A DNA stretch of 60,518 nt, filler included. It is 4 parts of 4 records of this genome, joined end to end, with 100 filler letters (N's around TTAATTAATTAA, not from the genome) between each part and the next. Parts side by side here need not be neighbours in the genome. Positions count along the whole stretch, not along the records: positions 51,073 to 60,518 come from SRR31156797_12565; 3 more parts are not named here. One strand, 5' to 3'. Below, in pieces: positions 1 through 60,518 of the stretch (position 1 is its first letter; every line of letters begins with the position of its first letter). The notes under the pieces were generated by a model. It saw only the letters and a list, made by a program, of their open reading frames with translations, did not search any database and was not told where the DNA came from. The translations under genes were made by a program, and so were the position numbers.

Positions 1-570
1 AGTTTACAATCTCTCAGGACCTGACATCTATACAAGTACTACGCAGAAATTTCGTCATAGGTGAGGCTCAGTCCATGACTTATATTGTAGATTTATAATA
101 CTGCTATTTCAGGCATATCTGAAGGTAATTGATTAAGAAGACCATTGAGGAGTTGTTCGAAACAACTTGAAGATCTCGCATCGCATCTTCAAGTCCACTT
201 TGACCTTCAACCCAAAGTGCTCAACGCAACGACGCCTGCTTCTTCTTTCAATGAGTAGTTCGCCCAAATTTAACGCAAATATGAACGCGATATTGCCCTA
301 CTTATTGACAGGCATTTCCTTAATCCCCAGTACAGACCATTATAATAAAGAAGGATAATAATCCTAACCAAGAAGACATTTTTGTGCAATTCTTCACTAC
401 ACCACACAGCTTTACTGTAGTATCGACCTGTAAAAAGTACATGCAAAAAAAAGACCCTACAAGTCTCTGGGGGTCCTTTGGAGTTTCCCTTAATAGCTGG
501 AGATGAAGCCTTCTGCTTCGAACTTTTTCCTTACCCTGTAATTTCCTGCCACCCGCAAACCTGACAAAGG

Positions 571-606
571 TGCATCATTTTGTCTCCAGCGAGACAGAAT
601 GATGCA
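571..606. promoter_or_regulatory. Inverted repeat, candidate upstream activator site for a sigma54 enhancer-binding protein
   Basis: TGCATCATTTTGTCTC-cagc-GAGACAGAATGATGCA: 16-bp arms with 1 mismatch, 110-145 bp upstream of the -24/-12 element. Confidence 0.55.
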
Positions 607-716
607 AAGAGTCCTCAGGGACAAGACAAAAACCAGCTTCTTGCTTTACAAAATGCAAACGGGTTTAGCCTGTTTTTTCAACTGTTTCTTAGTTCGTTGA
701 AAAATAATAACCTGAT

Positions 717-732
717 TGGTACGGCCTCTGCA
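717..732 (+). promoter_or_regulatory. Sigma54 (-24/-12) promoter of the fdh operon
   Basis: TGGTACGGCCTCTGCA, GG-N10-GC spacing, about 90 nt before the fdnG start. Confidence 0.7.
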
Positions 733-823
733 AAGTGCTGTCAAATTTGATTCAATTTTCATTTAGTTTTCATTCAATTTTACTCAAATTGATAGCAACA
801 ATTCCACGCAAGGAGACGAAGGC

Positions 824-3800
824 ATGGGAATATCGAGACGTAATTTCTTAAAAGGGAGCGGCCTGGCGGCTGGTGCCGCTGCTTTGACCGGAACATCCGT
901 CAAAGCGAATGTTGACTCCCCAGAGTTACGCATTAAAGGGCTGCAGACGAGCACCACCGTCTGCCCTTATTGTGCGGTCGGCTGTGGTATGATTGTCCAT
1001 ACCAAGAACGGCAAAGTCGTCAACATCGAAGGTGACCCCGAGCATCCGATTAACCAAGGCTCGCTCTGTTCAAAGGGCAGCGCACTGTTTCAGGTGGCCA
1101 ACAACGAGCGTCGCCTGACCAAGGTTCAGTACCGTGCGCCGGGCAGCGACAAATGGGAAGAAAAATCCTGGGAATGGGCAATGGACCGTATGGCAACGCT
1201 CATGAAAGAGAGCCGCGATCGCAACTTTGTTAAGACGGAGAAAATCGATGGCAAGGAATACACCGTCAACCGTAACGAAGGGATGGCGATGCTCGGTGCC
1301 GCAGCTCTCGATAACGAGGAGTGCTATCTGCTCGGCAAATTCGCCCGCGCAATGGGGGTCGGCTACCTCGAACACCAGGCGCGAATCTGACACAGCGCTA
1401 CTGTCGCCGGTCTGGCGGCAACTTTTGGTCGTGGAGCAATGACCAACCACTGGAATGATATTCAACATTCCGATGTCATCGTGTGCATCGGTTCAAACCC
1501 TGCCGAAAACCACCCGATATCCTTTAAATACGTAGAAAGAGCGATGGACAACGGCGCCAAGCTGGTCTCCGTCGATCCGCGTTACACCAGGACCTCATCC
1601 AAAGCCGATCTCTACGCCCAGCTTCGACCGGGGACCGATATTGCTTTCATGGGCGGCCTGATAAACTACCTGCTCAAGAATGACCTAGTCCAAAAGGAGT
1701 ACGTAGTTAATTACACCAATGCTGCTTTCCTGGTCAACGACGATTTCCAATTCAACGACGGCATCTTCTCCGGCTATGATGCCGAAAACTTCCGCTACGA
1801 CAAAGACACTTGGACCTACCAACTGGACCATAAAGAAATGCCGAAGCGCGATGACAGTCTTGAGCATCCGCGCAGTGTGTACCAGTTAATGAAAAAACAC
1901 TACGCCCGTTACACTCCAGAAAAGGTCTGTGAAATAACCGGCACCGAAATACAGAGCTACATGGAAGTGGCCCGTGCATTTGCCTCGACCCACAAAGCGA
2001 ATAAAGCGGCGACCATCATGTACGCCATGGGCACTACCCAGCACACCCACGGCACCCAAAACGTGCGTTCCTACGCTATGCTGCAGCTCTTGCTCGGCAA
2101 CATTGGCATGGCTGGCGGTGGGATCAACGCTTTGCGCGGCGAGTCGAATGTTCAGGGCTCGACGGATTACGCGATCCTCTACCACATCCTTCCAGGTTAC
2201 CTGAAGGTACCTACCTACGACAATGTGGATCTGGCATCCTACTACGACAAGTGGACGCCAACAACCAACGACACGCAGAGCGCTAACTGGTGGAGCAACA
2301 CCCCAAAATATATGACCAGCCTGCTCAAGGCCTACTGGGGCGACGCTGCCACTGAAAAAAACGATTTCTGCTACGATTACCTCCCAAAACGCAGCGGCAA
2401 CTACTCCTACATCAGACTGATGGAGCGGCTTCAAAACGGGGGCTTCGATGGAATGGTGTTTATGGGCACCAACCCGATCGTCGGAGGGCCGGATGTCAAT
2501 GCCATCGCCTCGGGGATGGATAAACTCAAATGGCTGGTCGCCGTCGATCTCTGGGAAACCGAAAGCTCTGTCTTCTGGAGACGTCCAGGCGTCGATCCAA
2601 AAGACATCGATACCGAGGTTTTTCTGTTGCCTGCTGCCTCCTCGGTTGAAAAGGAAGGCTCTATCTCAAACTCAGGTCGCTGGGCACAATGGCGCTATAA
2701 GGCAGTAAACCCGCCTGGACATGCAGAGAGCGACGCCTACATAGTTGACCAATGGGTTAAACGCCTCAAAGAGATGTATAGTAAGGACGGCATTTTTCCA
2801 GACCCTATCGTCGATCTGGACTGGAACTATGGTGACGGTCACGAACCAGACATAAACATGGTTGCCCAAGAGTGCAATGGTCGGTTCACCCGTGACGTTG
2901 TAATCAAGGGCAAGGCCTTTAAGAAAGGGCAGCAAGTGCCTAGCTTTGCGTACCTGCAGGGAGACGGCTCGACCACTAGCGGTAACTGGCTCTACTGCAA
3001 CTCCTACACAGAGGAGGGCAACAAAATGCAGCGCCGCGGTCTGGAAGATCCTACTGGGATGGCCTTCTACCACGATTGGGCCTGGTGCTGGCCTGTGAAT
3101 CGCCGAGTGCTCTACAACCGTGCTTCAGTAGACCTCAACGGTCGCCCCTGGAATCCAGAAAAGCCGGTTATCAGTTGGAACAAAATGACCCGCAAGTGGG
3201 AAGGTGACGTGCCGGACGGCGGTTGGGCCCCAATGAGCGAAGACGGGACCAAGTCGCCCTTTATTATGATTGCTGAAGGCTATGGTCGGTTATATGCCTC
3301 CGGCCTGGCTGATGGCCCTCTCCCTGAGCACTACGAGCCGATGGAGAGCCCTGTTGCCAACGCTATGACGCCACAACAGTGCAACCCTGCGGTTGCCACC
3401 CCAGGCAAGATCGACAACAGTGGTAAGTACCCATATGTCGGCACTACCTACCGAGTTTCTGAACACTGGCAAGCTGGTGCCATGACCCGTAACCTGCCCT
3501 GGCTGGTTGAGCTGGTTCCCGACATGTTTATCGAGATCAGTGAACAGCTGGCGGAATGGAAAGGGCTGAAGGATGGCGATATGGTCATCATCAGCTCCGA
3601 ACGTGGCCAGATCGAAGCACGGACTCTGATCACCAAACGAATTAAGCCACTACGCGTGCAGGGTAAGTTGATTGAGCAAGTGGGGATGCCTTGGCACTTT
3701 GGCTTTAATGGTCTTGCCACTGGCGGCACTGCCAATACGCTGACGGCTGCTGTCGGCTGCGCCAACACCACCATTCCGGAGTATAAAGCCTTTCTCTGTA

Positions 3801-3832
3801 ATATTGAGAAAAAAGGAGGTGTTATGTCATGA
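824..3832 (+). CDS. fdnG: Formate dehydrogenase alpha subunit, selenocysteine-containing, Tat-exported (1002 aa with UGA readthrough)
   Basis: ORFs 824-1390 and 1439-3832 are in the same frame and joined by TGA 1388-1390 (QARI-U-HSATVAGLAATFGRGAMTNHW); twin-arginine SRRNFLK; CPYCAVGC 4Fe-4S motif; molybdopterin oxidoreductase motifs. Confidence 0.96.
1402..1420 (+). promoter_or_regulatory. Bacterial SECIS element
   Basis: Hairpin TGTCGCC-GGTCT-GGCGGCA beginning 11 nt after the in-frame UGA. Confidence 0.85.
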
Positions 3833-4674
3833 GTGTTAATAAGAACCCGAAGCAAAATTGCTTCTTAATTGACCTGACCAAATGTACTGGTTGTCGCGGT
3901 TGCCAGGTGGCCTGCAAACAGTGGAATCAGCTCGAAGCGGAAGAGACGGAGTTTTTCAGCGGCGAGGGGTACACGAACCCTCCAGCGATGTCGGAGTATA
4001 CGTTCACCCGCATAAAATTCCGCGACTACCAGAAAAACGGTGAGAATGAGTTTGCCTTCTACAAAGAGATGTGCATGCACTGCGACGATCCGGCCTGTGC
4101 CTCGGTCTGCCCGGTAGGTGCCTTCGAGAAAACCACCGAAGGCCCTGTCATATACAAAGCTGATCGCTGCATTGGCTGCCGCTTCTGCATGATCGCCTGT
4201 CCTTTTGGCATCCCCAAATACGAATGGAGCAAAGGGTTGCCGTTGGTCAGAAAGTGCACTGGCTGCTATAGCCGAATCAAGGAAGGGCTGCAGCCTGCCT
4301 GCGCCACCGCTTGTCCGACCGCTATTACATACGGTCCACAGGATGAGATGGTCAAAATCGCCAAGCAACGGCTTAAAAGTCATCCAGATAAGTATATATC
4401 CAAAATCTACGGATTGGATGAAGCGGGCGGTACCTCGGTCCTCTACCTGACCAACCTGCCTTTTGACGAACTCGGCTTCAAGGAAGTCACTCAGCGAGCT
4501 CTGCCTGAGTACACCTGGCAGGCGCTGCGTTTTGTCCCGGCGTCATTTATGGCCGTAGGTGGCGCTCTTTCAGCCATCTCCTGGATAACCCACCGCCGCG
4601 AACGTTTGATGAAAGAAAAAAAAATGGTCGAGCAGGTCGAAGTAGAGACCCCTGCTGAAGAGAAGGAGGGTTGA
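3829..4674 (+). CDS. fdnH: Formate dehydrogenase iron-sulfur subunit (HybA/FdnH-like)
   Basis: CTGCRGCQVAC, CMHCDDPACASVCP, CIGCRFCMIACP, KCTGC; C-terminal TM helix; ATGA overlap with fdnG. Confidence 0.93.
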   Translation: MSVNKNPKQNCFLIDLTKCTGCRGCQVACKQWNQLEAEETEFFSGEGYTNPPAMSEYTFTRIKFRDYQKNGENEFAFYKEMCMHCDDPACASVCPVGAFEKTTEGPVIYKADRCIGCRFCMIACPFGIPKYEWSKGLPLVRKCTGCYSRIKEGLQPACATACPTAITYGPQDEMVKIAKQRLKSHPDKYISKIYGLDEAGGTSVLYLTNLPFDELGFKEVTQRALPEYTWQALRFVPASFMAVGGALSAISWITHRRERLMKEKKMVEQVEVETPAEEKEG

Positions 4675-5903
4675 AAATGTCTGTAGCTCGCACAATTGCT
4701 AATGAAGTAAAAGGGTACCACGGTTTTGTTAAGTTCATGATTCTCGTTGTCGCCATAAGTGCTGTCGCCGCCCTGGCCAGGTTCATCTTCGGCCTGGGAG
4801 CCACCACAAATATGGATGACACCTATCCATGGGGGCTCTGGGTCTCTTTCGACGTAGTTACCGCTGTGCCATTGGCAGCCGGGGCTTTTACCCTGGGTGC
4901 TATCGTCCACTGCTTTCACATTAAAAAACTCGAACCGCTGGTTCGCCCTGCGATTGTCACCGGTTTCCTTGGCTACTCACTGGTCTGCGTCGGCCTGGTA
5001 CTCGACCTGGGGCAACCACATAAAGGCTGGCATGTTCTGCGCTACTGGAACCTGCATTCGCCAATGTTCGAGGTTGCCATGTGCGTTATGGCCTATACCA
5101 CCGTGTTATTTCTTGAATTTCTCTCGCCGGTGGCGGAGAAGTTTGGTTGGAACATTCCGCTGCGTATCCTGCGTTGGCTGGAGATGCCGCTAGTCATCCT
5201 GGCTGCTTCCATCTCGACCTTGCACCAGTCTTCTTTGGGGACTTTTTTCCTTATCGCCGTCGATAAGCTGCACAACCTCTGGTACAACCCAATGTTGCCG
5301 TTACTTTTCTGGGCCAGCGCTATCTCCACCGGTATGTGTATTATCATTATTGAAGCGACCTCCTGCCACAAGTGGATGGGACAACCGAACGAGGGGGTGC
5401 TATTGCGCACTTTGGCAAAAATTCTGCCATGGACCCTCGGCATTTACATTGCGCTGCGCATCTATTCCCTAGTGGTGCTCGCGGAACGGCCGCTTTTTGA
5501 CAATCCGACCCTGAACTTGTTGTTTGCCCTGGAGCTGGGAATTGGCTTTATCCTGCCTTTTTTCATGTTCACCACTCGCACCGTCCGCAACAGCGATCGC
5601 CTCCGGGTAACTGCTGCCCTGCTGGTGATCTTCGGCCTGGTTCTCAATCGTTTCAACGTATCGATGTTCGGCATGATGGATTCGACCCATATTTACTATC
5701 CTTCTCTGATCGAGTCGGTGGTGACCATAGGCATCATTACAGCCCATATCCTGTTCTTCGTGCTGATCGCTAAGTACTTCCCGATCTTTGAGCATCATCC
5801 AGAGACCGTTGACTACTCAATTCCGGACTCATTTGGCAAAATTGACGACCGCAAGTCAAAAGGGAGCAGTATTCCCTTGCCAGAAACTGAACCGGCTACC
5901 TGA
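4671..5903 (+). CDS. NrfD/HybB-family integral membrane subunit of the formate dehydrogenase
   Basis: About 10 hydrophobic helices; YPWGLW, DLGQP, SPMFEV, STLHQSSLG and LNRFN motifs. Confidence 0.9.
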   Translation: MKMSVARTIANEVKGYHGFVKFMILVVAISAVAALARFIFGLGATTNMDDTYPWGLWVSFDVVTAVPLAAGAFTLGAIVHCFHIKKLEPLVRPAIVTGFLGYSLVCVGLVLDLGQPHKGWHVLRYWNLHSPMFEVAMCVMAYTTVLFLEFLSPVAEKFGWNIPLRILRWLEMPLVILAASISTLHQSSLGTFFLIAVDKLHNLWYNPMLPLLFWASAISTGMCIIIIEATSCHKWMGQPNEGVLLRTLAKILPWTLGIYIALRIYSLVVLAERPLFDNPTLNLLFALELGIGFILPFFMFTTRTVRNSDRLRVTAALLVIFGLVLNRFNVSMFGMMDSTHIYYPSLIESVVTIGIITAHILFFVLIAKYFPIFEHHPETVDYSIPDSFGKIDDRKSKGSSIPLPETEPAT

Positions 5904-5918
5904 GTCAGTTAACAACAA

Positions 5919-5950
5919 CCGCCGCCGCATTTACCATTTTGCGGCGGCGG
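5919..5950. terminator. GC-rich intergenic hairpin (terminator or mRNA stability element)
   Basis: CCGCCGCCGCA-N10-TGCGGCGGCGG, perfect 11-bp stem, no clear U-tract. Confidence 0.5.
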
Positions 5951-6005
5951 AAATTCAATTGAAGACAAAGCCAAAACCGGCATAAATTTTTTCAATGGAT
6001 TAACA

Positions 6006-7415
6006 ATGCATAATAACCAGGCACATGAAATTGTTCGCGTTAAGAAGGGCCGTGGCGAACGACTTCAACGTCATACCGTCACCGAATACCCCTTGCGCCT
6101 ACGGGTTAACGGTCGAGAACTGGCAACCTTAGTCTGTTCCCCGCACCAACTCAATTTCTTGCTGTTCGGTTTTTTCCGCCTGCAGGGTTTTATTGAATCA
6201 CTCGACGATATTTCATCTTTTGAAGTCTGCAACAAGTACGGCTTGGCCGAAGTACACCTGAAAGGTGAATTGCCAGAGCGGCTGCAGCCGACCTTAACCT
6301 CCGGCTGCGGCACTGGTATTGCCTATAACCTACCAACCCACCTGCTCTGCAAAAATAAGCAACGACCGCTGCAGTATAGCACCGGCGCTGTGCTGCAACT
6401 GATGAATGAATTGAACAACCTGACCGAGCATTACCGCAGCCATGGCGGCATCCATTCAGCGGCGATAGGCGATAACAACGGAGTGTTGCTGCTGCACGCC
6501 GAGGATATAGGTCGCCACAACACGTTTGACCGGGTGGCTGGCGAAGCACTTATCCGCAACATCGATCTGCAGGACCAAATGCTTGTCACCTCTGGTCGTG
6601 TCTCCACTGAGATGGTCGCTAAAGCGGCCAAACTCGGTGTCGGCCTGATTGCTTCGCGCACCTCTCCAACCGACAAAGCAGTTGAGCTCTGCGAACAGGC
6701 AGGCATACCCCTGGTTGGTTATGTCCGTGGTAAAAATATGGATATTTTCACCCATCCCGAGCAACTGAGTGTAACCAGCGTTGGAGAACGAATCAGTGGT
6801 GTGACAGGAGTTATTCTCGCCGGTGGGGAAAGTCGTCGCATGGGCAGTAACAAATCTCTGTTACCGCTTGCTGGCGCGCGGTTCATTGATCAGGTTTATC
6901 GTCGTATGGCCAGCCTTTTTAACGAGGTTATCATCGTCACCAACACCCCCGAACTGTACAAAGAAATTTCCTGTCGGAAAGTTCCCGATATCTACTATGC
7001 GCAAGGCGCTTTGGCCGGGTTACACTCCGGGTTAGCCCACGCCAAAAGTGAGCGGATCTTTGCAGTCGCTTGCGATATGCCGTTCATTTCCCCGGCAGTC
7101 GTCAAAGAAATCTGTGCGCACGCAGATCATGGCGATTTAGTAATTCCGTATAGCAGCAATGGCCATGAACCCTTGCACGCGCTTTACAGCAAAAGCTGTT
7201 TACCGGCGATGGAGCATGTTCTCGACGCCGGTGTAAAACGAATCATAGCTTTCTTTGACAAGGTTAAACGATTTGAGTTACCTGCCAGTAAAATTTGCAG
7301 ACATGATCCTGAAGAAAAAAGTTTTCAAAACATCAACACCCCTGAGGATTATTTCCGCCTGCGCGGTACATTCGTCGACACGGAACAACCACAGCTAAAA
7401 ATTGGTAACAACTAA
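6006..7415 (+). CDS. fdhD: FdhD sulfurtransferase fused to molybdenum cofactor guanylyltransferase MobA
   Basis: N-half TSGCG, GGIHSAA, EDIGRHN, TSGRVS; C-half ILAGGESRRMG, ACDMPF, EPLHALY, FQNINTPED. Confidence 0.93.
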   Translation: MHNNQAHEIVRVKKGRGERLQRHTVTEYPLRLRVNGRELATLVCSPHQLNFLLFGFFRLQGFIESLDDISSFEVCNKYGLAEVHLKGELPERLQPTLTSGCGTGIAYNLPTHLLCKNKQRPLQYSTGAVLQLMNELNNLTEHYRSHGGIHSAAIGDNNGVLLLHAEDIGRHNTFDRVAGEALIRNIDLQDQMLVTSGRVSTEMVAKAAKLGVGLIASRTSPTDKAVELCEQAGIPLVGYVRGKNMDIFTHPEQLSVTSVGERISGVTGVILAGGESRRMGSNKSLLPLAGARFIDQVYRRMASLFNEVIIVTNTPELYKEISCRKVPDIYYAQGALAGLHSGLAHAKSERIFAVACDMPFISPAVVKEICAHADHGDLVIPYSSNGHEPLHALYSKSCLPAMEHVLDAGVKRIIAFFDKVKRFELPASKICRHDPEEKSFQNINTPEDYFRLRGTFVDTEQPQLKIGNN

Positions 7416-7422
7416 AAATTAT

Positions 7423-7513
7423 TTAACAGAACCGCCCCGCTTAAAGGTTTTGTTTATGGCGGTCGGTCCATGGGTGCGGCTGGTAAAAGCCGCACCTCCC
7501 GTTAGGAATGTAA
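7423..7513 (+). ncRNA. Moco/Tuco riboswitch-like RNA motif
   Basis: Stem ACCGCC...GGCGGT, then GGGTGCGGC-tgGTAAaa-GCCGCACCTCCCGT-tAGGAA, resembling the GGG-stem-GNRA-stem-CCUCCCGU..GGAA core of the E. coli moaA leader; directly upstream of mobB. Confidence 0.6.
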
Positions 7514-7608
7514 CCAGCCTGTGTCACTCAGGCTCTTGAAATTATTTTTTGTTTATCGCCGGGACTCTGTATCCCAGAGGTTAACAAATATTGATGAATG
7601 GAAAACCT

Positions 7609-8235
7609 ATGCTCAATTATTATCAAGCCAAAGAACTGACTACCAATCCGGTTACCCCACTAGCCATGGAAAACGTTCCGCTGCTCGACGCTAACGCCCC
7701 GGCCGCTGGTGAGGAAACCACCGCTATTCAGCACCCACCAGCCGTCTCCTTTATTGCTCGTTCCGGGACCGGCAAAACGACACTGGTCATGCAATTGATC
7801 GCCGAATTAAAAAGTCGTGGCTATAAGGTAGGCGCCATGAAACATGGTCCCCCAAATTTTGAAATCGATCATCCTGGCAAAGACAGCTACCGATTTACCG
7901 AGGCTGGTGCAGACAGTATGCTGATCAGTTCCGACAACAAACTGGCATTGGTTAAGCAAATCAAGCAACCGCCACCGTTTGACGAATTACTGGCAAACTA
8001 CTTCCCAGATGTAGACATTATCTTGGTAGAAGGGTTCAAACGGGTAGGTTTACCGAAAATTGAAGTCCATCGGCACGAACACGACAGTGCCCCACCCTGC
8101 CAGGGAAAAAAGAACGACCCAACCCTGCTTGCCGTCGCCACCGACATTGAGATCCAGGTCGATGTCCCGCAACTTGACCTGAATCGGCCAGAGACGATTG
8201 TCGAGTTTCTTTTACAGACGTTCTCCATAAGCTAA
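7609..8235 (+). CDS. mobB: Molybdopterin-guanine dinucleotide biosynthesis protein MobB with a MoeA-like N-terminal stub
   Basis: SGTGKTT P-loop, MKH, DHPGKDS, DIILVEGFK, PKIEV; start could be 7591, 7594 or 7609. Confidence 0.9.
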   Translation: MLNYYQAKELTTNPVTPLAMENVPLLDANAPAAGEETTAIQHPPAVSFIARSGTGKTTLVMQLIAELKSRGYKVGAMKHGPPNFEIDHPGKDSYRFTEAGADSMLISSDNKLALVKQIKQPPPFDELLANYFPDVDIILVEGFKRVGLPKIEVHRHEHDSAPPCQGKKNDPTLLAVATDIEIQVDVPQLDLNRPETIVEFLLQTFSIS

Positions 8236-8854
8236 AGCCGTATTTTTTAATCAGTCCGTGACAGATCCGGCCGCCAGGGATTTATCTCGGTTATTTATTG
8301 AGCTGCGCAAAACGGCGGCAATCCTGCCCCGCAGTTGGTGCGTCCGAATGGGTTGGTGATTTGCTATAACCTTTTGTTTTACAGGTAAAGGCAGTTGCCC
8401 ACCCTTTTTTAACGCCGTCATAAACGATAACAAAACGATGGTCCTTTGTTGCTGTTTTTCCATTCAGCATTTCAATGCCCTTTGCCTTACCTTCATTGGG
8501 TGCCCGCATATTACCCAACGACTTTCTAGCAACGCGAAACAGGGCCACCTCTTTACCGCTGCAAATACCTCCTAGTAAAAACATTTATCATCTTGGCGTC
8601 ACTGGAGATCCGTGGGATGCACTAATTCATTGGATTACCGATACAATGAACTATATCTGATCAAAAATTACAGCATCGCAGCCCAGACAAACCTTTGTAA
8701 GAAAAAGTTGCTCTATAACCAACGAAGCTATACACTATTTTTATATGAGCAACACATTCACCATAACCGTATTGAAGAAGTCGCCAGCAGGGAGAACCAG
8801 ATAAAAAAAGGTCGTTTACAGACCTTCAACCATTCTTTCCACCACCTTTTCAGC

Positions 8855-10108
8855 ATGCGCACACCAAGCTACGCACGTAGTAAAACAAAACGCCTTCATT
8901 TCATTATCGCCATAGGTTTTGTTACCTGGACATGTCTTCTTACAGTGCTGTACTTTTGGTTTATTGACGCAGAACGTGAGCATCGCGAAAACTTGATAGC
9001 CTCAAAAGCGCAGGCTCTTGGTCACCAGACGCAAATTTTACGACGTTGGATTGGCGGTCATGGTGGTGTGTATGTGGAAATATCTGATGAGATTCAACCA
9101 CAAGCCCAATTGGCTCACATAAAAGAAAGAGATATTGAAACCGATTCCGGTCGTAAACTTACTCTTTTAAATTCACCAACCATTCTTCGGCAAATTCTCA
9201 AAGAATTCGGTGCGACCTCAAACGATCAAGTACGACTGATTGCATACAACCCCCTTAATCCGTCCGGCAAACCCGATACCTGGGAAAAAGAAAGTCTGGA
9301 TTATCTACAAAAAGGGAATAAAAAAATACAGGCGGAAATCAAAACTGATACCGAAAACGTCTTTAGGCTGATGTATCCCATCAAACGTCAGAAAAAATGT
9401 ATTCGATGCCACGAATATGCAACAGATGACGCCAGCAAAGTTGTTGGCGGTCTCAGCATCATAGTTGATAAAACCCCCTATGATGTACAATCCCAAGCCC
9501 TCAAACAGAAAAAAAGGCTGACCTATTTCTTGATTTGGTTTGCAGGAACCCTGGGGTTACTGCTCTTTGACCTCACAGGTGCCAGGCTTTTACGAAAACT
9601 TGAGTATACCTCGACCCATGACCCCCTTACCCAACTGAATAATCGTGGGAGAATAGAGTGGGAACTCCACCGCGAAATTGAGCGTGCAAATCGTTACAAT
9701 GCACCATTTTCTATATTTTTACTAGATATCGATCACTTTAAGGGAGTAAACGACACCTACGGCCACAATGCAGGTGATAATGCCCTTAAAGCCATAGCAA
9801 AAACCCTCAAGGATGAAATTCGAACGACCGATTCAGCAGGAAGGTACGGTGGTGAAGAATTCATTATTCTTGTCCCGAATACTGATGAGGAAAATTCTAT
9901 AATTCTTGCCGAACGAATTCTACACGCAATCCAAAAAACACCGGTCACGGTGAGTGCTGGCAAGACTATCTTTCTTGCCGCCAGCATCGGGGTCTCGTCT
10001 CTTGCAACAGCGAAAGGTGATGTGCAAAGACTTATCAATAACGCTGACAAAGCCCTGTATAAAGCTAAAAACACCGGTAGAAATAAAATCTGCATCGCAC
10101 ATACTTAA
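8855..10108 (+). CDS. Diguanylate cyclase with periplasmic c-type heme sensor (DUF3365/Tll0287-like)
   Basis: Two TM helices flanking a domain with HGGVYV, PLNP and CIRCH; DIDHFK, RTTD I-site, GGEEF; ATG 8855 preferred over 8612. Confidence 0.88.
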   Translation: MRTPSYARSKTKRLHFIIAIGFVTWTCLLTVLYFWFIDAEREHRENLIASKAQALGHQTQILRRWIGGHGGVYVEISDEIQPQAQLAHIKERDIETDSGRKLTLLNSPTILRQILKEFGATSNDQVRLIAYNPLNPSGKPDTWEKESLDYLQKGNKKIQAEIKTDTENVFRLMYPIKRQKKCIRCHEYATDDASKVVGGLSIIVDKTPYDVQSQALKQKKRLTYFLIWFAGTLGLLLFDLTGARLLRKLEYTSTHDPLTQLNNRGRIEWELHREIERANRYNAPFSIFLLDIDHFKGVNDTYGHNAGDNALKAIAKTLKDEIRTTDSAGRYGGEEFIILVPNTDEENSIILAERILHAIQKTPVTVSAGKTIFLAASIGVSSLATAKGDVQRLINNADKALYKAKNTGRNKICIAHT

Positions 10109-10383
10109 CCTCGGCAACACCCGGCACCACCAGGCACCTTTCTAACAGCACAGCTTTGTTCCACTCACCCCTGGCTCTCCCCATACGTTTTTCTCCCCTC
10201 GCCCTACTTTGTTCATATCCCCGCAGGACTATTTTTCAGACAGCGCTTCTAACTGCGTATTGTGCTCTCTTACATCTGGTGGTACATACAACGCCACCTT
10301 CTTTAAAAACCGTCTGAACTGTATATGACCTGGCGGCCCACGATTAATGGTAGACCAAGGTCAAAACAACACAACTAAACCTT

Positions 10384-11853
10384 ATGAAGCTTTTCTACCA
10401 CCTGTTTGGATATCTTCTTCTTGGAATGATCCTCCTCATCGGAACAGATGAATATTTAAACTTTCGAGCTGAAGTCGCGCAATTTGAAATAGATATGGTG
10501 ACCAACGCCTTGCAAACAGGTAATAGCATTTCCGGTATGATTGCTCATACCTGGCAGGAAAGTGGTGAAACAAAAGCACTGGAACTGATTGAGGACGCGA
10601 GCAAGTCCGGCACAATACCTATTCGCTGGGTATGGGCAGACAACTTTCCCAATGACGCAATAGTTGCGGTGAGCGACAAAGAACAATTAAAGAAACTGAA
10701 TTTAAGAAAAACAACCACGTTAAAAATCCACGATCCAAGTGGAGAAACACTACTCTACACCTATATACCAGTAAATCTCGACCAGAAGAGAAATGGAGCG
10801 CTGGAATTGCGGCAGACATTTTCCGCCCTGCAGATCTATTCTGGAAGAATGTTGATTCGGGCAATTACCATTACCGCTTTACTTGCACTGGTGTGCGGCT
10901 TGATTCTTTATCTTTTTATTCATCGAAAAATTCGTATCCCCTTAAACAGACTCACCACCCAGGCAAAACAAATTGGACAAGGAAACCTCAGAGGAGATCA
11001 TACTGTAATTGGTACGGATGAACTTGCCGATTTAGCTAAAACAATGAATGATATGTGTTCAAGCCTGGTCATAGCCAAAGAAAAAATAAAATTTGAATAC
11101 GATGCCCGCCTTAAAACCCTTGATCAACTTCGGCATACAGAACGTTTATCGACATTTGGCCTCATATCAGCCGGGATAGCCCACGAAATTGGAACACCGC
11201 TCAACGTCGTGGATGGAAGAGCCAAGATGATCATCTCCGAAAATCTCGACGCAGAGGAAACGAAAGAGTGCGCTGCTATCATTAAAAGCCAAGCCGAACG
11301 AATGACTCTCATAATCCGGCAATTGCTTGATTTTACGAGACGTCCTGAGCAGCATATCGCCTCGGAAAATATAGTTATACTCATCAAGCAGATATTTCAA
11401 CTGCTTCATCCAATGAGCAGCAAGCAACATGTAACCTTTACCTTAAACAAGGATGAAAAAGCAAAGGTAGTCCTGAGTGTTGACGGCTCACAGATTCAGC
11501 AGGTGTTGATCAACCTGCTCATGAACAGCGTTCAGGCCATGCCCGATGGTGGGACGATTTCTGTCTGCGTCACCAATGAAGTGCTTTCGGAGCCGCAATT
11601 GAAAGCTCAGACACCCCAACGCTTTTTAAAAATACGAATTGTGGATGAAGGCGAAGGCATCTGCAAGGAAGATCTGGAGCATATTTTTACACCATTTTTC
11701 ACAACCAAAACCATTGGTACCGGAACAGGCCTAGGGTTGTCTATTGCTCATGGGATTATTGAAGAGCACGGCGGTTGGATTGATGTTGAGAGCAGCGTGC
11801 TAAACGGTGCGTGTTTTTCTGTTTACCTCCCCATAAAGGAAGACGACCAATGA
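10384..11853 (+). CDS. HAMP-domain sensor histidine kinase
   Basis: 2 TM helices, DELADLA HAMP, AHEIGTPL H-box, N-box, DEGEG, FFTTK, GTGLGL. Confidence 0.93.
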   Translation: MKLFYHLFGYLLLGMILLIGTDEYLNFRAEVAQFEIDMVTNALQTGNSISGMIAHTWQESGETKALELIEDASKSGTIPIRWVWADNFPNDAIVAVSDKEQLKKLNLRKTTTLKIHDPSGETLLYTYIPVNLDQKRNGALELRQTFSALQIYSGRMLIRAITITALLALVCGLILYLFIHRKIRIPLNRLTTQAKQIGQGNLRGDHTVIGTDELADLAKTMNDMCSSLVIAKEKIKFEYDARLKTLDQLRHTERLSTFGLISAGIAHEIGTPLNVVDGRAKMIISENLDAEETKECAAIIKSQAERMTLIIRQLLDFTRRPEQHIASENIVILIKQIFQLLHPMSSKQHVTFTLNKDEKAKVVLSVDGSQIQQVLINLLMNSVQAMPDGGTISVCVTNEVLSEPQLKAQTPQRFLKIRIVDEGEGICKEDLEHIFTPFFTTKTIGTGTGLGLSIAHGIIEEHGGWIDVESSVLNGACFSVYLPIKEDDQ

Positions 11854-13220
11854 GCGGCAATATCCTTGTGATCGAAGATGATCAGGACATGTGCGATTTA
11901 TTGACAACCGGCCTCAGCCGACGAGGCTTTTCGGTGACAACATATATTTCAGGTAAGAAAGGGATGGCTGCTGTTGATTTACACGCTACTGACGTGGTTC
12001 TTGCAGACATTAACCTGCCAGATATGAATGGGCTGGATATCTGTACATCCATTGTCGCTAATTTACCCGATATACCGGTAATAATAATGACGGCTTTCGG
12101 CAGTATGGATACGGCAATAGCCGCAATCAGGGCAGGAGCCTATGATTTCGTCACCAAACCGCTGGATCTTGATATTCTGGCAATGTCACTTCAGCGGGCA
12201 GTACGTTACAGAAATCTACAGCAGACGGTAAAAAAGCTGAGTAATGCCGTCAAACAACCCTTTCATTTTGATAATCTTCTTGGTGAAAGTCCGGCCATGG
12301 AGGCCCTCTTTACACAACTCAGCCGTATTGCCGACTCGGAGGCCTCTCTGCTAATAACCGGTGAAAGTGGTTCTGGTAAGGAACTCGTCGCCAGAGCCGT
12401 GCACACTCATAGCCGAAGAAAGGACCACCCGTTGGTGACAATCAACTGTGCGGCAATGCCAGGTCAGCTGCTTGAGAGTGAGCTTTTCGGTCATAAAAAA
12501 GGAGCATTTACAGATGCAGGTGCACACAATAAAGGGTTATTTCTTGAAGCTGACGGAGGCACCTTGTTTCTTGACGAGGTTGGTGAAATCCCACTGGATT
12601 TGCAACCTAAACTATTAAGAGCTCTTGAGGAGCGCTGCGTCAGACCGGTCGGCGGAACGACTGAACGTCCTTTTAATGTACGGATTATTGCCGCAACCAA
12701 TCGGGATCTGGAATCAGCCGTCGATGATGGTCTTTTTAGGGAAGATTTATTTTACAGACTCAATGTCATACAACTGGAGATGCCACCGCTGCGTTCGCGG
12801 GGAACAGATATACTACTGCTGGCACGAAAATTCGTTAAACATTTTTCATCAAAACAAAATAAAGCGGTTACAGGTATTGCAGATAGTACTGCAGCAAAAT
12901 TGCTGGATTATTCCTGGCCTGGAAACGTTCGTGAACTCCGTAATGCCATAGAGCATGCAGTGGCCTTAACCTGTTTTGAAAAAATTTTACCCGAAGATCT
13001 CCCCGAAAAAATACGCCTTTTTAAAAATGAATATATCCTGGTAGGAGACCAAGACCCCATGGAGTTGATCTCTATGGAGGAAATGGAGCGCCGCTATATA
13101 ATGCATGTGCTTAAGACAACAGGCGGTAACAGAACCTTAACATCGCGAATCCTTCAAGTAGACCGAAAAACGCTTTACCGAAAACTCCAGCGATATGAGG
13201 AGCAAAAAAAACCGAGTTAA
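11850..13220 (+). CDS. Sigma54-dependent response regulator (NtrC/AtoC family)
   Basis: Receiver domain, GESGSGKE, GAFTDA, FLDEVGE, WPGNVREL, Fis-type HTH; ATGA overlap with the kinase. Confidence 0.95.
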   Translation: MSGNILVIEDDQDMCDLLTTGLSRRGFSVTTYISGKKGMAAVDLHATDVVLADINLPDMNGLDICTSIVANLPDIPVIIMTAFGSMDTAIAAIRAGAYDFVTKPLDLDILAMSLQRAVRYRNLQQTVKKLSNAVKQPFHFDNLLGESPAMEALFTQLSRIADSEASLLITGESGSGKELVARAVHTHSRRKDHPLVTINCAAMPGQLLESELFGHKKGAFTDAGAHNKGLFLEADGGTLFLDEVGEIPLDLQPKLLRALEERCVRPVGGTTERPFNVRIIAATNRDLESAVDDGLFREDLFYRLNVIQLEMPPLRSRGTDILLLARKFVKHFSSKQNKAVTGIADSTAAKLLDYSWPGNVRELRNAIEHAVALTCFEKILPEDLPEKIRLFKNEYILVGDQDPMELISMEEMERRYIMHVLKTTGGNRTLTSRILQVDRKTLYRKLQRYEEQKKPS

Positions 13221-13260
13221 ATTTGGATTGCAGCCCCCCATCCGCTTTCCCCTTTTCTTA

Positions 13261-13297
13261 TTGGGGCATTTTGCCTCTGCGGGGTGAAATGTCCCAA
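13261..13297. promoter_or_regulatory. Imperfect inverted repeat: tandem activator sites or terminator hairpin
   Basis: TTGGGGCATTTTGCCTC-tgc-GGGGTGAAATGTCCCAA; 13/17 match, all four mismatches G-U compatible; a similar GGGGTATACTGCCCC lies at 13609-13623. Confidence 0.45.
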
Positions 13298-13761
13298 TCT
13301 TATTGATTCCCTTCCCTCATTTATTATACTCCTCAAAAAACATTAATAATAAAGTCCTTCCTGTATGGTTTACCAATTAACTTTTTATGGATTAATGTAT
13401 CATTTTTCCTGATAAATATCATACAGTCAAGAAACACAAACATCATAATCAACTGAAATTACGTACTTTACCCCCAAAAAAAACATATAAACTCAAGAGT
13501 ATTTTTTTCCACTGCACGCTCTCTAGCCACCCTCTCTCTCCCAAAACATTGTTACATGCAGTCGAGTCTACAATCTCTCACCGCCTTTCTCATGGTCATT
13601 TTCCGGTTGGGGTATACTGCCCCGCTCCGTAACAAACACCACCCTTTTTCATCATTTTCTTCCAAAAAAACCTGACAAATCATCAGAACGCTCTTCTTCA
13701 AGCCACCCACAGTCTACACTTTAAACGATATATCAGATAATTAAGAGAAACACGATACCGG

Positions 13762-13777
13762 TGGCACATATGTTGCT
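13762..13777 (+). promoter_or_regulatory. Sigma54 (-24/-12) promoter
   Basis: TGGCACATATGTTGCT, near-consensus TGGCAC-N5-TTGC. Confidence 0.8.
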
Positions 13778-13830
13778 GTGCCCCTCTGCAGGTCACTTCC
13801 ACTACTTTTACATTTCCAGAGAGGTTGAAC

Positions 13831-14073
13831 GTGAAAATTACCATCGGCATCACTCAGGAACCTGAAAAATTAAAAGAATTTGTCTCCCAAAATTATGGAG
13901 ACATAGGATCTCTCACAGAAGTAGGCCCCTTTCTTTCTAGAATAGAGGCTCTTAACTGGCTGGTTTATCTCAAAAGTGTGATTGGAACTATTGATGAGAT
14001 CATTCCTGAACGCCAGTCTGAAGGAGAAGCGATATGGTACGGATTTACCTATGAACGGGTAGAGTCCCTTTAA
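13831..14073 (+). CDS. Small hypothetical protein (80 aa)
   Basis: GAGG SD at 13821-13824, GTG start, protein-like composition, directly downstream of a sigma54 promoter. Confidence 0.7.
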   Translation: MKITIGITQEPEKLKEFVSQNYGDIGSLTEVGPFLSRIEALNWLVYLKSVIGTIDEIIPERQSEGEAIWYGFTYERVESL

Positions 14074-14096
14074 ACAGTAAAACCCTGTTATGGCGA

Positions 14097-14196
14097 NNNN
14101 NNNNNNNNNNNNNNNNNNNNNNNNNNNNNNNNNNNNNNNNTTAATTAATTAANNNNNNNNNNNNNNNNNNNNNNNNNNNNNNNNNNNNNNNNNNNN
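14097..14196. other. Artificial contig linker
   Basis: N44-TTAATTAATTAA-N44 (stops in all frames). Confidence 0.98.
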
Positions 14197-14213
14197 CACT
14201 GAGTTATTCCCGC
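14197..14213 (-). tRNA. 5' end of a tRNA-Gly, cut by the contig edge
   Basis: Minus strand reads GCGGGAATAACTCAGTG, the typical tRNA-Gly acceptor stem and D-arm start; strong promoter just upstream; anticodon not visible. Confidence 0.7.
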
Positions 14214-14243
14214 TCAGCAATTTGTAATCAGTAGACGGCGGGG

Positions 14244-14272
14244 AGAATACCTCTTATCCTGATTTGTGTCAA
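14244..14272 (-). promoter_or_regulatory. Sigma70 promoter of the tRNA
   Basis: TTGACA-17 nt-TATTCT followed by GC-rich discriminator CCCCGCCG. Confidence 0.65.
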
Positions 14273-14499
14273 TTGAAAAGTGGGAGGTCGGTGCTTTTTT
14301 TTCAACTCCATCTTTTCCAAAAAGCATAAAGCCTGGATCAAGAACTATTGCTAATATAATAGAAGCAGAATAGTATGTCATCATTGATGAGTAAATGACA
14401 ACAACCTGATAATATATTCTATTTTTACATTGTTTTTGTAAAAGTGGTTGATTATCTGCGTGAATGTTGTCTTCGTTGACACCAGATGAGGAGTGTAAA

Positions 14500-15099
14500 A
14501 TGGCAGTACCGGCTCCGCGAACTGCTGAAGTGGTTCGTGCAACTAAAGAAACAGATATCCAGATTAGCCTTGAACTCGATGGTACAGGTAAAATTGATGT
14601 TCAAACCGGGGTCGGCTTTATGGATCACATGCTCACCTTGTTCGCCGTACATGGCTTTTTCAACCTCCGTATACGTGCAACAGGTGATCTTGAGATTGAC
14701 GATCACCATACGGTTGAAGATGTGGGCATTTGTTTAGGGCAGGCTTTTGCAAAGGCACTTGATGATAAGTCCGGCATCTGCCGCTACGGACATGCCTATG
14801 TGCCAATGGATGAAACCCTTTCTAGAGTTTGTGTGGATCTTTCTAATCGGCCCTACCTCTATTATAATGTACCACTTGAAGATCGTAAGGTCGGGACCTT
14901 TGATACTGCATTGGCCAAGGAATTTTTGCGTGCCTTGTCTCAGCACGCTGGCTTGACACTGCATGTTGATCTCCTTCATGGTGAAAATACACATCACATT
15001 CTTGAAGCAGTTTTTAAGGCTCTTGGGCGTGCAATGGCTGCGGCTGCAGCTATACACGGGCAAGTGACAGGTCAGCTTTCATCTAAAGGGACTCTTTAA
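14500..15099 (+). CDS. hisB: Imidazoleglycerol-phosphate dehydratase
   Basis: RATKETDI, DHML, DDHHTVED, PMDE, HHILEA, SSKG; GAGGAG SD. Confidence 0.97.
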   Translation: MAVPAPRTAEVVRATKETDIQISLELDGTGKIDVQTGVGFMDHMLTLFAVHGFFNLRIRATGDLEIDDHHTVEDVGICLGQAFAKALDDKSGICRYGHAYVPMDETLSRVCVDLSNRPYLYYNVPLEDRKVGTFDTALAKEFLRALSQHAGLTLHVDLLHGENTHHILEAVFKALGRAMAAAAAIHGQVTGQLSSKGTL

Positions 15100-15134
15100 A
15101 ATAGCAATTTATCTACCACGAGGGAGGATATACA

Positions 15135-15776
15135 GTGATTCAATCCGCTAAGCTGTTGGCTACCATATTTGTGACTACAATGTTTGTTTTTTCAGGCTGT
15201 GCTAAAAAACCTGAGCAGAAACCCTTCCCCCGTGACCCCGGCCTTGCTGTTTCCTGTATTGGTGTTATGCCAGTGCAGCCTGCTGTTGATGTTTCCAGTG
15301 CCATGTCATTTGCCCAGGCAAAGCAGCTCAAAGAGGGGGCAACCATTATGGATTCTCTTTTGAAAAAAGAGTTTGCCGGTCGTCGTGAATTTCGATTTGT
15401 AAACCAGTCACAAGTTTATGGACTTGATGCTTATGGAGCAGACAGTGAGCTGGGGCGCCTGCAGAAGATTGGAGAACAAATGAGTTGTAATGCCCTGCTT
15501 GAAATAAACATAAGTCGTTTTTCAGACCGAGTTGGTGGAGAATATACAGCCAAAGATCCTGCCTCGGTTGCCTTTCAGTATCGATTATATGAAGTAGGGG
15601 AAGGTAAAATTCTTTGCCAGGGAAGTTTTGATGAGGTTCAACAATCATTGATGGAAAATCTTTATAATTGGAAAAGTGCAAAAAATAGGGGCTTTACCTG
15701 GATCACTTCTGAGCAGCTGTTACAAGAGGGTATACAAGAAAAATTTTCTCAATGCGGCTACCTCTTGGAGCCCTAA
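15135..15776 (+). CDS. Putative lipoprotein (LpoB/GNA1162-like fold)
   Basis: Signal peptide with lipobox FSG-C; GGAGG SD. Confidence 0.75.
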   Translation: MIQSAKLLATIFVTTMFVFSGCAKKPEQKPFPRDPGLAVSCIGVMPVQPAVDVSSAMSFAQAKQLKEGATIMDSLLKKEFAGRREFRFVNQSQVYGLDAYGADSELGRLQKIGEQMSCNALLEINISRFSDRVGGEYTAKDPASVAFQYRLYEVGEGKILCQGSFDEVQQSLMENLYNWKSAKNRGFTWITSEQLLQEGIQEKFSQCGYLLEP

Positions 15777-15783
15777 AGGGTAA

Positions 15784-16563
15784 TTGGTTGGCAAAATGAA
15801 AGGTGTGCTGCCCAGTGAGATGAACCGGAAAGTTGGTCGTGCAATGCACGATTATGAGATGCTTGCTGACGAGGACAGTATTCTGGTCGCAGTATCAGGC
15901 GGAATCGACTCCTTAATCCTTGCCTGGCTGCTCTTGTTTTGGGAAAAGAAGGCACCAATCAGCTACCGGCTAAAAGCCATTCATATTGATATGGAAGGGA
16001 GCGCTGATTCTCCTGGTCGTGTTGCACAATATGTTAGCCAGGTGATGGCAAACTTAGGTCTTTCTTTAGTGGTACTTCCCGCTGCCTGGAAACCTGAGAC
16101 TGAAAAACAGGAGCAAGGTGAATGCCCCAAAAACGATATTTGCTTTCAATGTGCCCGTTCCAGAAGGACGCAGCTATTTGCCTATGCCCGCGACCACAGC
16201 TTTGGTAAATTAGCACTTGGCCATCACCGGGATGATATTATAGATACCTTTTTTTTAAACCTTACCTGTGCAGGCAACATTAGTACCATGCGTCCTAAAC
16301 AGGAGCTTTTTTCAGGAAACCTGTCAGTCATCCGACCACTTGCTTACTGTGATAAAGAGCAAATTACCCAGTTAGGAAAAAAACTTGGAATTTTCGCGGT
16401 TGAAACGGACTGCCCAGTGGCGGGGCATACTAGGCGGCAGGAGGTACATGAACTTGTACAATCCATTTATAAGCATATTCCAGATGCCAAAGATCATATA
16501 TTTGCAGCCCTTGGTAATGTGCGGCAGGACTATCTTCTTCTTCCTTCTGCAGAGAGACGGTGA
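15784..16563 (+). CDS. ttcA: tRNA 2-thiocytidine biosynthesis TtcA-family protein
   Basis: SGGIDS PP-loop, CFQC, ALGHHRDD, IRPL. Confidence 0.85.
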   Translation: MVGKMKGVLPSEMNRKVGRAMHDYEMLADEDSILVAVSGGIDSLILAWLLLFWEKKAPISYRLKAIHIDMEGSADSPGRVAQYVSQVMANLGLSLVVLPAAWKPETEKQEQGECPKNDICFQCARSRRTQLFAYARDHSFGKLALGHHRDDIIDTFFLNLTCAGNISTMRPKQELFSGNLSVIRPLAYCDKEQITQLGKKLGIFAVETDCPVAGHTRRQEVHELVQSIYKHIPDAKDHIFAALGNVRQDYLLLPSAERR

Positions 16564-17444
16564 TGCGTACCGGAACTGATTGTTTAGCCTGTTTTATGCA
16601 ACAGGCGTTAAATGTTACAAAACTCTGTACAGAGGATACCCAGGTGCAGCGTCAGCTTTTAGTTGAAGTTGGGGCAATGCTGGGTACCTTTCCCGTGGAC
16701 AGTACGCCTCCGGAAAATGCAGCGCATTATTACCGGCTCATTGCCGAGTCTACCGGGGTTGCTGATCCCTTTGCCGAAATTAAAAAACAAAGCAATGACT
16801 TTGCCCTTTCTGTGGAAAATAAGATCCGCGATACTGTCGAACATGCAGTTGACCCTTTATTAGCTGCGTTGCGCTTTGCTATTGGAGCAAATGTGCTCGA
16901 TAATGGGTCCCAGAAACAACTGGATATTCAAGCTACATTAGCATTGTGCCAGCAGCAGCAGTTTGCAATCGATCATTATTCGTGGGTACAGGAAAAGCTC
17001 GCAGCGAGTCGGAAGGTTTTGTTGCTTGCAGATAACTGTGGGGAGATTGTTTTTGACAAGTTGCTTGTGGAGCAGCTTTTAGCGATGGGGCTTGAGGTAA
17101 TCGTTGCAGTACGTGGAATGCCAATCATTAACGATGCCACCCTGGAGGATGCCAAATATTGCGGCATGGATAAACTTTGTAGAGTTGTTGCCAATGGCAG
17201 CGATCTTCCGGGTACCTCTCTGGAGCAATGTACTGGTGAATTTCGTGATCTTTTTGCTGATGCGGATTGTATATTGAGTAAGGGAATGGGGAATTTTGAG
17301 TGCTTATCTGAGAGTAGTGCGCCTATCGTGTTCCTGTTTACTGTAAAATGCTCCACTGTTCTCAATCATTTGAAAGGATTGTATTCGAGTGCCCCATTGC
17401 AGGTTGGGTCGCCGGTTATTGTTGCTCCCTCAGCTGTTGTATAG
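16563..17444 (+). CDS. DUF89/ARMT1-like damage-control metal-dependent phosphatase
   Basis: DCLAC, DNCGEIVFD, PIINDAT, SKGMGNFE, KC. Confidence 0.88.
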   Translation: MRTGTDCLACFMQQALNVTKLCTEDTQVQRQLLVEVGAMLGTFPVDSTPPENAAHYYRLIAESTGVADPFAEIKKQSNDFALSVENKIRDTVEHAVDPLLAALRFAIGANVLDNGSQKQLDIQATLALCQQQQFAIDHYSWVQEKLAASRKVLLLADNCGEIVFDKLLVEQLLAMGLEVIVAVRGMPIINDATLEDAKYCGMDKLCRVVANGSDLPGTSLEQCTGEFRDLFADADCILSKGMGNFECLSESSAPIVFLFTVKCSTVLNHLKGLYSSAPLQVGSPVIVAPSAVV

Positions 17445-17452
17445 TCCATACT

Positions 17453-18181
17453 ATGCGTGTTGCTGTCATTGCTGATATTCATGGGAATTATAGAGCACTG
17501 GAGGCTGTCTTTGCAGATATTGACAAGCTGGGGGTAGATGAAATTGTCTCGCTGGGTGATAATGTCGGCTATGGACCGGAGCCCGAAGAAGCGGTGCAGG
17601 CCCTGTTACAGCGTGAAGTGTTTTCTGTCATGGGGAATCATGAGCTTGGACTTATTTCTGTCGGTTATTTTAATCGATTAAATCCGGGGGCACAAGAATC
17701 CCTGGAGATAACCAAAAGCCTGTTGTCAGCGGAGTCTCTTTGTTGGTTAGGTAATTTACCTCCTGTGTATATTTGCCATGGAGCCCGTTTTGTCCATGGC
17801 TGTCCGCCGCAATCTATGACTGCCTACCTCTTTTCTCCATCTGCTAATCGGCTGCAGCGAACTTTTTCCACCTATCCTGAAACCTATTGCTTTGCAGGTC
17901 ATACACATTCTCTTTCCTGGTTTATATTGAAAGGCAATATCGTTAAGTGTAGCAAGCTTAAGGTTGGGGTGGTTTCTCTGTCCAGTGATTCCCGGCATCT
18001 TGTTCTACCGGGAAGTGTCGGTCAGCCCCGTGACCAGCTTAATTCAAAGGCAAAATATTGTGTATGGGATACAGGGGCGCTGAATATGGAAATTCGAGCG
18101 GTTGAATACGATATAGACACAACAGTACGACTTTTAAAAGAGCGTAATTTCCCTCTATCTAATGCCATAAGGCTGAAATAG
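17453..18181 (+). CDS. Calcineurin-like metallophosphoesterase
   Basis: DIHGN, LGDNVGYG, GNHE, HG, GHTH, PGSVGQPRD. Confidence 0.92.
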   Translation: MRVAVIADIHGNYRALEAVFADIDKLGVDEIVSLGDNVGYGPEPEEAVQALLQREVFSVMGNHELGLISVGYFNRLNPGAQESLEITKSLLSAESLCWLGNLPPVYICHGARFVHGCPPQSMTAYLFSPSANRLQRTFSTYPETYCFAGHTHSLSWFILKGNIVKCSKLKVGVVSLSSDSRHLVLPGSVGQPRDQLNSKAKYCVWDTGALNMEIRAVEYDIDTTVRLLKERNFPLSNAIRLK

Positions 18182-18188
18182 TAAGTGT

Positions 18189-19529
18189 ATGAAACAGATT
18201 GGCCGTTATCAAATTATCCGCCGCCTTGGAAAAGGCGGTATGGGGTCAGTGTACAAAGGGTTGGTTCCCGAAATTGAGAAGGTGGTTGCAATTAAGCTAC
18301 TGGACCCTTCCGAGGTTATGGAGGTTATCCTTGGTCCTGAGAAGCTTCGTGAAATTTTCATGGCTGAAGCAAAGACCATGGCCTCTTTTCACCAACCGTT
18401 TTTGGTAACTGCCCATGATTATGCAGAAGATGATCAAGGTCGCCCCTTTTTTGTTATGGAGTATATCTGTAAAAACCTTGGGGAGATGATAGGCGAGAAA
18501 TTTCAAGTAGAAGAAGATTCGCGCATTATTGAAGCGAAAAAGGTGCTCTATTATGGGCGTCAACTGCTGAAAGCACTTGCCTTTCTTCATCATAATAAAA
18601 TTATTCATCGTGATATAAAGCCGCAAAATATCCTGGTAACCGATGAGGATACAATAAAGCTCTGTGACTTTGGTATGGCCTTGGTCGAGGGGGTTGCTTT
18701 TTGCGGGCCAGATACTATGCAGGTTGGCTCCCCTTACTATACACCGCCCGAACAGCGAACAAATCCGCTTGAGGTCGATGGCAGGGCGGATCTGTATTCC
18801 GCTGCGGTGGTCCTGTACCGCATGCTCACCGGGAAATTGCCTGGTATGCAGAGTCTCTCACTTTCTTTGGTCAATCCTCGATATGATCATGCCTGGGATG
18901 ATTTTTTTACAAAGGCTTTGAGTTGGGACCCTGCATCGCGTTTCCAGACTGCAGTAGATATGATGGCTGCGATGGGGCAGCTTCGGGTGGTTACATCAGG
19001 AGACGAAAATCAAGGGTATTCGTGCAGTGTAAAAATGGCTGGGCGGCAAGCAATGCTGCGGCATACGCCGGTAAACGTATGCAGCTCCCGTGCAGGAGAG
19101 GCATTTTCGGTGAACAGCCAAAATCGTCCGCTTGCACCAGTGCCATCCTGTTTGCGAGTTGAGAGTGATAGGGTCGTTGATGTGAGAACAGGTCTGGTCT
19201 GGCTGCGGCATGGTACATTGTATCCACTTTCTCAAGTGCAGGCTGTTGAGTATGTCAAGCAGCTTTCGTTTCCTGCCCATGGTGAAAAGGGCGAGTGGCG
19301 GCTGCCAACGGTTAATGAGTTACTGAGTCTGCTCGATGGACAAAATCATCTTGATCCTTTTCCTTTTAGCCCTGCCAGTGCACGGTGGCTCTGGAGCTGT
19401 GACCGTCACGGCAACCATGAAGGATGGTATGTTAACCTGGATATGGGGTATACCGGTGTTCAAGATATTAATTGCTTGAATTTCGTAATACCAGTTTACA
19501 CTGATCCGCAATTTGTTTCTGCTGCATGA
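18189..19529 (+). CDS. Ser/Thr protein kinase with C-terminal DUF1566 (Lcl-like) domain
   Basis: GKGGMG, VAIK, HRDIKPQN, DFG; C-terminal DVRTGLVW and WRLPTVNELLSL. Confidence 0.9.
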   Translation: MKQIGRYQIIRRLGKGGMGSVYKGLVPEIEKVVAIKLLDPSEVMEVILGPEKLREIFMAEAKTMASFHQPFLVTAHDYAEDDQGRPFFVMEYICKNLGEMIGEKFQVEEDSRIIEAKKVLYYGRQLLKALAFLHHNKIIHRDIKPQNILVTDEDTIKLCDFGMALVEGVAFCGPDTMQVGSPYYTPPEQRTNPLEVDGRADLYSAAVVLYRMLTGKLPGMQSLSLSLVNPRYDHAWDDFFTKALSWDPASRFQTAVDMMAAMGQLRVVTSGDENQGYSCSVKMAGRQAMLRHTPVNVCSSRAGEAFSVNSQNRPLAPVPSCLRVESDRVVDVRTGLVWLRHGTLYPLSQVQAVEYVKQLSFPAHGEKGEWRLPTVNELLSLLDGQNHLDPFPFSPASARWLWSCDRHGNHEGWYVNLDMGYTGVQDINCLNFVIPVYTDPQFVSAA

Positions 19530-19544
19530 TACCTGCTGACCAAT

Positions 19545-20033
19545 ATGAACGCTGAACAACAACAATACAAAATTTCTCATTTATTTTTAGTTGAAGCTGA
19601 AAGTGCTCAAGAGGGTGCTGAACAGGTCGAGCACTATCTGAAGGGCAATCAGTTGATTACCTATTCCGATCTTATCATCCGTCCGGATGAAATTATTGGC
19701 AGCAAAGAGGACCGGTTTTGGCCAATGTTGGATAAAGGTATTGCTAAAAATATTGATTTTGCCTTGTCCCTGGTTGAATCTCTTAAGGATGAGGGGGTTG
19801 AGACACTTGATGGGTTAGTGCATATGGAGGAAGGGTATCTTACCAAACTGCTTCATACACTGACCCACCTGCTTGATGGATTCATAGGAGTAGATAGTGT
19901 ATTCTATAATTTGGTGGAGGACTCTCACCGTATAAGCCGCACTTTAAAAATGTCTATTGATACAGAGCGTGAAAAATACTGGCTCATCCCGGTTCGTACC
20001 GGCATGCTAGAGGCTTCTGTGCTACATTTGTAA
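19545..20033 (+). CDS. Hypothetical protein
   Basis: 162-aa ORF in operon context, 15 nt after the kinase. Confidence 0.75.
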   Translation: MNAEQQQYKISHLFLVEAESAQEGAEQVEHYLKGNQLITYSDLIIRPDEIIGSKEDRFWPMLDKGIAKNIDFALSLVESLKDEGVETLDGLVHMEEGYLTKLLHTLTHLLDGFIGVDSVFYNLVEDSHRISRTLKMSIDTEREKYWLIPVRTGMLEASVLHL

Positions 20034-20068
20034 TAACAATGCGTAATAGTTGAAAAACATATAAAACA

Positions 20069-21469
20069 TTGAAGATGAAAACAAAAAATTCCCAAATGCC
20101 TACTATAAAAGAGCTGCTTAACAATCCGGTTGTTGGCAGTCATGTTGAAATTCAGGGCTGGGTAAGAACCCGGCGTGATTCGGGTAGTCTTTCCTTTATA
20201 GAAATAAGTGACGGTTCCTGCTTGGCCAACCTGCAGGTCGTTGCAGAGGAAAGTCTTGCCAATTATGAGGAAGATGTAAAGAAATTGACAACTGGTTGCG
20301 CGGTAAGAATTACAGGAGAACTCGTCGCATCACCAGCCAAAGGACAGGAGGTTGAGTTGAAGGCAGACCAACTTCAAGTAATTGGCTGGGCAGACGCGGA
20401 TACTTATCCCCTGCAGAAAAAACGACACAGCCTGGAATTCCTGCGAACTATTTCTCACCTGCGTTGCCGGACCAATGCCTTGGGAGCTGTTACCAGGGTT
20501 CGAAGTACATTAAACTTCGGTATTCATCAGTTTTTTAACAAGCATGGGTTCTTTCAGGTACAGACACCGGTTATCACTACCTCGGATTGTGAAGGGGCAG
20601 GTGAAATGTTTACGGTAACCGCTCTTGAGCCTGATCAGTTAAAGAAAGACGGGGCGTTTGCTGATGATTTTTTTAACAAACGTGCTGGGCTCACGGTGAG
20701 TGGTCAGCTGCAAGCAGAAATTTTTGCTCTTTCCCATAGTCGGGTGTACACGTTCGGTCCAACTTTTCGTGCTGAAAATTCCAACACCACCAGGCATCTT
20801 GCTGAATTTTGGATGCTGGAACCGGAAATGGCCTTTTGCGATCTGCAGTGTAATATGCAGCTGGCAGAAACCATGATCAAGGATTTAGTCGGCAGAGTGC
20901 TGGAGGAGTGTGCCCCCGATCTGGACCTGTTTAATAAATTTGTCTCCAAGGGACTTATAAGCAGGCTGGAAACCATAAAGAACAAGCCTTTTGTCCATAT
21001 GTCCTACACCGATGCTGTGAAGGAACTTGAGAAGGCGGATAAGGAGTTTGAATTCCCGGTCAAGTGGGGGATAGACCTACAGGCCGAGCATGAACGATAC
21101 CTCTGCGAAGAGGTGGCTGGCGTGCCGGTGATTGTTACCAACTATCCTAAATCAATTAAGCCTTTTTACATGCGTCTTGACGAGGGTGAAGAGACCGTGG
21201 CCGCCATGGATATCCTTGTACCAGGCATCGGTGAGTTGGTTGGCGGTAGTCAACGTGAAGAGCGATACGACATGCTGAAATCCAGGATGGAAGAGGCAGG
21301 GCTTGATTTAGAGGAATATGGCTGGTATCTCGATTTGCGAAAGTATGGAACGGTGCCCCACTCTGGTTTTGGGTTGGGGTTTGAGCGATTGGTCCAGTTG
21401 GTCACAGGGATGCAGAATATTCGTGACGTGATACCTTTTCCGCGTACTCCGGGTAATGCTCCCTGTTAA
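20069..21469 (+). CDS. asnS: Asparagine--tRNA ligase
   Basis: GWVRTRR OB-fold, LTVSGQL, FRAENSNTTRHLAEFWM, GGSQREER, GFGLGFER; start could be 20075 or 20096. Confidence 0.97.
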   Translation: MKMKTKNSQMPTIKELLNNPVVGSHVEIQGWVRTRRDSGSLSFIEISDGSCLANLQVVAEESLANYEEDVKKLTTGCAVRITGELVASPAKGQEVELKADQLQVIGWADADTYPLQKKRHSLEFLRTISHLRCRTNALGAVTRVRSTLNFGIHQFFNKHGFFQVQTPVITTSDCEGAGEMFTVTALEPDQLKKDGAFADDFFNKRAGLTVSGQLQAEIFALSHSRVYTFGPTFRAENSNTTRHLAEFWMLEPEMAFCDLQCNMQLAETMIKDLVGRVLEECAPDLDLFNKFVSKGLISRLETIKNKPFVHMSYTDAVKELEKADKEFEFPVKWGIDLQAEHERYLCEEVAGVPVIVTNYPKSIKPFYMRLDEGEETVAAMDILVPGIGELVGGSQREERYDMLKSRMEEAGLDLEEYGWYLDLRKYGTVPHSGFGLGFERLVQLVTGMQNIRDVIPFPRTPGNAPC

Positions 21470-21555
21470 TGAAACAGTTAGATGTCGAGGGGAATGGAGA
21501 ATGTTTCTTGTTCCCTCTTAGTTACTTTTTTTGAATACATGAGAGGAGAAAGACC

Positions 21556-23193
21556 ATAGGTGCTGTAGTTGGTAATAAAAGCGGTCTTAAGAGTAAACAG
21601 CTGCGTGCTCTTGAACGGCTTGCCCAGAAGAAAATTACACCTGATGAGATCATCGGGAGAGAGACAGCCCGAACCCTTGCTTCATTGTCTGCTGAAATGA
21701 ATCGCCAGATTGGGTTGCTTATCCATCGTTCCGGTGCAATAGCTAAAGTGGTGGTGGGTGATCATGATCGGATCGTTATTCCTGCTTTATCCGAGGTGGG
21801 AACTGGTGGCGGGCGTCTAAGGGGATTGCGCTGCGTCCATACCTCTTTCCGTAAAGGGGGGGTCAATGAAGAAGACATTATGGATATGGCATGCCTCAGG
21901 CTCGATCTGATGGCGGTGCTCACCTTGGATGATGATTCGCTGCCTGCTCTATTGTATGGAGCCCACCTGCTTCCCCAGCAGGTTGATGGCAGGGATTGGC
22001 AGGAACTCGATCCGGTGCACCCAGCCAATCAACGTATTTCCTGCATCGAGTTGATTGAGTCCCTCGAAAGTGAATTTGTCCGCTCCAGACCTATTAAAGA
22101 GGTGGATAAAGGGCGCGACCGTGCTCTGTTGGTTAGTGTCACCACTGGATCGTTGATAAACGCTGAAGATTCCATGGCGGAGTTGATTGAGCTTGCAAGG
22201 TCTGCGGGTGTGGAAGTGCTGGGCCAGATTATTCAGCGGCGAAAACAGATGCATCCCCGGTTTATCCTTGGTCGCGGCAAACTGATGGAGATCATGTTGA
22301 CCAGTCTGCGTCTGGGTGTAAACCTGCTGCTTTTTGACCAGGAACTGAGTCCTTCGCAAATACGTTCGGTTACCGACCATACAGACTTGAGGGTTATTGA
22401 CCGTACCCAACTTATTCTCGATATTTTCGCCAGCCGTGCGCGATCACGGGAAGGGAAGCTGCAAATTGAAATGGCCCAGCTGAAATACATGCTGCCTAAA
22501 TTAACAACTCGTGATGATGCCTTGTCGAGGCTGACTGGCGGCATAGGTGCCAGGGGACCGGGGGAAACCCGGCTGGAAATTGACAAACGACGTATTAATG
22601 ATCGTATTGCCAGGTTGGGTAAAGAACTCAAGGCTGTGGGGAAACAGCGCTATCATCGCCGAAACAGAAGGCGCAAGCGGGACGTGCCTGTCATTTCGTT
22701 GGTGGGCTACACCAATGCAGGCAAGTCAACTTTACTCAACACCCTCACCAAAAGTGAGATACAGGCCGAGGACCTGCTGTTTGCAACCTTGGATCCGACC
22801 AGCAGGCGACTTCGTTTCCCTCAGGACCTGGAGGTGATTATCACCGATACTGTTGGTTTCATTCGTAACCTTCCTGCAGACCTGCTTAAAGCGTTTGAGT
22901 CTACCTTGGAGGAATTGTTTGAGGCAGACCTTCTTCTGCATGTAGTGGATGTTTCCAACCCGCAATGGCAGCAGCAAGTAGCTGTGGTTGAGGCATTGCT
23001 GCACGAACTCAACCTGGATGACATTCCTTGTCTGATGGTTTTTAATAAAATCGACCGGGTTGATAGTGAGCAAATAAAGAAAAAGGTCGATCAGGCTGGC
23101 GGAGTTGGGATCAGCGCTCTTAATGCGGCTACACTGCCCCCGTTATTGGAGACAGTGGAGAGCCTGTTGCAGAAATCTTTACAGCTGAGATGA
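21556..23193 (+). CDS. hflX: GTPase HflX (long N-terminal form), probable AUA start
   Basis: GYTNAGKS, FATLDPT, DTVGF, NKID; frame open upstream of TTG 21685 with GNKSGLK..LERL, and GAGGAG SD 7 nt before ATA 21556. Confidence 0.92.
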   Translation: MGAVVGNKSGLKSKQLRALERLAQKKITPDEIIGRETARTLASLSAEMNRQIGLLIHRSGAIAKVVVGDHDRIVIPALSEVGTGGGRLRGLRCVHTSFRKGGVNEEDIMDMACLRLDLMAVLTLDDDSLPALLYGAHLLPQQVDGRDWQELDPVHPANQRISCIELIESLESEFVRSRPIKEVDKGRDRALLVSVTTGSLINAEDSMAELIELARSAGVEVLGQIIQRRKQMHPRFILGRGKLMEIMLTSLRLGVNLLLFDQELSPSQIRSVTDHTDLRVIDRTQLILDIFASRARSREGKLQIEMAQLKYMLPKLTTRDDALSRLTGGIGARGPGETRLEIDKRRINDRIARLGKELKAVGKQRYHRRNRRRKRDVPVISLVGYTNAGKSTLLNTLTKSEIQAEDLLFATLDPTSRRLRFPQDLEVIITDTVGFIRNLPADLLKAFESTLEELFEADLLLHVVDVSNPQWQQQVAVVEALLHELNLDDIPCLMVFNKIDRVDSEQIKKKVDQAGGVGISALNAATLPPLLETVESLLQKSLQLR

Positions 23194-23223
23194 AGAGCGG
23201 AAGAGTGATGTAAAAACTAAGAT

Positions 23224-23691
23224 TTACGACTGGAGAAAAAATCCCAGGGCTTTGCCAGTTTCTTCCGAGGCTGAAAACTGGCAGCCAATTTGATTGGCAT
23301 TGACCGATACGACGACGGCTTTTTTCCTTAAGGTCGTCTGATTTTTGTCATTGAGTTGAAATTCAACGCCAAGCATCTGGTCTTTTTTAAGCTGATGGAT
23401 TCCTGATACTGTAAAGCCAATCCCGCCAATGGAAATATTACGTATGTGGATAACTCCTCCACCTTGGCCATCCCGGAGGATAGTATAGGTACCGGGGAGG
23501 TTGATCGGTTTTCGGTAATTACGGCGGTAATCAATCTTTACATCAAATACAACATTGCAGCGGCATCGGACTTTGATGGTATGCCTGTTTCCTTTTAACT
23601 GATGGGTATTAATGTTTTTTGTAGCCCCACAGGCTGGACAGACAATCGTTGCCGTGTTGTTAGCACGTACATATGCTTTGCTGGTTGGCAT
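23224..23691 (-). CDS. Zinc-ribbon plus PilZ-domain protein
   Basis: CPAC...CRC; RRNYR and NISIGG PilZ motifs; ATG 23691 preferred. Confidence 0.82.
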   Translation of the reverse strand: MPTSKAYVRANNTATIVCPACGATKNINTHQLKGNRHTIKVRCRCNVVFDVKIDYRRNYRKPINLPGTYTILRDGQGGGVIHIRNISIGGIGFTVSGIHQLKKDQMLGVEFQLNDKNQTTLRKKAVVVSVNANQIGCQFSASEETGKALGFFLQS

Positions 23692-23868
23692 AATTTCAGT
23701 CGTAGATAATAGCTGTGTAACGTTCCAGCTCCGCCTCGGTAGCAGCGTCCAGATCTGCGGCAACTTTATGAATTTGATATTCACGTTGACAACCACTGCA
23801 TTTGAGCCTTACCTGCCGACACCTGCGCAGTACCGCTAATGTGCCCTCACACTGTTTGCATTCCACGA

Positions 23869-24429
23869 TTATTTTCTCTTTCCTATAAGTTGTTCCCGGG
23901 TGAAAACCGATTTTAATGGATAGCCGTGGGCTGCAAGTGTTTCTGCTCCACCTTCCTGGCGATCAACAATGGTGACAACCAGCCCTACCTTAAATCCTTC
24001 GTTTTCCACCCTTTCTATTACCTGGATCAGAGTACCGCCGGTTGTAACTACATCTTCAACCAAAGCAACGACTGCACCGGGCTGCAGGTTGTTCTTTCCT
24101 TCAATATAGTTGCCGGTACCATGTCCTTTGGCTTCTTTTCGGACGATGAATGCAGGTATTGGGCTTTTCTCAAGATGGCTTACCAGCGAGACTGCAGTGA
24201 CCAGTGGATCAGCTCCCAGGGTCATGCCACCGACACCGGTTATGGGTTGCTCATTATGCTGGATTAATTCATAGAGTAATCGGCCGCAGAGGTAACCGCC
24301 TTCCGCGTCAAGGGTGGTCTGTTTACCGTCTACGTAAAAATCAGATGTTTTTCCGGAAGTCAGGGTAAACGTTCCTTCCCGGTAAGACTTGCTTAAAAGC
24401 AGTTCTTTTAATCGCTGTCGTTCGTCCAT
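23869..24429 (-). CDS. pyrE: Orotate phosphoribosyltransferase
   Basis: FTLTSG, VRKEAKGHG, VEDVVTTGGT. Confidence 0.96.
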   Translation of the reverse strand: MDERQRLKELLLSKSYREGTFTLTSGKTSDFYVDGKQTTLDAEGGYLCGRLLYELIQHNEQPITGVGGMTLGADPLVTAVSLVSHLEKSPIPAFIVRKEAKGHGTGNYIEGKNNLQPGAVVALVEDVVTTGGTLIQVIERVENEGFKVGLVVTIVDRQEGGAETLAAHGYPLKSVFTREQLIGKRK

Positions 24430-24618
24430 ACAGAATTTTCCTTTATAAGTGTTTGTTTAAAGATACAGTCTTTTCCTGTATTCGCAAAATGATTTTTTGC
24501 ATGGATACAATCAATAAATAACTCTGTTGTAAAATTGAGCTGTGTGATACCATATTTTTTATATTCATACTCTGATAACCGGCGATTTTTATAGAAAATA
24601 AGTAAGAGGAAAAGGCAT

Positions 24619-26460
24619 ATGTGCGGAATAGTTGGCTATGTGGGAACACGAAGGGTTGTTCCCATTCTCCTTGAAGGTTTACGCAGGCTTGAATACCGCG
24701 GTTATGACTCAGCAGGGCTTGTCTATTATTTTGAAGGCAAGCTGGAAAGATATAGAGCAGAAGGCAAGCTGGCAAATTTGGAAGCTGTGGTTGATGAATA
24801 TATCGGTACAGCCAGCAGTACCGGTATCGGTCATACACGGTGGGCAACACATGGTGCACCCACTGAGCTCAATGCTCACCCTCATACCGACTGCACTGGT
24901 GATTTGGTGGTTGTCCATAACGGTATTATTGAAAACTATCATTCTTTGCGAACAGAACTGGCTGAAAAAGGACACAAATTCTCTTCAGAGACTGATACTG
25001 AAGTTCTGGCTCACCTAATAGAGGATTGCCTTGATGACGGCGATTTGGTGGTTGCCGTACGTGATGCTCTGGCCAGGGTAGAGGGGTCCTATGCCATCGG
25101 CGTCCTTTGGGCAAAAGAGCCGGAGATGCTTATTGCAGCGAGAAATCACAGCCCATTGGTCATGGGGGTAGGAGAAAATGCCTGCTATATCGCATCGGAT
25201 ATCCCAGCCCTGCTGCCCTATACGCGTGATGTTATTTTTCTCGATGATATGGAAATGGCGGTGCTCAGAAAAGGGGAGTACGAGGTCCTGATGGTAGAGG
25301 ATGGCACTGTCCTGGAAAAAGCGATAAGCACCATTGACTGGAATGCGGGAATGGCCGAAAAGGCTGGTTTTAAGCACTTTATGCTCAAAGAGATTTTTGA
25401 GCAGCCTCAGGCTATTTTAAACACGGTCAGCGGTAGAATTGTTCCGGATACCGGAATGGTGGAGTTGCCGGAAGTTGGGTTGGATGACGAGGCGATCAAA
25501 AAGATCGAGCGGATTGCTCTGGTAGCCTGCGGCACCTCCTGGCATGCAGCACTGGTGGCTAAGTACTGGATTGAAAAATGGGTTGGAATTCCAGTGGAGG
25601 TCGATATTGCCTCCGAGTTTCGCTATCGCCATCTTTTGGTGGACGATCGGGTGCTTACCCTATCCATATCTCAGTCCGGAGAAACGGCCGATACACTGGC
25701 TGGAATTCGGCGTGCCAGCGCAATGGGGTCAAGGATCTTAACGATTTGCAATGTTGTTGGATCAACCATGACCCGTGAGGCTGACGGAATTATTTATACC
25801 CATGCAGGACCTGAAATAGGGGTAGCTTCAACCAAGGCCTTCACCTCTCAGTTGGCTGCGTTGTTTTTGCTGACGCTCTATCTGGGACAGGTTCGAGGAA
25901 CTATGGATGCCGATATGCGGAAGGAGTATGGCGCTGCATTGATCAACATGTGCGGTGTCATTGAGGAAGAACTGCCACGCATGCAGGGCGAAATCAGGAC
26001 GCTCATCGAAAAGTACTATGATGCACGCGATTTTCTTTTCGTAGGAAGGGGGGTGAATTTTCCAATAGCTCTTGAGGGAGCACTTAAGCTGAAAGAAATT
26101 TCTTATATTCACGCAGAAGGCTATGCTGCAGGAGAGTTAAAGCATGGCCCCATAGCTCTGATTGATAAGGATATGCCAGTGCTGGCTCTGGTACCCAAAG
26201 ATGATATCTACCAAAAGACAGTTTCCAACGTGGAGGAAATCAAGGCTCGTCAAGGGCGATTGGTACTCATTGGAACGGCAGGAGATGAACACCTTTCTTC
26301 TTTAACAGATGACGTACTTTATCTTCCAGAAGTTCTTCCGGACCTTAATCCACTGCTATATACCATTCCCGCGCAGCTGCTTTCGTATGAAATAGCCAAC
26401 CGCCGCGGCTGTGACGTCGATCAGCCTAGAAACCTGGCAAAAAGCGTTACTGTCGAATAG
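24619..26460 (+). CDS. glmS: Glutamine--fructose-6-phosphate aminotransferase
   Basis: MCGIVG, GHTRWATHG, SQSGETADT, PRNLAKSVTVE. Confidence 0.98.
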   Translation: MCGIVGYVGTRRVVPILLEGLRRLEYRGYDSAGLVYYFEGKLERYRAEGKLANLEAVVDEYIGTASSTGIGHTRWATHGAPTELNAHPHTDCTGDLVVVHNGIIENYHSLRTELAEKGHKFSSETDTEVLAHLIEDCLDDGDLVVAVRDALARVEGSYAIGVLWAKEPEMLIAARNHSPLVMGVGENACYIASDIPALLPYTRDVIFLDDMEMAVLRKGEYEVLMVEDGTVLEKAISTIDWNAGMAEKAGFKHFMLKEIFEQPQAILNTVSGRIVPDTGMVELPEVGLDDEAIKKIERIALVACGTSWHAALVAKYWIEKWVGIPVEVDIASEFRYRHLLVDDRVLTLSISQSGETADTLAGIRRASAMGSRILTICNVVGSTMTREADGIIYTHAGPEIGVASTKAFTSQLAALFLLTLYLGQVRGTMDADMRKEYGAALINMCGVIEEELPRMQGEIRTLIEKYYDARDFLFVGRGVNFPIALEGALKLKEISYIHAEGYAAGELKHGPIALIDKDMPVLALVPKDDIYQKTVSNVEEIKARQGRLVLIGTAGDEHLSSLTDDVLYLPEVLPDLNPLLYTIPAQLLSYEIANRRGCDVDQPRNLAKSVTVE

Positions 26461-26504
26461 GGCAGGGCGTGGTCGACGAAAAAGCAGTCGGAGAATAATA
26501 AAGT

Positions 26505-26557
26505 ATCACACTGAACAGAAAATTAAATTCTTGCTCAACAGATTTGTTCAGTGTGAT
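26505..26557. terminator. Inverted repeat between convergent glmS and tamB
   Basis: ATCACACTGAACA...TGTTCAGTGTGAT, perfect 13-bp arms around a 27-nt loop. Confidence 0.5.
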
Positions 26558-26602
26558 TTTCCCTTAGTCATCTATTACACTCCTCTTTTAGTCATCCTGG
26601 GG

Positions 26603-29600
26603 CTAACGTTCAATTTCATAGATGAGATCACCTCCATTCTGTGTCGTTCCTGTCTCCGTTTGAAAGGAGAAACCCTTACCAAGTATGTAACGGGTGTTAA
26701 AACTTGCAGAGTCTTTGAGAAGACTGTGGCCGTAACTTACATAAAAGCGAGGGGTGAGCCAGGTGCCGATGATGAGAGAAATGTCATCAAAGAGGTCACC
26801 TGTATCTAGGCGGATATCATCTATACTCAGCAGATTCTTTGAACTTTGCAAAGCTTCACCCAGTTGAGGTAACCCAACTTTGGTTGCCAAATCACCAATG
26901 ACACCGCTTTGGTCCTGCACCTCACCCGAAGAAGATGAGCTTGCCAGAAGGTCATTTAGTATTTCGTATTGTTGCATAGCGGCGGAAGAATAAAATCTAA
27001 TTTCTGGATGCTGCAAAAAACCACTAACTTCCATCCCGACAGTGGTTCCACCATCTCTTTTTTCTGTGCGTACTTCAACCCCTGGGTTGTCAAGCGGACC
27101 GCCGGAAAAAAGTAATCTGCCGACGTCAATATCAAGGCGCCGTCCATAGAGGGAAAATGAACCGTTATTAATTAAAAGTGTGCCCGTGGCCAGAGGAAGT
27201 TCTCCTGAGATGTCGGTTAGGTGGAGCTGTCCTTTTAATAATCCTTTTAAGCCATAGGCGTCTATATCCACAGTATCACCTGCAATCAATGTTATTGAGG
27301 TTTTAAGCGGTAATGTAGTATGAGATTTCGTTCTATTATTATCAGCGTCAACGATAACCACATCAGTTGAAGGGGATGTCGCTCCCTCCTGACCCTGGTA
27401 GGAGATATGAGCTTCAGGGAACGTAATCGTGCCGGAGACACTGACAAGCCCATTGCTTCGCTCCACGATCAGATTTGGTGAGATAATCACCTGAATGTCA
27501 ACATTGTTCACCACTTCAAAGTTGTTACCGTTGATTATAAAATGGAGGTTTTGCGACAATCCTTTGTCTAAAAAAACACTTCCAGTTGCAGAAAGTTCAC
27601 CCATGCCTGATTGAGCGTTGGCTGAAAGTGCGAGCTGATTATTTATAACCTGCGCTTTAAGTTCAAGTGGGTCAAGAGTGATACCTAAAGGAAATAGATT
27701 TGCTGTTCCCTGCTTAAGGTGTATATCTCCTGTGACTCTAGGGTGTTTGATATTTCCTTCCACTTTTAGAGATCCTTGCAGCATGCCGGTTATCGCGGCA
27801 TGCTCTTCCCAAAAGACGTTCATTGCGGCGATATCCTTTACCTGCATTTTCATTTGGCCATTTAAAGGGAGCGCAGCAAGGTCTAACGCCTCAATAGATT
27901 GCACCTTTGCAGGTACGGTTACCGCAACATGACTATCAATTGAACTTCCATCTCCAAAGCTGATTCTGCTTGCTGTTTTCAGTATATTGTTAACATAGGT
28001 TGCGCTGAGGTTTCCCTGAATGCTCTGTAGCGGGGTGATGTCTTCCGCAGCCGGCGTAACCACTGCCGTATCAACCATTGCAATTGTCAGTTGTCCCTTG
28101 TCAAGATTTCGATTTTGACCGGAAAGATGCAAAGAGCCCTGGAGGTGTCCTTGGATAAGGCTTTTGGGGACAAGAAGTGTTTGTAGGGTTTGTGCTGAGA
28201 GGTGTTGAATCTCGCTCGAAACGGTCCACTTGGAGTTGAATGCATAGGACCCGGAAGCGCAAATAGTATCAGAAAGGGCGCTTATGAGGCATGTTTCATC
28301 AATCATTATTTCTTTGGATGTTACAGCAAATACAGATGGTTGCTTCATCTCCCATGAACCGGTTTTTTGAGTATCGATGGTGAGGCTTTTAACTTTTCCC
28401 TGCCATTCATTATTTTTTTGTTCACCTTGCAAGGATATGGCCAATATCTGTTCTGCATCTTTAATCCTGCCAAAAAAATCTAAATTTTCAGGGTTCCCTG
28501 TCATCGTTATCAGCAAGTCATCAGCGTGTTGATCAAGTATAGCAATATCCGTTGCGCTGAGGTGCAGGTCAACTCTACTGTCTGTACTCAATGTACCCTT
28601 GAGGTTAGCTTCCAGTTGATCAACTCTAGTGGTTTTGTAAGCAATTTGGTTTCCTGACAGATGTAATTTTATATCAGGGTTTTCACGAGTACCTTGAACC
28701 GTTCCTGTAGATGTCATTGTACCGGTAACTCCCGGCCAGAGTTGAGCGGCATCGGGCGACCGTAGGGAAAAACTAAGGTTGGTATCATCTCCCCACTTAC
28801 CATGCGCTGTGAGCTGTGAATCACCGCTTGCCACCACAATTGATTCGATATTGAGCATACTGCCCTGCAGTGTTGCGTTGCCTTGCCCGTTGAGTTGATA
28901 GCCACGAAGTTGTCCTTGAAGCTCAGTCAGTGAAAAATCTGCATATATCCCCTTGGAGGTAAGATGCCCCTGCATAGATCCGTTTCCATGCAAGCTACCC
29001 TGCCAGGCTGGAAACCAGATAGAGGGATCGAATTCTTGAGCCTGTACCTCAGTAGACCAAGACACTCCTTTTTGCCAATCCAATTCTCCGGAGGCATGAA
29101 GGTGGCTTGTCTCTTTTTTCATGCCGAGTTCTGTGATGCGAAGTCCATCCTTATGGAGTTCAAGTGTAGCTTTTGTTGCGATGTCTTCCAGGTTCGGATA
29201 GTCGACCAGGTTGCTGGTAGTTTGAATCGTGAGGGTCGCGGTATCGAAAGTTCCAGAACCCTTGAGGCGTACATCTTCAAATACGATGTTCGGCCACCCA
29301 CTGTTAATTGCTGCAAGAGCAAAAGCTCCACTCGTAGCTTCAATATTCCACAGGGAAATATTCTCTTTTATTGTGAACTTGCTTGAGAGTGTCACCTCAA
29401 CTGGCTTAGTTATATTTGATTTCACAAGGCAATCAAACAGATGTCCTTCAAAAATAGCGTTGCCTGAAATTTGCGGATATTGGTCAAGCTTTATGCGATA
29501 AGCACTCGAAATATGCAATGGGTAGTCGTCTGTTGTTCGTAGTTCCCCTTTAAGCTCAACTGAAAACTGCTCCTGGAGTATGTTGAGTGATTCCACTTGC

Positions 29601-30091
29601 AGATGGTTCCCAACCATAGAAAGATGTTCAAGAGAGAGCTTCTTAAGGTGCATCTTCTCTTTTGCCGCGAGCTGTGTGATATCCACTGATTTAACCACAG
29701 CTTTTTCCAGGTGCAGAGACACAGGGAGTGTAACCTGAGGGAGTTGGGTTACGCTGGAGGAGGAGGTGGGTTGCAGATCTTTAAATGTAACATTGTCGAG
29801 ATTCAAGGATTTTACAAATAACTGTTTTCGCACAAGAGCTGCTAGTTTCAATGTAATGGCAGCTTCTGCAATGATGACCTCATGCATGTTATCCTTATAC
29901 CGAAGCTTGTGCAGCATCACCCCATTCATGAGGGAACCCTTGATGGTGCCTACCGAAACATCTCCGGGGATAATTGTTTCTGTCAAGGTGATAAGTAGGC
30001 TAAGCCCAGCAGTGGTGTGTGTGAAAAAAGCTGTGAAGCTGAAAATAAGGAACAGGACAGACAGGGCACTGGCTGGCAATTTTTTTTTCAT
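26603..30091 (-). CDS. tamB: Translocation and assembly module TamB
   Basis: N-terminal anchor, long beta-rich body, C-terminal DUF490-like region (FSGGPLDNP, GTWLTPRFYVSY, DLIYEIER). Confidence 0.88.
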   Translation of the reverse strand: MKKKLPASALSVLFLIFSFTAFFTHTTAGLSLLITLTETIIPGDVSVGTIKGSLMNGVMLHKLRYKDNMHEVIIAEAAITLKLAALVRKQLFVKSLNLDNVTFKDLQPTSSSSVTQLPQVTLPVSLHLEKAVVKSVDITQLAAKEKMHLKKLSLEHLSMVGNHLQVESLNILQEQFSVELKGELRTTDDYPLHISSAYRIKLDQYPQISGNAIFEGHLFDCLVKSNITKPVEVTLSSKFTIKENISLWNIEATSGAFALAAINSGWPNIVFEDVRLKGSGTFDTATLTIQTTSNLVDYPNLEDIATKATLELHKDGLRITELGMKKETSHLHASGELDWQKGVSWSTEVQAQEFDPSIWFPAWQGSLHGNGSMQGHLTSKGIYADFSLTELQGQLRGYQLNGQGNATLQGSMLNIESIVVASGDSQLTAHGKWGDDTNLSFSLRSPDAAQLWPGVTGTMTSTGTVQGTRENPDIKLHLSGNQIAYKTTRVDQLEANLKGTLSTDSRVDLHLSATDIAILDQHADDLLITMTGNPENLDFFGRIKDAEQILAISLQGEQKNNEWQGKVKSLTIDTQKTGSWEMKQPSVFAVTSKEIMIDETCLISALSDTICASGSYAFNSKWTVSSEIQHLSAQTLQTLLVPKSLIQGHLQGSLHLSGQNRNLDKGQLTIAMVDTAVVTPAAEDITPLQSIQGNLSATYVNNILKTASRISFGDGSSIDSHVAVTVPAKVQSIEALDLAALPLNGQMKMQVKDIAAMNVFWEEHAAITGMLQGSLKVEGNIKHPRVTGDIHLKQGTANLFPLGITLDPLELKAQVINNQLALSANAQSGMGELSATGSVFLDKGLSQNLHFIINGNNFEVVNNVDIQVIISPNLIVERSNGLVSVSGTITFPEAHISYQGQEGATSPSTDVVIVDADNNRTKSHTTLPLKTSITLIAGDTVDIDAYGLKGLLKGQLHLTDISGELPLATGTLLINNGSFSLYGRRLDIDVGRLLFSGGPLDNPGVEVRTEKRDGGTTVGMEVSGFLQHPEIRFYSSAAMQQYEILNDLLASSSSSGEVQDQSGVIGDLATKVGLPQLGEALQSSKNLLSIDDIRLDTGDLFDDISLIIGTWLTPRFYVSYGHSLLKDSASFNTRYILGKGFSFQTETGTTQNGGDLIYEIER

Positions 30092-31914
30092 CAGAAATCT
30101 GCTCCAATATTAAAATGGACACGCCAACTGTTATCTTCGTCCAAAGCCTTGGCCAAATCCAGTCGGATTTGGCCAAAGGAAGCACTCCAGCGAACCCCAA
30201 TACCCGCACCGCTTTGCAGAGTGAGGTCATCCCACGAATTGGTGGCGGTACCACTATCAAAAAATATCGCTGCTCCCCAGTTATTAAATATTTCTTTCTC
30301 CAGTTCTAAGCTATATGTGAACAGGTAACGACCGCCAATAACATTACCAGCGGTATCTTTGGGGCCGATCCGTTTATACCCATAACCACGTACACTTTGA
30401 TCTCCACCCGCATAAAACCGCAATGAGGGTGGTAGTTCTAGGAATTCATCTGCGGCTGTAGCGCCAATATTTGCTTTACCAATAAAGCGCCAGGAGGGTA
30501 AAAAAGCATAAATGGCCTTGGTCCCGGCCGACCCCTGGATAAAGGTAGTATCAGAAAACAGGTTACTGTTTCCACCGGTCAAAGTGCCGGTCACACTGAG
30601 ACCGTGGTTGGCTTTGATACGGTTATCTGTCCATCGCCAGGTTACTCTGGCTCCAGGTGCGAGTATGGTTGCATGACCGTTATCCAGGCCGGCAACATAA
30701 TCCTCATCCAGAAGCATGATGTAGAGGCTGTATTCACCATTTTTTTTAAGCTCATCATAGCTGACAGATGATGTCCAGCTTTTGGATTCTGTGTTGTCAA
30801 AGTTTTCATTTTCCCATTTCCCAATGAGCGACAGCTTTTCTTTTTTTGGGTCACTAATGGGAATAGTGTATACCCCGCCATAACGGCTTTTGCGTTCTGA
30901 AGGCTGCAGCTGCATGTCAAACTGGTGACCGAAGCGGTTCACCCGGCGATTGTACCACTCTAAACTGCCGCGAAATCCGGTATCGGTGCCAACTCCGATT
31001 CCTGCCCCATAACGGTTAACTACTCCGGGAGTAAGCTTTATCGTAACAGGTACTTTGCCAGATGCAGCTGTTTTGAGATTGTAGATAATTTCGGCGGTAG
31101 CGAAGTACCCTGTACCCAGAAAAAGTTGACGCATTCGGGTAATAGCCATTGGCGATAAAGGATCCCCCTCTTTTTGATCGGTTATTCTTCTGAGTAGGCT
31201 ATGGTTGATGAAATCACATTGATAAGTGATTGGACCAAAATAATAGCGTTCTCCCAGCACCAGGGTAAGCCCTATGTTGGCAGAGTTTTTTCTGATGCTT
31301 ACCTCTATAACATTTCGTGATAGCCTTGCCTTTTGATAGCCCTTGTTGAGTGCGGTTGTAATTAACTGCTGTTTGCCGTGAGTATACTTACGGTGATCAA
31401 GGGTATCGCCGTGCTGCAAGGGAAAAGATCTGTTTAAGCCCATTGCCCATGGCGAGTCGCACCCTTTATCCAAGCACTCAACACGGACCTGCGCAACGCG
31501 TGTCGGCGGCCCTCTATCAATTGAAATTTCTAAAACATCCTGTTCTTTGTTCCGTTTTTCGCTTATCGAAATTGTAGATGAATAATACCCGAACGGTTGT
31601 AATGCCTCTTTAACCTCCTCTCGCGCTTTATTTTTATATTTTGCGAGCAGCCGAGGTGTCATATTTTTGCTGTTTTGATATTTGTTTAATGATAACCGGG
31701 CAAGAACATTATCCTTGAGTTCCTCCTCAATACCGCTGATCACCAGCTGATAAGAAGTGGTAGATTGACAATATACATCTGGAGCAAGGCTGGGTATCGT
31801 GGTGGCCAGCAAGCACACAAACAAGCATAAAAAAAAATTGGAGGCTAACGCTTTACCTCTATCACAACTTTCCACGCATTCCAGCTCCTTATCAAAAATG
31901 TTCACATAGCCCAC
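30091..31914 (-). CDS. tamA: Autotransporter assembly factor TamA (Omp85 family)
   Basis: POTRA region (ALQPFGYY), RFYAGGDQSVRGY, terminal Phe; 1-nt overlap with tamB; start uncertain. Confidence 0.9.
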   Translation of the reverse strand: MGYVNIFDKELECVESCDRGKALASNFFLCLFVCLLATTIPSLAPDVYCQSTTSYQLVISGIEEELKDNVLARLSLNKYQNSKNMTPRLLAKYKNKAREEVKEALQPFGYYSSTISISEKRNKEQDVLEISIDRGPPTRVAQVRVECLDKGCDSPWAMGLNRSFPLQHGDTLDHRKYTHGKQQLITTALNKGYQKARLSRNVIEVSIRKNSANIGLTLVLGERYYFGPITYQCDFINHSLLRRITDQKEGDPLSPMAITRMRQLFLGTGYFATAEIIYNLKTAASGKVPVTIKLTPGVVNRYGAGIGVGTDTGFRGSLEWYNRRVNRFGHQFDMQLQPSERKSRYGGVYTIPISDPKKEKLSLIGKWENENFDNTESKSWTSSVSYDELKKNGEYSLYIMLLDEDYVAGLDNGHATILAPGARVTWRWTDNRIKANHGLSVTGTLTGGNSNLFSDTTFIQGSAGTKAIYAFLPSWRFIGKANIGATAADEFLELPPSLRFYAGGDQSVRGYGYKRIGPKDTAGNVIGGRYLFTYSLELEKEIFNNWGAAIFFDSGTATNSWDDLTLQSGAGIGVRWSASFGQIRLDLAKALDEDNSWRVHFNIGADF

Positions 31915-32242
31915 TCTGTCAACTTTGCAAAAGAGGGTGAAGAATGGGGATTTTTTTTGTTTGTTTCAATGGATTAAATAATACCTGAATCTTGCACTTC
32001 GCCTATGAAAAAAAAATACAAATAATAACAATTTATTGAACGTGCAGCTGTTATTCATTTCAAATTACTGTTTAGATCGGCTTATTTTTTCTCCTATTTG
32101 ACGCCCTTCAGGGTTGGCAACTGCTTGATTAAGGTACTGCGGGATAGAAGAGAGATATTGTTGTTAGTGAATGGGACCTATTGAATCTATCAAATAGTGG
32201 GAAATGTATCTAAGTGCAAACTTAATAACTGCTAATAGCGTA

Positions 32243-33076
32243 TCAATGTTGAAAATCTTTACGAATACGCAAATATGAAGGGAATTTTGGTATACCTGAA
32301 TCATAACGGCCATAGAATTTAAAAGTGACCAGGGTTCCGACAGGCGGCGGAGATTCACGGTCAGCACCACTGAAACCACTGCCTATCTTAAACTTTGTAC
32401 CGTCGCTAAGTTCCACCAACAGAGCACCGAGCCGTCCTGTATTTTTACCTTTGCCCGGTAAATGTGCAACAACTGTTGCCTCGGCATCCTGGTAGTTTTT
32501 TACTTTCAAGATTTCGGTACTCCGGCCAGTTTTGTACAAACCATCCGGCTTACGGACAATCAGCCCTTCTCCTCCGAGTTTTTCTATACGCTGCAACTCC
32601 CGTTGCATGTCAACAGGATCAGTAATCGGAATTTGTGAAATTACAAAAGCATAATGAGAAGGGTGTTGGGTAAACCACTGGCGTGCTTTTGCAATCCGAT
32701 CAAGGAAATGTGCAGAAGGAATTGGCACGTCAAAAATTGCAAATTTTAATTGTAACCAGCCTGAATGGGGGTGTTGTTTGTTTACAGTTGCAACTGTCTT
32801 TTCAAAAGTACCTCTTCCGCCCCACAGCTCACCTTCTATTGGAAATGGTGGAAGATCCTGCACAAACTCAAGAGGTGGGTAGAATTTGTTTCCATTTTTC
32901 GATAAGAGTTGGTGCCCATCCCAGTATCCTCTAACCCCATCATATTTTTCACTCATCAGCCAACCAGAGACATCAATCGCTGGTGAGTAAACTTGAGGCA
33001 GCATAATATCTGCAGCCTGGGTAGTTAGCACACCGGAAAAAAAACAGCACAGCAGCCAGTAAGTACATCTCTTCAT
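32243..33076 (-). CDS. Minimal ATP-dependent DNA ligase with signal peptide (Lig E type)
   Basis: SEKYDGVR, EGELW, EGLIVR, LKVK, IGSGF, PKFP; hydrophobic N-terminal leader. Confidence 0.92.
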   Translation of the reverse strand: MKRCTYWLLCCFFSGVLTTQAADIMLPQVYSPAIDVSGWLMSEKYDGVRGYWDGHQLLSKNGNKFYPPLEFVQDLPPFPIEGELWGGRGTFEKTVATVNKQHPHSGWLQLKFAIFDVPIPSAHFLDRIAKARQWFTQHPSHYAFVISQIPITDPVDMQRELQRIEKLGGEGLIVRKPDGLYKTGRSTEILKVKNYQDAEATVVAHLPGKGKNTGRLGALLVELSDGTKFKIGSGFSGADRESPPPVGTLVTFKFYGRYDSGIPKFPSYLRIRKDFQH

Positions 33077-33374
33077 AGGTTCCTCCCTAGATTGAAAACA
33101 GGTGATGGCTTCTACAGTATACTAACCAAAAGAATGGAGTGAAGCGAATTGTGGTATTTTAAAATGATCTGGTTGAAGGACTGCTAATGTCGGCTAGCTA
33201 CTTCTGGAGCTACGATCGTCAATTGAACTTACTCTTTCTCAGAATTCCATTGTCGTCAAAAGTGTCATCACGTTGTATCTTGTGTAGTTTATTGAAGGGG
33301 ACACCCTGAATGACCAGAGAAAGTATACGTATCCCTTTATCGAATATATCGTTAACCAGCACTCATATATTTCC

Positions 33375-36300
33375 ATGCCACTCCCCACGTTAACCCCGAT
33401 TCAGAAGAAATTTCCGAAGATCTACGCCACACTTTCCGTTACCGATAGGAATGTGCTGGAATGTTTGTCTGTTATTTTTCAGGCGGTTTCAAGAACTAAT
33501 CTGGTGAATTGTCTCAATCAGATTGGTTGGAGAAATGAGCAGGGGGATAAATTCGTTATCAAAGGATTAAACGGAGTTCTTGAGTCTCTTAAACAGCGCA
33601 AATTGGTGCAGCTCAGTTCCAGGGGGACGATATGCAATCCTGAGCTAGTCGAGCTCGTTGCCAGAGAGGCCGTTGCCGGGGGAAATTTTAAAAAAATTGC
33701 GAAGTGCGTGCAAAAAGTTATTCCCATTGAGAATACCTGGAGTAGGGCTGTCTGGTATAAAAGTTATGAACAAGGAGTGCGTGAGTTAAGGATAGCCATT
33801 TATCAGCAGCAGAGTGAGAGAGAGAGTTCCAGTATCCTTACCCTGCTGAAGGAACAATACCCCCGAGAGTACCATGCTGAACATCCGTTTGAGCTGATAT
33901 TTTTCAATCCTTTTAATAGAAAAGGCTTGTTTTCCCTGTCCAAGAGACAGGTTTACGGTTTCATTAATCCGCTGCTCAGCCGTGGCTGTCTGTTGTTGGA
34001 GCCGGTTGATGTCTTGTTTGGCTTTTTGCAGGAATATGCTCAAGAATATACACTTGACGACGATGAGTATAACTCTATTGTCGCCTTGTATCTTATCAGC
34101 AGAGGTGAGGTAAAGCGTGTTGAAAGTCACCTGCAATCCTGGAACATTTCAGCTCACATGCTGTCGTATCGTGGTTGGTTTGCACTGTTACAGGGAAAGT
34201 GTGATGAATCCCTGCATTGGTATGAGCAGGGATTGCAGTTGTTGAAAAAGGAAACTGGTAAGAGAAAAGTCGCTTACAGTAATCTGGCTGGTTTTTTCTA
34301 TCCCGTGGCCCTGCTGCAATCCGGGGAGAATGAAAATTTCAAAAAGGGGATGAGCTATCTTGATCAACTGAAAAAAAAGAGAAGTTTTACTAGTTCTTCC
34401 ATGTGTACTGACCTTGAGCAAACCATCATGTTTGCCCAGGGGCAGAGAAATAAAGCCGAGCAGAAATATCACTCGCTTGAGATGGGAGGGTACTCTGACT
34501 ATGCGTCCCTGCTCATGGCGTACCTGACGCTTTGCTGGCAAGGGGGCGAGGTAAAACAGAATCCTGTGAAAGGACTTGAATTGCTGCAGCAACAGGCGGA
34601 AAAGTCCGGATACTATTGGTATGCCAAAGAGGCTACTGCCATCATGTTGGCTCATGACCTTGGAAAAACAGCTAATAAGAAAAAATACACCCAACTTGAA
34701 AAACAATGTCCATTGCCCGATTTATGCGATGCGATTCGTCCCAGAGAGCAATGGGAGCAGGTGTTGGAAGCGCTTGCTACTCTTAATAGTGGCCAAAAAA
34801 GTTCAGGTGCTGCCGCGACTGAACGATTGGTCTGGTGGATAGATTTTGAAGAAGAATATGGGGAGTGTGAGATTGTACCACGGCTCCAGAAGTTGAGTAA
34901 AAACGGAAAGTGGACCAAGGGCCGTGCTGTGGCCTTGTCCCGCTTATCTTCTGATGTAAATACCCTTACCTTTCTAACCAGTCAGGATAGAAATGTTATT
35001 GGTACCATTGAAAAGACACGTGTATCCTCCTGGGGAGGGTACGGAGGCAATCCTTCCTATGCCTTGCGGGAAAGCTCTGCTCTGGCAGCACTTGTGGGGC
35101 ATCCCCTTCTGTTCTGGGCGGATAACCCGAGCGTGCTTGTCGAGTTAACCATGGGAACGCCGGAACTCCATGTGGTGAAGGAGAAAAAAGGCTACGAGAT
35201 CAAGTTACTTCCCTTTATCGACCATGGTCAATCGTACAGCCTGACCAAAGAGACCCCAACCCGTTTGAAATATATTTCTCTGACCCGGGATTATAAGCGG
35301 CTTTTTGATATTATCGGCGAATCAGTGAGTGTCCCTTTTCAGGCAAAAGAGAAAGTGGTCGCAGCACTTTCAGAGGTTGCCAAGGTGTTGACAATTCAGT
35401 CAGATATCGGCGGGAGCGCAGTGGATGCTCAAATGGTGGCAGCTGATGCCCGTCCTCATGTACATATGATCCCCTATAACAACGGTCTGCAGGTGGAAGC
35501 ACTGTCTCGCCCATTTTCTCCTGGTGGAGGCTACTACCGCCCTGGCATCGGTGGTGAGACGGTTGTTGCTGATATCGATGGCGAGCAGCTGCAGACTAAG
35601 CGCGACCTGGAGCTTGAAAAGCAAAATGCCGCCATTATTCCACAGAACTGTCCAGCCCTCAGCCATATGTCACCCCTTGACTCTGAATGGATTGTGGAGG
35701 ATCCGGAAACCTGCCTGGAATTACTGTGCGAGTTACGCGAGCTGGGAGATCAGGTCGTTCTCGAATGGCCGAAAGGGGAGAGCCTAAAGGTCACCGCGAA
35801 TATCTCTTTTGATAATCTTTCATTGAAGATACAACGGGATAACGATTGGTTCGGCGCGACCGGATCTCTTAAGGTGGACAACGACTTGATTTTGGACATG
35901 AAAAAGCTGATGGCACTCAGCGTAGATTCAGAAAGTCGTTTTGTCCCCTTGGATGATGGTCGCTTTTTAGCCCTGAGCAAGTCTTTGAAACAACGAATTG
36001 AGGAGTTGCGTGCTTTCTCGGAAGATCATGGTAAAGGGGTTCGTTTCAGCCCTCTTGCAGGACTGGCTTTGCAGGAATTTACCGAGGAAGTAAAAAACTG
36101 CAAGAGTGATAGTCATTGGAAGAAAAATCTTAAGCGCTTTCAAACGGTCAGTGAGCCTGAGGTGCCTTCGACCCTGCGGGCAACGCTTCGTGATTATCAG
36201 GTGCAGGGTTTTCGATGGTTGGGTTGCCTGTCGGCTTTGGGAGCCGGAGCCTGCCTGGCCGATGACATGGGCTTGGGCAAAACAGTGCAGGCGTTGGCTG

Positions 36301-37562
36301 CCATTTTGTTGCGGGCACCGAAAGGTCCCGCCTTGGTGGTTGCCCCCACATCGGTAATGATGAATTGGCAGCAGGAGGCAATCCGTTTTGCGCCGACCCT
36401 GAATGTGCATTTTTTTGGTAACGGAAACAGACAGGAGCTGCTCGATTGTTTGGCAGAATTTGATCTGGTTATTTGCAGTTATGGCCTTCTCCAGAGTGAA
36501 GGAAAGATGCTTGCTGGTGTCAGGTGGCAGACCGTTGTCCTGGATGAGGCCCAGGCGATTAAAAACATGCATACCAAACGCTCCAAGTCGGCTATGCAGC
36601 TCCAGGCAGGATTCAAAATCATTACCACCGGCACTCCCATTGAAAATCATCTGGGTGAGTTGTGGAACCTGTTTCGGTTTCTTAATCCAGGGCTGTTAGG
36701 GTCTTATGAGAGCTTTAAGAGAAAGTTTGCCATTCCTATTGAAAAGAAGCAGGACCGGGCAGCGGCAAGTCATCTTAAAAAGTTAATCCAACCCTTTATC
36801 CTGCGCAGGTTGAAACACTCTGTACTTCAGGAGTTGCCCGAACGTACTGAAGTAACCATGCAGGTGGAGATGAGTACGGAAGAAGCGGCAATGTATGAGG
36901 CGCAAAGGCTGCAGGCGCTGGAGTCGCTGGAAGCAGCGGATGACGAGCAGGGTGGTGGAGCTAAACATCTTCAGGTGCTTGCTGAAATTACCAGACTACG
37001 GCGTTTCTGCTGTAATCCAGAGCTGGTTGTGCCTGATATGGGTATCCCTAGTTCCAAGCTCAAGGTGTTTACCACTATTGTGACGGAGTTGTTGGAAAAT
37101 AAGCATAAAGCCTTGGTCTTCAGCCAATTTGTCGGTCATCTTACGCTTATCAGGGAACATCTAGACCGGCTGGGAATTTCCTATCAATACCTGGATGGCT
37201 CCACCAGCACAGGGCAACGAACGAAACGGGTGAAGGCCTTCCAGGCAGGGGAGGGTGATGTTTTTCTGATTAGCCTCAAAGCTGGCGGTGTGGGGCTGAA
37301 TCTGACGGCAGCGGATTATGTCATTCATATGGACCCCTGGTGGAATCCAGCTGTTGAGGATCAGGCTTCCGACCGGGCTCACCGTATCGGGCAGCAGCGT
37401 CCGGTGACTATTTACCGGTTGGTGGTGAAAGATTCCATTGAAGAAAAAATAGTTGCCTTGCATAAAGTAAAACGTGACCTTGCAGATAACCTTCTGTCCG
37501 GCAGTGACATGAGCGGGCGTATCTCTACCGCGGAACTGCTGAATCTGCTCAAGAGTAAGTGA
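33375..37562 (+). CDS. SNF2-family helicase with large N-terminal region
   Basis: LRDYQ, ADDMGLGKT, DEAQ, TGTPIEN, FILRR, GGVGLNL, QASDRAHRIGQ. Confidence 0.94.
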   Translation: MPLPTLTPIQKKFPKIYATLSVTDRNVLECLSVIFQAVSRTNLVNCLNQIGWRNEQGDKFVIKGLNGVLESLKQRKLVQLSSRGTICNPELVELVAREAVAGGNFKKIAKCVQKVIPIENTWSRAVWYKSYEQGVRELRIAIYQQQSERESSSILTLLKEQYPREYHAEHPFELIFFNPFNRKGLFSLSKRQVYGFINPLLSRGCLLLEPVDVLFGFLQEYAQEYTLDDDEYNSIVALYLISRGEVKRVESHLQSWNISAHMLSYRGWFALLQGKCDESLHWYEQGLQLLKKETGKRKVAYSNLAGFFYPVALLQSGENENFKKGMSYLDQLKKKRSFTSSSMCTDLEQTIMFAQGQRNKAEQKYHSLEMGGYSDYASLLMAYLTLCWQGGEVKQNPVKGLELLQQQAEKSGYYWYAKEATAIMLAHDLGKTANKKKYTQLEKQCPLPDLCDAIRPREQWEQVLEALATLNSGQKSSGAAATERLVWWIDFEEEYGECEIVPRLQKLSKNGKWTKGRAVALSRLSSDVNTLTFLTSQDRNVIGTIEKTRVSSWGGYGGNPSYALRESSALAALVGHPLLFWADNPSVLVELTMGTPELHVVKEKKGYEIKLLPFIDHGQSYSLTKETPTRLKYISLTRDYKRLFDIIGESVSVPFQAKEKVVAALSEVAKVLTIQSDIGGSAVDAQMVAADARPHVHMIPYNNGLQVEALSRPFSPGGGYYRPGIGGETVVADIDGEQLQTKRDLELEKQNAAIIPQNCPALSHMSPLDSEWIVEDPETCLELLCELRELGDQVVLEWPKGESLKVTANISFDNLSLKIQRDNDWFGATGSLKVDNDLILDMKKLMALSVDSESRFVPLDDGRFLALSKSLKQRIEELRAFSEDHGKGVRFSPLAGLALQEFTEEVKNCKSDSHWKKNLKRFQTVSEPEVPSTLRATLRDYQVQGFRWLGCLSALGAGACLADDMGLGKTVQALAAILLRAPKGPALVVAPTSVMMNWQQEAIRFAPTLNVHFFGNGNRQELLDCLAEFDLVICSYGLLQSEGKMLAGVRWQTVVLDEAQAIKNMHTKRSKSAMQLQAGFKIITTGTPIENHLGELWNLFRFLNPGLLGSYESFKRKFAIPIEKKQDRAAASHLKKLIQPFILRRLKHSVLQELPERTEVTMQVEMSTEEAAMYEAQRLQALESLEAADDEQGGGAKHLQVLAEITRLRRFCCNPELVVPDMGIPSSKLKVFTTIVTELLENKHKALVFSQFVGHLTLIREHLDRLGISYQYLDGSTSTGQRTKRVKAFQAGEGDVFLISLKAGGVGLNLTAADYVIHMDPWWNPAVEDQASDRAHRIGQQRPVTIYRLVVKDSIEEKIVALHKVKRDLADNLLSGSDMSGRISTAELLNLLKSK

Positions 37563-37976
37563 CGCGGGAGGGTGGTGGGGTGGGGGCAAGTTTTATAGGA
37601 GGCATTTTTACTTTATCAAATAGTTCTGACCCCTTTTTTTCAAGAGGTCCGGGGCTTGGTGAAAGGTCGACTACGCCAACAATATTCTGAAACTGCGGTG
37701 CGGCAAATATGATTCTAAATTTGACACATTTTTTGATGAATACGAGAAAAACGAACAAGGTAAACGAGTTTCACGGGAAAAGAGGCTCCGCGTAGTCAAG
37801 TGATTCCATAAACGTCGGATGCTCCTAGTTGAGTGTGATTCCCATTGTTTTCTGTCATGTTATAGAAAAGGTATTGAATTACTGTGATGCATTGAGGATA
37901 ACGTGAAATAAATGATGATTTACAACATGAATTCCTTTTGATATCCGGAGCATTACCCCTCGCTGGCAAACAACTC

Positions 37977-38699
37977 ATGAATATAAAAAAAATAGATGCA
38001 GCAAAAGACCCACTGGGTGCCATGCTGCTTGAATATATGCGTGGCAATCTAGAAGTATCCATTACAGTAGAAGCAGAAAATTTCGAGATGACAACCATGA
38101 CTGGCGCAACCATGTTCAGAGAGTATTCCGAAATGGAACAACTCGAACAGCATGCTCTTGCATTATGTAAAGGTAAAATCCTTGATGTTGGTGCTGGTAG
38201 CGGTTGTCACAGTCTGTTTTTGCAACAACAGGGGAAAGACGTTCATGCTCTTGATATTTCCCCAGGTTGCGTGCAGGTCTTAAGTGAGCGCAAAATACAG
38301 CATGTTATGCATCAGAATCTTTTTTCACTCAAAACATGTCAATACAACACAGTTCTTATGTTAATGAACGGTATAGGTATCTGCGGTACTATCAACGGTC
38401 TTCACCTTTTTTTCCAATTCATCCCGACATTACTGGCAGAAGGTGGTCAGGTTCTTGTCGATTCAACCGACCCGTTTGTGCTTGATGGTATTCCGGGGGA
38501 AGATTACCACCCTTCTGAAATTTACCCTGGTGAGACTGATTTTATAATGAAATACAAAAAAATTTCTTCCGAACACTTCAGTTGGCTGTATGTCGATTTC
38601 GATACCCTCCAATCACTCGCTGAATTTCACGGTTTTCAATGTGAACGGATCATCGCTGGCTCCGATGGTGAATATCTTGCTAAAATTCACTCCCAATAA
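37977..38699 (+). CDS. Class I SAM-dependent methyltransferase
   Basis: ILDVGAGSG, ALDIS, LMNGIG. Confidence 0.88.
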   Translation: MNIKKIDAAKDPLGAMLLEYMRGNLEVSITVEAENFEMTTMTGATMFREYSEMEQLEQHALALCKGKILDVGAGSGCHSLFLQQQGKDVHALDISPGCVQVLSERKIQHVMHQNLFSLKTCQYNTVLMLMNGIGICGTINGLHLFFQFIPTLLAEGGQVLVDSTDPFVLDGIPGEDYHPSEIYPGETDFIMKYKKISSEHFSWLYVDFDTLQSLAEFHGFQCERIIAGSDGEYLAKIHSQ

Positions 38700-38872
38700 C
38701 ATTGAATTACGACACGTAAAATCGGCCATATTACAGGTCGACTTTCTTTACATGCCGGTTCAATAACTCAAAACTGTAACTCCTTCTTCAAATAAGGCAG
38801 GACAGGTTGTGTCGGATCCTCCAACCTTTACACCGGTGGCCAAATCATTTTCAGTTAGGCCACCGACATTTT

Positions 38873-39038
38873 TCACGATGACTCATAAGCCAGATCGATA
38901 TGATCCTTGTAGCGATCCAGGACCTTCCGGCGTTTGAGTTTCATGGTATGGTGTCAACATGCCATTATCTACACTGAACGGTTCATCGACCATAGTAAAT
39001 TTTCTTGGAATTTCATATCCTCCGAATTTCCCTTTAAG
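38873..39038 (-). pseudogene. 3' remnant of a long-chain fatty acid--CoA ligase
   Basis: LKGKFGGYEIPRKFTMVDEPFSVDNGMLTP, then a 1-nt frameshift to TMKLKRRKVLDRYKDHIDLAYESS*; no 5' part. Confidence 0.75.
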
Positions 39039-39047
39039 TTGGAGAAG

Positions 39048-39225
39048 AGGGGGCGAGTCTTTGGTTGACTCATTATGTCTGTCAAGTGTCCTAAAATGTC
39101 GAATTTGGCAGAATTAACATATTTCCCACTAAGTCATGACTAATAGGAGGTATCTGGACTATTGCCAAATCGACCTTCAGAGACATTCTTACACATGAGA
39201 TGAGTCAAGCAAAGATGTGACCCCT
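39048..39225. repeat. 178-bp concentric degenerate palindrome (MITE/REPIN-like)
   Basis: Outer 26-bp arms 21/26 identical, inner ATTTGGCA/TGCCAAAT arms and central AGTCATGACT all share the centre 39136.5. Confidence 0.7.
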
Positions 39226-39257
39226 TTACTTGTGGAGACATTTAAGTGAGATTATCC

Positions 39258-39906
39258 CTAAAGACTAGTAGCGCGTATCACTTCACGTCCCAAGACTTTG
39301 AATTCGAGAGTGGCGCTTACCGTGTCGAGCTGTCTGCCCTGTGCTGAGTTCATGGCCCTAGCACATTTGAGCCTGTCTATATTGCAGAGAGAGTGCAATT
39401 TCGTCATCTGTTTCATTAAAAAAAGCCTTCAATTGGTCAACTCTTATTGCCCCTTCACCCTCTGTCGTTAACTCAAACAACTTAAATAATATGAGGGCAT
39501 CAAGAGGGTCAAATTGTCTTGCTGTATCGATAATCGATTGTCTTATTAAGTTCCGTTTCTTAGGATCCATACCGTTCGCAAGCAATCGTGCCCAGAGTTC
39601 CCTCAGTTCACTCCTTGTTTCATCTTGTCCAGCTGTCAAGATAGGTATAGCGACACTTGGACTCATGGGTTCTGAAGTCTCATAGATGCCTCTCTCTTTA
39701 AGTATTTCTTCCGTACGCTCAGCTAGCTTGATAGCATTTCGAATACGAACATGATGAAGCCAGTTGCCACCAAGAACCCCCACAATATCAGATGGAACTG
39801 TACCGAAAACTTTCGACAAAAAGGTTCCCAACTTGTCACTACTGGCAAGAGCTTTCGCGCCGAACTTAGCAAGTTCTTGTGTAGCTTTCGCTTCTTCATC
39901 TAACAT
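39258..39906 (-). pseudogene. Abi-alpha (DUF4393)-like gene with a frameshift near the 3' end
   Basis: PSVAIPIL, ELRELWARLLAN, DPLDALIL; a family-like C-terminus (CNIDRLKC...LGREVIRA*) continues in another frame after the (CT)4 run at 39386-39393. Confidence 0.7.
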
Positions 39907-41104
39907 CTCTATACCGTTCTCTATTTATTTTCTAAAATACAGCATCCGAAGTCAATATCTTTCCACTGTACCTTGACTTTTGTCAGCTTACAGAACTCTA
40001 TATATTGCTTGAGAAGTGACACAGAGCTATTGGTACCCCACGACTGTCTCAGATAGGTAGCACCAAAATAACCCACAAAAAAGCTGAACCACAACGTGGA
40101 TGCTTTTTTATGATATAAAAACGAGCAGTTAAAAATGTACCACCACCTGCCTCTAATTTCAAATTTATATTCATTGAATAGCTGAAGCCTGTTCTTTACC
40201 TATAGCGCCCAAATTACAGCCATTTTTGTGTTTACAGGGAGAGATTGTGATGTGGATGCTACTAGGTGTCCTTTGTGGTGATCGTTAATAGTAGACATAA
40301 TATCATTGTACTATCATCAGTCACCAGCCACATCAGTACCCAGCCCTCTCTCTATTCTCTGTTCTATTGTTCCCTACCTGAAATGTTTCGAATAGGGGGG
40401 ACAAGTAGACGATGTCTTTTACCGGATTGAATCTGATGGCAGAACATATCTTTTATAGAAGAAGGCCTGGATTTGGTGCGGTAGAGTTGGCGTTGCGAGG
40501 AGAAGAGGTGGTACTGAGGGAAGGGTGGTAACTGCTAGAGTGTGTGATAGGATAATAGTACTATTATTATCAGTAAACTATCCCCATGAAATGAGCACCA
40601 CGTTTTCAGAAAAAGCTTTTAGACAGCCGTTAAATAAATTTAACACGGACCGGCAGGCGGCCAGTGGCCAGTGCCTGGTTCAACGGATAAGGGGTAAGGT
40701 TAATCTGAGTACGTCGTTCTCAAACTTAACAGCAACAGTCGAAGCCTTTGTTTGAGTCAGCTACATTGACAATAATATTACTTGTAAACATAATGAAAGT
40801 TATCGAACTCACTTTCTTTCTTGTCGCTTTTTTCATCTTTTGAATGTAATTTTGTTTATCCTTGAATCTATATAAATTGGTTAGCAAGTTGAGCATGGAT
40901 TTGCATCATACAATGCTATCCTGTTAATTTGATATCCAGCTACATTGTCATGATATAAAGCAGAATGTAGGGGTAACTTGATAATTTTACGTTTCCAACT
41001 GAAGCAAAACACAACAAGCTCTGTTTTTCTAAGCTATAAAGAAGCCAGAGAACACCTTGTTCTTTGTGACAGAGTCGCTGAGAATCGCAATTCTAAAAGG
41101 ATTA

Positions 41105-43396
41105 ATGATGACAGAGATCCAACGTCTGGACGAAGGAAGCCAATCGAGGAGTGATCGGGAGCTGATCGATCTCTTGGCTACTGCGGTGTCTAAGCGCTCT
41201 GAACTCCGCTTGCTTAGAATCGGGGGACCGAGAGGGTTCAGAAATGCGATCATTTCTGCTGCAGAGGGTAACGACCCCGTCGCCGATCCCTTCGTGTCTG
41301 CCCTTCTGTCCCCAGATATCCCATTCATAAAGGTACTATTTGCTGACCCTAATGGTGAGCCTTTCTTGAAGCGGCTAGACCAAGAAGAGGCAAGTTGTTG
41401 GAAGGTATGGCGAGTGAGAAAACAACTCTTCCAGCTCGTACAATCTATGTTGTCCATTGGCGCGCGTCGGCATTCCCCTAATTCTTTAGTGGTCGGCTTT
41501 CACCGAGATGAGCTAATCTGGAATTTAGGCATCATTGGGCAAGACGACGCTCTTGTTAGGCCCTATGGACATGGCACTGGACACGATGAGTCTGTTTTAG
41601 CTAACCGAATTAGAAGTGACAAAGCCGAGGATATCTTAGCTCGTGCATTCCTCAAGTACTTTGAGACACTCTCGACACGTCTTGATACTGAGTGGATTCG
41701 TCCTGGTTCTCTGAATCTTGAGGCGACACCTCGTTGGCCTAGTCTTTATAAGGGCAACGCGATTCTTGCGGGTGATACAGACATTGACGGAACTGCCGAG
41801 CCGGAACTTGCGCCATATGAAGTCTGTAAGATATGCCTTGAACCGCGAGCCAACGAAGCCGAGGAGCGATGGCTTGGACTTTCGGAGTCACTTCGCGCTA
41901 GACAGACCAGCTTCAGGCCGGGAACTGTGATCAAACGGCTTAATGACTTTCGAGGCCACGGTATTATAACCGATCGAATCCCTGGCCCCTCTTTATTCGA
42001 ACTGGCTGCTTGCCTAAATAGTACATCCGTCCAAGAAAGTTACCTTTCTAGGGTTGGTGCGGTGCTAGACATTCTACTAGAAGACTCCCTGAAGGCGTTG
42101 ATCGAATTCCGTGACTTGGCTGAGAGTGTTCTGCCTCGTGCAAAGCGGGCAACATATCCATATGGGGCTAAGCTCACTTCAGCAATAAAGGAGATCCGAA
42201 AACACTGCGCATCAATTCCAGAAGAAGTTTGGTGCGAAGCGATTGAAGACTCTACAGAACTTGGGGAGGAGCTTGAGCAACATGCCGTAGTTCCCTTCCG
42301 AGATGCTCACCTGAAAAATCGCCTATGGAGGGAGCCGCGCTCCACCGAGGCCATTACCAACAGTCTATTAGACTTGTCGCTCGACGAAGTTCCATATCAT
42401 ATAAACAGTCGTGTCAAGGACATTGATTTTGAGACCGCATTCTATAACGTTACACTTTGGGACGACCCGTTTCATATTCTTCTATTTGAGTATTCGACCA
42501 TTGGGCGACGTCCTGTCGATCCTCATGCTATAGACATTTGGGATCGATTTAGTGATAGTTGTGGTTCACTATCAGATCTGAGAGCCTGGCGTACTGGACT
42601 TGCACGGGCCACGCGGGAATTCGCCAGAAGGCTGTGGTATTACAATGTAATGCCAAATAGTTACGCTATGCGCTACTCAAGTGAAACGCCAGACTTCTTT
42701 CTTCGACTCGCTCTGGAATGTTCTAGCCGCTGTAGTGGCTATTTGAAGCTGCGAAGATTATTGGAAGCATTGGAGGCGCATTGTAATTTTGGAGGTTTGG
42801 GATCGACACGACATGACAGAATTACTCCGGCTCCCTATTCAACAGAATTGAGCAACGGCCTGGAGCCACATCGGTCCAAGCCCTTCTTCTCTCATCCTCT
42901 CGCCACTACCCGTGCAAGCCTTCATCATCTTGACAGTAATAGGAAAGCGCTACGCGCCTTCGTCAGCTACTCACATCATGATGAGCAACATCGAGAGAAA
43001 CTCGAGAGAACTCTTGTTTTATTAAAGAGAAGCGGCCTCCTAGAGACATGGAGTGACCGTCGTTTGGTTCCTGGAGAAGAATGGGATAAGGAAATTGCCT
43101 TAGAACTGAACACTGCCGATGTAATAATATTTCTCGTTAGTTTCGAGTTCTTGGCATCGGACTATTGTTCTGAAGTTGAAGTCCGGTCAGCTTTGAAACG
43201 GGATAAGGACGGAACCGCGACTGTTCTGCCGATTGTCGTTCGGCCTATTCCATTAAAACATACCGAATTTTCTCACATTCTAGCCCTACCAAGAGACGGA
43301 AAGGCAATTACAACTTGGAAGCACGAAGACGAAGCGTGGGTTGATGTGGAGCAGGGGATACGAGATGTTTGCTTGCGACTCAGAGACCGCAAATAG
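41105..43396 (+). CDS. Three-domain protein: DUF5919/PLD-like, APH/kinase-like, TIR
   Basis: N-terminal VLFADP..LVRPY..KYFETL pattern; VCK, RDAHLKN, DIDFE; C-terminal AFVSYSHHD, WSD, LASDYCSEVE; SD AAAGGA before ATG 41105/41108. Confidence 0.8.
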   Translation: MMTEIQRLDEGSQSRSDRELIDLLATAVSKRSELRLLRIGGPRGFRNAIISAAEGNDPVADPFVSALLSPDIPFIKVLFADPNGEPFLKRLDQEEASCWKVWRVRKQLFQLVQSMLSIGARRHSPNSLVVGFHRDELIWNLGIIGQDDALVRPYGHGTGHDESVLANRIRSDKAEDILARAFLKYFETLSTRLDTEWIRPGSLNLEATPRWPSLYKGNAILAGDTDIDGTAEPELAPYEVCKICLEPRANEAEERWLGLSESLRARQTSFRPGTVIKRLNDFRGHGIITDRIPGPSLFELAACLNSTSVQESYLSRVGAVLDILLEDSLKALIEFRDLAESVLPRAKRATYPYGAKLTSAIKEIRKHCASIPEEVWCEAIEDSTELGEELEQHAVVPFRDAHLKNRLWREPRSTEAITNSLLDLSLDEVPYHINSRVKDIDFETAFYNVTLWDDPFHILLFEYSTIGRRPVDPHAIDIWDRFSDSCGSLSDLRAWRTGLARATREFARRLWYYNVMPNSYAMRYSSETPDFFLRLALECSSRCSGYLKLRRLLEALEAHCNFGGLGSTRHDRITPAPYSTELSNGLEPHRSKPFFSHPLATTRASLHHLDSNRKALRAFVSYSHHDEQHREKLERTLVLLKRSGLLETWSDRRLVPGEEWDKEIALELNTADVIIFLVSFEFLASDYCSEVEVRSALKRDKDGTATVLPIVVRPIPLKHTEFSHILALPRDGKAITTWKHEDEAWVDVEQGIRDVCLRLRDRK

Positions 43397-43536
43397 ATTA
43401 TTGAACAGTGACCTCTTTCTATAGTGATCGAGATGGAGTCGGGCTATAAAAACGTGGGACATCCTAAGAATTTCAATTCCGACCCAATACGGTAGATCTC
43501 TTTATCAACATCGTCTATATAAGATTTGAGCAACTT

Positions 43537-43713
43537 GGCAGCACCATTCCAACAAAACGAAAAGCAATAAAAATAGCCAGTTTCAACTACTTAGTTTAAT
43601 GGTGTTTTTTCTGGCGTGTTTGGTTTCGTTTGTTTTTATTTGTAACAATTTGATTTTGACGGGCACAGTTTGGGCACAATTTAAGGGGTTGGTCGAGTTT
43701 CGGCTGACCCCTT
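43537..43713. mobile_element. Possible att-like end of an integrative element
   Basis: GGCAGCACCA (tRNA-3'-like), IHF-like TTTCAACTACTTA, direct repeat GGGCACA x2 with 11-bp spacing, then a hairpin with T-tract; no integrase visible. Confidence 0.4.
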
Positions 43714-43915
43714 TTTTCTTTTCTTCTCTCCGTAGATTTTGAAAGTCCTTCGTAACAAACCTGTCACGGAAGACAGTGTGTGTAACCGGTTCCCACCGTC
43801 ATGAGTGACGAGCTGACAACATTTTTACACTCTACTGTCGCTGAGGAACGTTCTGACCACAGAAAGACGGAACCTTACAGAGAACGGAAGGGGAATGGGG
43901 AATAGTTATAAATTC

Positions 43916-44015
43916 NNNNNNNNNNNNNNNNNNNNNNNNNNNNNNNNNNNNNNNNNNNNTTAATTAATTAANNNNNNNNNNNNNNNNNNNNNNNNNNNNN
44001 NNNNNNNNNNNNNNN
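43916..44015. other. Artificial contig linker
   Basis: N44-TTAATTAATTAA-N44. Confidence 0.98.
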
Positions 44016-44017
44016 AC

Positions 44018-45169
44018 TCCATCGCGGGCCTGATCGTGGCCCTTTCGGCTCCGCTTCTGGGAGCGATCGCCGACAAAGGGACAGGCAAAAAGAAGTTCCT
44101 GCTGTTCTTCGCCTTCCTGGGCGCGCTGATGACGTGCGGCCTGAGCCTGGTCGCCCAAGGCCATTGGCAGTGGGCCGCGGTGCTCTATGCGGTCGGGACC
44201 ATCGGCTATTGCGGTGGCAATGTCTTCTACGATGCGCTGATCATCACGGTCGCTTCGCCCAAGAAAATGGACGTCGTCTCGGCGTTGGGCTACTCGCTGG
44301 GCTATCTCGGCGGCGGTGCGCTCTTTGCCGTCAATGTCCTGATGACGCTCAAGCCCGAACTGTTCGGGCTGGCTGACGCGGCGGCCGCCGTAAGAGTTTC
44401 CTTCCTGATGGTGGGCCTCTGGTGGGCCCTGTTTACGATCCCACTGATTCTGTTCGTGAAGGAACCCCGTACCGGCCGGGCCAGCGCCGGACTGCAGATG
44501 GTCGGAGCCGGACTGAGGCAGGTCAGGGACACATTCAGGGGCATCCGCAAGAATCGCATGGTCTTTCTATTCCTGCTGGCCTACTGGTTCTACATCGACG
44601 GCGTCGACACGATCGTGCGGATGGCCGTCGATTGCGGTCTGTCGCTCGGGTTCGAGTCCAACGACCTGATCGTGGCCCTGCTGATCGTCCAATTCGTCGG
44701 CTTTCCCGCCGCCCTGGCCTATGGCTATCTGGGCAATCGCATCGGGGCCAAACGCGGCATCTTCCTCGCCATCGCCATCTATCTCGCCATCACCATCGGG
44801 GGCGCCTTCATGCGAACCGAGTGGCACTTCTACGTGCTGGCCATCGCCATCGGACTCGTCCAGGGTGGGATCCAGGCACTGAGCCGGTCGTACTACGCCC
44901 GGATCATCCCCGCGGACAAATCGGCCGAGTATTTTGGCTTCTACAACATGCTGGGCAAATTCGCCACCGTGCTCGGGCCCTTTCTGATGGGATACGTCGG
45001 CGTGCTGGTTCGCCAAATCAGTGGTAGCAGTGATCTAGGCACGCGGGCGAGCATCGTGTCGATTGCCCTGCTGTTCATCATTGGCGGCGTGTTGCTGTGC
45101 TTCGTCGATCCGCGCCGAAACAACAAGGCCACGTCGACCTGCCCGACGAAAGGAGGCGAAGTGTCGTGA
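44018..45169 (+). CDS. MFS transporter (UMF1/Atg22-like), 5'-truncated
   Basis: LGAIAD, NVFYDALI, LGYSLGYLGG, YIDGVDT, QALSRS, EYFGFY; frame open from the contig edge. Confidence 0.88.
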   Translation, partial: SIAGLIVALSAPLLGAIADKGTGKKKFLLFFAFLGALMTCGLSLVAQGHWQWAAVLYAVGTIGYCGGNVFYDALIITVASPKKMDVVSALGYSLGYLGGGALFAVNVLMTLKPELFGLADAAAAVRVSFLMVGLWWALFTIPLILFVKEPRTGRASAGLQMVGAGLRQVRDTFRGIRKNRMVFLFLLAYWFYIDGVDTIVRMAVDCGLSLGFESNDLIVALLIVQFVGFPAALAYGYLGNRIGAKRGIFLAIAIYLAITIGGAFMRTEWHFYVLAIAIGLVQGGIQALSRSYYARIIPADKSAEYFGFYNMLGKFATVLGPFLMGYVGVLVRQISGSSDLGTRASIVSIALLFIIGGVLLCFVDPRRNNKATSTCPTKGGEVS

Positions 45170-47799
45170 TCAATCGCCTTCTGGCATTCGTACTGCGCAC
45201 GTTACTGGGATTGCGCTATCGCGTCCGAGTCAAGGGCCTGGACACGGTCCGGGAGAAAGGCACGTCGGGCATTCTCCTGCTGCCCAACCATCCGGCGCTG
45301 ATCGAGCCGATCATTCTCGCCTGTCACTTGTATCGGGGCCTTCCAGTGCGAGCCCTGGCTGACGAGACGCAGATCGACCGCTTCCTGGTCCGCACGCTGG
45401 CGCGCCGCATCAACGTCTTGTCGCTGCCCGACCTGACGACGATGGGCGCCCAATCGGCGCGACAGGTGCGCGTGGCCATCGACCAGTGCGCCGAGGCACT
45501 ACAGCAAGGGGACAACCTGATCCTGTACCCGGCCGGGCGCATCTATCGCCACAACACCGAACAGATCGGGGCCAACAGTGCCGTCGAACGGATCTTGAAG
45601 GCGGTGCCCAACGTACGTATCGTGCTCGTGCGGACGCATGGCCTGTGGGGCAGCCGTTTCAGTTGGGCCCCTGGCTACCGACCCCTGGTCATGCCGACGA
45701 TGCGCCGGGGCCTCAAGGCGCTCCTGCTCAATGGCCTGTTCTTCACGCCGCGTCGGACCGTCGAGATCGAATTGACCGAGCCGCAGGATTTTCCCCGCCA
45801 GGCCGGACGCCGCGAGATCAATCAATATCTCGACAGCGTCTACAATCAGACGCCCGAGCGCAACACGTATGTCCCCTACTCGATATGGGAGCGCGGCGGT
45901 ATCCAGGTGCGTCCCGAACCGGAGCCCGCATCACTGCGCGATTCGCTGTCACAGATTTCCCGCGCCATCCGCCGACAGGTGGTTCGTCATCTGCAGGACG
46001 TCACCGGCGTGGCCGGCATCCGCGACGACATGTCCCTGGTGCGCGATCTGGGGATGGACTCGCTGGCGATCGTGGACCTGATCACCTGGCTGGAAAGCGA
46101 ATATGGGTATTCCCAGATCGATGTCGATTCCCTGGGCCACGTGGAGGATGTGTTGCTGGCTGCGTCGGGCCAAGCCGTCTCAGCGGGCGAGACGACCCTG
46201 CACCAGATCGGTCCCAAGTGGTTCGGTGCCCGCCCGCAGCCCGGTCGCTGCGCCAAGTTCGCCGACATGACGATTACGGAGGCCTTTCTCCGGCAGGCCC
46301 GTCGTCAGCCGGACAAGGCTATCGTAGCCGACCAACTGGCGGGCGTAAAGACCTACCGTGACATGGTCCTGGCCATCCTGGTCCTGCGCCGGCAGTTTGC
46401 CGCGCTGCCCGGGGAATACCTCGGCATCATGCTGCCGGCCTCGGTCACGGTCAGCATCGTCTATCTGGCGGCGCTGTTTGCCGGCAAGACACCCGTCATG
46501 GTCAACTGGACCCTGGGGCGCCGGAACCTCAAACACGCGCTGGATTCGTTCAAGGTCACGCATATCGTCACGGCCCAGGCGCTGCTATCCCGCATCACGG
46601 CGCAGGGCATTAAACTGGACGATCTGATGGACCGCTTCCTGCCCCTGGAACAGATGCGGACGCACATCAGTCACTGGGAGAAGCTCGCGGCCTCTGTCAA
46701 ATCGCGTCTATCGTGGTCGGAGTTGTCCCGGGTGCAGCCTTCAGAGACAGCAGTCGTACTCTTCACCAGTGGTTCCGAGAGCGTTCCGAAAGCCGTGCCG
46801 CTAACCCATCGTAACATTCTCACCAACGTCTCCGATGCGTATGATTGCTTCACGCTCTCCGAGACAGACGGCTTTCTGGGGATCCTGCCCCCCTTCCATT
46901 CGTTCGGGCTGACCGTCTCGATGATCCTGCCACTGACCCTGGGCACGCGTGTCGTCTATTATCCCAATCCCACTCACGGCGGGATGCTGGGTGAGTTGAT
47001 CGATGCCTACAAGTTGAGCATCCTGCTCGGGACACCGACGTTCCTAAACGGCGTTCTGCGCGCATCCGGGCCCGAGCAATTGGGCAGTCTGCGTCTGGTC
47101 GTCTCCGGCGCCGAGAAATGCCCGGCCCGGATCTACGACACGCTGGCGACCATGTGTCCGGACGCCACGGTTCTGGAAGGATACGGCATCACGGAATGCT
47201 CGCCCGTCGTGTCGGTCAACCATGAGGACGATCCCCACCGAGGGAGCATCGGCAGGATCATGGGTTCCCTGGAATACGCGATCGTCAATCCGGAATCGAA
47301 TCAGCGACTGGCCCCGGGCCAGGAAGGGTTGCTACTGGTGCGCGGCAGCAGCGTATTCTCGGGCTATCTGAATCACGAGGGAGCGTCACCCTTCATGGAA
47401 CTCGAAGGCAAGCAGTGGTACCGAACCGGCGATCTGGTAGTCGAAGATAGCGATGGGATTCTGACGTTTCGCGGACGCCTGAAGCGCTTCGTCAAGCTGG
47501 GTGGCGAGATGGTGTCGCTACCCGCGATCGAATCCGTTCTCGGACAACACTTCGCCGACCCGGACGATGAGGGGCCGATCCTGGCCGTGGTGGCTGCTCC
47601 TGTGGAGGAGAATCCTGACGTCGTCCTGTTCTGCACCAATGACATCACGCGGGAAGCGGCCAACCAAGCCATTCGCGCCGCCGGCCTGTCGGGTCTGCAC
47701 AACATCCGTCAGGTGGTTCGCGTTGACACCCTGCCCCTGCTCGGCACCGGCAAGATCGACCACAAGGCCCTTGTCGCACAATTGGCCCAGCATCCATGA
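45166..47799 (+). CDS. Aas-like fusion: acyltransferase, acyl carrier domain, AMP-dependent ligase
   Basis: PNHPALIEP, YPAG; LGMDSL; FTSGSESVPK, EGYGITE, YRTGD; AGGAGG SD and GTGA overlap. Confidence 0.9.
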   Translation: MINRLLAFVLRTLLGLRYRVRVKGLDTVREKGTSGILLLPNHPALIEPIILACHLYRGLPVRALADETQIDRFLVRTLARRINVLSLPDLTTMGAQSARQVRVAIDQCAEALQQGDNLILYPAGRIYRHNTEQIGANSAVERILKAVPNVRIVLVRTHGLWGSRFSWAPGYRPLVMPTMRRGLKALLLNGLFFTPRRTVEIELTEPQDFPRQAGRREINQYLDSVYNQTPERNTYVPYSIWERGGIQVRPEPEPASLRDSLSQISRAIRRQVVRHLQDVTGVAGIRDDMSLVRDLGMDSLAIVDLITWLESEYGYSQIDVDSLGHVEDVLLAASGQAVSAGETTLHQIGPKWFGARPQPGRCAKFADMTITEAFLRQARRQPDKAIVADQLAGVKTYRDMVLAILVLRRQFAALPGEYLGIMLPASVTVSIVYLAALFAGKTPVMVNWTLGRRNLKHALDSFKVTHIVTAQALLSRITAQGIKLDDLMDRFLPLEQMRTHISHWEKLAASVKSRLSWSELSRVQPSETAVVLFTSGSESVPKAVPLTHRNILTNVSDAYDCFTLSETDGFLGILPPFHSFGLTVSMILPLTLGTRVVYYPNPTHGGMLGELIDAYKLSILLGTPTFLNGVLRASGPEQLGSLRLVVSGAEKCPARIYDTLATMCPDATVLEGYGITECSPVVSVNHEDDPHRGSIGRIMGSLEYAIVNPESNQRLAPGQEGLLLVRGSSVFSGYLNHEGASPFMELEGKQWYRTGDLVVEDSDGILTFRGRLKRFVKLGGEMVSLPAIESVLGQHFADPDDEGPILAVVAAPVEENPDVVLFCTNDITREAANQAIRAAGLSGLHNIRQVVRVDTLPLLGTGKIDHKALVAQLAQHP

Positions 47800-47811
47800 A
47801 ACGCCTCTGCC

Positions 47812-49068
47812 CTAGAGGCGCAGCCTGATCTTGCATCGGGTCAGCAGCGCCGCCAGAGCGAGGATCAGCACGGTGAAAACGCACGAACGGATGATGCCCA
47901 GTGTGCCCTGGCTGAAACGTCCCGGCAGGAGCGTTATATGCAACCAGGAGAGTAGGAAGTATATGATGGAAGGCAAGATGTAGGTCAGCAGCGGGTTCGA
48001 GCCGGCGGGCTTGAGCCAGCGCGTCCATCGGACGACGTGCTGGACGTCCACGACCCAATACAGAAGCACGTAGACCAGAATGCCGATCCCCGCGCAGTAC
48101 AGACTCCAGGTGGGCGTCGCGTGCACCTTGGAGATGCCGTGCAGGGGCCGCAGCAGAAAGCCGGCGACAAACAACAGCATCGCAAAGACCACCAGCCATT
48201 CCGCGCGTTGTCGAACCGACCGGGCGGGGCTGTCCTCGAAGAACAGCAGCGACACAATGATGCCGGCGACCACAATGGCACTGTGGGACGCGTTGCCGGC
48301 CTGGCCATGCAGGAACGCCAGGAACCCGGGCAACTCCAAGCCACCGGATCTCACCCCGACATAGAACGCGATCAGCAGGGCCAGGCACCCAATCATCGCG
48401 GGCAGACGCCTCCGGAAGCCAAGGTACAGCGTGCAAGAAATCACATGGGCCCATCCGATGAGCCCCAGAATCCCCCACCAGCGTGGGCCCATCCTGGTGC
48501 CGTCTTCGTTGCGATACAGCAGGTACAGGAGCACGAGAATAAGGACACCTGCCAATCGCAGACCGACATACGCCCACCTTCGCACACCAGAGGCCGACGG
48601 ATACGCGTTCCAGATCAAAATCATCGCCCCGTACATCAACAGGGCCCACGGTGCGATCCCCATCCCCGTCACCTGCCCATCGCCACTCGATTCGGCATTG
48701 ACCATGAACGCGCCCAGCACGAGCAGCCCCACGGCCCGTGTTAGAATGTGGCGCCACAACTGAAACGGGCTGGCGCCGCGATCGCTGCGAGCCTTGATTG
48801 CCCATGGGATGGACATCCCCACGATCAGCAGAAACGTGGGAAACACCAAATCCGGAAAGGTCATGGCATCGGCACTTGCAGCCGCGTGTTTGAGCCAAGT
48901 GGGTATGTCGCGTACCGAGGCCAGATCATTTACGAGTATCATGGCCAGAATCGTCAGTCCGCGAAAGACGTCAAGGGACAGGATACGGCCGGTCGCTGGT
49001 GGGTTTTCCTGCATCATTTGCCTGCTGCGTGATGGGATCGTTGCCTGCGCGGCTAGACGTTGTTCCAC
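47812..49068 (-). CDS. DUF5009/HGSNAT-like membrane acyltransferase-family protein
   Basis: RILSLDVFRGLTILAMILVN, DLVFPTFL, WWGILGLIGW, ISK..ATP, GSNPL; start may be 49017. Confidence 0.85.
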   Translation of the reverse strand: MEQRLAAQATIPSRSRQMMQENPPATGRILSLDVFRGLTILAMILVNDLASVRDIPTWLKHAAASADAMTFPDLVFPTFLLIVGMSIPWAIKARSDRGASPFQLWRHILTRAVGLLVLGAFMVNAESSGDGQVTGMGIAPWALLMYGAMILIWNAYPSASGVRRWAYVGLRLAGVLILVLLYLLYRNEDGTRMGPRWWGILGLIGWAHVISCTLYLGFRRRLPAMIGCLALLIAFYVGVRSGGLELPGFLAFLHGQAGNASHSAIVVAGIIVSLLFFEDSPARSVRQRAEWLVVFAMLLFVAGFLLRPLHGISKVHATPTWSLYCAGIGILVYVLLYWVVDVQHVVRWTRWLKPAGSNPLLTYILPSIIYFLLSWLHITLLPGRFSQGTLGIIRSCVFTVLILALAALLTRCKIRLRL

Positions 49069-49625
49069 GTTATCGGTTGCTTATCGACTTCGAGCATATC
49101 GATGCGATCGATCAGCCACTGGCCATCCGGTTGTTTCGTCAGGGTCAACCGGATCCTGGCCAGGAAGACCTGCTTGTATTGATTGGCAATGCGACTGCCC
49201 TTGGCGAAGCGCACGAACAGCGAGACCGTGACTTTCGCCTCCCGCGGCGACAATTCCACCAGGTCGCCGAGTTTCTTGAGCCGCTCGATGGTGGGCCCAT
49301 TCAACTCCTGACGGCAACGTCGTATCAGCGCCGCTTTGCTGCTGTGGCGGATGTCACTGTAGTCGGGCCCGATCACCAGCGCAATCCCGGCGACGTTCTC
49401 ATCCTCTACCGCCTTCAGAAGCATCTTCGTGACCGTGCGGACCTTCTCCATATCCGTAACCACGAAAAAGTCGAGCCCGAACGCGGCCCCGGCCAGCACC
49501 AGCGGCAGCAGCCATTGCCACCAGCGGCGTTTACGGTCCCAGACACTGCGAAAGGTCAGAACACCGAAGAGGACCACGACTGAGGCCCCCAGCAATGCCC
49601 ACGGTTGCTCGAAGATATTCCACAT
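49053..49625 (-). CDS. Hypothetical membrane protein with NTF2-like C-terminal domain
   Basis: Two N-terminal TM helices; ends LTKQPDGQWLIDRI. Confidence 0.7.
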   Translation of the reverse strand: MWNIFEQPWALLGASVVVLFGVLTFRSVWDRKRRWWQWLLPLVLAGAAFGLDFFVVTDMEKVRTVTKMLLKAVEDENVAGIALVIGPDYSDIRHSSKAALIRRCRQELNGPTIERLKKLGDLVELSPREAKVTVSLFVRFAKGSRIANQYKQVFLARIRLTLTKQPDGQWLIDRIDMLEVDKQPITWNNV

Positions 49626-49784
49626 GTTCCGGCCTCGCACTGACCATTATGGCGATTGCTTTCGTCACGAGGTAGGGGCGAATCATGATTTGCCCCTACG
49701 CCCCCGGCATGATAGACCATCGCATCAGAGCTGGCAAGGGTCGGCTTGACCGCGGAACCGCTGGTCAGTCACTACGATCCCCGG

Positions 49785-50972
49785 TTAGGGCAGAGCGCCC
49801 GTGTCGTCGAAGCCCGGAGAGCCCCCCTCAGCGGCGCTGGGTCGCCATGCGCTCTGGTCGTCCCAGGCGTTCGGATCGGTCACGCGCAAATCCCGGGCCG
49901 TCAGCGAAAAGTCCAGGCCATCGGTGGCATCGTACCAGCCGTCCCGGAAGCGGAAGGACTGGATAGTCTGGCCGGCGGCATCCACCAGTGTGAGGCGCTC
50001 ACCGCCATTGTCGAGGCGGCCCGTGTACTGCCCGGCGATGTTGTAGCCCTGACCATACCGCCCTTCGAACGCCGCCAGATCCCGAACGATCAGCACGTAA
50101 TCCTCCGGTGCCAATTCGATGCTGTCAAAGGTGAAGTCCACACCGTTCGTCAGTGCAGCCAGCTTCAGATTGATGGTCACGGGGCCAACGTTGGCCAGCT
50201 CGATGAATTCAGCATTCGGATCGCCCGCCGGATGGTACATGATCTCACTGATCCGCAGACTCTCGGCCACCGGACCGACCGCGAACACCGCCTCGTTCAG
50301 TGCACTCCACGTACTACCGCTGAGCACGCGCGATTTGATGGGCGTGCTTTCCGAGAGCGTAATGGGGTCTGCATATCGAACGGCAACGGCAGACACGCCG
50401 CTCTCGGTCGCATTGCCGACAGGAGATGTGCTGCCGCTGAGCTCTACACTGATGAGAAAATCGGAACTCGTGGTGGTAACGTTCAGCCCCTGGATCGCCA
50501 GTAGATTCGCGCCTTCGCGCAGACTGTCGAGATGAGCGCTCGCATTGAAGGGGACGAAGCTCACAGCCTCTACGTCGGAATGTGTGGTCGAAGCCGAGGC
50601 GTTCCAGCCCGCAGCCCCGTCGGCCAACACGCGCCCGATCTCAGTGCCGTTGAGGTAGGCGATGAACCCGTCGTCGTAGCGGACATCCAGGGTCAGTCCC
50701 GTGACGCTCTCTAGATCCGTGGCAGCGACGTGGAAGGGAATGCGAATGAGACAGCTGGTATTGTTCCCGTACATCTGATTCTGAACGTCGATATCAAAGA
50801 ATGCTTCGTAGCCCGCACTCCGCTCGTAGCCGACACCGCCGGTGCCACTGAGCCAGGCGGAATCGTCGAAGTCCGGGTCCGTGCGCCAGGCATCGTCGAC
50901 CGGCCCGGTCGGAACGAGCACGCGTTTGGGAGCATTCTCCGTCATCAAAGCGGTGGTTTCACCCGGTTCCGG
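49785..50972 (-). CDS. Lamin-tail-domain secreted protein, 5'-truncated
   Basis: FDDSAW, YDDGFIAYLNG, LRISEIMYHP..EFIEL, LDNGGE, GGSPG; frame open to the contig edge. Confidence 0.85.
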   Translation of the reverse strand, partial: PEPGETTALMTENAPKRVLVPTGPVDDAWRTDPDFDDSAWLSGTGGVGYERSAGYEAFFDIDVQNQMYGNNTSCLIRIPFHVAATDLESVTGLTLDVRYDDGFIAYLNGTEIGRVLADGAAGWNASASTTHSDVEAVSFVPFNASAHLDSLREGANLLAIQGLNVTTTSSDFLISVELSGSTSPVGNATESGVSAVAVRYADPITLSESTPIKSRVLSGSTWSALNEAVFAVGPVAESLRISEIMYHPAGDPNAEFIELANVGPVTINLKLAALTNGVDFTFDSIELAPEDYVLIVRDLAAFEGRYGQGYNIAGQYTGRLDNGGERLTLVDAAGQTIQSFRFRDGWYDATDGLDFSLTARDLRVTDPNAWDDQSAWRPSAAEGGSPGFDDTGALP

Positions 50973-51072
50973 NNNNNNNNNNNNNNNNNNNNNNNNNNNN
51001 NNNNNNNNNNNNNNNNTTAATTAATTAANNNNNNNNNNNNNNNNNNNNNNNNNNNNNNNNNNNNNNNNNNNN
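50973..51072. other. Artificial contig linker
   Basis: N44-TTAATTAATTAA-N44. Confidence 0.98.
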
Positions 51073-51176
51073 CAAGATGGATTACATTTGGGCGGCTCTC
51101 TGCCTTGTTGGGGCTGCCTACTTCATTTTTCGAGGGGTTGCGTAGGGGGGCTGTAAACTGTAATTAAAGCCACCTC

Positions 51177-51364
51177 CTGGTTTTTACTGTCCTTGGCGAT
51201 TACCTGCCAGTAGTAAGTTGCGCCGAATTCGAGCATGTCCGGATGGCAGACGGTTTCGGTGATGCCTTTGCAGGCCGGGACAAATTCGGCCATTTTTCCG
51301 GTTTTGTGGTAATCTCACTCCGATTGCCCGCCGTGTCAATCCCCATGAATTTGAGGGTGCCGCC
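51177..51364 (-). pseudogene. Decayed 3' continuation of the FN3/dockerin gene
   Basis: After the TAA: GGTLKFMGIDTAGNRSEI, then in another frame YHKTGKMAEFVPACKGITETVCHPDMLEFGATYYWQVIAKDS, a paralogous copy of about 51800-51925. Confidence 0.75.
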
Positions 51365-52858
51365 TTAGGGGGATGCTTCCACCACCGGAGGCATTATGTC
51401 CTGGCCGGAGCCATACCCGAAGACCCGGGAGAACAACTCAAGGTCTGCCTGGTCTATGACACCGTCTCCATTGAAATCCGCACTGTCCTTGTACGCCGGG
51501 TTTCCGGCCGATGTCCCCAATGAAGATACCAGCAGGGCAAGGTCCTGACCGTCAATGGTCTGGTCGCCGTTAATATCTCCGTACCCGGGCAGATGGGAAG
51601 GCCTGCTCATGCGGTCCATGGGATCCGCACCTGCATGGAATTCCTCTCCGTCCCGGTAACCGTCACGATCGCTGTCACAGTCAAAGGGATCGGCGCCCAG
51701 GGAGATCTCATTCTCGTTGGACAATTGATCATTATCTTCATCCCCGTCGGACGCAAAGGTTGTAAATCGCCATTGGGGCCCTGGGGTTTCCCGTCCTTCA
51801 CTGTCCCTGGCTGTTACCTGCCAGAAGTAAGTCGTGCCGAATTCGAGCATGTCCGGATGGCAAACGGTCGCGGCGATGCCTTCACAGGCCGGAATGAATT
51901 CGGTCATTTTATCGGTCCTGTAGTAGACGTCATAGGTCACTGTATCGCCGTCATCCGGGTCACCCCCCTGCCAGGCAAGGGCGGTTTGAACGGATATGTT
52001 GGCGGCGTCCATACCGGGATCGGGTACGGACGGCTCAAAGGGCGGCGTGTTGGTGTCGAGGAGGTCATCAATATTGATGTCATGGGTCACCAGGTCCGAC
52101 ACATTAAAGTCTCCTGAAAACGGAATGGACAGGGACTGTTGCACTGGGGCGACTCCGGGAATCCTGAGGGTCAGGTCAATGACCTCCGGCCCGGAAAGGA
52201 GCCGGTTGTTGCCATCCATATCAAAGAAATTGTTCAGATTCAGGCAGGCCTGGTTCTTTCCGGCCCCGTCGCCCACAATCCCCGACACCTGTGACAGCAT
52301 CCCGGGGGGGCCGGCGGAGATGATCCATCCCCCGGCCTCGAGGTTTCTTGCATCGTTGGAAAGGCTGACCAGCAGCTGTTTGCCGTCAAGGATAAATGCA
52401 TTCTCAGCGGCCGTAACGACTTTGACGGGATTTGATTCGGGCCAGGTCGTCATACCGGAGCCGGAACCGGCGCGGACTTTTACGTAATAGGCCGTATCCG
52501 GCGCGCACCCGTAAACCGACATTTTAACCATGCCGAGGCTGATTGCCTGATCCCGGATGCTGTCCTTTGACAGGCCTGACTGGTATTCACCGGCAATGGC
52601 GGGGTCGCCGCTGTGAAGCGGAAATGCAACGGTCTCCAGATTTCCGGTAATCTCCATGGTGCCGGCGGCATCGGAATATACGGATATCTCCGGTGTTGCG
52701 GGTGCCGTGGTCTGCCATATGACGGAAAAGCCCGAAGGTGTCACATCAACGATGTTCACATATTCAATGGCCGGGGCAGAGAAACCGGCATTTGCCATGA
52801 ACAATAGAAATATTGCGCATGGAATAACAGTGGTGAAAAATCCGTGCATTCGTTTCAT
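51365..52858 (-). CDS. Secreted protein with FN3-like, Ca-binding (TSP3-like) and dockerin-like domains
   Basis: Signal peptide; WQGGDPD..TYDVY..YFWQV; DSDRDGYRDGEE; GDINGDQTIDGQD and DFNGDGVIDQAD; start 52858 or 52888. Confidence 0.82.
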   Translation of the reverse strand: MKRMHGFFTTVIPCAIFLLFMANAGFSAPAIEYVNIVDVTPSGFSVIWQTTAPATPEISVYSDAAGTMEITGNLETVAFPLHSGDPAIAGEYQSGLSKDSIRDQAISLGMVKMSVYGCAPDTAYYVKVRAGSGSGMTTWPESNPVKVVTAAENAFILDGKQLLVSLSNDARNLEAGGWIISAGPPGMLSQVSGIVGDGAGKNQACLNLNNFFDMDGNNRLLSGPEVIDLTLRIPGVAPVQQSLSIPFSGDFNVSDLVTHDINIDDLLDTNTPPFEPSVPDPGMDAANISVQTALAWQGGDPDDGDTVTYDVYYRTDKMTEFIPACEGIAATVCHPDMLEFGTTYFWQVTARDSEGRETPGPQWRFTTFASDGDEDNDQLSNENEISLGADPFDCDSDRDGYRDGEEFHAGADPMDRMSRPSHLPGYGDINGDQTIDGQDLALLVSSLGTSAGNPAYKDSADFNGDGVIDQADLELFSRVFGYGSGQDIMPPVVEASP

Positions 52859-52911
52859 TTCTTTTTCTCTTCCTGGTTGAGCGTCCATATCATCTTCACC
52901 TCAGGCTTTTC

Positions 52912-53622
52912 TTAATTTGACGGTATGGAACCGTTATTCCGCCGGGATTCCGGCTCCCATACTGCCAGCAGGTAATCTTCAGACTTCGTTTTTCCCTTGA
53001 ACCAGTCAAGAACCCGTTTGAGATGGCGGGGATAGACCTTTCCATGTTTGGGGCGGCTGGTCATGATGCTTGTGGGATCAATGATCTTTGTCTCCGGATC
53101 CAGCGCCCCTTCCCCATATTCGTCGTAGAGCCCCAGCATATGGCCGAATTCATGGGCAATGGTTACCGGGGTATCCAGAATATGCCAGTTGAGTTCATCG
53201 CTGCAGCATCCGCCGCCGGGCCGGACCACGACATCATGGTGGAACAAGGGCCCTCTGAAACTCACATCCACCACAACAGGGTATGTTTCTCCGGTGGGGG
53301 ACTGGATAGCGTATTTCTTACTCCAGGTCTGCTCGATCCCTTGTTCCCATTCCTTTTTTACCCGGTCCAGCTCGATTTTTCTGACGCCCTTTCCCGGAAC
53401 CAGATTCACCACGGACCGGACAATGACCTGTTTGTTCCTGAATTCGATCTCGTACCCGTAATGCCAGTTGAATCCTTTCTTCAAGGATATATGACCGGCA
53501 ACGGTTTCCCTGCCCATGTGAGGAATATCGCCCGGGAAACCGGCCCGGACAAAAAGGACCGACACTAAAATCGCTGTTCCGAGTAATCCCATCCCGGATT
53601 TAAAGGTCTGTTTATCCATCAT
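52912..53622 (-). CDS. Secreted zinc metalloprotease (metzincin-like)
   Basis: N-terminal hydrophobic leader; HEFGHMLGLYDEY; SIM Met-turn. Confidence 0.82.
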   Translation of the reverse strand: MMDKQTFKSGMGLLGTAILVSVLFVRAGFPGDIPHMGRETVAGHISLKKGFNWHYGYEIEFRNKQVIVRSVVNLVPGKGVRKIELDRVKKEWEQGIEQTWSKKYAIQSPTGETYPVVVDVSFRGPLFHHDVVVRPGGGCCSDELNWHILDTPVTIAHEFGHMLGLYDEYGEGALDPETKIIDPTSIMTSRPKHGKVYPRHLKRVLDWFKGKTKSEDYLLAVWEPESRRNNGSIPSN

Positions 53623-54415
53623 GGTCCTGTTTATTTTCTTTCACCGTTGCTTTGGTTTCCTTTACCATCCGGCCGGGAAGTCCTTTCCGCTTTAAACTCA
53701 ACTCCCCGCCGGTCAATATTGCCACGCGTCCCTTGCCGGACGCCATGAGGCGCCTGGCGGCTTTTTCACTTTCCCCGTTTCCGTCGTCAACAAGGATATA
53801 GAGGGGGGCAGGGGCCGTATCCGGTTGGTTATTCTTTACGGACATGGAAGCGGCCCTGTTGCCGGCCGTGGTCCGGGCTGATGCCTTTTCTTTCAACCGG
53901 ATTGCGTCAAGACCCGGAAAAGGGGCGGACAGGTCTGTCCGGGATTTGGATTGGGAACGCAGGTCCAGAAGGACAATATCGGCATCCTCCGCGGCCATTT
54001 CCTTCAATTCCCGGTATGTCACCGTGGGAACAGGGCGCTTGGCAATCCCTTTTTTACGGGTGGTGGTCAGATTCAGGGATTCCCATGCGGCATATCCGCC
54101 CTGGAGGGGTTCCGCCCGGATGCCTTCCCGGCTGTCGAGCATGGCTGCGGCCCGGGCGGTGAGACCGGTGCGGATACCGTCTCCGTATACAATGACGGAT
54201 CCGATGCCGGGAAGGCGTTTCATGGCGAGCACGGACGCGGGAATGTTGATGGCCCCCTGGATATGGCCGTCCCTGTACACGGGCTTGCTCCTGATATCAA
54301 TCAGGGTAATGTCCTTGTTTTGATCCAGCATCCCTTTCAACTCAAGGGGCGTCATGGCCCAGACGGTTTCCGCCAGGAGACAGATGCCGGTGATAACAAT
54401 TAAAATATATTTCAT
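53612..54415 (-). CDS. Secreted tandem rhodanese-like protein lacking catalytic Cys
   Basis: IDIR, GHIQGAINIP, LQGGYAAW; second domain LLDLR, LTGG; TAATG overlap with the upstream gene. Confidence 0.82.
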   Translation of the reverse strand: MKYILIVITGICLLAETVWAMTPLELKGMLDQNKDITLIDIRSKPVYRDGHIQGAINIPASVLAMKRLPGIGSVIVYGDGIRTGLTARAAAMLDSREGIRAEPLQGGYAAWESLNLTTTRKKGIAKRPVPTVTYRELKEMAAEDADIVLLDLRSQSKSRTDLSAPFPGLDAIRLKEKASARTTAGNRAASMSVKNNQPDTAPAPLYILVDDGNGESEKAARRLMASGKGRVAILTGGELSLKRKGLPGRMVKETKATVKENKQDHDG

Positions 54416-57400
54416 TATAAAACCTCCCCCGGCCGCCACGGCCCGGTCGAACTGTTAAGATCCAGCATCAGCACCGAAACCCTGGGAATGAAAAAATCCT
54501 CTCCCCTGATGTCGCCCTGGTGAACCGATGCCGCCTGCCATCGGCCGGTACCGGAATCAAGCATGCGGACCGCCTTGACCTTGGCCGGACCCAGTTCCCG
54601 GATCAATTGATATGCGGAATAACGGTCGGGAAAACAGGGGTAACTGAAGACGGATTTTCCCGGGGCCAGGGCAAGGGCTTCGCAGGAACTGCTGCCAAGG
54701 TCCAGGATACGGGAACTGCTGAACTTCACCCAAAGGAAATCCCCCGCCTCAAGTGAAAAATTGACCCCTTCCGGTGCATTGGCCGACCATGTTACGGTTT
54801 GTTCCACCGGTTGGGGCAGTAAAGCGGTATACCGTGTGATCCGGGTAACCCCGGCCTCTTTGTTCCAGAGCGCCAGAAGGGAGAAGGCGTCCCCGGCATT
54901 CTCCACCATGCCGCCGGTCACGGCAATGACGTTCCGGTTATTGAAAACAGGCTGGATATCCGGGACCGGGCCGGCCATTACTTTTTCCCTGCCGCTCCGG
55001 TGATCGACCCAGACCAGCACGTTGGATGCCATGCAGGGGTTCTCTTTTACCGATGCTTCGTTTGTCAGCTGAACACTGGCCAGGTTGGACAGATTGAGAA
55101 GCCGCAGGTTGATGTTTTGTTCTCCTGCCGCATCCTCCCGGTATACCACCCACCGGCCGTTGATATGGGGCCGGGTTTCGTCTTCGGGGCCGCTTGTCAG
55201 CCGGATTTCCCGTTGCCGGTTCAGGTTGTAGCCGTAAAGGTCGAAGCTGGCGTTTCGGTTGTCCGCCCAGACGATCCATTGATCAAAGACCACCGGGTAA
55301 TACTGTCCTCCGGAATTATCGGTGATACGGGAAACCTTGCCGGTTTTCAGGTTTTTCATGTAAATCTCGCCGTACCCCGGGTCCCGGAAATCCTGCCAGA
55401 CAAGGCGTTGTTTGTGCAGGGCGGGATCCAGCTGATCCTGGGAGGTTACATCCACGGCTTCCGTGACGCCGGAAATGAGGTTCCGGCTCATCAGCTGCCA
55501 GGGATCGCCCGGGGCGGCACTGGACCTGGACTGATAGACCACCCAGGGCCAGTAAACCACGGGGTTTTTTTCATCCGTTCCCGGGGTGGCGGTCACGTCA
55601 AATGCAGGCTCCCCGGTTTCCAGGTCCTTGCACCGGATATCCCATGTGCCGTCCGCCCGGCGGTCTTCCCAGACCACATACCGTCCGTCCGTATGGGGGT
55701 GTTCCTGGTTGTATTGATTGGTTGTCACGGGAACCGCCGTCCCGGCGCCGTTCCCAAGGTTACGGGTGAAAATGTCCCAGTTTCCGTTTCGCTGATCCTG
55801 CCAGACCACCCTGTTTCCACGGGCATGGACCGCTTTCTGTCCGGCGTTTCCATTGTCGGACAGCTCGGCGCCGCCGGCGATCATGTCACCGACATACACG
55901 AGTTTGACCGCGCCGGCGGACCGCCCCAGGCCGTCCCGGACCGTAATTCTGACCGAATACCAGCCCGGCGGCGCCACGGCCCCGCCGTCGGTCCTGCCGT
56001 CCCAGACAAATTCCGCATCCTGGTCGTCCACCTGTCCCAGATCCTGATACCGCACACGGGTTTCCATGGGAAAGGTCAATCCGTACAGGCGGTCGACGGT
56101 CCACCTTAAACTGGTGCCGGGGCCCTCATCTGGACAGGGTTGGGCTTGATCGTCCCGGGCCAGGACTTCAACCATATGGTCTCCGTCTTCAAGCCGTTCG
56201 AGCACCATGGAATCACCGGCAGCCGTTTCGGGACGGTAAAAGGAACCGTCCGTACGGTAACAATAATTTGCACTGCCCATAACGGAAAGGGTCACCCCGG
56301 GGGAGCGGGTGGGTGTTTCCGGAAGGCCCGTGACGGCCAGGGCAGGGGCGTCATGGGCCACGGTCCATGTCCCTGTGACGGCCTGGCTGTCCGGGTGATA
56401 GTCCCCGTACCGGCTCCGGCCGGATACGGAAAGGATCACTTCGCCGTCCAGCCCGGACAATGGGATGGGCTGGGCAACCGGAATCTCCTGGCTCCATGGA
56501 TCGTCTCCCAGGCGGTAACGGTAAAAGTCCACGTTCTCTCCGCCCACGGTGATGGCGGCGGTATCATGGGCGGTTGGAGACGACGGGACACCGCTGAGGG
56601 TCGGAAAGGCAAACACACCGCGAAATACCTCTGCCACGGCATCCAGCCCGGCACCGGTCATCACCCCCTTGAACCCCACGGTCAACCGGGTGGGCCGGAC
56701 GGATATGGAATCTCCGGCAATGAACAGTTCTTCCGTGTCGCCGGTCAGGTTGACCACGGCCGGTTCCGCCACGCTGACCCTGACCACGGCCGTCCGGTGA
56801 ATCTCTTCATTTTCCTGGGCATCCACGGAATAGAACTCCAGGGTGTGTTCCCCAGCCTCGTCAATGGTAAAGGGGTATGCCGGCAGAAATTCCCCCTCCC
56901 CATCCAGCCGGTACCAGGTCCCCACGGGACTGTCATCTTCCGCAATGAAAAAGATCTGTGTCTTTGGAAGGATATGGTATGTCCCGTCTTTTTCCCGTGA
57001 CGGACCGGTAAACGACAGGGTGGTAACCGGCGGATCTTCGTCAAGGCCCTGGGATTCATAGGTCACGGTATATTGGTACTCACCCAGGGCGACAAAATCA
57101 AAGATGTTCAAATAGCTGAGCCTGGCATTGTCCGTTTTCCCGTACCGGACATGGGTCCAGTAATTGTTGGGATTGAGCACCTTGCCGTCCGACCGCACCA
57201 CTTCGGCAATGGGGTATTTGGCCTGTCCCGGATCATCCAGGCGTATGAACACCCAGTTTTCAATATCGGCATTGGCCTTTACGGTGGCGGTCAGTCCGGT
57301 AAAATCCAGAATCTCCGCCTGGTCCAGCCGGTTCACCGGGAGGGTCGTGCCGTCACTTTCATACAGGGTGTCCGGAATCAGCTGTTCCCCTTCCTGGGTT

Positions 57401-58398
57401 TCAGCCAGGAAATCCAGCAGGCTGTCCCTGCCGGGCTGGTCGTTCATGACTTCATGGACCATGAAATAGGCATCGATGGACCGGATCAGGGAGGTTTCCT
57501 CCCCCCCGAGCTCGGGGGCATGGGTATAGGAGGCCTTGAATTCCGTAAATTCCCCGGAAAGGGTCGTGATCATATCCCAGGCCCCTTTCCGGCAGCCGCC
57601 GGGGGGGATGTCCCCGAGATCCACGGTCAGTGTGGTGCTGTCCGTGGGTTCATCGTTCACCCGGGCGCCGATGAGCTGGGGAACCACCAGCAGGCCCTGC
57701 TGATTTTCCACAATCCTGGGCTGTTCGGACACAATCTTCACCTTTCTGGCCATGCCGTGTCCCACGTTTTTGACCAGAACCCCCAAGGTAAACGGAATGG
57801 GTGTTTCAACAATATCCAGGGTAAAGGGGTTGTCTCCGTCCACATCCCTGGGCTGGAAATAGGTGATTTCAAGTTCCGGGTCCGGCTTGACCCGGATGGT
57901 GTCCGGCAGTACCCGGAATACCTCCGGGGAAATCTCCTGGCCATAGATGGAGCCGGCCAGGAGGGCGCCGATTTCATAGGGCAGGCCTTCCGGTGTGGTG
58001 CCACCGGCCGACAGCTTGGGAATGATGAACCACTCCACCACCGCCGTTTCCCCGGGGGAAATGATGCCGGTGCCGTCAATGGACGTCACCCCCTTTATCT
58101 TGGGGGGCTGGACAAAGAACAGGCTGGAGGCATCCTCCATTTCACCTCCCTGGCCTTCTTTCTCAAAGGTCAGGCCGGCTGAAAAATCGGTGATGCTTGC
58201 GTCCCCCTCATTGTTGGTAACCGTAAGGGTTGCAAGGAATCCGACGCGTTCCAATGTCAGTTCCTGGAGGATCTCGATCTTGACATAGGAGCACAGCCCG
58301 TCATACTGCTGGGCCCCGTGGGCGGCGGTCACCGCCATCACCCAGATCATAAGGGGGAGTATGGTGAGTAGTCGTTTCCCTGATCGTGTCCGCATCAT
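54415..58398 (-). CDS. Large secreted protein with Ig-like, FlgD-Ig-like and beta-propeller repeats
   Basis: Signal peptide ending AHG-A; DPPVTTL..EFYSVD; WDGRTDGG..PPGWY; repeated VVW(Q/E)DxR units; ATGA overlap. Confidence 0.85.
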   Translation of the reverse strand: MMRTRSGKRLLTILPLMIWVMAVTAAHGAQQYDGLCSYVKIEILQELTLERVGFLATLTVTNNEGDASITDFSAGLTFEKEGQGGEMEDASSLFFVQPPKIKGVTSIDGTGIISPGETAVVEWFIIPKLSAGGTTPEGLPYEIGALLAGSIYGQEISPEVFRVLPDTIRVKPDPELEITYFQPRDVDGDNPFTLDIVETPIPFTLGVLVKNVGHGMARKVKIVSEQPRIVENQQGLLVVPQLIGARVNDEPTDSTTLTVDLGDIPPGGCRKGAWDMITTLSGEFTEFKASYTHAPELGGEETSLIRSIDAYFMVHEVMNDQPGRDSLLDFLAETQEGEQLIPDTLYESDGTTLPVNRLDQAEILDFTGLTATVKANADIENWVFIRLDDPGQAKYPIAEVVRSDGKVLNPNNYWTHVRYGKTDNARLSYLNIFDFVALGEYQYTVTYESQGLDEDPPVTTLSFTGPSREKDGTYHILPKTQIFFIAEDDSPVGTWYRLDGEGEFLPAYPFTIDEAGEHTLEFYSVDAQENEEIHRTAVVRVSVAEPAVVNLTGDTEELFIAGDSISVRPTRLTVGFKGVMTGAGLDAVAEVFRGVFAFPTLSGVPSSPTAHDTAAITVGGENVDFYRYRLGDDPWSQEIPVAQPIPLSGLDGEVILSVSGRSRYGDYHPDSQAVTGTWTVAHDAPALAVTGLPETPTRSPGVTLSVMGSANYCYRTDGSFYRPETAAGDSMVLERLEDGDHMVEVLARDDQAQPCPDEGPGTSLRWTVDRLYGLTFPMETRVRYQDLGQVDDQDAEFVWDGRTDGGAVAPPGWYSVRITVRDGLGRSAGAVKLVYVGDMIAGGAELSDNGNAGQKAVHARGNRVVWQDQRNGNWDIFTRNLGNGAGTAVPVTTNQYNQEHPHTDGRYVVWEDRRADGTWDIRCKDLETGEPAFDVTATPGTDEKNPVVYWPWVVYQSRSSAAPGDPWQLMSRNLISGVTEAVDVTSQDQLDPALHKQRLVWQDFRDPGYGEIYMKNLKTGKVSRITDNSGGQYYPVVFDQWIVWADNRNASFDLYGYNLNRQREIRLTSGPEDETRPHINGRWVVYREDAAGEQNINLRLLNLSNLASVQLTNEASVKENPCMASNVLVWVDHRSGREKVMAGPVPDIQPVFNNRNVIAVTGGMVENAGDAFSLLALWNKEAGVTRITRYTALLPQPVEQTVTWSANAPEGVNFSLEAGDFLWVKFSSSRILDLGSSSCEALALAPGKSVFSYPCFPDRYSAYQLIRELGPAKVKAVRMLDSGTGRWQAASVHQGDIRGEDFFIPRVSVLMLDLNSSTGPWRPGEVL

Positions 58399-60518
58399 TC
58401 ATCCCCCCTTTCCGGGTCTGCTGTTTCTTCATCGTAGAGAAATGCCCTGAGTCTTTCTTCCATTCCGGTTTCCTCTGCCTTGCCGCATTTCTGGCGGACA
58501 AGCACGCCGTTTACATAAAAGGATTCATACCCCTCCACATCGAGGCTGTACACGGTGGCCGGGGTTGGGGTCCGCCGTATTGTCGTGATTTCGGCCCGTC
58601 CGTTGTCCGGCATGGAGAGAATTTCTCCGGATGCCAGTTCCCCGGCCGCCACCCACCTTTTCTTCCTCAAGGACCAGAAAAGGTGTTCATCCGTGGTTTC
58701 AAGCCGTCCCCGGGCAACGGTTCCATCCCCGGTAAAGTGGGTATACTGAATTTCAAGAACATGATCGGATTCCCGGGTATAAACCTCCGAAATCCTTGCC
58801 GTGCCGCCGTCCCAGGCCATGACACGGTCTCCCGGCCTGACGGTGCCGATGGGCCGCCGGCTTCCGTCGGCCATGCGTACCGGGCTTCCCGCCGTAAAGC
58901 ACCCCTTTCCGCCGGTGCCGACGGAATATTTCGCATGATCGCCGCCGCCCCCACCGCCTCCGCCGATGTCGAAGAATGACCCGACAATGCATCCGGCAAA
59001 TTGCGCCAATGTGCCGACAATGGCTTCGACACCCGCAACGCCCGACGCAATGGCCCAGCCCGCTATCAGGCTGCAGCCGACCGCCGCGCCCGTCGGGGAC
59101 ACGCCGCAGTTGGCCACTCCCCTGGCGCCGATGGCCGCAAGCCCTCGAATAAAATCCGAGGGATCAAAGACCGCGGAGGCGCAGTTGGATACGGCATTGC
59201 CGGGAAGCAAGGCGTCCTGTCCCCTGTAGGTGAACCGAATCGGTATCTCCACGGTCTCCATGGCGTTCAGCCGGGGCAGGTAGGTGACCAGGGGCTCCAT
59301 GCGGGAGGCCCCGTTATCAAAGACCGAAAGCGTGACATCATCCACGGCCTTGAGTCCATAGTTGGACAGGTTTGCAATGATCGTTGTCGTAAAACCCGGT
59401 TCCACAGTCCCAAAATCGATATAGGGGGTGTCAAACATGATCACCGGCATGGGCACATGGGTTTCAAATGTCTGCTCGATCTTGATTTCATAGCGGTCCG
59501 TAAAGGCCACGGGCTCGACATTGAAGGTCACGGTCACCAGGTTCTTGTTCAGTACCTCCTCCACCAGGACCGTCTGGTCCCCCACGATATCAACCACCCC
59601 GCTGACCGAATTATGGCCGGGTGCCGTGATCTGGTAGGTCCAGGAACCGATGCCGAGTCCGTAAAGGGTCACCTGGCCGTTGAGATCCGTTTCAGGGGAG
59701 ATGACCTGTTCATGGATGGTATTGTTGAAGATCCGGACCGTGGCATCTTTCACCGGCTGTTCGATGCTGTTGGTGACCGTAAACATGGCCGACCCTTCCA
59801 GGTGGGAGGTGATGAGGGGATATACGTTTACATTGAATTCCTGGACCGAATTGGATCCGGTAATGACGAATTTGTCATTGTAATCCCCGAATTCCGTATC
59901 CCCGGGCGGTGCGATGATGACATCAAAGGTCCTGGATTCACCCACCTTGATGTCCCCAAGGTCAACGGCTCCCTGGGAGTTCCGGGGCAGGTTTGTGGTT
60001 ATCCAGGGCAGGTCCCCGGGCAATGCCATGGTGGCATCGGTGAGATCCATGAGGCCCTGGTTCTTGACCGTCACCGGCACTGTTTTAATGACGCCCCTGT
60101 CAATGCTGGCCTCCACATAACCGGTGCCGGGTTCCGTCATGGTGAGCACGGGAACCGCGGGCACCAGGCTCACGGAACCGGAGAAGACACTGGCGGCGCC
60201 CTGGGCGGATATCAATCTATAAACCACCTGGGCATCGTCCGGCGCATCCCCATCCGCCCGGAGTTTGAGGGTCACGGTCCGGGTCTCCCCGGGCGGGAGG
60301 GTAAATCCGTCCGGAAAAATCGCCTCCCCATGTAAGGTATCCACGGGAATCTCTTCATCGGCGGCATCCAGGGTACTGGCGCTGAATGCCATGGTAAAAT
60401 GAGAGAGGGGCATATCCCCTGGATTGACCAGGCTGATCACGAAATCCAGGACATCCGCCTTGGACGAGCGAATGGTGGCCTCGGAGGGTGATGCATACAT
60501 GCGGTAGAAGCTGAACCG
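58395..60518 (-). CDS. Large Ig-like surface protein with C-terminal Hint domain, 5' end outside the window
   Basis: Beta-rich repeats, carboxypeptidase-regulatory-like segment, Cys/Ala/Gly-rich helix region, Gly8, then CFTAGSPVRMADG..TTDEHLF..VYSLDVEG..FYVNGVLVRQ. Confidence 0.88.
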   Translation of the reverse strand, partial: RFSFYRMYASPSEATIRSSKADVLDFVISLVNPGDMPLSHFTMAFSASTLDAADEEIPVDTLHGEAIFPDGFTLPPGETRTVTLKLRADGDAPDDAQVVYRLISAQGAASVFSGSVSLVPAVPVLTMTEPGTGYVEASIDRGVIKTVPVTVKNQGLMDLTDATMALPGDLPWITTNLPRNSQGAVDLGDIKVGESRTFDVIIAPPGDTEFGDYNDKFVITGSNSVQEFNVNVYPLITSHLEGSAMFTVTNSIEQPVKDATVRIFNNTIHEQVISPETDLNGQVTLYGLGIGSWTYQITAPGHNSVSGVVDIVGDQTVLVEEVLNKNLVTVTFNVEPVAFTDRYEIKIEQTFETHVPMPVIMFDTPYIDFGTVEPGFTTTIIANLSNYGLKAVDDVTLSVFDNGASRMEPLVTYLPRLNAMETVEIPIRFTYRGQDALLPGNAVSNCASAVFDPSDFIRGLAAIGARGVANCGVSPTGAAVGCSLIAGWAIASGVAGVEAIVGTLAQFAGCIVGSFFDIGGGGGGGGDHAKYSVGTGGKGCFTAGSPVRMADGSRRPIGTVRPGDRVMAWDGGTARISEVYTRESDHVLEIQYTHFTGDGTVARGRLETTDEHLFWSLRKKRWVAAGELASGEILSMPDNGRAEITTIRRTPTPATVYSLDVEGYESFYVNGVLVRQKCGKAEETGMEERLRAFLYDEETADPERGDE

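What the first reader, a model, noticed from the sequence alone, without database searches (positions are those of the whole stretch)
51365..60518. Operon of exported proteins built around a Hint domain: candidate self-processing or trans-ligating surface assembly system
Seen: five co-oriented genes, three junctions overlapping (ATGA, TAATG, 11 nt) and one short gap. The first ends in Gly8-linker-GGKG|C-Hint plus a 31-aa tail. The next has its own signal peptide and a mature N-terminus AQQYDGLCSYVKIEILQELTLER. A Cys-less double rhodanese, a metzincin and a dockerin/FN3 protein follow. Established: Hint domains form a thioester at Cys1 that is resolved by splicing, hydrolysis or an external nucleophile (Hedgehog). 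Inference from memory, unverified: the FETxVPxPV segment of gene 1 and the CxxVKIxIxQxLTLER segment of gene 2 occur in one polypeptide in other giant surface proteins. If so, the protein is split at the Hint domain, and the thioester could ligate part 1 to part 2 or to an envelope acceptor after export.
Basis: partly seen in the sequence, partly recalled or inferred. Interest (0 to 1): 0.82.

Follow-up and report, generated by a model that had tools for sequence, protein, structure and literature searches.

The report
Zippered two-chain scaffold with self-cleaving tip
A widespread bacterial operon encodes a giant exported protein made in two pieces that are predicted to zip together, with a Hedgehog/intein-like self-cutting domain placed where the pieces are joined in one-piece relatives, so it may stitch them (or a target) together outside the cell, although the stitching itself is untested.

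Summary
Observation confirmed; gene 1 is 5'-truncated (relatives 3,700-7,750 aa). The operon is conserved: the Hint gene precedes gene 2 in 78 of 78 informative loci, rhodanese follows in 69 of 69, the metzincin in only 11 of 63. Three layouts exist: fused, split around an Rhs cargo (no Hint), and split at a Hint (this one). A co-fold supports binding (0.88, best control 0.00) through two interleaved beta-hairpins that all layouts keep, so assembly does not need the Hint. The Hint keeps Cys1 and TxxH, has lost the terminal Asn (0 of 76) and carries an invariant Cys two residues later. Gene 2 has a fixed seven-residue mature N-terminus found only in Hint-coupled copies (80 of 80 versus 0 of 42). 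Best guess: the thioester is captured by that N-terminus, re-closing the chain (about 0.35); plain hydrolysis (0.3) or another acceptor (0.2) remain open, and the co-fold did not place the peptide on the Hint. No paper found in ten searches. The scan noted this family before on other DNA (e1-3191412).

The parts
58395..60518 (-). Gene 1 (part 1), 5'-truncated: last 707 aa of a giant exported Ig/FN3/beta-helix protein ending in a Hint domain
   Evidence: relatives 3,689-7,754 aa open frames, signal-like starts in L085, L087, L090
59454..59549 (-). Part-1 docking beta-hairpin (ends in the FETHV segment); predicted to interleave with the part-2 hairpin
   Evidence: interface residues 89-120; kept in fused, Rhs-coupled and Hint-coupled layouts; coordinates
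59226..59453 (-). Ig-like domain following the hairpin
   Evidence: all-beta, pLDDT about 90
58971..59225 (-). Variable, moderately hydrophobic helical insert (the 'cargo slot') with two conserved Cys (59181-59183, 58989-58991)
   Evidence: 22% mean pairwise identity; Cys in 72 of 73 and 73 of 73; low pLDDT
58902..58970 (-). Gly-rich flexible linker ending at the scissile Gly(-1)
   Evidence: -1 residue Gly in 43 of 76
58491..58901 (-). Hint domain: Cys1 (58899-58901), TDEH block B (58683-58694), Gln in place of the terminal Asn (58491-58493)
58398..58490 (-). 31-aa cargo-less tail with the invariant Cys at +2 (58485-58487)
   Evidence: Cys 76 of 76; tail otherwise unconserved
54415..58398 (-). 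Gene 2 (part 2), 1327 aa: signal peptide, three-domain all-beta docking region, OmpL47-type/FlgD-Ig domains, beta-propeller, C-terminal module
58315..58398 (-). Predicted Sec signal peptide of part 2
   Evidence: by inspection; (-3,-1) rule met in 117 of 119 relatives, a site one residue later in 4 of 119; no signal-peptide predictor was run
58291..58314 (-). Fixed seven-residue mature N-terminus plus Cys8; candidate acyl acceptor
   Evidence: motif in 80 of 80 Hint-coupled, 0 of 36 Rhs-type, 0 of 6 fused copies; pLDDT 68, no secondary structure
58207..58293 (-). Part-2 docking beta-hairpin
   Evidence: interface residues 8-36
53612..54415 (-). Gene 3: exported double rhodanese-fold protein without catalytic Cys; obligate companion
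   Evidence: 69 of 69 informative loci
52912..53622 (-). Gene 4: optional metzincin-type protease (motif 53116-53154)
   Evidence: 11 of 63 informative loci
51365..52858 (-). Gene 5: exported protein with a conserved N-terminal region and a variable C-terminus (here FN3 + dockerin)
   Evidence: 60 of 63 informative loci

Best explanation
Parts 1 and 2 are two separately exported halves of one giant surface or extracellular scaffold. Step 1 (predicted, about 0.85): after export they zip together by interleaving two beta-hairpins, the same junction that one-chain relatives form internally; the stretch between the two hairpins is a looped-out cargo slot. Step 2 (inferred from conserved residues, about 0.85): the Hint at the end of part 1 forms a thioester at Gly|Cys1, possibly relayed to or held shut by the invariant Cys at +2. 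Step 3 (inferred, the uncertain one): the thioester is resolved by the free alpha-amine that signal peptidase leaves on part 2's fixed seven-residue N-terminus, which sits where the chain continues in fused relatives. This releases the Hint and re-closes the loop covalently. In effect signal peptidase would replace Asn cyclisation as the source of the C-extein amine. The rhodanese-fold protein and gene 5 are obligate non-catalytic partners (chaperone or structural; inferred); the metzincin is accessory.
For: Fused homologues; a single chain with Rhs between the two halves shows the slot (L196). Co-fold 0.88 vs best of 3 controls 0.00, mark reached by 51 of 78 solved and 2 of 108 mismatched pairs, runs agree in at least 58% of contacts, partner pLDDT at least 66; no solved sequence relative of either half at E<=0.1. 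Cys1, His-B10 and Cys+2 in 76 of 76, Thr/Ser-B7 in 76 of 76, terminal Asn in 0 of 76. Seven-residue motif 80 of 80 vs 0 of 42 Hint-less copies; residues 1-8 are as conserved as the best-kept domain (72% pairwise) yet unstructured alone, unlike the variable start of gene 3. Precedents: aminolysis of a BIL thioester by a free amine (PMC4031507 passages); BIL2 conjugation in trans (PMC8616854 passages), and BIL2 is among the closest folds (Z 20.7, rmsd 1.8, 135 aligned).
Against: The confident interface names neither the Hint nor residues 1-7. The hairpin junction exists in Hint-less split operons, so a covalent link is not needed for assembly. Residue 1 is Gln in 57 of 80, is also mostly Gln in the Hint-less layout, and can cyclise to pyroglutamate; two Gln-start genomes carry a type II glutaminyl cyclase (L030, L055). 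The -1 residue varies, with Pro in 4 and Val/Glu/Gln in 14 of 76. The motif-Hint link rests on one clade, i.e. one evolutionary event. Cys+2 is two residues out of register with Hedgehog C143 and one beyond intein C+1, and His-Asn-x-Cys also occurs in ordinary relatives (P0310, P0213, P0237).
Confidence: 0.35

Rival explanations
1. Same hairpin zipper, but the Hint is a removable cap: the thioester is simply hydrolysed or thiolysed, freeing the helical insert and Gly-rich C-terminus at a set time or redox state (Cys1-Cys+2 disulfide as lock). Part 2's N-terminal peptide binds the insert or another partner non-covalently.
For: Assembly needs no Hint. B-type BILs with a similar Asn-less end cleave without splicing (PMC4031507, PMC7765530 passages). 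Disulfides between active-site Cys regulate inteins and Hedgehog. Variable -1 and residue 1.
Against: Releases a domain with no cargo and no immunity gene; leaves the Hint-specific seven-residue peptide unexplained.
Confidence: 0.3
2. Hedgehog-like or harpoon-like acylation of another acceptor: an envelope lipid or glycan (anchoring), gene 5's product, or an amine on a foreign surface.
For: Hedgehog-like residue pattern: Gly|Cys1, TxxH, no Asn, second invariant Cys. No membrane-anchor family was detected in genes 1-5, so an anchor is wanted. The Hint occupies the slot that holds Rhs toxins in sister operons.
Against: No sterol-recognition-like region: tail 8-61 residues, unconserved. Hosts span very different envelopes (12 phylum labels).
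Confidence: 0.2
3. Slow cis-splicing: the terminal Asp/Gln/Glu cyclises and part 1 is joined to its own short x-Cys tail.
For: 72 of 76 end in Asp, Gln or Glu, residues that some inteins use in place of Asn (PMC4031507 passages); Cys+2 could carry the branch.
Against: His in 4 of 76; penultimate His only 30 of 76; block F Asp 0 of 76; the tail has no conserved content; no Hint-less allele among 78 loci.
Confidence: 0.1
4. The Hint is not processed in vivo and serves as a structural or binding domain.
For: No activity data exist; Pro at -1 in 4 of 76.
Against: Cys1 and His-B10 are invariant while the domain as a whole is only 37% conserved.
Confidence: 0.05

Closest known systems
A-type bacterial intein-like domains / PT-HINT of polymorphic toxins (PF07591; 2LWY, 8W20)
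   Same: Best profile and fold match (41 of 46 members hit PT-HINT; 2LWY Z 20.8, rmsd 1.2, 129 aligned); exported host proteins; Cys1 and TxxH.
   Different: No terminal His-Asn, no toxin after the Hint, no immunity gene; forms its own tier (31 representatives at 155-177 bits per domain, next best 107.5).
Hedgehog C-terminal autoprocessing domain (1AT0)
   Same: C-terminal Hint on an exported precursor, Gly|Cys1, TxxH, no Asn, second invariant Cys near the end (PMC12054796 passages); Z 18.5.
   Different: Second Cys two residues further out than C143; no sterol-recognition region; bacterial operon with a docking partner.
Tetrahymena BIL2 (BUBL1 locus; 6TMM, 6Y75)
   Same: Close fold (Z 20.7); conjugates its N-terminal neighbour to other proteins through an amine (PMC8616854 passages).
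   Different: BIL2 keeps the terminal Asn and has a cis C-extein; intracellular ubiquitin-like cargo.
B-type BIL (PF13403) and C-type BIL of predatory bacteria
   Same: Conserved nucleophile not preceded by His-Asn (PMC9185962 passage); C-type BILs are recalled as secreted, N-cleaving domains (paper not held; title only seen).
   Different: Below the Hint_2 cut-off (26.4 vs 28.4); PPS-1 domain could not be tested; no hairpin-docking partner known to me for either.
Naturally split inteins (protein trans-splicing)
   Same: Would join products of two genes.
   Different: Here the Hint is whole; the exteins, not intein halves, would do the docking.

Membership tests
HINT superfamily | HINT fold | tested here: met
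   (Z up to 20.8)
HINT superfamily | Cys1 and block B Thr/His | tested here: met
   76 of 76; Cys1 also 73 of 73 in an alignment not anchored on it
HINT superfamily | N-S acyl shift / cleavage activity | not testable with these tools
   needs protein
Class 1 intein | terminal Asn | tested here: not met
   0 of 76; D49, Q18, E5, H4; register fixed
Class 1 intein | Cys/Ser/Thr at +1 | tested here: not met
   +1 variable (L27, R12, Q10, S6 ...), Cys at +2
Class 1 intein | intein-less alleles of the same host gene | tested here: not met
   0 of 78 loci lack the Hint
A-type BIL / PT-HINT | PF07591 above cut-off | tested here: met
   35.1 and 39.6 bits vs 27.7
A-type BIL / PT-HINT | C-terminal His-Asn | tested here: not met
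A-type BIL / PT-HINT | toxin domain after the Hint and adjacent immunity gene | tested here: not met
   short tails; gene 2 follows directly
B-type BIL | conserved C/S/T not preceded by His-Asn | tested here: met
   feature as stated in PMC9185962
B-type BIL | PF13403 above cut-off | tested here: not met
   22.6 and 26.4 vs 28.4, first 46 positions only
C-type BIL | PPS-1 domain upstream | not tested
   no profile; paper not held
Hedgehog HhC | Cys143 in register | tested here: not met
   model 305..443 aligns with 1AT0 258..402, so the Cys matches 402, not 400
Hedgehog HhC | sterol-recognition region | tested here: not met
   tail 8-61 aa, unconserved
Hedgehog HhC | Asp46 general base | tested here: inconclusive
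   no invariant Asp near position 42-46; no residue-level alignment to 1AT0 was printed
Split intein | HINT fold divided between two genes | tested here: not met
   whole fold in gene 1
Rhodanese sulfurtransferase (gene 3) | catalytic Cys in the active-site loop | tested here: not met
   Gly here; no column reaches 20% Cys in 68 sequences; a few relatives keep it
Metzincin (gene 4) | HExxHxxGxx(H/D) and Met-turn | tested here: met
   invariant in 13 of 13 incl. Met186; activity not testable

The most novel reading that the evidence does not exclude
A natural extracellular protein-ligation system: two separately exported chains dock through their own hairpins, and an intact Hint domain joins part 1 to the signal-peptidase-made N-terminus of part 2. 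This would be trans-ligation without a split intein or a sortase. The wider family would be a modular scaffold whose looped-out slot carries a fused domain, an Rhs toxin or a thioester warhead.
Probability: 0.35. Interest if true: 0.88.

Novelty: new variant of a known kind. Interest (0 to 1): 0.7.

Why it matters
Bacterial Hint domains outside inteins and toxins have few assigned roles. This one is invariant in a cross-phylum operon, has lost the splicing Asn, carries no cargo, and sits beside a defined candidate acceptor, so the open question of what a bacterial Hedgehog-like thioester is transferred to becomes a two-fragment experiment. If ligation occurs, it is a new way to build very large proteins after export and a possible cofactor-free ligation tool. 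Even if it does not, the hairpin zipper links three unannotated giant-protein families, one of them an apparently undescribed Rhs delivery scaffold.

Tried and rejected
No whole genome is held for the window. Phage collection: no match to part 2. RNA runs: none was listed. Inter-chain mutual information on 71 paired rows gave no signal above clade structure; the Gln137/Ala1 versus Asp137/Gln1 pairing follows the two main clades and is not counted. Cys parity across insert and part 2 is 37 even, 34 odd, so no disulfide scheme could be deduced. Idea that Cys8 is the Hint's nucleophile: weakened, since it is invariant in all layouts. Idea that the metzincin trims part 2 to expose Cys8: rejected as general, present in 11 of 63. 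Idea that a transglutaminase does the linking: it occurs in Hint-less operons but not in L001-L080 or upstream of gene 1 in five complete genomes. L065 as an ancestral Hint-containing fusion: rejected, it still has a signal-like stretch before part 2 and looks like a lost stop or frameshift. Fold searches of part 2 gave only generic Ig-like hits (best Z 8.1); the Atlas gave unnamed clusters. Glutaminyl-cyclase survey inconclusive: full-length type II enzyme in 5 of 78 genomes, type I not tested. Literature: ten full-text searches listed no paper on this operon; subscription journals and supplements were not seen, and the C-type BIL paper was not held.
Full report
OBSERVATION. The window is a chain of unrelated contigs joined by N-linkers; the finding lies on the last piece, 51073-60518. 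Five minus-strand genes with the stated overlaps are present. Gene 1 runs off the window end and is the C-terminal 707 residues of a giant protein: relatives in five complete genomes have open frames of 3,689-7,754 aa, with signal-like starts where the start could be read (L085, L087, L090) and beta-helix, FN3 and Ig domains. The closest relative in the tree is from an uncultured Desulfospira (83% over part 2's N-terminal region).

CONSERVATION. A scan of one genome per species confirmed 248 of 260 candidate stretches and kept the best 80, so these 80 are the nearest relatives, not a random sample. A Hint-ending gene lies directly before gene 2 in 78 of 78 loci with enough upstream DNA (2 too short), the rhodanese follows in 69 of 69, gene 5 in 60 of 63 (the other three have a diverged look-alike, by eye), and the metzincin in 11 of 63. 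Labels span Verrucomicrobiota (46), Thermodesulfobacteriota (8), Myxococcota (6), Pseudomonadota (5), Kiritimatiellota (4) and others; some MAG labels look unreliable. In even samples the part-2 domain was found in 9 of 301, 16 of 301 and 9 of 401 genomes.

THREE LAYOUTS. (A) Fused: both segments in one chain, no Hint (P0146, P0147, P0155, P0156; Nostoc L083; L097). (B) Split without Hint: part 1 is followed by an Rhs protein or domain; part 2 stands alone with a signal peptide and usually four residues before its Cys; a distantly related rhodanese, a transglutaminase and often type II secretion genes lie nearby. (C) Split at the Hint: this operon. Among the 54 loci from the even samples, 8 were type C (3 are the centre genomes, 4 were already known), 27 stand-alone without a Hint in the 1.5 kb upstream, 19 inside longer frames (sorted by eye). 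One chain has an Rhs domain between the two halves (L196), which shows that the stretch between them is a cargo slot. A quick tree of 50 part-2 domains (25 of 81 C, 19 of 36 B, 6 A) makes each layout one clade with 99-100% SH-aLRT; it is unrooted and the careful search did not finish, so no order of events is claimed.

HOW THE HALVES MEET. Part 2 residues 1-422 fold confidently into three beta domains (pLDDT 92). The co-fold with part 1 residues 236-686 scored 0.88 in three runs, best control 0.00; the mark was reached by 51 of 78 solved and 2 of 108 mismatched pairs; runs agree in at least 58% of contacts; partner pLDDT at least 66. Neither half has a solved sequence relative, but these are halves of a gene that is fused elsewhere, so the model may have learnt the contact from fused sequences; the pass supports binding and does not show it. 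The part-1 hairpin is recognisable in all three layouts. The Hint and part 2's residues 1-7 are not among the confident contacts, which the tool says is uncertainty, not absence.

THE HINT. In 76 sequences (75 loci plus the window; L026, L042 and L058 dropped because the script's start pattern failed): Cys1 76, Thr/Ser-B7 76, His-B10 76, block F Asp 0, penultimate His 30, terminal Asn 0 (Asp 49, Gln 18, Glu 5, His 4), Cys at +2 76. Because that script anchored on Cys1, I checked the alignment anchored on the other Cys: Cys1 73 of 73. Structural register puts Gln137 on the intein Asn and the second Cys two residues past Hedgehog C143. Against 1.84 billion representatives, 31 of the 150 listed score 155-177 bits per domain, all end [DEQH]-x-C, 27 carry the part-1 docking region and the other four are short fragments; the next best scores 107.5 and ends His-Asn. 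So this is a distinct subtype close to A-type BIL/PT-HINT that has kept the first step and dropped the usual third. C-terminal cleavage is not excluded, since Asp, Gln and Glu can cyclise in some inteins (PMC4031507 passages).

THE ACCEPTOR QUESTION. Part 2's Cys lies exactly seven residues after the predicted signal site in 119 of 120 database relatives and the motif xx[QE][FYQN]xGxC is in 80 of 80 type C, 0 of 36 type B and 0 of 6 type A copies. This peptide is unstructured alone yet highly conserved, and it lies where the chain continues in fused relatives. That is the case for ligation. Against it: the link is one evolutionary event; residue 1 is Gln in 57 of 80; the -1 residue varies; Cys8 is invariant in Hint-less layouts too; the zipper makes a covalent link unnecessary; covariation and Cys-parity tests were uninformative. 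I put ligation to part 2 at 0.35, hydrolysis at 0.3, another acceptor at 0.2, cis-splicing to the tail at 0.1 and no processing at 0.05. Docking is predicted, thioester formation is inferred from established Hint chemistry, and the final step is inference only.

KNOWN SYSTEMS. It works most like Hedgehog or BIL2 (N-terminal activation, outside nucleophile) but fails membership of inteins, A-type BIL/PT-HINT toxins, Hedgehog and split inteins on tested features; B-type BIL is met on one feature and not on its profile; C-type BIL could not be tested. Papers were seen as passages only: PMC12054796, PMC8616854, PMC4031507, PMC9185962, PMC5874633, PMC7765530, PMC3482391 (no mention of rhodanese in the held text), 10.1101/2023.11.21.568195 (no Hint domain). 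The C-type BIL paper was seen as a reference title only; its content is recalled. No supplements were read, and those of PMC3482391 could list type B proteins. Ten searches listed no description of the operon.

VERDICT. A real, conserved and apparently undescribed exported assembly. New here are the three-layout comparison, the predicted hairpin zipper and the Hint-specific N-terminal peptide. New variant of a known kind; interest 0.70, rising to about 0.88 if trans-ligation is shown.

Noticed in passing
L081 (1-30663), L082, L092-L096, L099-L141, L196-L197: Hint-less sister system: the same two docking halves flank or precede an Rhs protein, with a rhodanese-fold protein, a transglutaminase-family protein and often a type II secretion cluster; several paralogous copies per genome. 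No paper listed for this combination. Possibly an undescribed Rhs delivery scaffold.
   Followed up: partly
L065 2-13894: Gene 1, Hint and gene 2 in one 4,630-aa frame that still contains a signal-like stretch; probably a lost stop or frameshift.
   Followed up: partly
P0142, P0145: Part-1 relatives that end in a Gly-rich tail with neither Hint, Rhs nor part 2; natural controls whose neighbours I could not fetch.
   Followed up: no
window 51183-51311 (-): A diverged 129-bp copy of the FN3-coding stretch of gene 5 (51797-51925) lies just downstream of the operon.
   Followed up: partly
window 54418-54951 (-): The C-terminal module of gene 2 recurs at the end of some gene 5 products (L001, L008, L010); a possible sorting or docking domain with no Pfam match.
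   Followed up: no
P0164-P0310: Many proteins with 2-9 tandem His-Asn-ending Hint domains joined by short Lys-Gly-rich linkers.
   Followed up: no
window 37938-43396 (a different contig): Defence-like cluster: Abi_alpha protein (39358-39906) and a 779-aa protein with a C-terminal TIR_2 domain (41057-43396), near an SNF2 helicase (33375-37562).
   Followed up: no
window 14097-14196, 43916-44015, 50973-51072: N-run linkers around a 12-base spacer join four contigs of different GC (0.48, 0.46, 0.62, 0.58); neighbours across them are not genomic context.
   Followed up: yes
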